Shown: piece after piece, positions 1 through 64,000 of the stretch | How the letters are laid out: each line of letters opens with the position of its first letter | Numbering within the stretch: position 1 is the stretch's first letter | NCBI GenBank assembly: GCA_030390025.1 | Contig: CM059432.1 | Span: 29,018,001 to 29,082,000, forward strand | From: Squalus acanthias | Lineage: Eukaryota | DNA: 64,000 nt | Direction: 5' to 3' | Position numbers and translations under genes: made by a program | Notes under the pieces: model-generated | What the model was told of the DNA's origin: nothing | Database searches by the model: none | Seen by the model: the letters and a program-made list of their open reading frames with translations, nothing else

Positions 1-479
1 GGTTCAATTTTAAGATGAACAACAAAATTGGTTACATTTATAAACTAAAGGAAGTGATTGTCACTCTTAATGAGTGATTCTTGGGAAGTTTATTGTGTGT
101 GTGTGTCCTTCTTTATGTAATACTTTTCCCTGAATAAATAATTCTTTCAGTTCAGTGCTTGTCTGCTGAGCAGTTGGAGAGTGGACAGGCGGACCAGCTC
201 AAAGACCTCTGTCAATGTTGCCTTTGCCCACGCACTAGATGACATGAGGATCCCAGGCAGATTGTTCTGGTCTGACAATGCCTCTTACCTCCCCCTCGCC
301 CCACTCTGCACTTGCCATCTTCCTAGTCCATATAATGCAAATCAGCGAATGAATAGAGTGTGGAATCAAATTTGGATCCTTTTGTTGTGTGATTTCACTC
401 TTTGGCACACAGCATCACCCCAGAGGAATAATATTTTTAAAAAAGCTTTCCATTCCTGAAAGACTGATTTTTAAAAAAC

Positions 480-690
480 ATTGACTTAAGGACACTGCAA
501 TTGGCTTCAATGTCCCTGAGCTAAGGAAGAGAAGAATCAGCCAAGGATCCTTGCTCCTGATTACTCTCTTTGCGATTCTGCTGGAAAGTGCAGCTGTGTG
601 GACATTAGATGAATAGTCTCCTGACACATGAAGTAAGTAAACTAAGGTGAGGCTCCAGAGTATGCCTATTATCCATGGAATTGTATCTCA
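480..690 (+). mobile_element. Degenerate AmnSINE2-like SINE fragment
   Basis: Motif caattggcttcaatgtccctgagctaagg...atcagccaaggatccttgctcctga...ctgctggaaagtg is shared with copies at about 19735-20740, 48645-48990 and 60335-60745; family name from recall. Confidence 0.45.
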
Positions 691-696
691 GGAAGG

Positions 697-1070
697 CTGA
701 TTGAGGTGTACAAAATTATCAAGGGCATAGATAGGGTAGATAGAAAGGAACTTTTCCCCTTAGTAGAGGAGTCAATAACAAGGGGGCATAGTTTCAAGGT
801 AAGGGGCAGGAGGTTTAGAGGGGATTTGAGGAAAAACTTTTTCACCCAGAGGGTGGTTGGAATCTGGAACTCACTGCCTGAAAGGATGGTAGAGGCAGGA
901 ACCCTCACAACTTTCAAGAAGCATTTAGATGAGCACTTGAAACGCCATAGCATACAAGGCTACGGACCAAGTGCTGGAAAATGGGATTAGAATAGACAGG
1001 GCTTGATGGCCGGCGCGGACACAATGGGCCGAAGGGCCTCTTTCTGTGCTGTATAACTCTATGACTATGA
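697..1070 (+). mobile_element. CR1 LINE 3' fragment
   Basis: ORF2 C-terminus (YKIIKG...TRGHSFK...FFTQRVVGIWNSLP), 3' UTR and ctatgactatga tail; nearly identical to 29051-29243. Confidence 0.92.
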
Positions 1071-1488
1071 AAGTGAAGGGGGGGGGATGTTAAATAAATT
1101 GGTGGTGGCGGGGGGTTGCGGGGGGAGGCAAAATATTCAAGGCTGTTGATAGTTACATTTGTAATCATCCAAAACTCGTCCAGCTGTTTTTGTGAATGTG
1201 TATGTGGAATTTGAGGGTTCAGAGGACCAGAGCTGAAATGTGTGTAACAAAGATTTTGCATTGAGATACTCATTAAGTTCTGGGATGATAAGAACATAGG
1301 AAAATGCAGGATTATAAATACAGGAATCTGCAGTCATCCGTCTGGTCTCAAAAACTAATACCCTCAATCATCCACTTAAATGTTTCCACACTCTACTGCC
1401 TTCCTAGGAGAGATACAGAGGTACAGAAGGAGGGACAGATATAAAGACCAAAAGAAAAAAGATCGATTAAAATGGGAGAAGGACAGAG

Positions 1489-1680
1489 GCACACACACAC
1501 ACACACACACATACACAGACAAACAGAAGCAGAGACCAGATCACAACATGGAAGACACAGACACACAGAGAGATAGAGGCACACAGAGAAAGGGGGACAC
1601 ATGCTAAGGCAGAGCCTGAAATATAGAGACACTGTGAGAGAGAAGACACACAGAGAGAAAGATAGAGACAGAGAGAGATT
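1489..1680. repeat. CA/GA microsatellite and low-complexity tract
   Basis: (CA)n followed by degenerate GA/CA repeats. Confidence 0.85.
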
Positions 1681-2479
1681 ACTGTGTGACATTAATGAGC
1701 GAGTGTGTGATCAGTGATAACTATCTACACTAATCAGACAGATGGGAAAAATGCTTTGCGTCAGCAATTTGCAAACTGTGAATGAACTAAAGTCCAACCA
1801 TTGCCACCCTGTCCATGATGCAATGGAGAGTGGGGACCCGCTGATAACCATCAGACCCTGGCTTCCCTCTCAGACAGAACCCATCCATCTTAGTCAGCAG
1901 GTGTTGCATGTTAGCAGTAATTGTTCAGATTCATCCCACTGCCTCCAGGATTTTACAATTTAATCTCTCATTCTGTGTTGGAACAGCCGCTCCCTAGCCC
2001 TGGTTTGTCATTTTTTCTTTGCCGTTTCTGCTGTGTGCTCTGTTGATATCTGTATTGACAGAAAGCGTGCGTGCGAGTGATGAATGCAGTCCTCGTGCCT
2101 GAGGAAAGACAAGCGAAAAAAAAAATCTCCTCAGTTATAGATGACAGGCACCAGGGGCAGCGGCAGAGCCCCAGTTAGGCCTGGATACTGTGATGTATGT
2201 GAAGGCAAGCTGTTAGCAATTTGTACTTAAGAAGTGAGTCATTTGTCAAGGCAAAGCAGAGGTGTCGTGAAGCAATGGTTGCTGAGGAGCCTAGGTGCTT
2301 AAAGAGCCTCTACTGTCAGCAGTAGCTGTCTGCCTCAGAAGTATGGTAGATTTTAAACGGGCAGTATGGTTTTTGAATGGCTGACCGTAAATATCAAAGG
2401 TGTAAACCTGATACTGGGGTAAATTTTTGACTTCTTCGCCTGTGGTAATCTGGAGGAGTTTATCAGCCGCCCATTATTT

Positions 2480-2782
2480 AAGATTATCCAAAACTCTGCT
2501 GTCCATGTCCTAACTCGCACCAAGTCCTGTTCGCTCATCACCCCTGTGCTTGTGGGCTTACATTGGCTCCTGGTCCATGAACGCCTCCATTTAAAAATTC
2601 TTAACCATTGTCTCACTCCTCCCTATCTCCGTAACATCCTCCAGTCCTACAACCTTCCGATAACTCTGCATTCCTCCAACTCTAGCCTCTTGCCCATAAC
2701 CCTCTTCCTTCGTCCCACCATTGGTGGCCGTGCCTTCATTCATCTAGGCCCTAAGCTCTGGAATTTCCTCCCTAAATCTCCC
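2480..2782 (+). mobile_element. L2-clade LINE 3' fragment
   Basis: LHWL...LKIL...GGRAF..LGPKLWN.LP; paralogous to 33855-34595. Confidence 0.8.
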
Positions 2783-2993
2783 TGCTCCAATTGGCTCCCC
2801 ATGGCCCACGTGATCCAGGGGACGCTGCGAACTAGCTTCGCCACTGGGATATGCGAGCACTGCACACCGGCAGCTGGAGGAGGCCCAGGATCGGAATCCC
2901 ACGTGAGCCCACAGCGCAATGGCAGGCGCGCTATGTAAGTGCAGGTCGGGATCTTGCGCCCGCGGGAAGCCTCCGACCTGAATTTCTGGGCCA

Positions 2994-3262
2994 ATCTGTT
3001 TTGGTGATGTTGGTTAAGGGATGAATGTCAACCAGAAGAACCCTATTGCTCTTCTTTGAATAATTCCATAGAATCTGTTATGTCCACCTGAACAGGTAGA
3101 CAGGACCATAGTTTAGCATCTCATTCAAAAGAAAGCACCTCCGACAATGCAGCACTCCCTCAATGATGCACTGGTGTCAGTTTAGATTATGTCTTCACAT
3201 CCTGCAGTGGGGCTTGAACCCACACATTCTAACTCAGAGGTGAGAGTGCTACTACTGAACAC
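2994..3262 (-). mobile_element. Deu-domain tRNA-derived SINE (SacSINE1-like), degenerate
   Basis: Similar to 61197-61664; B-box-like gggttcaagcccc on the minus strand. Confidence 0.65.
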
Positions 3263-3796
3263 AATTTTCCTATATGTCCATACATATCACTTCAATTTCC
3301 ATGGGTCCTCTTGTTTTAAATTAGACTTTTTAATTTCATTGTATGGAGAAACCCAGGTGATGGGCCAAGGCTTATGGTACAATGCATCTCCATGTTGTAA
3401 AGAGTGAGAGAGAAGTCAAAACCTATGAAGAAAGTAGTGATTGTGTGATCCCAAGCATACATTTTAAAAGACAATAGACTCCAAGAGAAAGAGGAGGTTG
3501 AGGGAGATGAGGAGGTCCACAGCTTTGAGGTCCTGACAAAGAATGAGTTCGAGTGGGGATATAGAAAGGAGGATACCATATTTGGACATTGGGAGGAATA
3601 AGAGATGAAATTTCAGAGAAACAGTGAGCACAGCAGTATTAATAAAATAGAAAAAGATCGAGAAAGGAAGAACTAGCATTTATATAGTCTGAGAGGAACT
3701 AATGAGCAGAGCTAAATGGTTTCCCACTGGCCGGGGGGGGGGGGGGGGGGGGGAATGGTGGTGGGGGGGGGGAATATTGTTCTTTTAACAAAAGAT

Positions 3797-4256
3797 GGGG
3801 GATTGTCCTATGAAGAGAGATTGAGTAGACTAGGCCTATATTCTCTAGAGTTTAGAAGAATGAGAGATGATCTCATTGAAACATACAAAATTCTTAAGGG
3901 CTTGACAGGTTAGATGCAGGGAGGATGTGTCCCCTGGCTGGGGAGTCTAGAACCAGGGGTCACAGTCTCAGAATAAGGGGTCGGCCATTTAGGACTGAGA
4001 TGAGGAGAAATTTCTTCACTCAGAGGGTGGTGAATCTTTGGAATTCTCTACCCCAGAGAGCTGTGGAGGCTCAGTCATTGAGTATATTCAAGACAGAGAT
4101 CGATAGATTTTTAAAAATTAAGGGAATCAAGGGATATGGCGAAAGTGCAGGAAAGTGGAGTTGAGGTGGAAGATCAGCCATGATCTTATTGAATGGCGGA
4201 GCAGGCTCGAGGGGCCAAATGGCCTACTCCTGCTCCTATTTCTTATGTTCTTATAT
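3797..4256 (+). mobile_element. CR1 LINE 3' fragment
   Basis: LSYEERL..LGLYSLE.RR.R.DLIE.YKI...TRGH...FFTQRVVNLWNSLP; ttcttatg-type tail. Confidence 0.92.
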
Positions 4257-4955
4257 CTGTTTTTCTCCATAGTTAATGACAGCAAATGAAATCGTAAAAA
4301 GGAACAGCTTTGAACATGCGACCCACAAGAATGCAATTTCATTATTGAGTGGCTAATTACGGAGAAAAGTAGGCACTCTAGCATTTTTCATGAAAGAAAT
4401 GATAGAACGGTGTGAAGTAGTGGGCTGTATCAACCTGTTGGAAGAGGATTCTACAGGAGGATGATTTGGGTTGTCACTTCACTTTACTCCTGGATGCCGA
4501 ATTGAGGGAGAATGATAGAAATGAAGCCACAGAGGAGGGCCATTAGCCCCATTGGGCCTGTACAAATGCTTGCTATTCAACTGGAATTTTCTAATTTCTC
4601 TGCCCTTTTTCTTGTATCCTTTTATATTTATTCTTTTCAATTACTTATGCAATTTCCCTTTAAATGTGGCTGTCATCTCTGCCTCAATATCCACTCATGG
4701 TGAAGCATTTCATGTTCGAATAACCTCCTGTGTGAAGAAATTCTTCTTGCACAACCTACCGGCTTGGTGGTTTCAAAATAACACTGGTAGAGACCTGAAA
4801 GCAGACCCTCAGCAGGTATTCGTGTGCGACGGGGGAAATCCAATTGAAGGAGAAGGGTGGAAAAACATAACAACTTCTGCAGTAGAGGAGCTTCAAATTC
4901 ATTTTAGTGAGGAGATTATATTGGAAGTTGATCTGTTCTGAGATTGGATGACAAG

Positions 4956-6234
4956 TGTAAGCCTCGCTGTCCTATTCTCAGGCTTGTAGTTCGTTTTGAC
5001 CCACGAATTACAAGGGAAATAATTGATGAATCACCCAAAAGCTCTTAAGTTAAATGAAGTCGTTTATTAAAGGAAAAGAAGAAGAGCGAAAAGAAAACAA
5101 CAACGCTTATAGATTTAAATGAAAATACAATGCCCTTCTTAGTCTACCTGGCAATAGAATGCCCTTCTTACCCTACTCTTGGCTATAAAGATGCTCTAGT
5201 AATACAATGCCCAAATATGTTCTAAGTAAATGGTCATACATTCACCCCGAAGTGGCCAGCTCCTGTTGATCGCAGCTCTCTCCTTCCGATGATCGGTCGG
5301 GTTCCCTTCTTGTTGACTGCAGCTCTCGTTCCGATCCCTTGACTGCAGTAATGAAGTTACCTTAACAGCTTCTTTTATATCTTTTTCCTTTCAATGGTGG
5401 ACAGGATATTACATCGCCAAGGCCTCATTGACATATCGATGATAGCCTTAGATCATGATAACCAATAATCTATCACGGTTTTTGTTTAAAGCTTAAAGTT
5501 AAAGCCCGCATGTGAAGACCATAGTAACAGCTGATTGGCTGGATAGCTCACGCAAATCTCAGCCATCTAGCTGGCAAACTTTCTGATACGGATTGTTTAT
5601 TGAAGAGGCCCATTGAGTTCTGTGTTATCTTGTCAAGGCCTAATTCCTCATTGTTTACACAAACGTCTCCTTCAGCTACACAATGGGGGAAAAATTGGGT
5701 TGCTTTGCGCCTCCCGTTGGAGGTGCTAATGGAGTGCAAAGCCCCTAGCGCCCAGGCGCGGCGCCGCTAATGCCTCCTGTGAAATTCAACGCGGTGCGGC
5801 GCTGCACCGCTGGCGATGACGTCATCGCGGTGCGCAGTGCCCCACTCGCGCCCCGGCCGCAAACTTCGGTTGCGCCCTCTGACCTATCGCCAGACGATAT
5901 GTCCGACAGGGTCAGGGTGGCGTTTTTGCAGCTGCGGCGGCACAAGTTAAAGGGCAGGTGTCGGGCGACCATTTTATTTTGGCCTCCTGCCAGCACCTGC
6001 CTCCTGCTTGGGGCGCTACCACTGAATTTAGGGAGCAGGGGCGCTAACTTTTTCGGGACACTAAAAGTAGCGCCTAGGTGAAGTTAGCGCTCCAAAAGGG
6101 GTGCCACCGAATTTCTCCCCCAATGTCTTTGTTCCTTCTTGATAGCACCATCTGGTTTTGCTGTTTTGCCATAGCTCAGCAGGTTTTAATGTCCAGCTTG
6201 TAAATTGTGTTAAAAAGGGCTTCTCTTCCTTACA
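4956..6234 (-). mobile_element. Solo LTR interrupted by a MITE
   Basis: TGTAAG...CTTACA termini; flanks caag/catg (4-bp TSD with one mismatch); on the minus strand CCAAT (~5535), TATAAAA (~5375) and AATAAA (~5065) occur in LTR order. Confidence 0.7.
5685..6121. mobile_element. Harbinger-family MITE
   Basis: TIRs GGGGGAAAAATT / AATTTCTCCCCC, TSD AAT, repeated TAGCGC/GCGCTA subterminal motifs. Confidence 0.9.
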
Positions 6235-7626
6235 CATGTGGTGTCATGTCAAAGAATGCCGCCCGTTTCGCGCTTGAAAAACAAGCACAAGTAGGTGACA
6301 ATCAGGGTGGGGGAGGGGAGGGCGGGTGCTCCTTAAATGCCCCATTGGCGCCCAAGGCTTGCCTGATGCAAATTTCAGATGGTCCTGTAAATGGAAACAG
6401 GCTGCTTAAATATTCAAATCGGGGTCCTAGACTCTGATTGCAATCTTCAGGTACAAACAGAGAGAACTTGCGCAGGTGTGCGCTCCACCCTTTTGTACCA
6501 GGCATTGAGCGGCCTAACCAGAGGTCCTTAAAGGGACTGCTGGAGGCTGCTCAGAAAATGGGCCAGAAATCTTTCGTGGGCCAGGACAAAAATCCAGCCC
6601 ACTGCAAGGCTGCCCCTCCCCCCCGCCTCCCAAAATCGCCACCTTCCTGGGCCCAATTTCCTGCCCTCCCACAACTGGCAAGTTGCAGCGGGGTGCCCAT
6701 TTGCTTCCCACAGCTTACGGCAGCAACTAAATGAGGCTCAAACTGAAAATGACTCGGGACTCTCTACGCCGACTTTGGCCCGTCAGCACGGCTGCTCCAC
6801 CGACTTCACGCCCTGTTCGGGCGATATTTGGAGATCAGCCTGTGATGACCAAGTCACCCCAAAATTAACCCAAATAATACTCTCTGATTTGGCCACACCA
6901 TAAACTAGTTGCACCCTCAACTCTCACACTGGAGGTCTGGAGACCCTTATACATCTGTTGACCAGCTCCTAACTGTAATGGTGGACAATGGGCATTTATA
7001 GACATTCCTTTACTTCAATAAGTGTCAATATTTCATAGTAATTTGAGTATGTAATTTAATAACACTACCTTAACAATCCATATCCAACAATGTATCAATT
7101 AGGCTACCTGTTAGTTGAAGGCAGGAGACTGAAGGTGGAGTTTCTAAACAGAATGTGAGGGGGTAAAAATTCAGTTGGTTGCGCCTCCCGTTAGCGCCTT
7201 AAGTTGTTTGCGCCGCTCGGGAACTTAACTTGACATTGTGCGGCGGCGCTAAAACTTACCGCTGCGACCACCTGCGCGCGCAGATTGTGACGTCATTCCA
7301 TGGTGCAACGCCCTTGTGGCGCCCCGGAGCGGAAATTGAGTGGCGCCCCCTGCCTTACCGCCTGGCGCTTCCAACGACCGGAAGACTGGAACGCTATCAA
7401 TCGCTGTGGGGCTGGGGGGCGCGCTATTTAAAGGGGGCCTCTTCCTGTCTTTTTCTGTGGTCGACATTTATGCACCAATCGTTCTGAGAGAGAGAGAGAG
7501 ATTCGGAGAGAGAGAGAGAGAGACTTCTACATTGACTCAACGCTTTGTGAGGTAGTTTTGCCTATTGATCCTAACTTTGCTGCTACTTTAGTTGCTGTCC
7601 CTCATTACTTTGCTTGCAAAGAGAAT

Positions 7627-8787
7627 ATGGGGGCTGCACTGATTGGGGGCGTCGTCCTGCTCCAGCTGAATCGGAGGATACAGAGACGCAGAGAGAGAGT
7701 GGCAATGATGGCCAGACGGAGGAGGGCCATCAGGCGTATGTACAGGAGAGCTTACCCTCCCAGGGTATATCGTGAACAGCTCTCCTACATCCATATGCCC
7801 GAGGAGCTGTGTTTGCGAAGGCTGCGATTCAGCAAGGAGGTGGTCACTGAGCTCTGCCACCTGCTGCAGCCAGATCTGTAGCCTCAACTGAGGTCCAGGA
7901 CGTCTCTGTCGGTGGCAGTGAAGGTCACAGTGGCTTTGAACTTTTACGCCACTGGCTCATTTCAAGCTGCTGCTGGGGACCTCGCCAATATCTCCCAGTT
8001 CGCGGTGCATTGCTGCATCCGGCAGGTCACAAATGCCCTCTTCAGAAGGAGACAAGAGTTCATCTCTTTCTCCATGACCCCAGACAAGCAGCGTGACCGC
8101 GCTCTGGGCTTTGCGAGGGTAGCGGGCTTCCCCATGGTGCAGGGCGCCATTGACTGCACGCATGTGGCTTTGCGTGCTCCGCGTGAGAATGCCGAGGAAT
8201 TCCGGAACAGAAAGGGGTTCCATTCCTTGAATGTCCAGTTGGTCTGTGACCACAGACAGCTGATACTCGCTGTCAATGCCCAGTATCCTGGCAGCTGCCA
8301 CAATGCTTTTATCCTGCGCCAGACTACTGTGGCAGAACTTTTCGAGGCACCGCATCAGCCAGTTGGTTGGCTTCTCGGGGACAAGGGGTATGCATTGAGC
8401 ACCTGGCTGATGACACCGCTCCGTACGCCCAACACCTCTGCTGAGCTGCGGTACAATGAGAGCCATCAAGCAACCAGGAACATTATTGAGCGCACAATCG
8501 GCGTGCTCAAGCAACGGTTCCGCTGTCTGGACCATTCCGGAGGAGCCCTGCAGTACTCGCCTGAGCGAGTATCGAACTTCGTAGTCGTGTGCTGCATGTT
8601 GCATAACATGGCAATCCTCAGGACCCAGCCAATGCCACCAGGCCTTGGAGCACCACCAGAGGAGGAGGAGGAAGAGGAGGAAGAGGACGAGGACGATGAT
8701 CATCAGCAGCACCAAGGCAGGAGGGCGGCCCACAATGGTTAAACTGCAAGGGCCGTCCGTCAACGGCTAATAGCAAGCCGCTTCTAG
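7627..8787 (+). pseudogene. Harbinger DDE transposase (HARBI1-like), disrupted
   Basis: GAIDCTH, NRKGFHSLNVQ, LLGDKGY, R.IIERTIG.LKQRFRCL; premature stops at 7879-7881 and 8740-8742, and HDA changed to HNA relative to copy B. Confidence 0.93.
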
Positions 8788-9079
8788 GGCCCCTGCCATT
8801 GCTACCAACATTAATGAACCCAGCACGCAACCCCTAAGCCGGCCAAGGCACCAATAATTCCAACCACCAGCCATGTATATTTTGAATACAGAAACTTATT
8901 TATTTTACAAACTCTGTGTGTCAATTCCTCATGACAAACTCATAGAAATAAACACAAAAAAACAGTCAATAACATAACTGGTTCTCACAACCTGGAGATA
9001 ATGTCCAAAACACTAAACAAAAGTTGGACCATGAACCTCGGCCTTTAATAAAAAAATGACCAGCATTTTGTCACACCTC

Positions 9080-10901
9080 CTACTTTTTGCTCTTCGAGGG
9101 TGATCTCCTTCCCTTGCGCACTTCCCCCCTTCTAACCCTACTGCTCCTCCGTAATGGGACCTCAGTGGCTGCAGCAAGGCTGGTGGAAGGCTGCTGCTCG
9201 TCAGACCCTGACACTGCAGATGCCCCTGAAGGACGGCCTCGACCACTTCTGGGCCTGGAGGGCCCGGCTGCAGACTGCACCAACTCTGCATGGGCGGCAG
9301 CAGTCTGTCCTACAGGCGGTGGCAAGTGCAGTGGAGAAGTGACAGTGTTGGCAGCAGGAATGCTGTCATCGTGAGAGAGGACAGCAACTCCCTGCTCGCC
9401 CGACACACTGGCACTCCCACGGGGCAGCACTTCAGCATCCGGAGCAATCTGCCGGAGAACAGATTGCTGGCCTGCTGCGGCGCGGTGACAGCCCCGGGGA
9501 CATGTGCACGAACCATCGAGGTTGGCAGCAGTCTGTGCTCGCGTGGCCTCAATCTGAGTCTGTATGAGAGCAGTCAGAGATGGGATCACGGCAGCCAGTG
9601 ACTGAATTGCAGCACTAAGCGTTAGTGTGGCATCCGCCTGTGCTACAGCGAAGTGCTCCACACTCCTTGCCAGTGACTCAATGCATTCGGGCACCCTTCC
9701 CACTGCACCCATGAGCTCAGTGTGCATGCCCACCGCCTGGGTGTTCATTTCTGCGATCAGCCGCTCCTCCTCTGCGTCCATTGCAGTAGGAGTGTCTGGC
9801 ATACTCTCCCTCTGGGGAGAAGGCCCCCGTTCTTCCCTACCCCCCCATGGCGTTGCTGCAGCCCGCTGGGTCCTGGAGCTTCACCCTCATCAGCCCCTTC
9901 CCCCCTGCTCCCCTCCGGGGAAGGCGTGTTCCCAGTGTGGGCATGGGCTTCCTCGGGAGAGGGTGGCACTGATGCTCTGGCTTCCTCTTCCTCCTCGGCT
10001 GCAGCATCACTCCCAGTGGCAGCTTCAGGGCCCGTCTCCTCAGCTGGTGAATCACCATCTGAAAGCAGGGAGGTACAAGAGTGGCTTTAGCGTGAGGACA
10101 GGGTGGCAGTAAGGGAGGAATAAGTGCAGCGAGTTAGCAAGTTGGATTGAAAGTGTCAAAGACTGGTGTTGTGAGGGACAAGTGGAAGGACAGAGGACAA
10201 AAAGGTGATGACCTTATCATTGCTGTCCAGAACGGGGTCGGCGTCTCCAGTGGCGACGGGACCGATCACCCGGCTTGCCACAATCCTGTGGACGCGCTCC
10301 TCAAGATCGCTGAGGGGTTGCAGCTGAGGCCGCCCTCCACCTGTCCGTTGCTGCTGTCTCCTATTATGAGCCAGCTTGGCCTGCAAGAAAAAGGACAGCA
10401 TCTGAGTAAATATACAGCCATGGTCTTGCCTGATGTGCCTCCCATAGGTGAATAGCCCTTACTGTATGCAGCCATGGTGTTGCCTGATGTGCCTCCCATA
10501 GGTGAATAGCCCTTACTGTATGCAAAGTGTGGAATGTGTGTGTGTGTTTGATGAAAGGGCCATAGGTGTTGGATGAGTGTTATGCATTGGGGTTTTAAGA
10601 CCCTCTGGCCATAGAGTGAGGTTGAGATGGAGGGATGGAGAGGTATTGAGAAAAAGCCACTCACCCTGACGACCCGAGTGAGGTCGTTGAACTTTTTGCG
10701 GCATTGAGTATGGGTCCTGGGCACCATGCTCCTGGAGGAGACGCTCTGAGCCACCTCCCTCCACACTCTTCTGAACTCGCGTGGCAAAGGCCTCCTGCCA
10801 CTCTCAGGGAAGAGCATACATTGTCTGCGCTCCACCGCGCCAACCAGAGCATCCAAGGCCCGCTCGGTGAAGCGATGAGCGCGTTCTCTCACCCTCTCCA
10901 T
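9080..10901 (-). pseudogene. Harbinger Myb/SANT-like partner gene, disrupted (exons 10901-10665, 10380-10218, 10058-9080)
   Basis: Same exons as copy B; intron-2 donor GT changed to AT at 10217; G7 instead of G8 at 9840-9846 frameshifts exon 3. Confidence 0.85.
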
Positions 10902-11309
10902 GCTTGGCAGCAAAATGGATTCACAGGTCTCTCCAGGCCGAGATTCAAGGCTGCAATGAGCAGGGTGTGGCTGGGGAGCAAGTGGCCCCCCCCCCCGCTT
11001 TAAGAAGTGGCCGGCGCCAGTGTGTCTGTGTTCCCTCGCTAACTGGCAGCAGCTGCGATGCGCTCGCGCGCTGAGTTAGCGCCTCACTCCTTGGCCTTTG
11101 CGCCTTAAGACAGGTGTGCAGCGCCTGCTTTAGCGCTCCACTCACCTCCCGGGGCGGTAAAAGTGAAGTTTGCAGTCAGTGCCGATAATTAGCGCCAGGC
11201 GCTAATATTTGCGTCCAGACGATATTTGCGCCCCAAATGGGGCGCGACCTAATTTCTACCCCGAGGTGCTTAGTGCTACTATACTGTTTTAGACCTTGGC
11301 TAAGTTCTT

Positions 11310-11919
11310 AGCCTAGAAATTCTTCCTTTTGTTTGTTGGAAATCTGGTGTGCTGGGAGAGGAGGGGTGAGAAATTGAGGTTCCTAGCCCCCCCATACTGA
11401 CTCCCATGAGAACTTGCGACGGATGGGGGAGCACTTTTTAAACCAGGCCTCTCCATCCGTACACCGCTTTTGAGGGGAACACTGGTGAGATCCTGGAGTC
11501 CACAGGAAATCCCCTCAGTTACCCATTCTGGATGGTCAGTAGTAAGCATGCCCCCCTGAATTAGGCATATTTGCCATGCAGGACTATATGCGGGTGGCAT
11601 AATGGCATATTTAAATGGCAATCAATGCAAGAGAGAGTAATTGCCATTTGAATAGCAGGTTGACCATCGAGGGAGCAAAAGGGTAAACGTTCACCTGTAA
11701 CGTCTTTGGGCAGACCGCCTATGCTCCTCCCAACCGAGCGGCTAAATGCCACTCCAAAATCCTGCTGGATCTGTGGGGTGGGTGTCCCAGTAGTGCCAAT
11801 ATTGGTGTGGGTGACCACACCTAATATTTAAATAGCCACAACCCCAGGGTTTGGGATTAGGTCACAGTGAGACCAGACAGATGATGGGATTTCCGCTTTG
11901 CTCCTGGAATTTCTTGGCT
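11310..11919. mobile_element. Harbinger-type MITE
   Basis: TIRs AGCCTAGAAATT / AATTTCTTGGCT, TSD CTT. Confidence 0.75.
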
Positions 11920-12095
11920 CTTTTTTCATTCACTCTTGGAATAAGCCCTAAAACAAGTTCACATAAGAATGTCACACTACTCAAATCGCCCTATTGGTAC
12001 ACCCCATTACTTCACATCGTTCTATCATTTCTTTCATAAAACTTACCTAAACATAAATGCAAACATGCATCCAGTGCACATTTATTAGAAACATA

Positions 12096-12988
12096 GGGGG
12101 AAAAATTCAGTTGGTTGCGCCTCCCATTAGCGCCTTAAGAGGGCGCTAATGGGGCGCAAAGCATCCAGCGCCCAGGCGCGGCGAAGTTTGCGCCGCTCGC
12201 GAAATTAACTAGACATTTTGCGGCGGCGCTAAACACTACCGCCACGATCTCCTGCGCTGGCAGATCGTGACATCAGTCGAGTGCGCAACGCCCCGGTATC
12301 GCCCCAGAGCGGATATTGAGTGGCGCCCCCTGCCTTACCGCCTGACGCTAGCAACGACAGTTTGAGTGGAGCGTTCTGCAGTCATGAAGGGAAAGGGGGA
12401 GCACTATTTAAAGGTGACCACTTCCTGCCTTTTATTGTTGGTGCCATTTTTGAACTACGCATTCTGAGAGAGAGAGAGAGAGACTTCTGGAGAGTTTCAA
12501 CGTTGTGTGAAGGAGTTTTGGGTACTGAGCAGCACTTTGTAGGTTCATTTTGATTTGCCATTCCTTGTATCGATTTAGAAGAGACTGTGGGGGCTGCACT
12601 CTGAGCTCTTTGCCTGGTACTCTCCATTGTTCTTTCCAGCAGATTTGATGTGCAGGTCTCTCCAGGCCGAGATTCAAGGCTGCAATGAGCAGGGTGTGGA
12701 TGGAGAGCAAGATCGACCCTCCCCTTTAAGAACTGGCCTGTGCCATTGTGTGTGTGTTCCATTGCTGACTGACATTACATGAGCTTCGCCAGCGCTCTGA
12801 TGTAGCGCCTCGCTCCTCGGCCTTTGCGCCTTAAGACAGGTGTGAAGCGCCTGATTTAGCGCACCAATCACCTCCAGGGGCGATAAAAGTCAAGTTTGCA
12901 GTCAGTGGCGATAATTAGTGCCAGGCACTAATCTTTGCGCCCGGCCGATAATTGCGCCCCAAATGGGGCGATACTGAATTTCTCCCCC
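12096..12988 (+). mobile_element. Non-autonomous internal-deletion derivative of the Harbinger family
   Basis: TIRs GGGGGAAAAATT / AATTTCTCCCCC, TSD ATA; left part parallels 7160-7640 including the GA run, right part parallels 10920-11262; both coding regions are absent. Confidence 0.92.
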
Positions 12989-14819
12989 ATAAAGTGCAGC
13001 ATCCTTAACCATGTAAATCTCCTGATGGATCTGGGATCAGCACCTGTACCTGCCCAGGCTCCTCCTTCTCTCCCTCCAAGCTGCAGGCAGACTGCACTGC
13101 ATTATCTTGTCTGGAGCATTGCAGTCAAGAGGTTTGCCCGCAATGCCAACAGCCAGCATCGATGTCCAGGATCCTCCCTGGAGACTAGTATAAGCAAGGC
13201 TGCCATTTATGCAGTATGATGTTTATTTTGAGCATGTGTGATACTATGTGCCACATTGTCAATTTAATTATTTAACATATTTGACCCAATATCCTGTAGG
13301 GAAAAAAAATCGAACTTAAGGTAAAGATGCTATTGTTGTGACAAAACACTTTTGTGGATCTCTTAATTTATCAACTCCAGGTGCTGTACAACTGCTTTCA
13401 CTTGTGCTAGGGCAATAAGCACCAATTTCCTAGTGCCCCCTGCCCCGCTCCATCAAAATGCTCTCTCCAGGCATGACCCACATTTGGAGAGGCAAACTCT
13501 ATAATTTTACTCCTGCTGGTTTACACAGTTCAAGGGGACACAACACGAGGAATTCACAAGTTCACTATATTAGTAGCTACGCTTTGGTAAATCTGGATTC
13601 CTTCATATTCCGGTCAGGGGCGGTGGACGGATCTTCTGCCTCCCACCCACCATGTCAAGCAAGTCTGTCAGGGGGAGTTTCTGGGCTTCCCTGAGAAATT
13701 CTTCCCTTTACACCCTTGAAAGGCCTCAATAAAAACTCAAGCCAATGGAGTCCTGTAGTAAGTCCCTTTTTGAGGCTTTCTAAAGGGTGGCTCCAATGGG
13801 AACCAAGGAATTAAAAAGAAAAAAATTTTCCTTGTCCCATTTGGGCTTTCAGAACGCTGTGCTCTGTCTTGATAGGGCAGATTAGGTCATGGCGGCCTCT
13901 GCTGATGTACCATTGCAGGCACGAATCTTCCACCCTTTCTGTGCAAATGACCCCACCCCCAGAATTTGGGATGGGTTCTTTGCTCTTGGATGAGAGTGGG
14001 ATGGGATTCCATTCCATCACATTTACACCAGTGGAGCAATTCTCCAGGAATTTCCAGGCCCTAGTGTGGCTGCTTAAAAATTTCGCCCACCACCATTCCG
14101 CATCAAAATTTTAATGACCACACGTGATTTTTTTTGCCTTGTCCAGGGTTGTATTGTTGGTGAAGACATTCAGTATCCATGTGACCAAGTGTCTCTGTTT
14201 GTCTCCCTCCATCTGCCATCTGGAAGAAGTATTTTTATATATTTGTTTTCACTTTATAGTAAATCTTTCCTTCATTTTCCCAATTTTTCCTGATAGTCCA
14301 ATGGTTGTATATTTCCGCTGCTCTCTAGGTTGCCTGTTTCATCTTCCAATGGTGCAAGTGTACCCATTCTTCCTGCTAGTCTGATCACTATAATTTTAAT
14401 TTTCACTTTGGGCGCTATTATAAAATGGGCGATATCGGATCAGCCACCTGTTATACATTTCTCCCGATTTTCATTTCCATTGACGTCATGTACCATCCTG
14501 AAGCAAATTTTCTATTGTTTAAGTTACTCTGGAGGGTCCTTCAATATGTACTTAACAAGGTGATGATAAGATTTACAGTGTGTCCTGTGCTGCCTAATCC
14601 AGTCAGCTAGAGGAGGTCATGCGTAGGATCCCTGGAGCAGAGGGAGAGGCCTACCTATGGCAGACTTAGTCCAACAGCCCCTAGGATGAGGAGATGCCCC
14701 GGAAACAAAAATTCTACCTAATACGGAAATATTTTACCTTGAAAGCACAAAGCAAATCTAGGAAGTCCTGCGGGGAATTCCCTGAACTCTGTCATGTGCA
14801 GTTCATTGGATGCACGCTG

Positions 14820-15170
14820 AACACAACTGAACCAAATATGTAATGCGTTCCTCTAGAATTGAACCCCAGCATTTTGTTTGCACTTTTATGGCCTTATCAA
14901 CTTGTGTTGCTAGCAATTTATGTATCTGTATTATTACTATTTATATTTTTGCTCCTCTACCTCATTTAATTTCTTGCCTTCCAAGGAATAAGTGGCCTTC
15001 TTATTCCAACTACCAAAATGAACCACCTCACACTTTGCTATATTGAATTCAATATGCCATTTATCTGGCCACTCTGCAAGCCTATTTATGTATTCTTGTA
15101 TTTTGGTACAGTCTTCCACATTATAAGCTATAACCGCCAATTTGGTATTATCTGTAAATTTCAACACCAT
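14820..15170 (-). mobile_element. Old CR1 RT fragment
   Basis: KFTDNTKL...IQ..INRL.EW.DKW...FN..KCEV.HFG. Confidence 0.75.
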
Positions 15171-15757
15171 AAAACATAAATAACAACTTGCATTTATATA
15201 GCACCTTTAACAAAGTAAACCATCCGAAGGCACTTCACAGGAGCGTTATCAAACAAAATTTGACACCAAGCTACTTAAGGAGATACTAGAACAGGTGACC
15301 TCCAATTCCTGATTCAAAATCATTTATTGATAAACTACTGTGGTCCCAGCACGGATCCATGAGAGACACCACTTCCCAGTTACCACCACCAACAACAATA
15401 ACATCCTTGTGTTCAAATCCCTCTAAGGGCTTGCCCATCCCTATCTCTGTAACCTCATCCAGCCCTATACCCTCCAAGAACTCTGCAGTTCATCCAACTC
15501 TGGCCTCTTGTGCATCCCTCGCTCCGCGATTGGTAGTTGTTTTTTTCAGCCATCTAGGCCCTAAGCTCTGGAATTCCTGCCCTAAACCTCTCCACCTCCT
15601 TTAAGACCCTCCTTAAAACCTACTTCTTTGACCAAGCTCCTGTCCTAATATCTACTTTTTTGGCTCAGTCTCAAATTTTGTCTGATTATGCTCTTGCAAA
15701 GTGCCTTGGGACGTTTTCCTATGTTAAAGACTCTATATAATTGCAAGTTGCTGCTGT
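15170..15757. mobile_element. L2-derived 3' fragments in both orientations
   Basis: 3' tail tatataaatgcaagttgttg (minus at ~15180, plus at ~15735) and LGPKLWNS.PK motif. Confidence 0.65.
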
Positions 15758-17933
15758 TACCAAGCTTGAGTTTTAAAAATGTGGAAATCTTAAGGGAAAA
15801 ATAAAATATTTTGTGCTTCTGACTCTTCTATTGTCAATAGGGTCATTACAAAGAGGGAGCAGCCACATCCAATTCCACACTGAGAGAATGTGAACTGCAG
15901 CTGTTCTGATGATTTCCTCTATCTTGATGAAACTATGGCCTTGTGCTCTCTGCCCAATGTCTAATCATACAATAGTGTAACCCCGGGCTGTAACAATAAT
16001 GTCCCCTTGTGAACTGAACTTGATATTGTATCTTTCACACATGCCCTCGTGTGTGTTTCTCCAATCTTTCAGTCGCAGACCGAAAACATTTCAGGGACAC
16101 AAAGCCAGATATAAATCATTAAGCTACTATATTTTACAGCAAGTGAAAATACACATGACAGTTATAATCAAAACTCACTTACTTCACTTAATTTCAAATC
16201 CCTCCTTGTGAGTAAGAAAAAGAATAAACCACGCTGCCTGCCCTTGGCTATAGTGGGCTGACTAATACTTGCTTTTGGTCAATCTAGCATTGATATAGAC
16301 CAACGCTCACACAGATTTGGTCAGCATGGGTCTTGCAATAGACTGCCTAGGCCTTTCATGCCTTTCCCTCAGCACACCATCCCAACTGACCATGAACATG
16401 GGTGTTCCTCTCATTAATGTCACTTCTGACTACAAGAAGTGAGTGGGCTGTCCCTCTGCTTTCTTCCCCATTCAGTGATTCACCAGTAGGCCTGTCAATA
16501 AAACCGGCTACTTCCCCCCACCACAAGAGTGGATTCTTGGTGGACAGCCCATGCTGAGCTCAAATGAACAGGTGATCCCAACGATAATAGATGTGGATGT
16601 TTATAGGAAGACTGAAATGCAATAACGTATTAACTATTGCTCCCAGGTCATTGTGTAAAAAACATCTTCAGTGCCTGGCTTATTAACATACAAACTCTCC
16701 TTTGTCTCATTGGCTGCAACATATGGCCGCAACAATAATTTTAAACCTGTGCAAACCCAATTTAATTTAAAACACATCACTTATTTCCAAAGCCTTTATG
16801 TGAAAAAAATGATCAAAAAGATCCTGAAATGTGACAGCGTACAAAGGCAAGGTCAAAGAAATGGGTTTTGAGTAGGCTTTTAAAGGAGAGGACAGAGGTA
16901 ACAAGGTGGATGGGGTTTAGGGAGAGCCTTCCAGACTGTGGTACCGAGATGGCTGAAGGCTCTTGGCTGACTGCAAGGAGCAAATCATACAACATCAGCC
17001 ACCCTGTGACATCTGAGTGAGATTGCCAAATACTGCCAAGTTAAAGACAGCTTTACATCGTGGGCACATGCCCATTAGGAATCATTGTATTAACACTGGC
17101 CAAACTAATTTCATGTAGGACCCTTATAAAAAGCAGAGAGAGGAGACTTTCTTCCCATCAGACTGGACTGGTTTTGAACCTAAATCCCAGAAGTGAAAGA
17201 CCAGTGTTTAGCCCACTGCATCACCCAGTCCCCATCCCAAATCAATCTTGATGCAAATCAATGCAGAGTAGCCAGGCATTTATCATCCACCAGGCTGAGA
17301 CGAGTGGATGTCATCCTGAATGCCTGTTAATCATTCATGTAAGGGAGACTGCAAGCCATTGCTGATCTCAGCCATACCAACACTCAGAGCTGAATGCATT
17401 CCAACCCCCGCATCAGCAAAACCCAGGCATAGTGTAGATTGCATTTCAGCGCTTGGGCCCACTAAAACTAACAGAGAGACCAAATTGTACTCCAACCCTC
17501 AGGCCAATTACATTAACCTGCAACAAAAACAGAAAATGCTGGAAATGCACAGCAAGTTAATCAGCATCTGAAAGAGATTACATAAGGTTAATGTTCTGTG
17601 TGGGACCATTCATCAAGCCCTTGTTCCTGTCTGCTCCAACTCCTCTGCCTGCATGGCCACTCCTCCCAAATCTCACAACAATGATGGAGAGCCTCCTATT
17701 CTCACTTCCCATCCTATCAGCTTCAACTAATGCTAGATCATCAGCTGTTTCCATCATTTACATTACATGTGTCTTCCCCTCCACTCCCATTTCAGTTGAC
17801 ATCACAACTGCCTTGTTCACTCTTCCATCAGCCCCACTACTGGCTGCTTCTACCTTGACACTTTCCTTTGAAAAGACACCTATTCCAATACCTATAGGTT
17901 CATGTTCTCCTATTCCAATACCTATAGGTTCAT

Positions 17934-18078
17934 ACAAAAAGAAAATACTGCAGATGCTGGAAATCTGAAATAAAAACAGAACATGCTGGAGATACTCAGC
18001 AGGTCAGGCAGCATCTGTGAAGAGAGAAACAGAGTTAACGTTTCAGGTCGATGACCTTTCGTTAGAACTTTCGTCAGA
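17934..18078 (-). mobile_element. Short Penelope-type retroposed insertion with hammerhead motif
   Basis: 14-bp TSD acctataggttcat (17920-17933 and 18079-18092); minus strand reads AGTT-CTAACGA-A-AGGTC-ATC-GACCT-GAAAC-GTT-AACT. Confidence 0.75.
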
Positions 18079-18094
18079 ACCTATAGGTTCATGT

Positions 18095-18318
18095 TCTCTT
18101 GGCCAATATTTATCCCTCGACCAACACCACCAAAAAACAGATTATCTGGTTATTATTACATTGTTGTTTATGGGAGCTTGCTATACGCAAATTGGCTGCC
18201 ACGTTTCCTACATTACAACAGTGACTACACTTCAAAAGTATTTCATTGGCTGTAATGTGCTTTGGGACGTCCTGAGGTCGTGAAAGGCACTGTATAAATG
18301 CAAGTCTTTCTTTTTTTT
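18095..18318 (+). mobile_element. Deu-domain SINE, 3' half
   Basis: ggccaatatttatccctc...aaattggctgcc...tataaatgcaagtctttcttt. Confidence 0.8.
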
Positions 18319-18423
18319 GAGATAACATATACCTCCTCCAGTAAATCAATTAACGTACCATTCTCTTTCAGATGCTAACTGACTGGATGTGCCTGGCCAA
18401 CATTTCTATCTTAATTTCATTTA

Positions 18424-18900
18424 AGTGTCAGCTTGGCTCAGTTAGACACTCAGAAGGTTTTCGGCCTGAGCCTGTGTCCAGAACTTGAGCACATAATCTA
18501 GTTTGACACTTCAGTGCAGTAATGAGAGAGTGTTGCATAGCTTTAGTGCAGTGTTATGGGAATAGTGGAGGTGTCCTCTTAAACTGAGGCCCTGTTGGCC
18601 TGTCAGGTTGATGCGAAAGATCTCATGCAGCAAAGGACCCCATAGCACTATTCAAAGAGTAGGGAGTTCTCCTGGCGCCTTGGCTTAATATTTCTCCATC
18701 AACTAACACCACCAATAACAGTTTAACTGGTTTTCTATCTCATTTGCTGTCTGTGAGACCTTGCTATGCTCAAATGGGCTGCAATATTTAGCTGCCTAAT
18801 AACAGTGCCGACACTTCAAAAGCAATCCATCGGATGTGAAGCGATTTGGGACATCCTGAGGATGTAATAAAGTGCTCTATAAATGCAAATTCTTTCTTTT
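18424..18900 (+). mobile_element. Deu-domain tRNA SINE, degenerate full length
   Basis: Head gtgtcagcttggctcagtt (A-box-like), central Deu-like domain, tail ctataaatgcaaattctttctttt. Confidence 0.75.
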
Positions 18901-19734
18901 AGATTTCCAGCATTTCTTTCATTTTATTAACCTATTATATTCAAGCCTATTGCAAAACCTTCCTAACTGGACTAAACTTCTATCATATGGGTTTCTAATC
19001 ACCAATGCAAGTCTATTCAGGTACTTTACAAGTCTCTTACACCGTCACACCTTGCACTATACCCAGTCACTTTCCAAGATGCAAAGCGATTCTTTATGGG
19101 AGCAGTAGGAGGCCATTCAGCCCATGAAGTCGGCTAGGTTAGCCAAGGATAGAGCCACTGGAAAATTGAGAAAAATCATGGCAAAAGTTGCAGGGCTCCT
19201 CCCTCACTTCTTGAAAAGAAATTGCAGGCTATTGTTTGCCAGATATTGGGCAGGTCACAAGACACAGAGTGGCTGTTCACGTTGAACCTGAGGCAGTGCA
19301 GCTCTAAAAATCTGAAAGAATTGGCATTAGCATCGACAAACTTTTGTTTTGTGCTGCTATTTTAAAAAGTATTTTGAGCAGTGATTATACCATCAGGGGT
19401 AATAGTTTGTAAGGGCTTCTGAGCTGAATTAACAGAGTTGATGCTCAATCACCTCTGTGTTCCTGACTGTGTATTCAACAGTAATAATTCAGTGCCCTGC
19501 ACTGTCCAAGATAGGAAGTTCTTCAGCCCAATATTCCAAATTATGTCATTAGTACCTCACCATTTAGGCAGATAACTTTAACGAATTGACAGAAATGGAT
19601 AAAAAGTTGCTGAATGTTTGAGGGGAGTTTTTGACTAAAATGGGTTCTGACAGTAAGACTCCACATTCAAAAGGAATCCCGAGAGTCAGGCTCTCTCTTT
19701 ACAAGAAGCTCCCTGTCAATGGCACAGTTAGTAA

Positions 19735-20740
19735 GTGCACTACACAGTGTAGTATTGTGTCACACGGACCGGGAAGGCTCCTGGCTGGATCACTGGTCTA
19801 TGCTGATGAAGTCATTTTCAGCTGGGGTGCGATGCTACTACCGGTCTCAATAGCCCTGATTTCAACTCGGGGCAGGAGTCATGCAGGCGGGAGCCGAAGT
19901 GGGCAGAAAATCGTCGGTACCTCAGCTGCGTGAGACCAGGGAAATTTTAACTCCTGGGCTTCATCTGCGTAGACCCAGTCAGCTTCCCACCTGAAACTGG
20001 GAAGTGGCAACTTGCCGGCGGACAGGAGTGGAATGTTGGGTGGCAGGAGACCGCCATCTGTAGCGAAGGAACGGTCCCCAGCACTCAAGTAAATCGCGGG
20101 GAAGAAATTCAGGAGAGCCTGATGCTCGGGGGGAGGGAGAAGCCTAAACTTTCCTTGTGGGGCCTGGAGGAGCACTCTTGCTCCTCCTGGCCCCACAGAG
20201 AAAGGAAAGAAAAGTAAACTAACTTACCTTTTTGAGCTTCTTCTAGCCCCGACTCCTCCTCCCGCTGGGTTGGCATGTCAGGAAAGCGACAACGGCTTCT
20301 CCGCGCAAGCCTCTGGTTAAAATAGTATTTGGCTCCTAATGATGTCAGCAGAGCCTGATCTGCATATTTAAAGATGGACGCCACTGGTTTCCGTCAGGTG
20401 TCTCTCCTGCCTGCTCAGAAGAGCAGGTTAAAATTGGAACCTGCAGGAAGAAAGCGGGACCTCAGCAGGTAAGTCCCACGCCCAGCTTCCACCAGGTGGG
20501 GCAGGGTTAAAATTGCCCCTAATGTTCCTGGCTAGGGAAGGGGAAAATGTCATTTATAGTTGCTGTTCCTGATCACTATCGAGTGATGCTCGCTGGAAGC
20601 TGCATGCGTGTCTTGCACATTCACACAGCCTGCTGACACTCACATAGCGTGAATGGCCACTTGGACAAGGTTCCCAGAGCTGCATAAAACCAATTTCCAA
20701 GGATCTTCAGGAGAGGAAGGGAGAAAATTGAAAAAAAAAA
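19735..20740 (+). mobile_element. AmnSINE2-like SINE split by a MITE
   Basis: The halves rejoin as ggtctcaat|gttcctggctagggaagggg across the 19852-20520 insertion. Confidence 0.55.
19852..20520. mobile_element. Harbinger-type MITE
   Basis: Imperfect TIRs (AGCCCTGATTTCAAC / GTTAAAATTGCCCCT), TSD AAT; cleanly interrupts a SINE. Confidence 0.7.
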
Positions 20741-20894
20741 GAGGAGCCCTGATGAATTGGCCCTCTCTTTAGAAGTAGTTTGAATTGTTAGTCCCCTCCA
20801 CCACCCCCCCACCCTCCACCACCCCCCCCGCCCCACCCACCCCCGTTCTTTCCACTTGTCTAGGAGTGAACTCAGCCTGCTTAAACATGCAAGC

Positions 20895-21113
20895 AAAAGG
20901 AAAAAGGACAATGTTGGAAATCGGGAATAAAAACAGTAAATGCTGCAAATACACAGCAGGACTGCGAGCATCTGAAAAGAGAAAAGACAAGTTAAGATTT
21001 AAGAGGGAGCCCTTTCTGAAAGGGCTCCATCTGAAACATTAACATATCTTTGGACCTGTTGTGTATTTCCAGCATCTGTTTTTATTTCAGATTTCTAGCA
21101 TTCGCAGTTTTCC
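20895..21113. repeat. Palindromic Penelope-terminus-like repeat
   Basis: Inverted arms around ggagccctttc/gaaagggctcc; related to 17934-18078. Confidence 0.6.
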
Positions 21114-22719
21114 TAGATAACTAAATGCAGTGCTACTTAAAATCCAGCGCCGTCTGTGTCCCTGTCTCCATGTATATGGAGTACCTTGTGGCCATACATA
21201 TTCATGACTCAGCTAGATATATAAAATATTCACATGATGTTATATGTACCATGTCTAACCCAGCTTTGTAAACATTACAGATGACAAATATATCGGAAAA
21301 AAATTTCAATGTAACATGACAGGGGAGGGTTAAGACTGTGGGGCCCTACACTGGAGTTCATGTCAGTGGCACAGCCCAGCCTAGTCAGCAGAATATTATT
21401 CATCCCTCCAATTGTCTCAAATTCTGTAAATGACTCTGTATAAATCTTTGTCACAAAGTACTCCTGTCAGCAGTATCTGTACTGAGGGGAGAGGGAGGGA
21501 TGGATCGGGAGAAATAAAAAAATGGAAAAAAAAAACATGCAATATATGTCCAATCTTGCACTGAAAAAAACCGAATTAAAACATTTGGATTGTGGAAAGT
21601 GTGATGTCACAGTAGTAAGGCTTAAGGGACTCAGCCGGTCAGGTGACAATTCAAACTATAGCTAATCCTTTCCGCAAACAGTTCAAACAATAATAAAAAA
21701 TAAAAAGGACATTAGCCCCTGCCTTTTTAAATGCTTCCTGATACTTATCCTTCATCATCATATGTATTTTATCTATTAAGTCCTTCTGAGCAAAAAGTCG
21801 GAGCAGCAACTGTAAAATCATTAGGGAGACAACAGAATGCTTTGAGTTTTCATTTTCATTAGAATGTGGCAGGGTGCAGTTGAAATTAAGTCTCATTGCA
21901 GAGTTTGCTACTCTAACTCATTCTTTCCCAGCACCTCAAAATTGTGGAACTCCTCATCTCTCTCAGTTTTCCATCCTCTGGCAATCAGCAGGCATTTAGA
22001 AGCCAAGCTTGGCGTCACCAAATCACTACTTTGTGATTCATCGCATCCTCTCTTTTACTGTTTTCGATTTTAGTCATGTCCTACATTCTGGGTCTTGACC
22101 TTGGTTTCTCAATTTACAAAGTTAAAACATTAACATTCACAGAATTGTAACAGCAGTATGACTGAAACATCTTTTCCATTAACATCTGTATCTAATGATG
22201 GTTAATATATCACTGTCTGGATCCTCCCATATTCATGGGTGATCCTACTAGCTCACACTTTCTTAAATCCAAATTTTTGTTAATTTAACAATTAAAGAAA
22301 CACTTGCACCTTATCATATCTCTCAGAAATTACTCAAAGCACTTTGTATACAAGGAATTACTATTGAAGTGTACTCTTGTTATGTAGGCTACAATGGCAA
22401 CCATTTTGCACGAGGCAAGATCCCACAAGCAACGAGATAAATGACCAGTGCCTTTGGTGGAGTGAGGAATGTTGGATGGGACATCGTGAAAACTCCCTAC
22501 AACCAAGGTGAAAGGTCAAGACTCACAATGCAGGAATGCCACCATAACTGAAAACAATAAAAGAGGAGACAAGGTAAATCACAGAGTTGTGATTTGGTTA
22601 TGTCAAGCTGACACTCAAAATGCAACAGTTGTATTTTTACTAATTACTTTATCAGTTACGTGTTTTTTATATTCAGGTGCTATGATGAGATTGTGTCTGT
22701 AGATCTTTGTAAAGCCCTA

Positions 22720-23543
22720 GGGCTGGATTTTACCAGCCCTGAGGAGGCAGGTCCGGAGGCGGGACTGCTGGGAAAATCCCCCAAAATGGGAGCAGGTCCC
22801 AAACCCGCTCCCAACCCGCCTCCAACCAATCTTCCCGGGAGTCGGGTCCTCGATTTGCGCAGGGACCCAACTCATAGCGGCGGGAAGAGGATTATAGTCA
22901 CTTAACTGCCTGTTAACAGGTAGTTAACAGGCAGTTAAGAGGCTTTTTCCAATTTTTTGACTGCTGCTGCGGGCTTCCCGACGTCGGGGAACCCCGCCAG
23001 GGTAAGTGAGGCGTGCTGTGGGTCTGTTGTTATGTTGGTATTTGGATGACAGCTGCAGAAGTGGTGTGAAGAATGCAATGGGACACTGGTTAGTATCAGA
23101 GGTAAGGAAATGTTGTGAAAGTAATTTTTAATGTGGTTAGATGTTTCTGCAGGTGACAAGCTGTGAAATGTTTGTGTAGCCTCATCTCATCGGGAGAAGT
23201 GACAGATGGCTTCTGCAATCTCAGCTGCAGTTGCCATCTAAGGAGAGAGTAATTGGAGAGTCTGGGTGCAAGGGCTCACCTCAATGCTGTCAAACACTGT
23301 CAAATCATCTGTCAAACAAGTGTGGTGCATATGCCTTTAAGAAAACCAGCAGATGAAGCGTCATCAACTGACGTCATCTGACACCGGCTTTCCCTTAATT
23401 GGCCGGCAAGCCCGCAGGGCGGGCTTAACAAGGCCAATCAGGGCAAAATAGCGTCTGTTCGTCAGAAGTTGCTGGGGGCGGGACTGCAACCCGAAAACCA
23501 GCAGTCCCGCCTCGAACTCGGCCTGGAAGGTAAGATTCTGCCC
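22720..23543. mobile_element. Harbinger-type non-autonomous element
   Basis: TIRs GGGCTGGATTTTACC / GGTAAGATTCTGCCC, TSD CTA; 23280-23440 is an inverted homolog of 24930-25085. Confidence 0.8.
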
Positions 23544-23837
23544 CTAGTGTCCAGAATCTCTGATGCACTCTCACGGGATCTTATGGCTCTTCAAGTTCCT
23601 TAGGTTCCTCCAACTGACAAATGGCAACCAGAAAAAATACCCATACTGCATCAGTACTGTATGAGATTTACTCACTGTCACCCAACTGTGAACTTTAACC
23701 TCTAGGTAAGTACTACAACTGCTGCCAGGGCTGAGATCAGATAATCCAACACAGATTGGGGATCAAACTGGGGATCGTCCTGGTCTGTACGGCTCAGCTA
23801 CTCTTTGTAGAGGTTACAGAATATCATACCCATGCAG

Positions 23838-23950
23838 CAGAGGGCGCTCTTCAGAGGTTGGGGGTGAGGCATTGTTGGGGCAGTATAGAGGGAGTTCTAC
23901 TCTGCAACTAAACCTTGCTGTGCCTGGCCTGGGAGTGCTTGATGCTAAAG
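23838..23950 (+). mobile_element. LF-SINE-like 3' fragment
   Basis: agagggcgctcttcag...ggggtgaggcattgttggggcagtatagagggag...tgctgtgcctg resembles the LF-SINE 3' region as recalled. Confidence 0.35.
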
Positions 23951-25494
23951 TTGCATGACCGAAATGAAAAGTATTCTACTCTCCAACACAAAATTCACTA
24001 AAAAAAATAAAAAGCTAAATATTGCAAAATACGAGATAATCGTTGGACTCCAAGCAACAAAAATAAATGCCCTCAGAGTTAATTCCAGCAATTTCTAACA
24101 ATTTTCAGGCTATCTCTGTGGATGTCACGGTGTGCTAGGCCCAATTACTGCTGCTGAGGGCTTTAAGCTGAGGGTCTGAGCGTGCTCCAATTCAGACAGT
24201 GTGACTGGCCTGATCAATGCTGTGACACCAGAGTGTCTCGAGGGTAATTTCCGAACAACTTGCCGGCTGCTGAACTGTGAACATTATCATCAGCTTTTTT
24301 ATCTGGTTAATATACTGTGCAAACTATATTTATTTATACTATCAGTGTTGACACTAAATAGAAAATTATTGTTCAAAAAGCAATGGCTTTGATGATTTTA
24401 TTTTTGCTTCCAAGCAGACGCCGGGAGAGTGGGGACTCTTCACCCGGCCCCCCCCAAATGTGTAAGCTGCAGTACCACGTCGGTCCTGAAACAAAGTATC
24501 CAAATGTTCACAGACTGTATTTTAATATTTTTGCTGGCGCAGGCTGCCTCAGGGCAAACCAATCTTACAGAAGTGGGCCTCAAACATGCTTTAGACCCCT
24601 TTTTAGGTGGTGTTTTAGTTCCTTTTATTAAATGCACACTGGCTGCCATGTCACCACTGTCACAACCTCAGTAATTTTTTTCCCCCAATCCAATGTTTTC
24701 CCCTCCTTTTCTGAAGACATTGATGTGGGATTTTCTCGTTCATCGGTGAAGAAACTTCTGCCTCCATGAAATGTATAGGCGCATACTCTGGATCGTTGCG
24801 GGCTCACGCATAAAGTTTAAGACCATGGCCGTGATTTCGCCGACTGAGGCGGGTCCGGTGCGGCCGAGGTCGATGGCGGGGTGCAACCATGCTGCTGGCT
24901 CCAGCCCGCTCTGTGAAATTAATTTTACGCTGATTGGGCGCCCAGCGCGTTTCCCGGCCAATTGAAGGAAGAGGGTCTGATGACATCACTTCATGATGCG
25001 TCATCAGCCGGTTTCTTTAAAGGGACCATGCACAAATTTATTTTGACAGTTCTGCTGTCAGTGTTCTACAGCATTGAGGTGCTGCAAACACTGACAAGCA
25101 CTGCACAGACTCACTGGCGGCAGCAGCAGCGAGAGCAGCCCTGGGTGGAGACTGAGCGCAGAGACTGAGGATTTAAAGAGGCGGGGAGAGAGAGAGCGGC
25201 CCAGACTCACCGGCAGCAGCAGCAGCGAGAGCGGCCCTGGGTGGAGACAGAGTGCAGAGACTGAGTGCGGTTTAAACAGAGTGCTGCGAGTTGGTCACAG
25301 ATAAAGTGACGTCACAACCAGGGAAGGAGTTGATTGGTAAATAGGACCAGGTGAGTATTTTTACAGTCCAGTCGTTAAAGTCAAAGTAAGGTCTCTAGTT
25401 TAGAGTAACTAGTTTTTAAAGGGAAGTAAGGTCCCTAGTGTATTTAATATTCTTTAATTTAAAGGAAGTAAAGGGAGTAACTTAAGGGTAGGAC

Positions 25495-26447
25495 ATGGCA
25501 GGGCAGCTCGGCTGTGTGGAGTGCTCCTCCTGTGCTATGTGGGAAGTCAAGGACACTTTAGGTGTCCAGGGCGAACACATGTGCAGGAAGCGTCTCCAGC
25601 TACAGCTACTCGAAATCCGCGTTCCGGAGCTGGAGCTGCAGCTGGAGTCACTGTGGAGCATCCGCGAAGCTGAGATCTTCGTGGATAGCACGTTTAACGA
25701 GGTGGTCACACCGCAGGTAAAGAGTGCACAGGCAATGGGTGACTGCCAGACAGAGTAAAAGAACTAGGAAGGTAGTGCAGGAGTCCCTTGGGTCCATCTC
25801 CCTCTCCAACAGATTTTCCGTTTTGGTTACTGCTGGGGGAGATGGTTTCTCAGGGGATTGCAGCAAGAGCCAAGTCCGTGGCACTACGAGTGGCTCAGCT
25901 GCACAGGAGGGGAGGAAGAGGAGTGGTAGAGCAATAGTGATAGGGGATTCTATCGTAAGGGGAACAGATAGACGTTTCTGTGGCTGCAGACGTGACTCCA
26001 GGATGGTATGTTGCCTCCCTGGTGCCAGGGTCAAGGATGTCACTGAACGGCTGCAGGGCATTCTGAAGGGGGAGGGCGAACAGTCAGAGGTCGTGGTTCA
26101 CATTGGTACCAACGACATGGGTAGAAAGAGGGATGAGGTCCTGCAACAAGAATTTAGGGAGCTAGGTAGCAGATTAAAAAGCAGGACCTCAAAGGTTGTA
26201 ATCTTTGGATTATTCCCGGTGCCATGTGCTAGTGAGTATATGAATAGGAGGATAGAGCAGATGAATGCGTGGCTAAAGAGTTGGTGCAGGAGGGAGGGCT
26301 TTAGTTTCCTGGATCACTGGGTCTGCTTCTGGGGAAGGTGGGACCTGTACAAGTCAGACGGGTTGCACCTGAACCGGAACGGGACCAACATCCTTGTGGG
26401 GAGGTTTGCTAGTACTGTTGCGGGGGGGGGGGGGGGGTTTAAACTAA
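25495..26447 (+). pseudogene. CR1 ORF1: Cys motif, coiled coil and SGNH/GDSL esterase
   Basis: CxxC...C N-terminus, leucine heptads, VIGDSIVR, PGA, HIGTND, DGLHL; frameshift near 25735 and a G16 run at 26422-26437. Confidence 0.9.
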
Positions 26448-29244
26448 CTTGGCAGGGGGGTGGGATATGGAGTGGAGCTATAGTAGGGGGTGATGCACAG
26501 CCAAATATAGAGGAAAAAACAAGTCAGCCTGGAAGGCAGAGCAAATATGTAACGGCACAAGGGAGTATGGCAAGGCTGGATGGCATTTATTTTACTGCAA
26601 GGAGTCTTGCGAGTAAGGCAGATGAATTGAAGGTGTTGATGAAGACATGGGAGTATGATATTGTTGCTATCACAGAGACATGGTTGAGGGAGGGGCAGGA
26701 CTGGCAGCTCAATATTCCGGGGTATAGAATCTTCAGGCGAGACAGAGGGGGGTGTAAAAGAGGAGGGGGTGTCGCAATATTAATCAAGGAGTCAATTACT
26801 GCTGTAAGGAGGGATGATATCTTAGCAGGTTCCTCTGATGAGGCCATATGGGTAGAACTTAAAAACAAAAAGGGGGCAAGCACTTTGCTGGGAGTGTACT
26901 ATAGGCCCCCAAACAGTCAGGGGGAGATAGAGGAACAGATATGTAGGCAAATCTCAGAGAAGTGTAGAAATAATAGGGTAATAATAGTAGGGGATTTCAA
27001 CTTCCCCAATATTAACTGGGATAGTCAGAGTGTGAAAGGCTTAGAGGGTGCGGAATTCTTAAAGTGCATCCAGGAGAGCTTTTTGAGCCAGCATGTAGAA
27101 AGTCCGACAAGAGAGGGGCAGTACTGGACCTAATTCTAGGGAATGTAGCTGGGCAAGTGGTAGATGTGTCAGTAGGAAAGGATTTTGGTGACAGTGACCA
27201 TAATTCGGTGAGATTAAGGTAGTCATGGAAAAGGACAAAGATGGACCGGAAATAAAGGTTCTAAATTGGGGGAAGGCCGATTTTAATATGATAAGGCAGG
27301 GTCTGGCCAAAATGGACTGGGATCAGCTACTTGTAAGAAAATTCACATCAGAGCAATGGGAGTCTTTCAGAAAGGAAATAGAGAGAGTTCATCAACATGT
27401 TCCCATAAAGGTCAAGGGTGGGACCAACAAGCCCAGGGAACCCTGGCTGTCAAGGAATATACAAGAATGGATTGGGAAAAAAAGGAGGCTTTTGGCAGAT
27501 ACAAAGGACTAAAAACAGTGGAAGTATAGAAAGTGCAGGGGGGGGTACTTAAAAAAGAAATTAGGAGAGCGAAGAGGGGGCATGAAAAAACACTGGCGGG
27601 CAAAATAAAGGAACATCCCAAGGTGTTTTATAAATATATTAAGGGCAAGGGGATAACCAGGGAAAGAGTAGGGCCCATTAGGGACCAAAGTGGCAATCTG
27701 TGTGTAGAGCCGGAAGATGTAGGTGAGGTTTTAAATGAATATTTTGCATCTGTGTTCACGATGGAGAAGGGTGATGTAGGCACAGAAATCAGGCAGGGGG
27801 ATTGTGATATACTTGAACAAATTAGTATTGAGAGGGAGGAGGTACTAGCGGTTTTAGCGGGCTTAAAAGTGGATAAATCCCCAGGCCCTGACGGGATGTA
27901 TCCCAGGCTCCTGTGTGAGGCAAGGGAAGAGATTGCAGGGGCTCTGACACAAATTTTCAGAACCTCTCTGGCCACAGGGGAGGTGCCAGAGGACTAGAGA
28001 ACAGGTAATGTAGTACCATTGTTCAAATAGGGATAAACCAGGGAATTACAGGCCAGTGAGCCTAACATCAGTGGTAGGGAAATTATTGGAAAAAATTCTG
28101 AGGGACAGAATTAGTCTCCACTTGGAGAGGCAGGGATTAATCAGGGATAGTCAGCATGGCTTTGTCAGGGGGAGATCATATCTGACCAATTTGATTGAAT
28201 TTTTTGAGGGGGTGACTAGGTGTTTGGATGAGGGTAGTGCAGTTGATTTAGTCTACATGGACTTCAGTAAGGCTTTTGACAAAGTCCCACATGGGAGACT
28301 GGTCAAGAAGGTAAAAGCACATGGGATCCAGGGCAATTTGGCACATTGGATCCAAAATTGGCTTAGTGGCAGGAGGTTGAAGGTTGTTTTTGTGACTGGA
28401 AGCCTGTGTCCAGTGGTGTACCGCAGGGAACGGTGCTGGGTCCTTTGCTGTTTGTAGTGTACATTAATGATTTAGATATGAATGTAGGAGGTATGATCAG
28501 TAAGTTCGCAGATGACACGAAAATTGGTGGGGTGGTAAATAGCGATGAGGGAAGCCTCAGGCTACAGGAAGATATAGACGGGATGGTTAGATGGGCAGAA
28601 CAGTGGCAAATGGAATTTAATCCTGAAAAGTGTGAGGTGATGCATTTTGGAAGGACTAACAAGGCAAGGGAATACACAATGAATGGTAGGATCCAAGGAA
28701 GGACAGAGGATCAGAGGGACCTTGGTGTGCATGTACATAGATCCCTGAAGGCAGCAGGACAGGTAGATAAGGTGGTTAAAAAGGCATATGGGATACTTGC
28801 CTTCATTAGCCGAGGCATAGAATATTAGAGCAGGGAGGTTATGATGGAGCTGTACAAAACGCTCGTTAGGCCGCAGCTGGAATACTGTGTGCAGTTCTGG
28901 TCACCACACCATAGGAGGGATGTGATTGCATTGGAGAGGGTGCAGAGGAGATTCACCAGGATGTTACCTGGGCTGGAGCGCTTCAGCTATGAAGAGAGAC
29001 TGGACAGGCTGGGGTTGTTTTCCTTAGAGCAAAGAAGGCTGAGGGGGGACCTGATTGAGGTGTACAAAATTATCAAGGGCATAGATAGGGTAGATAGAAA
29101 GGAACTTTTCCCCTTAGTAGAGGGGTCAATAACCAGGGGGCATAGTTTCAAGGTAAGGGGCAGGAGGTTTAGAGGGGATTTGAGGAAAAACTTTTTCACC
29201 CAGAGGGTGGTTGGAATCTGGAACTCACTGCCTGAAAGGGTGGT
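26438..29244 (+). pseudogene. CR1 ORF2: APE endonuclease and reverse transcriptase, several frameshifts and stops
   Basis: AITETWL, YYRPP, VGDFNFP, KSPGPDG, QHGF, DFSKAFD.VPH, GVPQG.VLGP, FADDTK. Confidence 0.93.
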
Positions 29245-29949
29245 AATGTGCTGTTAAACATTGAAATCTTTATTTTCAGCACTTTGCATTCTTGGATAGA
29301 TTTGTGTGCACCTTTGGAAGTGGCTTAGTGAGTTGCAGTGAATGGTGAGACATAACGGTACCCCCCACAATGGTGATGAGTGTGAAAGGAATGGCTTGGG
29401 CAGTGTAGGGATGCTTTATGGTGTTGGTGTGGGGTGGTGCCAACCTGATGCATCATGGGGCAGCCAGGGTGTACAGCGTCAAGTTAAGTAAATCTGGCTA
29501 TGGTGAGGCCATCCCTGGCGTTCTGATCAGCAATGTGGTCGGGTGCTGATGCCCTGTATCTTGTGCAGCATCAGCTGATTGTGGAGAAGGTTGGTGTTGT
29601 TGTTGGTGCTGCTGGTGTGCCTGGTGCTGCTGGTGTTGGGGCTGATCGTGGTGGGATTCTGAGGACCAAGGAGAGATTTTTTCAAGGGCACCGATGTTGA
29701 TGGAATAGATGGCAGGTGAGGTTGAGGTGACAGAAGTGATCTGTCAATGGTGAGAGAGGTTGTTCCAATGAGGTGACCCTGGATAGAGAGTTTGCTCCAA
29801 ACACTTGCAAGCTGCATAAAGCTCAATCTGTCTTCCAAATGCAGTAAGCAACAGCTTCTAACCTTGGAAAGTGAACACCTATGAAATGGAAACTTTTATA
29901 GACCATTTGCAGATGTCAAGTTAAGAAATCAGCCCATGCTGACACAACA

Positions 29950-30390
29950 TTTGGTTGACGCCCCATCCACCACCTTAAACATTCACTCCCTCCACCACCA
30001 GCGTACCATGGCTGCAGTATGTACCATCTACAAGATGCACTGCAGCAACTCGCCAAGGCTTCTTTGGCAGCACCTCCCAAACCCGCAACCTCTTCCACTT
30101 AGAAGGACAAGGGCAGCAGGCGCATGGGAACACCACCACCTCCAAGTTCCCCGCCAAGTCACACACCATCCTGACTTAGAAGTATATCGCCGATCCTTCA
30201 TCGTCGCTGGGTCAAAATCCTGGAACTCCCTACCTAACAGCACTGTGGGAGTACCTTCACCACACGGATGCAGCGGTTCAAGAAGGCGGCTCACCACCAC
30301 CTTCTCAAGGCAATTAGGGATGGGCAATAAATGCTGGCCTTGCCAGCGATGCCCACATCCCGTAGAAAAATAAACAAAACCAAAAAAACT
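29950..30390 (+). mobile_element. CR1-group LINE 3' fragment (second subfamily)
   Basis: LNIHSLHHQRT.AAVC.IYKMH and RSFIVAGSKSWNSLP; A-rich tail. Confidence 0.75.
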
Positions 30391-31856
30391 CCACCCGACC
30401 TCATTACCTGACGTGATCCCGGAGCAACGGGGAAGCCGTTGGCGAACTCTTAAAATCTAAAGGTGAGCTTAAAATACCATTTAAGTGCCTCTTAATAATC
30501 TCTCAATGATCTAAATTGCCTCCCCCACCACTTGGTGTCGGGTCTGTTCAGCGATGACAGACCTGACATCTGGGAGACTGGCATGGAGGCGGGTTGACAG
30601 CTGGTTCCCTACCCGCGGTCAAAAAACATTTTCCCAGCCGACCCGCCACCAAACACGCCTGCTGACCCCCTGAAAAATTCCCCCCCATGTCTCAGTAAGT
30701 TGTGTATATCTCAATTTGCTGACACTGATGGAGCTTAGTGTTCTGACTACAGCTTATCTACCAATGAGGCAACAGATATTTTCAAATCTTCAGGCCCCTG
30801 AGGTTCAAACAGGGCAAACCAGCAAATAAGAAACCTAAGTGCAAATAGGACTAAGTTGCCTGAGTTTTGAAGGCCGGCTTGCCAGGGCCCAGGGACTGTG
30901 CATGCAGCTCAGAGTGGCCAACCCTATCCAGTTAATGTAAGGTTATGTCAGTTATGTGTCTTGTAAGAAAATGGCAGGAGAAGGAATATTAAATGAGCCT
31001 GGGGAGATAGAGGAAACTGTAAGAGATGTATTGTTGTTGGTATCCTGTCTCTGAGACTATTCCAGTGGGACCTCAATACAAGAGTTGACTCCTGCTGGTA
31101 TACACTTCAGTAGGTGCTGGCAGTCCATATATATTTGGCCAAAGTGGCTATTCTTTATGGGGTAGAATTTCTGCAGGGATTCTCCCGATCTCCTGCTGTA
31201 ACTATGGTGGGAACCCTGGAGATATGGCATAAATGGCCACACAGCGGTTCCGTCGATCTTCTTCTAAGAACCCCCACCAAAATTCCAGCGACATTAGTGG
31301 GCTGAGGTGGTGGGGGGAATTTTGACCCTCAAAAACGGGTGGGCTTGGCCCCCCCACTCCGAACGCATACAGCAGTAAATTTTGGCTCCTATGCTTCCTC
31401 TGAGTGAGTGTTGACTGACTCATTGGCAGGGTGTGGCGTATAATTAAGTTTAAACTGTGCTAATCTTTTGTTCACACACATACAAACACACACATGCACA
31501 TTTTCAGGAGTGTCACTGGACACTGATCATGGATGAAATACTGACTGATTTCCTCTCTTCCTAGCTAAAGTGTATTGAAACCTCCCTCTGCTGAGCTGTC
31601 ATCTGGCTGAGTCTTCACCGTTCGGCCCGTCTACCCGCCTGACCGAATCCTGCTCCCAGTTAACATTCCCCCTGCGACCTCTAGGATGCTAGTTCAGTCC
31701 CGTAACATTCGGCTACCGCAGCCATACTTAATATTAAGGAGGTTATGCTAAAATACAAAATGAGGTTAAATTGCGGAGAAAATAAATCCTTTGTTAAATA
31801 TGAATCAGATAGTTAATGAAACAGGAGGACCACTGAAGGATGGCAAGGGTGATACT

Positions 31857-31990
31857 AGGATAGATTTTCAGCTTGCCGCCCAGATATAACACTGGGAAAT
31901 CCATGGAAATGAACATTGAGCAGCTTCTGTAACGGGTGGCTGATTGAAATGCCAGTTTCACACCCAGGCAGTAAGTTGAAGATCTACCCC
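31857..31990. mobile_element. Small Harbinger-type MITE
   Basis: About 24-bp imperfect TIRs (AGGATAGATTTTCAGCTTGCCGCC / GGCAGTAAGTTGAAGATCTACCCC), TSD ACT. Confidence 0.7.
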
Positions 31991-33539
31991 ACTATATAAA
32001 TTGATCAAAGTGTAGAATACATTCAAAATGACTTCTTTGGCCTGGATATTTACTGGGGCGGGTTACGTAGGCGGGGGTTGGAGTTTCAGGGAAACCTGGA
32101 ACCCCGCATGCTGTGGAGTTTTAACCCTGACAGGTTCCCTGCCCAGACGTCAGCCTGATTGACAGGCTTGGCTTCCAGTCGTGCTGGGAGCATTCCGGAG
32201 CAGGTCTGATGGGCGGGGGGGGGGGAGCTTGGGGGGCCGGGGGGAAGCACTCCTGCTCCTCCTGGCCCACAAGCAGTGCTGTAAAGGCACTTACCTTCTC
32301 CCCGAAGGTGTCCTCATCTTGCTTCAGCTGTCAGCTTTCCCAAGGCCTCTTCAGTACCTGGCTGAGTTTTCACTCATAAAATTTGCCTGAGGTTGGCAGA
32401 TCTGTGTGAATCACTTTAAGCCATCTCTTTAACAGTCTACAATACTTCAGAGCTCTTGTTCTTCCCTAATCCATTCTATTGACAATCCAACAGTTTATTA
32501 AAATTATTTTTTTCAACAGGCCACACTGACTTCATATGTACGTATAATGATGGACAATGGGGATGAACCGATTATATTTTGGGAGAAAACAAGGTGAAGG
32601 GTCACAGCTCGAATTCCAACGGTGAAGGGGTCAAGGAAACATTCAAGGCTGAAAGCAGCAAGGGAGAAGAAGAGGTTAATCAGGAACTAGTGAATAGGTG
32701 GCATCCAGCTTGGGTTTTAAACATTGGCAGATTAAAGGACGAAGGGAAAACTCAAAACTCATAAGCCTGTTCAATATGTTAAGGAGGAATATGGTTGCCT
32801 TAAAATAAAATAAAATCTCAAGGCTGACAACAAACAATGTAGGCTTGTGTGAAACTGAATTTTCCTTGGGTAATCACAGCAAACTGGGAAAAAAGTTAGC
32901 AAAATGAAAGACGCTGAGGTTAACTGTGAGAGGGGGTGGGGGGTTTGTTCCTCTTGCAATGATATGAGTGCTCAGCAGAATTACACACACAGGCCAAGGG
33001 CACGGCAAAGTGCCGCAGCTAGAAGTACTCAGCGAACCGACCCAGTGAAATTACCCCACAAGACCAGGAATCATGTCAGCATCCTCTTTAAAGTTTTAAT
33101 GGCCTATATACACTGTCAGAAACTGCCGACTCCTTGTCAGCACTTTACTGGGTCTGGCACTGAGGATCATAGTGTAAGTACAGAGACGGACAGGGATGTA
33201 GCAGAAACACTGCGTATCCCACTGTAAGCACAGGGTTTTACCAGAGTCACTGTGTCTCCCAGTGTAAGCGTGTTTGTGTGCAAAGGTCTGGTTCACTCAG
33301 TAGAGTTGGGGTCAGATCTTTGTTATGTTAGAGCGGTCAAGGGGCAGCGGGATATTGTCACAGAAGCCACTACTCCCGTAACACAGAGTGAAATATTACG
33401 TGGGTCAATAGCACTTCAGTTCAAATCATGTGCTAATGGGGTAGGAGCCTGCGGTATGTCACTGACCACCGTGACTTGCTTCCCCTCCCCCAGCTGTATC
33501 TGCTGACAGTCTGGAATAAGTCACGGGGCAGTAACATAT

Positions 33540-33627
33540 CTCATCCCATACCAGGCTGAAGTGAAAGCGATGTCGGCACGGTGGATCATGCCAACACTGC
33601 ATTCACTTCAGCCTGGTATGGGATGAG
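33540..33627. repeat. 88-nt near-perfect hairpin
   Basis: 26-bp perfect inverted repeat (33540-33565 / 33602-33627) with a further-pairing interior and a 4-nt loop. Confidence 0.9.
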
Positions 33628-33634
33628 GATTTCA

Positions 33635-33835
33635 ACTGCAAACTAACCGGAAGATGCTGAAAGTGCACAGCGGGTCCATCAGCGGTGAAAAGATAAAAGA
33701 CAGGTTAATGTGATAGGGTGCAGACCCTCCTTTGGAAACATCTGATAAAAGATCACACCTGAAATGTTAACCTGTCTTTTCTCTTTAAGTGCTGGCAGAT
33801 CCATTGTGCATTTTCTACTTTTGTCTCAGTTTAGT
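33635..33835. repeat. Palindromic Penelope-terminus-like repeat, degenerate
   Basis: Arms aaagacaggttaat / gttaacctgtcttt; decayed hammerhead-like core ctgataaa...gaaatgttaac. Confidence 0.5.
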
Positions 33836-33854
33836 CTCATGATTTAGAGAAAGT

Positions 33855-34595
33855 TCACATCCTGATGTCATAGTTGACCCTGAAATGAGCTTCCAACCAC
33901 ATATCCACAGCATAACAAAGACCGCCTACTCCCACCTCTGTAACATCGCCCGTCTCTGCCCTTGCCTCTGCTCATCTGCTGCTGAAACCCTCATCCATGC
34001 CTTTGTTACCTCTAGACTTGACTATTCCAATGCACTCCTGGCTGGCCTCCCACATTCCACCCTACGTAAACTTGAGGTCATCCAAAACTCGGCTGCCCGT
34101 GACCTAACTCGCACCAAGTCCCGTTCGCCCATCACCCCTGTGCTCGCTGACCTACATTGGCTCCCGGTTAAGCAGCGCCTCGATTTCAAAATTCTCATCT
34201 TTGTTTTCAAATCCCTCCATGGCCTCGCCCCTTCCTATCTCTGTAATCTCCTTCAGCCCCACAACCCCCCTGAGATATCTGCACTCCTCTAATTCTGCCC
34301 TCTTGAGGAGCCCTGATTTTAATCGCTCAACCTTTGGTGGCCGTGCCTTCTGTTGCCTAGGCCCTAAGCTCTGGAATTCTTTGCCTAAACCTGTCCGCCT
34401 CCCTATCTCACTTTCCTCCTTTAAGACGCTCCTTAAAACCCACCTCTTTGATCAAGCTTTTGGCCACCTGCCCTAATTTCTCCTTATGTGGATCGGTGTC
34501 AAATTTTTTGTCTTAAAATACTCCTGTGCAGCGCCTTGGGATGTTTTACTACGTTAAAGGAGCTATATAAATACAAGTTGTTGTTGTTGTTGTTG
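33855..34595 (+). mobile_element. L2-clade LINE 3' fragment
   Basis: AFVTSRLDYSNALL.GLP...IQNSAAR...ITPVL.DLHWLPV.QR.DFKIL; (ttg)n tail. Confidence 0.92.
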
Positions 34596-34786
34596 ATGGA
34601 GCAGATATTGGACTTACAGCAGGATCCTAGTACTAATACTACCCACAATTTGTTTGAATTTGGCTAAATTTCTAGAATCAGAATGCAAAGACTCAAGTTT
34701 CTACAAGGGAAGGTGCTCAGAATGATTAGATTTCATTTTACATTGAGGGTGACAATTGTGTGGAATAGATGTGTGGAAGCAGTGAA

Positions 34787-35250
34787 AGAAAAGAAAGACT
34801 TGCATTTACATAAGCCTTTCACAACCTCAGGATGTCCCAAAGCACTTTACAGCCAATTAAGTACCTTTTGGAAGTGCAGTTGCTATTATAATGTAGGAAA
34901 CGCAACAGCCAATTTGCACACAGCAAGGTCCCACAAACAGCAATGAGATGCATGACCAGATAATCTGCTTTAGTGAATGTTGACTGAGGGATAAATATTG
35001 GCCAGGACACTAGAGAGAACTCTCCTGCTCTTCAAATAGTGCCTATGGGATCTTTTACATCTACCTGAGAGGGCAGACAGGGCCTCAGTTTAATTTCTCA
35101 TCTGAAAGACGGCACCTTTGACAATGGAGCATTCCCTCAGTACTGCACTGGAGATGTAAGCCTAAGTTATGTGCTCTAGTCTCTGGACTGGCACTTGAAC
35201 CCACAACCTTCTGACTCAGAGGCGAGTGTGCTATCACTGAGCCACACCGA
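34787..35250 (-). mobile_element. Deu-domain tRNA SINE (SacSINE1-like), full length
   Basis: Head tggctcagtgatagc...gggttcaagtgcc (A/B boxes), Deu-like core, tctttt tail. Confidence 0.85.
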
Positions 35251-36967
35251 GGGAGGTAAGGCATTCCTGAGTTTTGAGCTCCTAGGATAGAATGAGTTGA
35301 GGTTGACAAAAGTGTAGTGATATCCCAATGGATAACATTTAAGCAACTCACAGTGCCCAATTGGGCATGACAGTCTCGCAGCTGCATTGTGGGGTATTTT
35401 GTGGTTGGATCCGCTCATAATTTAGCTTCGTTGTGGACACAGGAGTCCTTAAGGTGTTCTCTCAGTGCAGTATTACTTGTCTAATATAATAGACTGCTGG
35501 TGAACCCAGGAGGTTTAGAGCTGAGGCATCCAAATTTAAGAAACATCTTCTTAACTTGGTAAAATAGAAAAAAAAACTGCAGACTTATGTGCAACTGAAA
35601 TCCGCTTGGCTAAGCATGAAGGGAGCTGTAAAAATGAAAAAAAAAAACCAGATTAATTTAGCAAAAAAGAGAAGGAAACAAATTGAGGGCAGCTATGGGG
35701 GGCTGGTTGGAAAGGTTTTGAACTTTTATTTTTGGGTTGTAAGCTTAGAGAAATTAATCTATTTTATGCTGTTAGTACACAGCTGTGAATCTGTTTAATC
35801 AGCAGTATAAAACTGACAGACCAATACCAGAGCAGGTAGAAATACTCTCTGCTGTCTATTTGATGCAACTTTCCTTCCCCCCATCCCCCCCCCCGCCCGC
35901 CACGTACCTAAGCTTTGAGTTAGAGTTCGTTCTGTACGTAACCCTCTGAGTACTGGATGGTGGTTCTAGCTGTTAAAATGTGCAGCAGAATTTGAAGACT
36001 CGATCACAATTTCAAAGAGCGATCATTGTGGATTCCTAATTCTCTCTGCCTTTCTTTATTTATTGAGGATTCAAGGCGAAGGTCCAAGGTCCAAAGTGCA
36101 AGATGCCACCAAGGTTGAAAAGAATAAAAGAAAGAGACTTGCATATATATGTAAAGGAAATAGCCATATTCCAAGAGATACACCATCCTATGAACAGAAT
36201 TTTGACTTTATTAAAACATGACAAACTGGGGTTAAAAATCTAAAAGCCTCAACGACACAGGCTGCAAATCTGAGATAAGATGAAGTGTTAACACAAAAGT
36301 TGTAAACACCACACAAGCTTTGAAATGGGAAATGGTTGTAAATACTAAGACAATGGCCTCATTGAAACGGAGGGTTGTAGGTTCCAAGGAGTCTGCAGTT
36401 TGGAACCAACACAATAGCAATGCACAAGTTAAGTGTTATAAAATAACACTTCGAACTGGAATACAGAATATTAAAAAACCATGTGCCTTTGTAAAAGTAA
36501 CATCAAATGAAACAGGAAACACGATTATATATACAACCAATTGAAGAAGCTAAGAAATGCAAAGAACACCCTAGATGAAGTGTTTTTTAATTTACATGTT
36601 GTAAAATTTACCTACAGAAGACTTTGAAAATATTACATCAATAGATGACACCAAGCAATCACATTGTGTTTGTATTGAAAATGGAATAGTTAGGAGATAC
36701 GACGTCTGCTAACAAGCAGTTAAGCCAATATTAAGAACTGAATTGAAGACCTTCCCTAAGAATGGCATCAAAGAGATAAATCTGTTTTAGCCATTTTATG
36801 ATAAGTTTTTGAAACACCTAAAGGTAGAGACAGAAGTCTGAAAGTTAACAGCTAAATTGACAGTAAGAATAGAAAAAAGTCAACAGAAAGAATCACTAGA
36901 GATAATTAGCTTACATTAGCAGCAACGCCATGGGGGAAGGGAAACTCGGGGACCATCTCCCTGGAGG

Positions 36968-37840
36968 GTGAGTGCGTACACGAGTTCTGCTGCACAGGAC
37001 TTGGATGAGGACCTCGATATAGTGGCCATGAATACTCAGGCTCTGAGCATGCATACGGAGCTCATGGGTGCAATGGCAAGGGTGCCCGACAGCATGAATG
37101 CACTGGCTAGGAGCATGGAGGAGTCCGCTGCCAGCACAGCTGTCATCTGTGCGCAAACCCTCAAACCCATCTTTGCCTCGTTACAGAGGATGGTTGAATT
37201 GCAGGGAGACCGTGGGGACCCAGAGCCCATGCCGTGTGTAATAGGTCAGGTGGCAGCATCTATTGCAGCACAGGCCGAGGCAACGCAATGGCTTAGTGCT
37301 GCAATCGAGTCATTGGCTGGTGCCATTCAATCTCAGACTGCATTCATGCAGTCTCAGATTGATGTCACGCAAGCGCTGACTGCTGCCATCCTCGCTGGGT
37401 CTCCCACAGTCCACCAGGGATCTGACGGTGCCGCAGCAGGCCAGCAATCTGTGCTCGAGCAGATTGCTCCGGATGCTGAGGTTCTGCCCCAGGGGATTGG
37501 CAGTGTGTCGGTCAAGCAGGAAGGTGCTGTCCTCTCTCAGGATGACAGCATTCCTGCTCCCATCACTGCCATTCTGTCATTGCACTTGCCACTGCCTGCA
37601 ACGCAGCCAGCCCAGACTGCTGCCGCCCATGCAGAGTTGGTGCAGTCTGCATTCGGGGCCTCCAGGCCCAGAGCTAGTCGAGGGCGTCCTTCAAGGCCAT
37701 CTCCAGTCTCTGGATCCAGCATTCAGCAGCCTTCCGCCAGCCTTGCTGCAGCCACTGGGGCCACATTACAGAGGAGCAGTAGGGTGGGAAGGGGGGAAGT
37801 GCGCAGGGGATGGAGATCACCCTCGAAGGGCGAAAAGTAA
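36968..37840 (+). CDS. Open C-terminal exon of Harbinger partner protein (fragment)
   Basis: Homologous to 50327-51217 (MNTQA..MHTELMGA..RVP...LARS; QTAAAHAELVQSA; RRGxRSPSKG); Myb exons missing. Confidence 0.7.
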   Translation: MSAYTSSAAQDLDEDLDIVAMNTQALSMHTELMGAMARVPDSMNALARSMEESAASTAVICAQTLKPIFASLQRMVELQGDRGDPEPMPCVIGQVAASIAAQAEATQWLSAAIESLAGAIQSQTAFMQSQIDVTQALTAAILAGSPTVHQGSDGAAAGQQSVLEQIAPDAEVLPQGIGSVSVKQEGAVLSQDDSIPAPITAILSLHLPLPATQPAQTAAAHAELVQSAFGASRPRASRGRPSRPSPVSGSSIQQPSASLAAATGATLQRSSRVGRGEVRRGWRSPSKGEK

Positions 37841-38149
37841 AAATTATCCAACAAATGGGGGGAATGTTTGTGGCAAAGTTTGATGTTCATCTTAATATAT
37901 TGTTCACTCTATTGACGCTTTTCTCGATGTGGTAAGAATGAGTTTTGTTAGTTAATGAATTGTTGTGTTTGTTTGTAAATGGTTGTGCTGAATAATTAAG
38001 ATGCAGTTTGTCAGATAAATAAAATTTTTTATTGGAACTTTACAACTTTGCTCATTTGACTCATTGGAGCTTTGCCCGGCAATAGGGGCTGCGGGATGCT
38101 TGCGATGATGTGCTTGTTCGTCCCAGAAGCCGTCTTCTCCGTCATTCAT

Positions 38150-39300
38150 CAGAAGCGGTGTCTTATCAGGCATTCACGAACGGCCCTTGCAGAGGCAACA
38201 TTGAACACCTCCCTCCCACGTTGGTGCTGCTCACCTTCCTCTTCATCCTCCTCCTCTGTCTCCTCCTCCTCCTACTCCTCCTTTCCCTCCTCCTCCTGAG
38301 GTGGTGCACCAATCACTGGTGGCAATGGCTGTGTCCTCATAATTGCGAGGTTGTGAAGCATGCAGCACGCAACAATGAAAAGCGATACTCGCTCGGGAGA
38401 GTACTGCAGGGCTCCTGCAGAGTGGTCAAGACACTGGAACCGTTGCTTCAGCACACCGATCGTCTGTTCAATGAGGTTCCTGGTGGCGCTATGGCTCTCA
38501 TTGTATGCGAGCTCAGCAGGAGTGTTGGGGTTACCGAGCAGTGTCATCAGCCAGGTGCAGAGTGGATAACCCTTGTCCCCGAGGAGACAGCCACGAGGTT
38601 GATGCGGTGGTTGGAAGAGGCCTGGGACACCAGTCTGGCGCAGGATGAAAGCATCGTGGCTGCTGCCAGGATAGCGGGCATTGACGGCGAGGATGCGCTG
38701 TCTGTGGTCGCACACCAACTGCATGTTAAGAGAATGAAAGCCTTTGCGGTTGCGGAACACCTCTGCATTTTCATGAGGTGCCCGCAATGCCACATGCGTG
38801 CAGTCAATGGTGCCTTGCACCATGGGGAAGCCCGCTATCCTAGCGAAACCTCATGCACGTTCGTGCTGTTTGTCCCGGGTCATAGGGAAAGAGATGTACT
38901 GGCGTCTCCTTTTGTGCAGAGCATTTGTCACCTCCTGGATGTAGCAATGGACAGCGAACTGGGAGATATTCGCTATGTCCCCAGTTGAAGCCTGGAAGGA
39001 GCCGCTGTCATAGAAATTCAGAGCCACCATCACCTTCACTGCCACCGACAGAGACGTCCTGGTCCTGAGCTGAGGCTGCAGATCTGGTTGCAGGAGGTGG
39101 CAGAGCTCAGTGACCACCTCCTTGATGAAGCGCAGCCTTCTGAAACACTTCTCCCGAATACCCTGGGAGGGTAAGGTCTCCTGTGCAGAGCCCTGGTGGC
39201 CCTCCTCCCTCTGGCCACATTTGCCACTTTCTCTCTGCACCTCTACTGCCTCCGAAGGTGAAACTGGAGGATGACGCCCCGAGTTAGTACTGCCCCCATT
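38150..39300 (-). pseudogene. Harbinger transposase, disrupted
   Basis: IDCTH, YPGSSHDA, LLGDKGY, IEQTIG; stop at ~38851 and a frameshifting deletion near 39150. Confidence 0.88.
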
Positions 39301-41128
39301 TAATTTTGTAAATGTGATAAATATGAAGCTCAGAGAATTAGAAACCTGAAAAGTGTTGCTCAAGAACAAAACTCCTTGTGGGACAGCGGTAAATGTCTCT
39401 CTCCCTCTCTCAACCTGCGTATGCCAAATATTTTGCCGACAGGAAAAAGCAGGAAGCGCACGCCTTTATATAGCGGTCCCCCAGCTCCTTGCTGACTGCA
39501 AAATGTCCCTCTCTACCTGTCGTTCCTAGCGGCAGGCGCTAAGGCAGGGGGCGAGAGTCATCTTCAAAATTTGAGTTAGGGCACCTTGAGAGGTGGAGGC
39601 CATAATCACTGACACACAAATTCTATCAGGTTATTCAGTGGATATAAATAGCAGGCACATGTAATGGAGGCTAACTTGATATAGATATCAATATCACTTT
39701 ATATAAGGTATGGAAACACAAGATAATATCAATTTTCCTCTCGTACCTGCAGCCCTGAAGGTTTTTTAAGCTAATTGAGTTTAAAATCTCATGTAGTGAT
39801 CTTTAGAAAATATGCTTTCTCAGATGATGCATGGCTCAAAGTCATCTACATCCCAAAGAATGACTGAAACATAGAACCACAGTTTATATCATAGAAGGAG
39901 GCCATTTGGTCCATCATAGCTATGATGCCTATTTGCTAGAGCAATCCAAAACTAATCCCACTATCTCTCCATAACCTGTATCAAACTCTGCTTCAAATGT
40001 TTATTTACTCTTCCTTTAGTCTCTGCCTCAACTATTCCCTGTGGCAAAGCAATCTATGCTCCCAACAGCCCCCTGCATAAAGAAATTTCTCCCAACCTTT
40101 CTCCTCTCTCTCTGAGTGACAGTTTCAAATTGATGATCCCCCATTACTGACTCTCCAAATAGAGGAAATATCTTTCTTTATGCACGGTATCAAAACCCCA
40201 TATAATTTGAAACCCCACACAGTTTCAGGGCCATAATATTATTTTATTAAAATGTGCCAGTAGCCTCGATGCAATTCGCCAAAATGGTGGAGAATTGCTT
40301 TGGTTGCTACGTGGAATGACATCGTAAATGCTGAAATGCGTTTCTGATTTTGCTAGGAATACTAATCTGAAGAAATCTTCCTGAATGTATTTACAATGTC
40401 ACTACACAGCCACCAGACCAATTCTTTCCCTTACATTGGCGCAAAAGTCAAAATGCTGACAACGCTAGGCCGCAACCAGCCAGCCTTCTCCACAACATTC
40501 AAGGACACTGGCAAGCAAAATACTTTGAGTGCCTCTGATGGCCAGTGTAGTAAAGAAGAAACCAATGTTGTCTCTTTACTTGAGTAGCAACAAAAATAGT
40601 CATTGCTTCAGGTTCAATACCTTTATTTCTTCAGTCAGTATGCAAAGCACTTTACAAGCAGAGTAGATTAAACAGATACGAGTACAGAAGTGTAAACAAG
40701 CACTTCACTATTCCCTCGCTGCATTAACTTTTCTAAGCACAAAATGTCTGTTTTTATATCATCCTTGGTCCCTTACTAAACTTGAATCTGGCTCTTCTCC
40801 CTTGATTGGATTCCTTCTGTCACCTGACTTAACATGACACCCGCCCCCTCCCCATGGTGTCCATTTTGAATCAAAGCTCAAGCCCCATGTCACGTAGCTT
40901 CCCTTATCTCATCTGCTCCCAGAACGTTATCTGTCTGATTTTCTGTGTGAAAAGCAGCTGCAGTTTAATAACTCCTTTGTTTTTCAAACTTTTAAAGCCA
41001 CAAGGCTTTCTTCTGGCAGGCTTTCAGGGTCCAGGCACAATGCTTTATTTCAATTAATGATGCACACACACACAAACTATCCTGCAATAATGCTTCCTGT
41101 TCACTATGCTAAACTAGCTGCTAGTTTT

Positions 41129-41347
41129 AAGAACATAAGAACATAAGAAATAGGAGCAGGAGTAGGCCAATCGGCCCCTCGAGCCTGCTCCGCCATTCAA
41201 TAAGATCATGGCTGATCTGATCCTAACCGCCAATCTACTATCTATCACAGAACCATCTCCTGCATCTAACAGAATTGCACACACGAAATAGGCAGTATTC
41301 CAGGTGCGGTCTCACCAATACCTTGTACAACTGAAGCAATACCTCCC
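41129..41347 (-). mobile_element. CR1 3' end with internal deletions
   Basis: (aagaacat)n tail, CR1 3' UTR, short LVRPHLEYC-coding piece. Confidence 0.75.
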
Positions 41348-43157
41348 CATCATCTTTCTACCAAGCTAGTATCTTAACGTCTCAGTTACCTGATTTTATT
41401 TTGTGTGCCAAGCTAACTTTTAATTTCCCAGCAAGCTCTCTGCTAAGTTAGTTCATTTGGCTCACAAGTTTATTGTAATTAGTGAACATATGAAGAAAAT
41501 ACATGTTAATAAACAAATACGCACTATCTTGTAGTGTTTGCTCCCTATACTATATGCTAAGCTAGCCTTAATATCCCATCAAGCTCTCTGACTCTTCCTT
41601 CTCCATGTTTCAACATGTCCCATTATTTCAACTGTCAGTCTGACAGGATTTAGGAGACAGTCTCTAGTGCCACTTGTGGCTGATCGCCCTCTTCACTCTG
41701 AGGCGGACCGCATGCAAGTTTCTTTTATAGATTTAGATTCTAACCCCTAATCACCTAGTCTTGTTTAGATTAATACCTTAACATAGACTTTTGTATGTTT
41801 CCTTGCATTTTGGATGAGATGTTAAACCTAGATCCTGTCTGATAGCTTAGGTGGATATTAAAGAGCTGTACAGATCCCTGGGGGACACCGCTAGTCACAT
41901 CCCGCCAATTTGAGTACATACCCATTATCCCTATTCTCTGGCTCCTACCTTTTAACCAATTCCCAATCCAATCCAAAAGGGTGCTTCCATATCCATGTGT
42001 TGTCCATGTGAAGAACTTTGAGATGTATCTGAAAGATGTGATTAAAAAGCTGTATAAATGCAAGTTTTTTTACCATTTAGAAAACTGTCACAGCATGTAT
42101 TTAGCTTTTTAATAGTGCCAGAAAAATCACTTCTGTATCCAGTGTCTTATTCTTTGATGCAGGTAACCAGTTGCCATATCACATAAAACAATTTGATTGG
42201 CGCTTAGGTTCAGCACTTTTAGTATCAGTAGCTTTCTGCAACATGTGATAGTGTTTATCTGTTGAGTCCTATCTTTTCTTCATGCATTTAGAAGACGATT
42301 CGCCCAGTAACGATTGACTTGTTAAAATATGTCGGATAGCGTGAAGTAACCAATTATATTACTACTGTAATTGCCTTTTTAAATCAAGTGTATCATATAA
42401 TGGATTCTGAACTGTAATATTAAAAAGATCAACCATGAATTAAAGTGATTCCATAATGCAGCATGCGTTGGATCATTATAAAGAGTAATGAAGCTCTATA
42501 GTTGAATGGCTCATTGATGATTCATATTTAGCTATAAGTAATGTGGGGCAAAATTTGTCCTATCGATAATCCCCCTGAAATCTCGTTTTATACCCGCTCT
42601 GACATTTTCGCTAAATTATCGACAGGAGGAATTTCACCTCATGGTCTCTGTGAGTGAATTTGTGTAAATGAAAGTGATATTAGACACGGCTTCTAATTTT
42701 GTTTAAACAGACTGTATTTAATGCCTGAAAAAGGTAGCTGATCCCAGATTGATTTAGTTGCCCCCAATAATTACTTTAATTGGTGTGTTAATCAACTTAT
42801 ACGATTAAAACTGCAATTTGAGATGAACAATGTGGAGTGGCAGCAATGACATTAAAGGTTGGATAATTCCCTTTTAACAGGAAGATCTGCTCGCAGAGAC
42901 TCTAAGGGTGAATTTTCATGGGGTTTTCTCTCCCGTCCACTGTGACTTCAGTGGAAGAGCTGCAGAAACCCTGGACAACCAATGTAAACAGCGTTTATCC
43001 CATTATTCTGTGTTTTCCGTGACTCTTCTGCGAAAGTTGCGGTGAAGGAGCAGGAGAGTCCCCACAGAAATTTAACCCTTCAGTCTTTAGAAGGGGCGGG
43101 GGTGAGGGTGATAGTGACACTCCCTCTTTAACGGGCCCTGACTGGACAAGCAGCGAG

Positions 43158-44900
43158 AAAGAAGGAATTGCATTTATATAGCGCCTTTCATGGCCTCATG
43201 ATGTCCCAAAGTACTTCACAGCCAATGAAATACTTTTGATGTGTAGTCACTGTTGTAATGTAGGGGACAAGTCCGGACAAGTCCGATTGCAGTAATTACA
43301 GAGGAGTTTCCCTGCTGTCTGCCACAGGGAAAGTCATTGCAAGAATCCTCCTCAATTGCCTTCTCCCAGTGGCTGAAGAGCTCCTCCCAGAGTCGCAATG
43401 TGGATTCCACCCCACTAAGGGGCACAATGGACATGATCTTCACTGTGCGTCAATTACAAGAGAAATGCAGGGAACAGCACCAACCGCTGTACATGGCCTT
43501 CTTTGACCTCACAAAGGCCTTCGACACTGTCAACCGTGAGGGATTATGGAGTGTCCTCCTCAAATTCGGCTGCCCTCAAAAGTTTGTCACCATCCTCCGC
43601 CTGCTTCATGACAGCATGCAAGCCGTGATCCTGACCAACGGTTCCACCACATACCCAATTCATGTACGGACCGGGGTCAAGCAAGGCTGTGTCATCGTAC
43701 CAACGCTCTTCTTGATCTTCCTTGCTGCAATGCTCCATCTCACCCTCAGTAAGCTCCCTGCTGGAATGGAGCTGATTTACAGAACAAATGGGGAACTGTT
43801 CAACCTCCGTCGCCTCCAGTCCCGATCCAAGGTTATCCCATCCTCTGTTGTCGAATTATAGTATGCAGATAACGCTTGCATTTGCGCACACTCGGAGGTC
43901 GAACTCCAAACCATCGTCAACACCTTCACCGAAGCGTACGAGAGCATGGGCTTTACTCTAAACATCCGTAAGACAAAGGTCCTCTACCAACCTGCCCCCG
44001 CCACACAGTACTGCTCCCCGAATATCAAAATCCACGACAAGGCCTTGGACAACATGGACCACTTTCCATACCTTGGGAGCCTACTGTCAACAAGAGCAGA
44101 TGTCGATAACGAAGTCCAGCACCACCTTCAGTGTGCCAGTGCAGCCTTTGGTCGCCTGAGGAAGAGAGTGTTTGAAGACCTCAAACCCGGCAACAAGCTC
44201 ATGGTCTACAGAGCAGCAGTGATACCCGCTTCAAGGACACCCTCAAAGCCTCCTTGAAAAAGTGCAACATCCCCACCGACACCTGGGAATCCCTGGCCCA
44301 ACGCCGCACAAAGTGGAGGAGAAGCATCCGGGAAGGCGCCGAACACCTCGAGTCTCTTCGCCGGGAGCAAGCGGAAGCCAAGCGCAAGCAGCACAAGGAG
44401 TGCACGTCAACCCAAGCACCCCACCCACCCACCCCTTCAACCACCATCTGCCCCACCTGTGACAGAGACTGTAGGTCCTGCATTGGACTCATCAGTTACC
44501 TGAGAACTCATTTTTAGTGTGGAAGCAAGTCATCCTCGGTTCCGAGGGACTGCCTAAGAAGAAGAAGAATGTAGGGGATCATGGCAGCCAATCTGTGCAT
44601 AGCAAGGCCCCACAAACAGAAACAAGATAAATGACCAGATAATCTGTTGTTTGAGATGTTGGTTTGGGCTAAAGGTTGGCATGAAACTCGGAGAACTCCC
44701 CTGCTCTGCTTCAAGTAGTACCCTGGGAACATTTAAATCCTCCTGAGAGGACAGATAGGGCCTCATCAGAAATACAGCACCTCCTCATCAGAAATACAGC
44801 ACCTCCAACAGTAGAGCACTCCCTTACTACTGCACTGAAGTATCTGGAGTGAGGCTTGAACCCACAACCTTCTGACCCTGAGGCAAGTGCCTCTGAACTC
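43158..44900 (-). mobile_element. Deu-domain SINE split by an RTE insertion
   Basis: SINE tail at 43158-43267 continues at 44579-44900. Confidence 0.8.
43268..44567 (+). mobile_element. RTE-clade LINE, 5'-truncated, with internal deletion
   Basis: 11-bp TSD aatgtagggga, (aag)n tail, RT motifs DLTKAFD and GVKQGC, C-terminal C2H2-like finger. Confidence 0.93.
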
Positions 44901-45037
44901 GCAGGTTGCATAGTTTTAGCTGCTCAAACTTCACAAGTACCCCAGTGCAGATTTTGGGGTTCCTAAGCAACCTGCACCTGTTTACAGTCTGACCTTATTT
45001 AAGTGGGGTGCGTCCATGCAGGGAGAGAGCAGTTCTT

Positions 45038-45225
45038 GGAAGGTCATAGGGCTGGAGGAGGTTACAGATATAGAGAGGAGCGAGGCCATAGAGGGATTTG
45101 AACATGCGGATGATAATTTTAAAAGTGAGGTGTTGGTGTACCGGCAGCCAATGGGTGAAGGGACTCGGTGCGAGTTAGGACACGGGCAGCAGAGTTTTGC
45201 ATGAGCTCAAGTTTATGGAGGGTTG
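45038..45225 (-). mobile_element. L2 fragment
   Basis: Reverse complement parallels 34060-34270. Confidence 0.6.
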
Positions 45226-45279
45226 TCGGGTTTCACGGGAAATCTGAATAACAAATATTGACCTATTGACTATTCTCAG

Positions 45280-46899
45280 AGACGCCGTAATTGTGACAAT
45301 CTTCAAGAAAGGTTACAAATCCGATTGCGGTAATTACAGAGGAGTTTCCCTGCTGTCTGCCACAGGGAAAGTCATCGCAAGAATCCTCCTCAATCGCCTT
45401 CTCCCAGTGGGCGAAGAGCTCCTCCCAGAGTCGCAATGCGGATTCCGCCCACTAAGGGGCACAATGGACATGATCTTCACCGCGCGTCAATTCCAAGAGA
45501 AATGCAGGGAACAGCACCAACCGCTGTACATGGCCTTCTTTGACCTCACAAAGGCCTTCGACACGGTCAACCGTGAGGAATTATGGAGTGCCCTCCTCAA
45601 ATTCGGCTGACCGCAAAAGTTTGTCACCATCCTCCGCCTGCTTCACGACGACATGCAAGCTGTGATCCTGACCAATGGATCCACCAGAGACCCAATTCAT
45701 GTATGGACCGGGGTCAAGCAAGGCTGTGTCATTGCACCAACGCTCTTCTCGATCTTCCTTGCTGCAATGCTCCATCTCACCCTCAGTAAGCTCCCTGCTG
45801 GAGTGGAGCTAATTTACAGAACAAATGGGAAACTGTTCAATCTCTGTCACCTCCAGTCCAGATCCAAGGTTGTCCCATCCTCTGTCATCGAATTACAGTA
45901 TGCAGACGACGCTTGCATCTGCGCACACTTGGAGGTCGAACTCCAAACCATTGTCAACACCTTCACCGAAGCGTACGAGAGCATGGGCCTTACACTAAAC
46001 ATCTGTAAGACAAAGGTCCTCTACCAACCTGCCCCCACCATACAGTACTGCCCCCCGATTATCAAAATCCACGACAAGGCCTTGGACAACGTGGACCACT
46101 TTCCATACCTTGGGAGCCTACTGTCAACAAGGGCAGACATCGATGACGAAGTCCAACACTGCCTTCAGTGTGCCAGTGCAGCCTTCGGTCGCCTGAGGAA
46201 GAGAGTGTTTGAAGACCAGGACCTCAAACCCGGCACTAAGCTCATGGTCTGCAGAGCAGCAGTGATACCCGCCCTGCTGTATGCCTCAGAGACATGGACC
46301 ATGTATAGTAGACACCTCAAAGCACTGGAGAGGTACCACCAACTTTGCCTCCGCAAGATCCTGCCAATCCATTGGCAGGATAGGCGCATCAACGTCAGTG
46401 TTCTCGCTCAGGCCAACATCCCCAGCATTAAAGCTTTGACCACGCTCGATCAGCTCCGATGGATGGGTCACATCGTCCGCATGCCCAATACGAGACTCCC
46501 AAAACAAGCGCTCTACTCGGAGCTCCAACACGGCAAGAGAGCCCCAGGTGGGCAGAGGAAATGCTTCAAGGACACCCTCAAAGCCTCCTTGAAAAAGTGC
46601 AACATCCTCACTGACACCTGGGAATCCCTGGCCCAACGCCGCATAAAGTGGAGGAGAAGCATCCGGGAAGACGCCAAACACCTCGAGTCTCTTCGCCGGG
46701 AGCAAGCGGAAACCAAGCGCAAGCAGCGGAAGGAGCGCACGTCAACCCAAGCACCCCACCCACCCGCCCCTTCAACCACCGTCTGCCCCACCTGTGACAG
46801 AGACTGTAGGTCTCGCATTGGACTCATCAGTCACCTGAGAACTCATTTTTAATGTGGAAGCAAGTCATCCTCGGTTCCGAGGGACTGCCTAAGAAGAAG
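45280..46899 (+). mobile_element. RTE-clade LINE, 5'-truncated
   Basis: 8-bp TSD attctcag, (aag)n tail, 3' hairpin cctcggttccgagg; NYRGVSLL, QCGFRP, YADD, CPTC...HLRTH; one stop at 45608-45610. Confidence 0.95.
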
Positions 46900-48644
46900 A
46901 TTCTCAGTCTGCATCTCAATCTGTTGACAAGCAGACCAGAAATCTGGCTCTAGATTAAGTCTTAAGCTAATAAATGCAGTAATACCTGCATTTGTATAGC
47001 ACCTTATCATATGTCTTGAAACGCTGCACGGAAAAAATTGCCTTTTGCAATACAGTGAGTGACTGTTGGTATGTAGGCAAATATAGCCCATTCTGTGCTA
47101 GCCACATTTCACAAACAGCAAGGAGCTGTGTGTGGGTGAAGGAGGAATATTAGCCAGAACTCCCTGCTTATGTTTGGGATATGCCCAGCCGAACAGGCAG
47201 ATGGGACTTTTGGTTAACGTCTCATCCAAAAGCTGGTTATAGTTACAGACCCAAATCCGAAGTTTGGCAATATAAGTAGTGATAAGTTTCTTTGGAGAAA
47301 GGAAAAAAGAATAAAAGACTGAACTTTGCAACAGAGAGTATTTAAGTCAGCAATTCGCTGCTGAAAATTGCATCCTTAGCCCTTGCCTCGAGGGGTTAAA
47401 TTACGACCTGCACTAACAAGAGTGCTGAGCATTGCCTCCTTTTATTTTCTTAAAGCCTTGTGATCATATTTCTTTGCCGGGGAGAGCACTCGAGTAACCA
47501 GCATTTGCAGTTTTATTAAATAATGGCTGTTCTGATATCCAAAGCCAAAATTCATATTACAGGGGCTGAAGGTGGGGGGATATGCTTTTCTCTACCTGTC
47601 ACTTCACATTAACAGGCAAATTATTTGAACCTAAGGAAAAATCCATGACTTTTTTTTGGCCTGTCGATTCAGGCTTTGGGAATGATGAATGGCCATTTTA
47701 CCCTGATCCACTGATTTGTGTACCGCTGTGATTTCAAATCCATGCAGAAAAGGAACACGGCCATTCTTCACTCTGGCTACAGGCGAGTCAGGAATAAATT
47801 TTTCTACTAAAAACTTGCTAAGATCAGGGTTTCTTTGTGAGGAGCTTCTGACAGGCTGTCAGCTTACAGAGACGTCCTGTACTTTGTGAGCCTTTTGCTA
47901 GGAAGGTGTACGGGAGGTGGGGGTGAAGCGAGGAGAGAGCGAGGGAGCCAAGGCGGGTGCGTTATTTATCAGTCTTTTCTTTTCAAATTTTAGTTGGAGA
48001 TAATTCTATTAAAAGACACAGATTGCTCGCCATTAGCAGAGCCAAATACAAATATTCTGATTCGCCTTTATTTCCACTGTCGAATTTAATTCAGTCGGTC
48101 GTAATAATATGCCACAGCCTCCTTTTCTTTAAAAAAAAATTAACCCCTCTACTAAAGAATTGACTCCTTGCTCTCTGGCGCGCCGTCCAAGTGGACGATT
48201 ATTTATATGCGAATAATGACAGTGAGTGCCGGCAGGCTATTTGTCTGCAGGGGCGTCACAGCCAAGCGGGAACCTGTCCTCACAAAATGTTACTGCATGT
48301 CCACAACCAGCAGGAGCTACTCTATATTGGTCAGGAGCAGGACCCTTCCCTAAGCCTGAGGCCGATTTTACTGCTTTTAATTGAGCCCGAGCTGAGATCA
48401 ATTAACTTAGCATAGACTGGAGGTCAGACATAAGACGTTTCAGATCTGCATGGTTCAGTGACTCATCGGGAAAACTTGCTGAGCCATCAAGGAAGGAAGG
48501 ACCTGCTTAAATGAAGACTGTCATTCCAGCCCTACTCTGGGTTTCTAGACACTACTGTGGGCAATCATGCAAGCATGTTGACTAACAAATATTTAATGCT
48601 CAATTAAAAAAATGTGCAAAGCTACCCCAATGATGCATGCACCA

Positions 48645-48990
48645 GCAAATACTGAGCCATACAGACTTGAACAGTCCAAGGTTTGATCCCCACTATGTCC
48701 TGGTAGTAGGGGCGCTCCAACTATCTTCAATGTCCTTGGCCGAAAGAGAGAGCTGCTGGGATTGCTGCTCCTAATCGTCACTCAGTAACCTCCTATGGTA
48801 CAATGCATGTGAGTGTGCACACGCGTGTGTGCCTGCACGCCAAGTGAGAACAGGATTGAGCTCGGCTGTGCTGCCTCCTGCAGTCAAGTAGCATGCTGAC
48901 ATTCACCTGTGAAGAATGTCCCCTGGGCCGAAGGGTGCCAAACTAAAACAGGAATCAGAACGTTCCAGAGAGGAGAAGAACCATGGAAAG
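48645..48990 (+). mobile_element. AmnSINE2-like SINE, degenerate
   Basis: tactgagccatacagac...aggtttgatcccc...caggattgagctcggctgtg...gaagaatg. Confidence 0.55.
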
Positions 48991-49394
48991 AAAAAGGTTT
49001 GTAAATAGATTGCGATACACGCAACATAGAGTCATAAGGGTAGAAATTAGGTCGCGCCCCATTTGGGGCGCAAATATCGTCCGGACGCAAATATTAGCGC
49101 CTGGCGCTAATTATCGGCACTGACAGGAAACTTCACTTTTACCGCCCCGGGAGGTGAGTGGAGCGCTAAAGTAGGCGCTGCACACCTCTCTTAAGGCGCA
49201 AAGGCCAAGGAGTGAGGCGCTAACTCAGCGCACGAGCGCAGCACAGCTGCTGCCAGTTAGCGAGGGAACACAGACACACTGGCGCCGGACACTTCTTAAA
49301 GCGGGGGGGGGCCACTTGCTCCCCAGCCACACCCTGCTCATTGCAGCCTTGAATCTCAGCCTGGAGAGACCTGTAATCCATTTTGCTGCCAAGC

Positions 49395-49631
49395 ATGGAG
49401 AGGGTGAGAGAACGCGCTCATCGCTTCACCGAGCGGGCCTTGGATGCTCTGGTTGACGCAGTGGAGCGCAGACGATGCATGCTGTTCCCGGAGAGTGGCA
49501 GGAGGCCTTTGCCACGCGAGTTCAGAAGAGTGTGGAGGGAGGTGGCTCAGAGCGTCTCCTCCAGGAGCATGGTGCCCAGGACCCATGTTCAATGCCGCAA
49601 AAAGTTCAACGACCTCACTCAGGTCGTCAGG
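49395..49631 (+). CDS. Harbinger Myb/SANT-like partner, exon 1 (trihelix DNA-binding domain)
   Basis: RFTERALDALV.AVE.R...LF...W.EVA..VS......RT..QCRKKFNDL; donor AGG|GTGAGT, phase 0. Confidence 0.88.
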
Positions 49632-49915
49632 GTGAGTGGCTTTTTCTCAATACCTCTCCATCCCTCCATCTCAACCTCACTCTATGGCCAGAGGGTCTTA
49701 AAACCCCAATGCACAACACTCATCCAACATCTATGGCCCTTTCATCAAACACACACACACATTCCACACTTTGCATACAGTAAGGGCTATTCACCTATGG
49801 GAGGCACATCAGGCAAGACCATGGCTGTATATTGTAAGGGCTATTCACCTATGGGAGGCACATCAGGCAAGACCATGGCTGTATATTTACTCAGATGCTG
49901 TCCTTTTTCTTGCAG

Positions 49916-50078
49916 GCTAAGCTGGCTCATAATCGGAGACAGCAGCAACGAACGGGTGGAGGGCGGCTTCAGCTGCAACCCCTCAGCGATCTGGAGGAGC
50001 GCGTCCACAGGATTGTGGCAAGCCGGGTGATCGGTCCCGTCGCCACTGGAGACGCCGACCCCGTTGTGGACAGCAATG
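49916..50078 (+). CDS. Harbinger Myb/SANT-like partner, exon 2
   Basis: Acceptor tttttcttgcag|; AKLAHNRRQQQRTGGG; donor G|GTAAGG, phase 1. Confidence 0.85.
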
Positions 50079-50237
50079 GTAAGGTCATCACCTTTTTGTC
50101 CTCTGTCCTTCCACTTGTCCCTCACAATACCAGCCTTTGACACTTTCAATCCAACTTGCTAACTCGCTGCACTTATTCCTCCCTTACTGCCACCCTGTCC
50201 TCACGCTAAAGCCACTCTTGTACCTCCCTGCTTTCAG

Positions 50238-51217
50238 ATGGTGATTCACCAGCTGAGGAGACGGGCCCTGAAGCTGCCACTGGGAGTGATGCTGCAGCTG
50301 AGGAGGAAGAGGAAGCCGGAGCATCAGTGCCACCCTCTCCCGAGGAAGCCCATGCCCACACTGGGAACACGCCTTCCCCGGAGGGGAGCAGGGGGGAAGG
50401 GGCTGATGATGGTGAAGCTCCAGGACCCAGCGGGCTGCAGCAACGCCATGGGGGGGGTAGGGAAGAACGGGGGCCTTCTCCCCAGAGGGAGAGTATGCCA
50501 GACACTCCTAATGCAATGGACGCAGAGGAGGAGCGGCTGATTGCAGAAATGAACACCCAGGCGGTGGGCATGCACACTGAGCTCATGGGTGCAGTGGGAA
50601 GGGTGCCCGATTGCATTGAGTCACTGGCAAGGAGTGTGGAGCACTTCGCTGTAGCACAGGCGGATGCCACACTAACGCTTAGTGCTGCAATTCAGTCACT
50701 GGCTGCCGTGATCCCACCTCTGACTGCTCTCATACAGACTCAGATGGAGGCCACGCGAGCACAGACTGCTGCCAACCTCGATGGTTCGTGCACATGTCCC
50801 CGGGGCTGTCACCGCGCCGCAGCAGGCCAGCAATCTGTTCTCCGGCAAATTGCTCCGGATGCTGAAGTGCTGCCCCGTGGGAGTGCCAGTGTGTCGGGCG
50901 AGCAGGGAGTTGCTGGCCTCTCTCACGATGACAGCATTCCTGCTGCCAACACTGTCACTTCTCCACTGCACTTGCCACCGCCTGTAGGACAGACTGCTGC
51001 CGCCCATGCAGAGTTGGTGCAGTCTGCAGCCGGGCCCTCCAGGCCCAGAAGTGGTCGAGGCCGTCCTTCAGGGGCATCTGCAGTGTCAGGGTCTGACGAG
51101 CAGCAGCCTTCCACCAGCCTTGCTGCAGCCACTGAGGTCCCATTACGGAGGAGCAGTAGGGTTAGAAGGGGGGAAGTGCGCAAGGGAAGGAGATCACCCT
51201 CGAAGGGCAAAAAGTAG
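50238..51217 (+). CDS. Harbinger Myb/SANT-like partner, exon 3 (acidic linker, Ala-rich helical region, basic tail)
   Basis: Acceptor ccctgctttcag|; the phase-1 join keeps the 50327-51217 frame; spliced CDS 1380 nt = 459 aa plus stop. Confidence 0.8.
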
Positions 51218-51511
51218 GAGGTGTGCCAAAATGCTGGTCATTTTTTTATTAAAGGCCGAGGTTCATGGTCCAACTTTTGTTTCGTGTTTTGGACATTATC
51301 TCCAGGTTGTGAGAACCAGTTATGTTATTGACTGTTTTTTTGTGTTTATTTCTATGAGTTTGTCATGAGGAATTGACACACACAGAGTTTGTAAAATAAA
51401 TAAGTTTCTGTATTCAAAATATACATGGCTGGTGGTTGGAATTATTGGTGCCTTGGCCGGCTTAGGGGTTGCGTGCTGGGTTGATTAGTGTTTGTAGCAA
51501 TGGCAGGGGCC

Positions 51512-52672
51512 CTAGAAGCGGCTTGCTATTAGTCGTTGACGGACGGCCCTTGCAGTTTGACCATTGTGGGCCGCCCTCCTGCCTTGGTGCTGCTGATGAT
51601 CATCGTCCTCGTCCTCTTCCTCCTCTTCCTCCTCCTCCTCTGGTGGTGCTACAAGGCCTGGTGGCATTGGCTGGGTCCTGAGGATTGCCATGTTGTGCAA
51701 CATGCAGCACACGACTACGAAGTTCGAAACTTGCTCAGGCGAGTACTGCAGGGCTCCTCCGGAATGGTCCAGACAGCGGAACCGTTGTTTCAGCACGCCG
51801 ATTGTGCGCTCAATAATGTTCCTGGTTGCTTGATGGCTTTCATTGTACCGCAGCTCAGCACGGGTGTTTGGCGTACGGAGCGGTGTCATCAGCCAGGTGC
51901 TCAATGCGTACCCCTTGTCCCCCAGAAGCCAATCAACTGGCTGATGCGGTGCCTCGAAAACTTCTGCCACAGTAGTCTGGCGCAGGATGAAAGCATCGTG
52001 GCAGCTGCCCGGATAGTGGGCATTGACAGCGAGTATCACCTGTCTGTGGTCACAGACCAACTGCACATTCAAGGAATGGAACCCCTTTCTGTTCCTGAAT
52101 TCCTCTGCATTCTCTCGCGGAGCACGCAAAGCCACATGCGTGCAGTCAATGGCGCCCTGCACCATGGGGAATCCTGCTACCCTCGCAAAGCCCAGAGCAC
52201 GGTCACGCTGCTTGTCTGGGGTCATAGGGAAAGAGATGAAGTCTCGTCTCCTTCTGAAGAGGGCATTGGTGACCTGCCAGATGCAGCAATGCACCGCAAA
52301 CTGGGAGATATTGGCGAGGTCCCCAACAGCAGCTTGGAATGAGCCAGTGGCGTAGAAGTTCAAAGCCACTGTGACCTTCACTGCCACCGACAGAGACGTC
52401 CTGGACCTCAGCTGAGGCTGCAGATCTGGCTGCAGCAGGTGGCAGAGCTCAGTGACCACCTCCTTGCTGAATCGCAGCCTTCGCAAACATAGCTCCTCGG
52501 ACATATGGATGTAGGAGAGCTGTTCACGATATACCCTGGGAGGGTAAGCTCTCCTGTACATGCGCCTGATGGCCCTCCTCCGTCTGGCCATCATTGCCAC
52601 TCTCTGTCTGCGTCTCAGTATCCTCCGATTCAGCTGGAGCAGGACGACGCCCCCAATCATTGCAGCCCCCAT
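51512..52672 (-). CDS. Harbinger DDE transposase (HARBI1-like), intact 386 aa
   Basis: HTH-like region, GAIDCTH, YPGSCHDA, LLGDKGY, IERTIG.LKQRFRCL, CCMLHN, acidic tail. Confidence 0.96.
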   Translation of the reverse strand: MGAAMIGGVVLLQLNRRILRRRQRVAMMARRRRAIRRMYRRAYPPRVYREQLSYIHMSEELCLRRLRFSKEVVTELCHLLQPDLQPQLRSRTSLSVAVKVTVALNFYATGSFQAAVGDLANISQFAVHCCIWQVTNALFRRRRDFISFPMTPDKQRDRALGFARVAGFPMVQGAIDCTHVALRAPRENAEEFRNRKGFHSLNVQLVCDHRQVILAVNAHYPGSCHDAFILRQTTVAEVFEAPHQPVDWLLGDKGYALSTWLMTPLRTPNTRAELRYNESHQATRNIIERTIGVLKQRFRCLDHSGGALQYSPEQVSNFVVVCCMLHNMAILRTQPMPPGLVAPPEEEEEEEEEDEDDDHQQHQGRRAAHNGQTARAVRQRLIASRF

Positions 52673-53185
52673 ATTCTCTTTGCCAGAAAACTAATGAGGT
52701 ACAGCAACTAAAGTAGCAACAAAGTTAGGATGAACTAGGCAAAACGACCTCACAAAGCGTTGAGTCAATGTAGAAGTCTCTCTCTCTCTCTCTCAGAATC
52801 TCTCTCTCTCTCTCAGAACGAGTGGTGCATAAATGTCGACCACAGAAAAAGACAGGAAGAGGCCCCCTTTAAATAGCGCCCCCCCCCAGCCCCACACCGA
52901 TTGATAACGTTCCAGTCTTCCGGTCGTTGGAAGCGCCAGGCGGTAAGGCAGGGGGCGCCACTCAATTTCCGCTCCGGGGCGCCCCAAGGGCGTTGCACCA
53001 TGGAATGACGTCACAATCTGCGCGCGCAGGTGGTCGCAGCGGTAAGTTTTAGAGCCGCCGCACAATCTCAAGTTAAGTTCTCGAGCGGCGCAAACAGCGC
53101 TGCGCCCGGGCGTTAGCGGCTTAACGCCCCATTAGCGCCCTCTTAAGGCGCTAACGGGAGGCGCAACCAAGTGAATTTTTACCCC

Positions 53186-53950
53186 ATAGGGTCTTAACGG
53201 CACAGAAGGAGGCCATTCGGCCCATCAAGTCCATGCCGGCTCTCTGTAGAGCAATCCAGTCATTCCCATTCCCACGCTCTATCCCCGTAGCCCTGCAAGT
53301 TTATTTCCCTCAAGTGCCTATCCAGACTCCCCTTGAAAACATTGAGTGTCTCCGTTTCCACCACTTCCGTCGGCAGCGAGTTCCAGGTCCTCACCACTCG
53401 CTGCGTAAAAAAGATTTTCCTCACCTCCCCCCTGTATCTCTTGCCCAAAACCTTAAATCTGTGTCCCCTAGTCCTTGTACAGGAAACTCTTTATTAACCG
53501 GCACCCAAATATCCGGAAATCTCTCTTAACCGGCAATATTCTTGAGTAGGTAACCGGGGTTTTCCTTCATCTCTCGTTTAAAATTAACTTTAAAAAAAAC
53601 CCCGAGGCGTTTGCCTTGTATCGGAGCATGTAGATTGGGAGGGGAATGTGCAGCCCGGGTAGGCAGCGGACACGACAGATGGTCAGCTGGCGGTCCCCGG
53701 GGAGACGGAGCTCCGAATGCAGGCGCATGTCAATGTGTACGGGGCTCTCGTACGTTGGGAGATATAACTCTCCATTATCCGGACTTTTTGATTAACCGGC
53801 ACCACGCCGGTCCCGTCGGTGCCGGTTAATAAAGAGTTTCCTGTACCATCAACTAGTGGGAACAGCCTTTCCCCATCTAGCCTATCCAAACCCGTCATAA
53901 TCTTGTACTCCTCTATCAAATCACCTGTCCTTGTAGCTTGTAGCTAAGAT
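53186..53950 (-). mobile_element. CR1 3' fragment; its (catagagt) tail lies at 49025-49036 beyond the Harbinger insertion
   Basis: FFTQRVVRTWNSLP; paralogous to 61665-62090. Confidence 0.88.
53480..53843. mobile_element. Tc1/mariner (Tigger/pogo-like) MITE
   Basis: 26-bp perfect TIR CAGGAAACTCTTTATTAACCGGCACC, TA TSD; the empty site ccttgtaccatc is present in the paralog at ~61933. Confidence 0.92.
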
Positions 53951-54343
53951 CCCCATTGAATCCCACATAGAATTACGCAGAAGTGAAAACAGGGAAACAA
54001 ACTGTTGGTGTTGGTGTTTATCCTCCACTTGGGCAGTAGTCCTAATTCCATGTTCCCACCCTGTTTTCATATTGCTTTATCCCCCTTTCCATCAAACTTA
54101 TCGAACCTATTCTTAAATGTTGACTTTGCCTTTGCTTCGATCAGTCAATCTGGTAATGCATTCCACAGCCTCACAAGTCTCTGTGTAAAAAGGTTTTGGC
54201 TGCTCTCTGTCCTAACTCTCTTACAATTAAATTTATATTATACATCTACAGGAACACAAACTACTCACCCAATATACATTATATAATGACATTATATTTT
54301 GCAATCAAAACAAAGGAAAAATGAAACCAGCTGTTTGTATAAA

Positions 54344-55300
54344 GGGCCAGGTTTTGCTGGAGCGGGGCAACTCGCAGCGTGCACCGTTAGTTAGACTTGT
54401 TCATGTACATTTACATTGAAAAAAAATTTGCCCCCAAAGTTGCTGGAAGTGCGAGCTGATAACGGTGCAGCGAGGGCAACAGGGTATCTAGGACCTTGGT
54501 GAACAACGGGACAAACAGTTTATCTCGTTAACCAATGAGATTAAAGGATTGAGAAATAAACAGAGGAAGGACTGAAAAGGAGAGTGAATTAGAGTGGGTG
54601 AATTCAATGTCAAATCAGGTACAAAAGGAGAAATAAAGAGAGGCAAAGAAAGATTGGATTAAGAGAGAGAGAAAAGTGAGACAGAAAGGCAAAGTAAAAA
54701 AATTAAAATTTGACATTTATATAATCTCCTAAAACAATTCACAACCTGAAGGAATGAGACTCCACACTTTAGTCATTTACTTTCTGTGCAAGAGAGGTTG
54801 ATTGGCATTCATTAACAATTATCACATTGTTAAAAGGGTACTTATGCTATTAATACCTTTCGACATCACTCTCCTCCTGTAAGACGCTTCTTAAAACCTT
54901 ACTCTTTGACCAAGCTTTTGGTCACCTGTCCTAATATCTCTTTATGTGGCTCAGAGTCAAATTTTGTTTGCTAACTCTCCTGTGAAGCACCTTGGAATGT
55001 TTTACTATGTTAAAGGCGCTATATAAATGCAAGTTGCTGTTGTTAATTACTAGACTTAACTTTCTATGGCGAGTTTAATAGGCAATTAATGAGCAAATGT
55101 GGCAACTTCATGACAATCATGGGGAGGTTAAGCACGAGTTACCATTTTTGCGAAGCTAATAGCAGAGAGGCGCAAATCAGACAGTAACTTGTAGCAATTT
55201 GCAATTCACCGGCTGTCTCTTCCTCGCTACAAATTGCTGGCTGATTTGCGCATTAATAATTACGTGCGTCATTCATAATTTTTTCAGCAAAATGTAACCC
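54344..55300. mobile_element. Harbinger-type non-autonomous element with a nested L2 tail (~54857-55043)
   Basis: TIRs GGGCCAGGTTTTGCTG / CAGCAAAATGTAACCC, TSD AAA. Confidence 0.7.
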
Positions 55301-56054
55301 AAAGTATTTTTTTTACACTGCTAATCTTCTTTTCCAGGCTGTGTTGATTCTATCCAACCCCAGACACGCAAATAAGCCAGACAGGCAAACCCTTCTTTGG
55401 TATCTGTTCTGTCTCTGTCTGGTCTGTTTATACGGAAGTGAAATGTTTACCACTGACTGGGCTTCTTTGTTCTCAGTTATTCACTAAATTCTGTTGATTC
55501 GCTGTTTTTAATATTAATCTGTAATTTTCAAATTGATAATTTTCCTCCCCCAAAATTGGCTGATTTCCAAATCTGCACAGTTTCTTGAAATGTTGTGATT
55601 TTTGTGAATGTCGTCAGATATTTTTCTTTCAGCTGCAAGTGGAAACTGTGTCTGTTGTGAGCTGTCTTGCTTGCTGTCATCTCCAAAAAATATAAAAATA
55701 TATTTGTAGAAAAATAAATAAAACTAGAAAAAGGAATGGGAAAAACGAAGTAATCATCAAGAGAGACTAAAGAGATCAGTCTCCATTATAATTATTCCCC
55801 CTTATCTCTCTCTTACTCTCTCTGTTTTATCAATATTACTATGGTCATTACTTCTTCAAGCTTACCTGCATTATTTGTTTTCAGATCCAAATATTCCGTC
55901 CTACACACTCATCCTCCTGCTTACATCCTCATTGTGTTGAAATCAACTATTATTGCACTCTCCCCGAAGCTAACCCATTATTTTCCTGGACCTCTAAACT
56001 GTGGAGCTCCTTACCTCCCTCAATCTTTCCTTGCCCCTATGATCTGCAAGCTTT

Positions 56055-58026
56055 ATACATAGATACATAGATACATAGAAGATAGGAGCAGGAGTAGGCC
56101 ATCCGGCCCTTCGAGCCTGCTCCGCCATTTAATGAGATCATGGCTGATCCTTCAATTCAGTATCCCGTCCCCGCCTTCTCTCCGTAACCCTTAACCCCTT
56201 TTGCCTGTAGAAATATATCTAATTCCCTCTTAAATATATTTAATGAGCTGGCGTACACTGCCCTCTGTGGCAATGAGTTCCACAGGTTCACCACTCTCTG
56301 AGTGAAGAAATTCCCCCTCATTTCTGTCCTAAATGGTTTAGCCCTTATCCTTAAATTATGTCCTCTAGTTCTGTTCTCACCCGCCAAGGGAAACATTCCT
56401 TCTGCATCTAATCTGTCTAGACCTGTCAGAATTTTATACACTTCTATGAGGTCCCCTCTCAATCTTCTAAACTCCAGTGTGTACATCCCTAAACTACATA
56501 GTCTCTCCTCATAGGTCAATCCCGCCATTCCTGGTATCAGCCTGGTGAATCGCCGCTGCACCCCCTCCATGGCAAGAACATCTTTCCTCAGATGAGGCGA
56601 CCAAAACTGTACACAGTACTCGAGGTGTGGTCTCACCAGTGCCCTGTACAGCTGCAGCAAGGTATCCCTGTTCCTGTATTCCAACCCTTTTGCTATGAAG
56701 GCCAGCATACCGTTTGCCTTCTTGACCGCCTGTTGCACCTGCATGCTCGCCTTCAGTGACTGGTGTACAAGAACACCCAGGTCTCTCTGTACTTCCCCCT
56801 CTCCCAATTTATTGCCATTTAAATAATAATTTGCCCTCCCGTTCCTGCACCCAAGGTGGATAACTTCGCACTTGTCCACATTATAGTGCATCTGCCATTT
56901 ATCCGCCCAATCACCCAGTCTGTCCAAATCGCTCTGGAGCTTCCTGGTCTCCTCCTCTGAGCCCACCCCCCCTCCTAGTTTAGTGTCGTCTGCAAATTTG
57001 GAAATGCTGCATTCGACTCCCTGATCCAGGTCATTAATATAAATTGTGAACAGCTGGGGACCCAGGACAGATCCCTGTGGTACCCCACTTGTTACTGCCT
57101 GCCATTCAGAAAATGAGCCGTTTATTCCAACTCTCTGTTTTCTATCTGACAGCCAGTTCTCTATCCACGTCAATACTTTCCCCTTTATCCCATGAGCTTC
57201 AATTTTCCATGCTAATCTTTTATGTGGGACCTTATCGAAGGCCTTTTGGAAGTCCAGGTACACCACATCTACTGGCTCTCCCCCATCTATTTTACCAGTT
57301 ACTCCCTCAAAAAATTCCAATAGATTAGTCAAGCACGATTTACCCTTTGTAAATCCATGTTGACTCTGTCCTATCCTGTCCCCATTTGCTAAGTGCTCGG
57401 CTATTTCATCCTTAATGATGGACTCCAGCATTTTGCCCACAACTGATGTAAGGCTTACAGGTCTGTAATTACCTGCTTTTTCCCTACCCTCCTTTTTGAA
57501 TAGTGGGGTAACGTTAGCTACCCTCCAATCCATGGGCACTGTTCCCGAGTCTAATGAATTCTGAAAAATCATGCTTAGTGCATCCGCTATCTCTCGGGCC
57601 ACCTCCTTCAGTACCCTAGGATGCATGTTATCAGGCCCTGGGGATTTGTCCGGCTTCAATCCCTTTAGCTTCCTTAACACCATATCCTTAGAGATATTGA
57701 TTTGCGTCAGTTCCTCCTTTGCCAATGTCCCTATTTTTCCCGATATCCCAGGGAGGTTTTTTGTGTCTTCCTTCGTAAAGACTGACCCAAAGTATGCATT
57801 TAGTTGGTCTGCCATTTCCTTATTTCCCATTATATATTCCCCCGTATCTGACTGCAATGGACCAACTTTGGTTTTCACCAGTCTTTTCCTCTTGATATAC
57901 TTATAAAAGCTTTTGGAGTTAGTTTTTATATTTTCCGCCAGCTTGCTTTCGTAAGCTATTTTGCCCTTCTTGATTAAGCCCTTTGCCCTCCTTTGCTCTA
58001 TCTTAAACTGTTCCCAATGTTCCCAA
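56055..58026 (-). mobile_element. Young 5'-truncated CR1 LINE
   Basis: (ATACATAG)3 tail, 3' UTR, uninterrupted RT frame. Confidence 0.95.
56157..57878 (-). CDS. CR1 ORF2 reverse transcriptase (open 573-aa fragment)
   Basis: NYRPVSLTS, QHGF, DFQKAFDKVPH, GVPQGSVLGP, FADDTK, LVRPHLEYC. Confidence 0.92.
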   Translation of the reverse strand: MKTKVGPLQSDTGEYIMGNKEMADQLNAYFGSVFTKEDTKNLPGISGKIGTLAKEELTQINISKDMVLRKLKGLKPDKSPGPDNMHPRVLKEVAREIADALSMIFQNSLDSGTVPMDWRVANVTPLFKKEGREKAGNYRPVSLTSVVGKMLESIIKDEIAEHLANGDRIGQSQHGFTKGKSCLTNLLEFFEGVTGKIDGGEPVDVVYLDFQKAFDKVPHKRLAWKIEAHGIKGKVLTWIENWLSDRKQRVGINGSFSEWQAVTSGVPQGSVLGPQLFTIYINDLDQGVECSISKFADDTKLGGGVGSEEETRKLQSDLDRLGDWADKWQMHYNVDKCEVIHLGCRNGRANYYLNGNKLGEGEVQRDLGVLVHQSLKASMQVQQAVKKANGMLAFIAKGLEYRNRDTLLQLYRALVRPHLEYCVQFWSPHLRKDVLAMEGVQRRFTRLIPGMAGLTYEERLCSLGMYTLEFRRLRGDLIEVYKILTGLDRLDAEGMFPLAGENRTRGHNLRIRAKPFRTEMRGNFFTQRVVNLWNSLPQRAVYASSLNIFKRELDIFLQAKGVKGYGEKAGTGY

Positions 58027-58151
58027 AAACCTAATCTTGGTGTTATCTAATCACTCAATCTTTATTGTCTTGTCTTCGTTTTTATTCCTTTCCACTTTGG
58101 GCCTTGCCTTTTTTTTTGGTCAGCCAGATGTCTAAAATGTGGAGAAACCCA

Positions 58152-58892
58152 GGGCTAGAAATTCGGTGCATTTCTGCCTCTCGTAAGCGCCCCCGGAGGA
58201 GGCGTTAATCTGGTGCAAACGACTTTTCGCCCAGGCGTGGCACCACTAACGACTCCCGCTAAATTCAGCGGGAATTTAGCGGCAGTGGTAACCGGTAGCG
58301 CCCCGCTCCGCTGCGCAGGCAATAACGACGTCATCACCGTGTGCAGCGTTCCGTTTTCACCCCACCTACAAAATTGGCCCGCGCCCCCTGAATCTGTGCT
58401 GGGCAATGACGGCGACTGATTCAGAGGGCGGGAACGGAATGGCAGGATGCCCGCGGGGCGGTAAGTAAAGGGAGGTGGCGGGCGGGGAAAAAGAAATCGG
58501 CCGACTTACTTGTCATGGCCCATTGCTTCTTTGAACGTGGGGTCCATCTTGTGTGCCGGGCTGCTGGCATGGCACCCCGCTCCCCGGTGGTCCAGGTAGG
58601 GTCCCGCAGAGTTGTGGGTTTGGGCCCTCCCCTTTAATGAGGGGAAGAGCCCTTCCATGCGGCAGCGCTACGTGGCCCAGTTCATAGCACTGCAGAATGC
58701 TCCGATATTCGGGGCTGGGCTAGTGCTCTAAGAAGGAAGTGGAGTGCTTGAATTAGCACTCCACCTCCCTCTTGGGGCGCTAAAACCGAATTTACTGGTT
58801 GCCGACACTATTTTTTGCCTGGTGCTAAATTTAGCACCCAAGCGATGTTAGCAACCCAAAATGGACGCTAGTGAATTCCACCCCCCCCCCCC
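58152..58892. mobile_element. Harbinger-family MITE
   Basis: GGGCTAGAAATT start, AATTCCA-polyC end, probable TSD CCA; related to 5685-6121. Confidence 0.75.
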
Positions 58893-59909
58893 CCACTTCA
58901 TTGTCATGTTTAAGAATCTTCAAATCCAACTACGAAATACACACCGAATTTCGGTTGGCTTGAAATGACATGCACACTCCCTGTTGGAACACATCCATTT
59001 ACTTAAATCCGGAAAGCTTAACCACAGACAAGGCTTAGAGACCTCCTAGTGTGCAGGAGTTTAACCAGCTAAAACCAAGCAGCTTACCAGCACAGAACAT
59101 AAGGTAAGCTTGCCAATGCTTATCCAGCTAGAACCAACCTAGGGTACTTTCTTGCAGGTTATCTGGAGCTGAGTGGGGAGAATCTCAAGCCCCCAGGAAT
59201 GAGCCTACTCCTTCACATTCTATTGGTGAGCCAGGTTGCTGATCAATCATCCACAGTCCTCTGGAGTACTGTGGACCTGCATGGTTCAGATTTCAAATTT
59301 TACGAGTCCTCCACAGCAGGTTAACTTGATTCTAGACTGCCACCACGTGGAGCCAACTCAAATCCAAGGAGATTCACTTACCATCATCTCCAAGCAAGAT
59401 GGTCCTTGGCCTTTCAACATAGTTTCTAAATAGAGAACAAAAGTATGCCAAAACTTTGCTTAGCTTCATGCAGCAATGAGTTCTTCTCTTGTATTTTGTC
59501 TTTGGATTTTTAATATTAAATTTTGCCTTGTCTTTCACCCTGATTTAGTACTTTTAAAATAAAAAGTGATAAAATCTGAAATTGAGAACAACATTGCTGT
59601 TCTAATACCATAAAGAGCATTACAGAAGAGGGACACCATGGAGCCTGTTTGCCTTCTCCCCCCAAAATTATTTTACTCCAAAATGCTGTATTCCAATAAT
59701 GACCTTCCCATGGACATTAACAGGATTGCTAATCAGATACTCCTGTACCCGGTTTTGTGGGGACATCCTGTCAATCAGGAACTACTGTAATCTATTAATG
59801 GGAACATCCTGCTAATCAGGCACTCCCATAAGCTGTTAATAGAGACACTTGTTAATGATCTGTGGATGAAGCACAGAAAGCATTGATAGTGGTGGTTGAT
59901 CCGCAAGGA

Positions 59910-60185
59910 GGGTTGAGAACCAAAGGACACAGATTTAAGACAACTGGCATAAGAACCAAAGGGGGGATGAGGAGAATTTTTTCTTTACGCAGCGAGTTGT
60001 TATGATCTGGAATGCATTACCTGTGGTGGGAGTAGATTCAATAATAACTTTCAAAAGGGAACGATACATGAAAAAGCAAAATTTGCAGGGCTATGAAGAA
60101 AGCAGGGGAGTGGGACTAATTGGATCGCTCTTTCAAAGAGCCGGCACAGGTATGAATGGCTAACTTCTGTTCTGTATGATTCTAG
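59910..60185 (+). mobile_element. Old CR1 3' fragment
   Basis: agaaccaaaggacacagatttaag...tttacgcagcgagttgttatgatctggaatgcattacctg. Confidence 0.75.
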
Positions 60186-60334
60186 GATCTGCTCCTACCG
60201 TTTGAGGCAATCTATCTCAAATGAACAAGCTGTGGTACCTGACATTCATTGAAATATTTTATAGTTAATTGAGATTGGTCATTAGATGAATTATTTTGCG
60301 TATAATTCAGAAGCTCAGGATAAAAGGTTGCAAA

Positions 60335-60745
60335 AAGAGTGGCCTTCTGGCTTAGTGGGAAAATGTACTACCCAGAGAGTTTTGAACCCCACCGAAGAAA
60401 AAGAGCCCAGGTTCCATCCCTGGTCAGCGCTAAGTCAGCTGATCTCCACTGGGACGGTGACAAAGGCTCTGCAATTGACCACAGTGTCCCTGGTATGAGG
60501 GAGTGAAAAATCACCCAGCGTTCTGAATTCTGTTCGCTCTCCAGGGTTCCTGTTGTAAAGTGCACATATGTGGACACCGGATGAAAACAGTCTGTAAAAT
60601 TCCTATGATTGAATATCCACTCACTATCTGAACTCGCACATGAAGAATGGCTGAAGTATCAGAGGAAATCCAGCACCCATGGAGCTATGTTCCATCATGA
60701 GTCACCACCTTCAAGAGGAGAGGGAAGAAAATCGGAAAAGGCAAA
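60335..60745 (+). mobile_element. AmnSINE2-like SINE, degenerate
   Basis: cccaggttccatccctggtc...gctgatctc...cgcacatgaagaatggc...ttcaagaggagagggaagaaaatcgg. Confidence 0.6.
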
Positions 60746-61179
60746 CTGGAAAGAAGCCCGATCAGAACTGGCAGAAGATCTTGAATGATTGGCTTGCTTT
60801 GTATATCCAAATGCCCCCTATTTCACAGAGGATGCTTTAACATATGATCAGTTCCATGACACCTTACCTGATACAGAACAAATTAAATAAAAATATCCTA
60901 GGAACTGCAGGAAGTCCTTGAAAGTGCCTTGGAACTGGAATTATTTTATTCACGTGATTGGCAGAGGAAATGAGCAAGTCAAGATGCTCAGCATGATGAA
61001 GATATGATGTGAGCTGACGAGTATTAAAGTTAAATTGACACTTCCAAAGGAAATGCATTTTGACCATGAGCCATCCCGGGTAGAGAAGATAATGAATGCA
61101 CTCCAGTACCAGCAGGCAAGTCCTAGCTGGAAACAAGAAAGTTCCCAACAAGGTGATGAGGTACGAAAGGTGCTTTTTA

Positions 61180-62878
61180 AGTCATAGAGTCATAATGAAA
61201 GAAAGACTTGCATTTATATAGCGCCTTTCAAGACCACCGGATGTCTCAAAGCGTTTTACAGCCAATTAAGTGCTTTTTGAAGTATAGTCACTGTTGTAAT
61301 GTGGGAAACGCGGCAGCCAATTTGCGCACAGCAAGCTCCCACAAACAGCAATGTGAAAATGACCAGATAACCTGTTTTTGTTATGTTGGTTGAGGGAGAA
61401 ATATTGGCCAGGACACCGGGGATTATTCCCCTACTCTTCTTCGAAATAGTGCCATGGGATCGTTTAAGTCCACCTGAGAGAGCAGACGGGGCCTCGGTTT
61501 AATGTCTCATCTGAAAGACGGCACCTCTGACAGTGCAGCACTCCCTTAGCACTGCACTGGAGTGTCAGCCTAGCTTTATGTGTGCAAGTCCCTGGAGTGG
61601 GACTTGAACCCACAACCTTCTGACTCAGAGGCGAGTGTGCTACCAACTGAGCCACAGCTGACACAGAAGGAGGACATTCGGCCCATCGAGTCCGTGCCAG
61701 CTCTCTGTAGAGCAATCCAGTCAGTCCCATTCCCCCGCTCTACCCCGTAGTCCTACAAGTTTATTTCCCTCAAGTGCCTATCCAGTCTCCCCTTGAAAAC
61801 ATTGAGTGTCTCCGCTTCCATCACTTCCATTGGCAACGAGTTCCAGTTCCTCACTACTCGCTGCGTAAAAAAGTTTTCCCTCACATCCCCCCTGTATCTC
61901 TTGCCCAAAACCTTAAATCTGTGTCCCCTAGTCCTTGTACCATCAACTAGTGGGAACAGCCTTTCCCCGTCTAGCCTATCCAAACCCGTCATAATCTTGT
62001 ACACCTCAATCAAATCACCCCTCAACCTCCTTTGCTCCAATGAAAACAAATCCAGCTTCTCCAACCTGTCCTTGTAGCTAAGATCCCCCATACCCGGAAC
62101 CATTCTGGTAAATCTCCTCTGCACCCTCTCAAGTGCCTTCACATCCTTCCTAAAGTGTGGTGACCAGAACTGGATACAATACTCCAGTTGTGGCCTAACC
62201 AGCGCTTTATAAAGGTTCAGCATAACTTCTCTACTTTTGTACCCAATACCTCTATTTATGAAGCCCAAGATCCCATCTGCTTTGCTAACCACTCTCTCAA
62301 TATGTCCTGCCACCTTCAGGGACCTATGCACATTAACTCCCAGGTCCCTCTGTCCCTGCACACTCTTTAAAACTGTGCCATTAAGTGTATATTGCCTCTC
62401 CCTGTTCCTTCTGCCAAAATGCATCACCTCACACTTCTCTGTATTAAATTCCATCTGCCACTTGTCTGCCCATTCTGCTAGCCTTTCTATGTCCTGTTGC
62501 AGTCGATTGGTATCATCCTCAATGTTTGACACATCCCCAAGTTTGGTTTCATCGGCAAATTTAGAAATTCTACTCTATATTCCAATATCCAGGTCATTTA
62601 TATATATCAAAAAAAGCAGTGGCCCCAGCACTGACCCTTCGGGGACACCACTGTCTACTATCCTCCAGTCTGAAAAACAGCCATTTACCACAACTCACTG
62701 TTTTCTGTCCTTAAGCCAATTCCTTATCCAAGTTGCCACTGACCCACCTATTCCATGAGCCTCAAATTTGTTAACCAGCCTTCTATGTGGTACTTTGTCA
62801 AATGCCTTCCTAAAATCCATGTAGACAACATCCATTGCCTTCCCTTCATCAATCCTCCCTGTTACTTCATCAAAAAAT
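61180..62878 (-). mobile_element. 5'-truncated CR1, tail separated by the SINE insertion
   Basis: [33 protein letters not shown]; tail gtcatagagtcata at 61181-61194. Confidence 0.92.
61197..61664 (-). mobile_element. Deu-domain tRNA SINE (SacSINE1-like), well preserved
   Basis: Head gtgtcagctgtggctcagttggtagc (A box) ... gggttcaagtccc (B box); tail gcaagtctttctttc. Confidence 0.9.
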
Positions 62879-62893
62879 AAGCCACGTTTCCGT

Positions 62894-63498
62894 TGTAAGG
62901 GTAAAATTAATTGTAATAATGTAAGGGCAAATCAGTTGTAATGCTTAAAGTTAGTTGGACTGCTTAAAAGACTAGAGTAAAGGTCAAAGTATCTCCCGAA
63001 GGCCACAAGCCAATGGAGACAGGGGTATAATTAAATAAGAACCTGCTTGCTTGGTCTGCGGTATAGATAATGCAGACACTGCAGAACAAAACGTGAATCA
63101 TTGTTGTCTATAATAAACTAACCTCGAATGGTGTCCAATCACTAACAGACAACTCAGGTTGACCGAAGCTATGATGGAGCAAGAATAAACCTTGCAGCCC
63201 AGATGGCTAACCACCATTAGACAAAAGCAGAACTAGAGGATGGGTTTCGCTAACATTGTAAGATTCTAATCAGGGTGTTTTTAGAGACCCGACTAAGGGT
63301 CGCTCATGATGTAATAACTGCTGATGTTTGTACTTTCTGGCTTCTTGAAGTGTATAAAGAAGCTGGGCTGCTACTATTAAATTGAGAAGCTGGTCACTAG
63401 ACCGCATGGGCAATGACTCTTCTCCCAATGTGCTTTGAATAATAAACTGTGATCTTTTGCTTTGAGACAGCCTCGAGTGAATTAATTTTTTACCAACA
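62894..63498 (+). mobile_element. Solo LTR (605 bp)
   Basis: TG...CA termini with inverted ends (TGTAAGGGTAAAATTAATT / AATTAATTTTTTACCAACA), 4-bp TSD CCGT, TATAAA ~63353, AATAAA ~63441. Confidence 0.88.
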
Positions 63499-63737
63499 CC
63501 GTTATTGCCACAACATCATATTGCCACACGACTAATTGTGCTTGCAGCTCACCAAGTGTAGAATGGAAAACTGTCACTACCACATTGGGATGAGAAGCAG
63601 AAATAAAATCAACTAAAACTGATAATCAACAGCCTCCACCCCCCAAATTCACTGACCAGATTGAGGGGCAAGACTTCATTATCACAAATAATGATGAAGC
63701 CCCTCAAAGAGATGGATGACAAGGATCTCATGTTATA

Positions 63738-63940
63738 CTGCACTGTGGAAATTGCTACCACATGGAGCAGTTGAGGTGAATAGCATAGATATATTTAAGG
63801 GGAAGCTAGATAAGTACATGAGAGAGAAAGAAATTTAAGGATATGCTGATAGGGTTTGATGAAGTAGGGTGGGAGGAGGATCGTGTGGAGCATGAACACT
63901 GACATAGACCAGCTGGGCCAAATGGCTGTAAATTCTATGT
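63738..63940 (+). mobile_element. Old CR1 3' fragment
   Basis: tttaaggggaagctagataagtacatgag...ggatatgctgatagg...ctgggccaaatggc. Confidence 0.65.
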
Positions 63941-63951
63941 AATATACAATA

Positions 63952-64000
63952 CTGTGGTAGCACTTTTACATCTGACTCAGAAAGTCAGGGGTTCAAGTCC
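63952..64000 (+). mobile_element. SINE 5' head running off the window
   Basis: ggtagcact...tcagaaag...gggttcaagtcc. Confidence 0.5.

Follow-up and report, generated by a model that had tools for sequence, protein, structure and literature searches.

The Harbinger copy at positions 49037..53185 of a 64,000-nucleotide window of Squalus acanthias DNA (the window being the whole stretch analysed) is probably a full-length member of a high-copy elasmobranch Harbinger (PHIS) family, inserted in its most recent wave and drifted since, and is neither a demonstrated nor a specially likely source of transposition. Its anatomy bears out the preliminary description, which had called it a full-length, two-gene Harbinger of the autonomous type: terminal inverted repeats (TIRs), an ATA target-site duplication (TSD), an open 386-aa transposase with its D/D/E residues and a convergent partner gene are all present, and every coordinate given for them was verified in the sequence.

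The element is 4,149 bp long and lies between two copies of ATA, both unstranded, one at 49034..49036 and the other at 53186..53188. The right copy stands at the start of a repetitive tail, with matches at five other sites in the window, which we take to be of CR1/SINE type. The left TIR, AGGGTAGAAATT (49037..49048, plus strand), and the right TIR, GGGGTAAAAATT (53174..53185, minus strand, read inward from the right end), are complementary at 10/12 positions; in a sister copy within the window the figure is 11/12. A 12-bp TIR by itself is not beyond chance, with 27 window sites fitting at two or fewer mismatches, and the TIR pair was not among the output of an automated repeat search of the window. 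We place the boundaries where we do because the sister copy, with its own GAG duplication, stops at identical bases, because depth steps at both ends, and because contigs of run X17 exit the element at 53185 into differing flanks. A reading of the duplication as TAA with a shorter TIR was ruled out, since the right flank would then be CAT. The first base of the left TIR is genuinely A, where the sister copy and the other paired ends of the window have G. The substitution had been proposed as a handicap, and likely is one.

Both ends carry arrays of a GGCGCTAA-like motif, counted on both strands with at most one mismatch, that may be binding sites for the Myb protein. Seven copies lie in each of the left (49067..49223) and right (52939..53154) unstranded arrays, against 0.6 and 0.75 expected, and 0/1000 shuffles attain seven at either end, for a motif that was chosen by eye from the very ends and then counted. 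Two TATA-like sequences mark putative promoters, TTAAAG for the Myb gene (49296..49301, plus strand) and TATTTAAA for the transposase gene (52868..52875, minus strand), both proposed from the letters only. The unstranded spacer between the convergent stops (51218..51511) holds candidate poly(A) hexamers at 51248 and 51395 on the plus strand and at 51245 and 51345 on the minus strand.

The transposase is encoded by a single exon on the minus strand (51512..52672) that matches PF13359 (E 1.7e-39) and includes an HTH-like domain at residues ~69-147. Its catalytic residues D176 (52147-52145), D252 (51919-51917) and E288 (51811-51809) agree with the majority residue of the homologues (98/117, 93/114 and 76/116, respectively). 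The predicted structure (pLDDT 90) resembles the fold of DDE transposases and integrases; the top VIA-align match, a piggyBac transposase (Z 9.8, rmsd 5.0, 224 aligned), shows a shared DDE fold only. A sequence search of the PDB returned nothing under E 0.05, hence no solved relative by sequence, and Foldseek gave none under 0.001. Complex prediction with transposase residues 1-335 and a 110-residue part of exon 3 of the partner gene scored 0.00 and gave no answer. Two conserved positions differ from the family. R132W (52279) replaces an arginine found in 64/112 homologues, five of which have W, and G247D (51933) replaces a glycine found in 86/113 homologues (D in six) and in both other window copies.

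The partner gene lies on the plus strand. Exon 1 (49395..49631, 79 codons) encodes a Myb/SANT-like trihelix domain (PF13873, E 2.2e-9) with the change R76Q at 49621, a position that is R in 47/60 homologues and in 18/22 of the closest. Exon 2 (49916..50078), covered by homologue alignments, is followed by exon 3 (50238..51217), which runs through an acidic linker, a helical region and a basic C-terminal tail to a TAG stop and has no match in Pfam.

Harbinger-derived sequence makes up ~20% of the window. The sister full-length copy (7160..11262, minus strand) is 97.2% identical and broken: its transposase has stops at codons 85 and 372, its Myb frame a 1-nt deletion at codon 205, its second splice donor is changed GT>AT, and it has a 44-nt subterminal deletion. 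No identical copy occurs in the window, and this sister, 2.8% away, is the nearest. A further copy (36920..39560, plus strand), truncated and decayed, belongs to a sister subfamily and is 74% identical in DNA and 72% in transposase amino acids. Two relatives are non-autonomous, one at 12096..12988 (minus strand, TSD ATA) and a shorter one at 5685..6121 (minus strand, TSD AAT). The former retains six and eight subterminal motif copies, and one of its ends is identical to the right end of the studied element at 58/62 positions. It had been regarded as a derivative of this element; at ~80% identity over the terminal 390 nt, it belongs instead to a sister subfamily.

All four paired elements examined have a 3-bp TSD (ATA, GAG, ATA and AAT). 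The zebrafish target motif, in the sections of its source available, is AAACAC-nnn-GTCTTT (PMC3016246); the palindromic flanks of the four sites agree with it at 31/48 positions, a score attained by 0/200,000 draws of 15-mers from the window. The targets fit the flanks of this Harbinger3_DR motif and leave its centre free. The loose end of the X17 contigs at 53185 reads TAT GTCTTT (three contigs, agreement 0.58). Among the joints listed, all of which lie within the right-flank repeat, none spans the element or marks an empty site, and no listed contig crosses the left junction.

We suggest that the two convergent genes would be transcribed from promoters in both ends. By analogy with zebrafish Harbinger3_DR, the trihelix of the spliced Myb/SANT protein would contact the ends, with the GGCGCTAA-like arrays as its probable binding sites, and the protein would both bring the transposase into the nucleus and recruit it to the ends, roles established for Harbinger3_DR. 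(Harbinger3_DR/Harbinger3N_DR are reportedly from Sinzelle et al. 2008.) The DDE transposase would then excise the element and reinsert it with a 3-bp stagger at AAA(C/G)AC-nnn-GT(C/G)TTT-like sites, of which the duplications and the site bias are observed here. Short relatives with the ends preserved could also serve as substrates for both proteins in trans. The present copy would have inserted during the latest wave of the family and then drifted.

The family is very high-copy, roughly in the thousands. From run X1, 47,097 contigs were aligned, and summed depth, which gives an order of magnitude and not a copy number, is 1.9e5-1.1e6 in element bins vs 16-26 on single-copy flank contigs. The preliminary description had taken the open frames as a sign of a rare or active element. 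This abundance does not support that reading, nor do the 269 intact Harbingers given for the sea krait Laticauda colubrina in the available part of that report (PMC8437027) or a neutral simulation: at a divergence of 0.3-1.4%, 8-76% of copies keep both frames and the splice sites open. The frames are probably open because the copy is young. At ten of the 28 variants listed inside the element, 85% or more of X1 depth supports the alternative letter, which is also the letter of the sister copy at all ten. The near-private coding changes among the variants listed, four replacement and two silent, are as neutral drift predicts; their 4:2 ratio vs 3:7 for common variants is not significant (Fisher p 0.30, listed variants, with 160 further rows beyond).

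Inactivating substitutions relative to the family had also been raised as grounds against activity, and this applies in part: departures at conserved sites were found, namely the terminal G>A, Myb R76Q and transposase R132W and G247D. The substituted positions are conserved yet not invariant, and the three catalytic residues, two start codons and four splice sites are intact. The changes at the terminal base, the conserved Myb-helix arginine and the two conserved transposase residues probably weaken the copy. For mPing, single-end changes at TIR positions 1-3 reduce transposition, in the portion of that study available (PMC9921582), and a mutated TIR need not immobilise mPing.

We consider it unlikely that this copy serves today as a competent source, with both proteins working, the substitutions tolerated in a young sub-lineage, and mobilisation of itself or its relatives in the germ line. 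Such a reading would draw on the open frames, intact DDE residues, splice sites and motif arrays, on the closest contigs, 0.3-0.7% distant in the Myb half, and on selection: pN/pS is 0.26 between the transposases of two copies of the one genome, indicating purifying selection, and on the branch of this copy 15 silent changes stand beside 11 replacement changes, which suggests a lineage under selection until fairly recently. Against it stand the terminal G>A; CpG-type decay at three of the ten near-private sites, including R76Q and R132W; the presence of W132 in only ~0.05% of X1 depth; and the distance to the nearest copy in the window. So does age: at the rate of a different species, the epaulette shark (7e-10 per generation, PMC10587355), 4 to 11 near-private changes over 4,149 bases would take 1.4-3.8 million generations to accumulate. 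Run X1 represents a different haplotype from that of the window (17/1,451 flank bases differ), so a newer burst within the lineage of the window itself could account for alleles missing from X1. That the family is still transposing in that lineage, with this copy or near-identical ones supplying working proteins, seems to us quite unlikely. If it were so, the family would offer a natural vertebrate Harbinger that needs no reconstruction, with flank preference of the Harbinger3 type, a free 3-bp centre and sequence-biased integration, useful for mechanistic and structural work.

In the partner gene, intron 1 (49632..49915, plus strand, GTGAGT...TTGCAG, phase 0) contains a 54-nt tandem duplication, and intron 2 (50079..50237, plus strand, GTAAGG...TTTCAG, phase 1) has the donor that is AT in the sister copy. 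The three exons, with GT-AG ends, join into an open 459-aa frame, as had been proposed, and homologous proteins back the predicted structure. Junction 1 is colinear with homologues: 47/65 homologue alignments cross the spliced form vs 2/64 with intron 1 retained. The second ORF has 70 relatives; 5/71 Myb homologues match exon 3, and P0124 is colinear through all three exons (residues 11-456, 36%). This homology surfaced only via Myb-bearing proteins, an exon-3 search of a word-indexed protein database having given 0 matches among 8,000 candidates. The donors are strong, and both acceptors have 14/17 pyrimidines. With this evidence we regard it as very unlikely that the gene is spliced otherwise or not at all, leaving the element real and the 459-aa product a paper construct. 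That alternative would draw on junction 2, which sits in low-complexity sequence with few homologues behind it, on the homologues, which are gene predictions too, and on runs X17 and X19, guessed to be RNA, which show no intron-sized joint among 15 listed of 94. The same runs give contigs that are unspliced over donor 1 (49344-49801 and 49346-49723) and acceptor 2 (50205-50443); as their contigs also span the non-coding ends and the flanking repeats and may be DNA, they count neither for nor against splicing.

A domesticated HARBI1/NAIF1-like gene pair retained by the host, which the two open frames and the several domesticated Harbinger transposases apparently present in elasmobranchs might suggest, is scarcely credible for an element with TIRs, a TSD, subterminal arrays and high copy number (the domesticated type being single-copy without TIR or TSD), inserted in a repeat tail near a broken 97% sister, and placed by a quick tree among multi-copy Pristiophorus sequences outside the short-branch cross-species clades.

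As a single copy the element is ordinary; intact vertebrate Harbingers and shark Harbingers are already published. Its value is as a structurally complete two-gene Harbinger documented in an elasmobranch. One survey, in the sections available, called PHIS elements absent from sharks (PMC4482050), another study did not find them in the elephant shark, its authors urging examination of other cartilaginous fish (PMC9179366), and two genome papers record the superfamily from repeat annotation only (PMC8455134, PMC12498223). If the selection signal holds over many copies, DNA-transposon persistence without horizontal transfer becomes testable.

Among known systems, the element belongs with the two-ORF PHIS superfamily: it has a DDE_Tnp_4 transposase with an intact triad, a second ORF with a Myb/SANT-like trihelix domain, and short G-starting TIRs with a 3-bp TSD, the first base of this copy being A. 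As the groups are defined in the available text of Han et al. 2015 (PMC4482050), it resembles both NuwaI and PIF/Harbinger in its GGG-starting 12-bp TIR, its size (~4.1-4.5 kb), its DDE and Myb/SANT ORFs and its 3-bp TSD, and falls within the NuwaI ranges for TIR (12-61 bp, starting GGG), ORFs and length (about 4.5 kb). It differs in its duplications: 0/4 fit the strict PIF/Harbinger 5'-TWA-3' on either strand, and 0/4, a small sample, fit the NuwaI 5'-CWG-3'. With zebrafish Harbinger3_DR/Harbinger3N_DR, as far as the available portions of the sources describe them (PMC2836001, PMC3016246, PMC9392472), it shares two ORFs (DDE transposase and Myb-like trihelix), a 3-bp TSD, non-autonomous relatives and target flanks. 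The zebrafish motif has CWG at its centre, unlike the four duplications here, and Harbinger3_DR is active only as a reconstruction, whereas the shark element is a natural copy, compared here by its features.

Eight organisms' data contain at least half of the query words. Contigs were examined for 4/24 runs, and one of these, X13 (organism G), yields just 57 contigs of low depth, the flanking repeat included, that resemble trace DNA. The nearest database proteins are elasmobranch, annotated 'putative nuclease HARBI1' (P0001-P0003 from Pristiophorus japonicus, and others), at 60-66% identity, none reaching 90%, and the three window copies nest among such proteins in the quick tree. These entries come from automatic gene prediction and represent transposon copies or genes derived from them; many are truncated, and 53/120 keep D, D and E. 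Harbinger-Snek of sea kraits, in the available part of its description (PMC8437027), is likewise very high-copy and includes intact copies with both genes as well as truncated variants and short non-autonomous forms. Snek was horizontally transferred 15-25 Mya and has RNA support, whereas the nearest relatives of the present element are elasmobranch transposases.

The focal Harbinger (49037-53185) carries every feature named in the preliminary description. ATA triplets stand on both sides, and its ends are complementary at 10/12 positions. This 12-bp terminal repeat is too short to define the ends by itself (it is matched at 27 window sites with ≤2 mismatches). We nonetheless accept the boundaries because the sister copy, a second full-length Harbinger (7160-11262, minus strand, 97.2% identical), has termini at identical bases with its own GAG duplication, and because read depth rises and drops at the two ends. 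The minus-strand 386-aa ORF (51512-52672) is a DDE_Tnp_4 transposase by profile match (E 1.7e-39), with catalytic residues D176, D252 and E288 present. Its predicted structure (pLDDT 90, pTM 0.84) is similar to DDE transposases and integrases, and the model includes a predicted HTH-like portion at about residues 69-147.

The three plus-strand exons of the partner gene (49395-49631, 49916-50078, 50238-51217) join into a stop-free 459-aa product, with a Myb/SANT-like domain in exon 1 (E 2.2e-9). The splice donors are GTGAGT and GTAAGG, and the acceptors each have 14/17 pyrimidines. We checked the model by homology to 71 Myb-domain proteins, themselves predicted models. The spliced product was aligned by 65 of the 71, junction 1 being crossed in 47, compared with only 2/64 alignments when intron 1 was retained. 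One homologue, P0124, matches the spliced product across residues 11-456 (36% identity), and exon 3 is matched by 5/71 proteins. Homology thus favors the predicted exon structure at junction 1; junction 2 is less well tested. Intron 1 contains a 54-nt tandem duplication (49772-49887; 10411-10524) common to both full-length copies. A 523-aa database model, P0006, in which a Myb exon pair is fused to a transposase, is probably a gene-prediction chimera of adjacent element parts.

Open frames had been taken as a sign of possible activity, a reading that a neutral simulation, run with and without indels, undercuts: both frames, starts and splice sites stayed intact in 76% of cases at 0.3% divergence, falling to 8% at 1.4%, such that openness says little on activity. 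The nearest contigs differ from the element by 0.3-0.7% over its Myb half and by 1.5-2.6% over its transposase half; some are more distant. For 10 of at least 28 variants inside the element, the other letter makes up ≥85% of the depth of sequencing run X1 (the tally covers 28 listed variants; 160 further rows lie outside it), and the sister copy carries the family letter at all 10 of these near-private sites. They include Myb R76Q, in the last trihelix helix (other letter 96% of X1 depth; R in 47/60 homologues and 18/22 of the closest), and transposase R132W, in the final HTH-like helix (99.9%; R in 64/112 homologues, W in 5). Transposase G247D, five residues ahead of the second catalytic aspartate, is absent among the listed X1 variants; both other window copies and 86/113 homologues have G. 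None of the three positions is invariant. By analogy with mPing, for which single-end changes are reported to lower mobility without necessarily abolishing it (PMC9921582), the G>A change at the terminus is expected to make the element less mobile.

At the reported epaulette-shark mutation rate of 7e-10 (PMC10587355), 4-11 near-private changes would correspond to about 1.4-3.8 million generations, a rate that comes from another species and is exceeded at CpG sites. As a counterpoint, X1 differs from the window flanks at 17/1,451 bases and is thus another haplotype or a close species, so a burst limited to the window's lineage would appear private. The distance from focal copy to family is about half the flank distance, and the insertion is therefore roughly as old as the X1/window split. 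Flank divergence is patchy and high for a shark: single-copy X1 contigs over 47900-48955 are off the window by 0.4-2.6% and by a 20-nt insertion, and those over 53959-54300 are identical to it. We regard the focal copy as an ordinary young copy and a putative autonomous element.

The most interesting loose end is a signal of purifying selection on the transposase. The two full-length copies differ in this gene by 25 silent and 21 replacement changes (pN/pS 0.26), a silent excess over neutral at P 6e-6 to 3e-4 across five mutation spectra; the Myb gene is borderline (pN/pS 0.42, P 0.02-0.09). Divergence is also uneven between 49037-53185 and 7160-11262, the transposase (46/1,161) having three times that of Myb exon 3 plus spacer (16/1,274; p 2.6e-5), which suggests mosaic copies formed by segment exchange between sub-lineages. 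A survey of 307 vertebrate genomes is reported to find that DNA transposons evolve neutrally inside a genome and that purifying selection acts on them during horizontal transfer (PMC7070016). Our single pair is compatible alike with cis-acting selection on source lineages, with repeated transfer and with exchange involving an older sub-lineage.

The top transposase matches are elasmobranch 'putative nuclease HARBI1' proteins (60-66% identity), and in a quick tree built from 79 rows, of which 76 come from the 120 hits and three from the window, the window copies nest among Pristiophorus sequences. A shark or ray is accordingly the most likely host. Five short-branch clades in this tree span several shark or ray genera, with mostly degenerate catalytic residues (database homologues P0011/P0013; P0041/P0042; P0067/P0027/P0026; P0008/P0028/P0019/P0014/P0023/P0020; P0004/P0005). 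These are candidate elasmobranch-specific domesticated Harbinger transposases, apart from the multi-copy elements. The family itself is very abundant: 47,097 X1 contigs were placed, and summed depth is 1.9e5-1.1e6 in element bins versus 16-26 on flank contigs, which we read only as an order of thousands and not as a copy number. Harbinger-derived sequence makes up about 20% of the window: the focal copy, the broken sister (two stops, one frameshift, one lost donor), a truncated relative (74%) and three short forms. Further short elements whose ends resemble those of Harbingers lie at 31159-31329 and at 58152 to about 58790, the latter with a degraded far end; the TSD is not fixed in either.

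Other repeats share the window. A 364-nt element at 53480-53843, which sits within the repeat tail on the right side of the focal Harbinger, has inverted ends (27/28) and TA on either side, and presumably is a Tc1/mariner-type MITE; contigs of all four runs examined skip it and so provide paralogous empty sites. By translation only, long RT-like LINE-type ORFs occur at 25721-28828, 45611-46852, 56157-58046 (629 aa open) and 61753-62574.

Each end of the focal element holds seven copies of a GGCGCTAA-like motif, against 0.6-0.75 expected and reached in 0/1000 shuffles, a generous control given that the motif was picked from these same ends. None occurs within the 3.3-kb interior, and the motif is retained in the 80%-identical element at 12096-12988. 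We infer that these arrays are putative Myb-protein binding sites. The preliminary description had proposed 12096-12988 as the donor for a transposition assay. One end does have 58/62 bases in common with the focal element, but its origin lies in a sister subfamily; it is thus a plausible candidate substrate of the focal proteins and not a direct derivative. The four paired window elements have TSDs ATA, GAG, ATA and AAT. Their flanks fit AAACACCWGGTCTTT, the reported Harbinger3_DR target consensus (PMC3016246), at 31/48 positions, a score reached in 0/200,000 background draws.

Structure, TSDs, site bias, copy abundance and catalytic residues are matters of observation for the focal family. 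In the superfamily, both proteins are known to be required for transposition, the Myb-like protein binding the ends and the transposase N-terminus and importing the transposase (PMC2836001, PMC9392472, PMC9179366). Were this two-protein mechanism to hold here, the subterminal arrays would serve as Myb-protein sites and short relatives could be mobilized in trans.

Intact vertebrate Harbingers had been considered uncommon; such copies are known, with 269 reported for Laticauda colubrina, and in L. laticaudata RNA is reported over the intact copy (PMC8437027). Harbingers are listed for whale shark (PMC8455134) and grey reef shark (PMC12498223), whose supplementary repeat tables may describe such families; a full-length Harbinger from an elasmobranch was not described anywhere in the literature covered (subscription journals, Repbase and Dfam being outside its scope). 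The focal element is a two-ORF member of the PHIS superfamily. The four TSD sites sampled fall outside both the strict PIF/Harbinger and the NuwaI TSD definitions as given in PMC4482050, and they lack the CWG center of Harbinger3_DR, though the flanks match the consensus of that element. By analogy, its mode of working would be like that of Harbinger3_DR/NuwaI.
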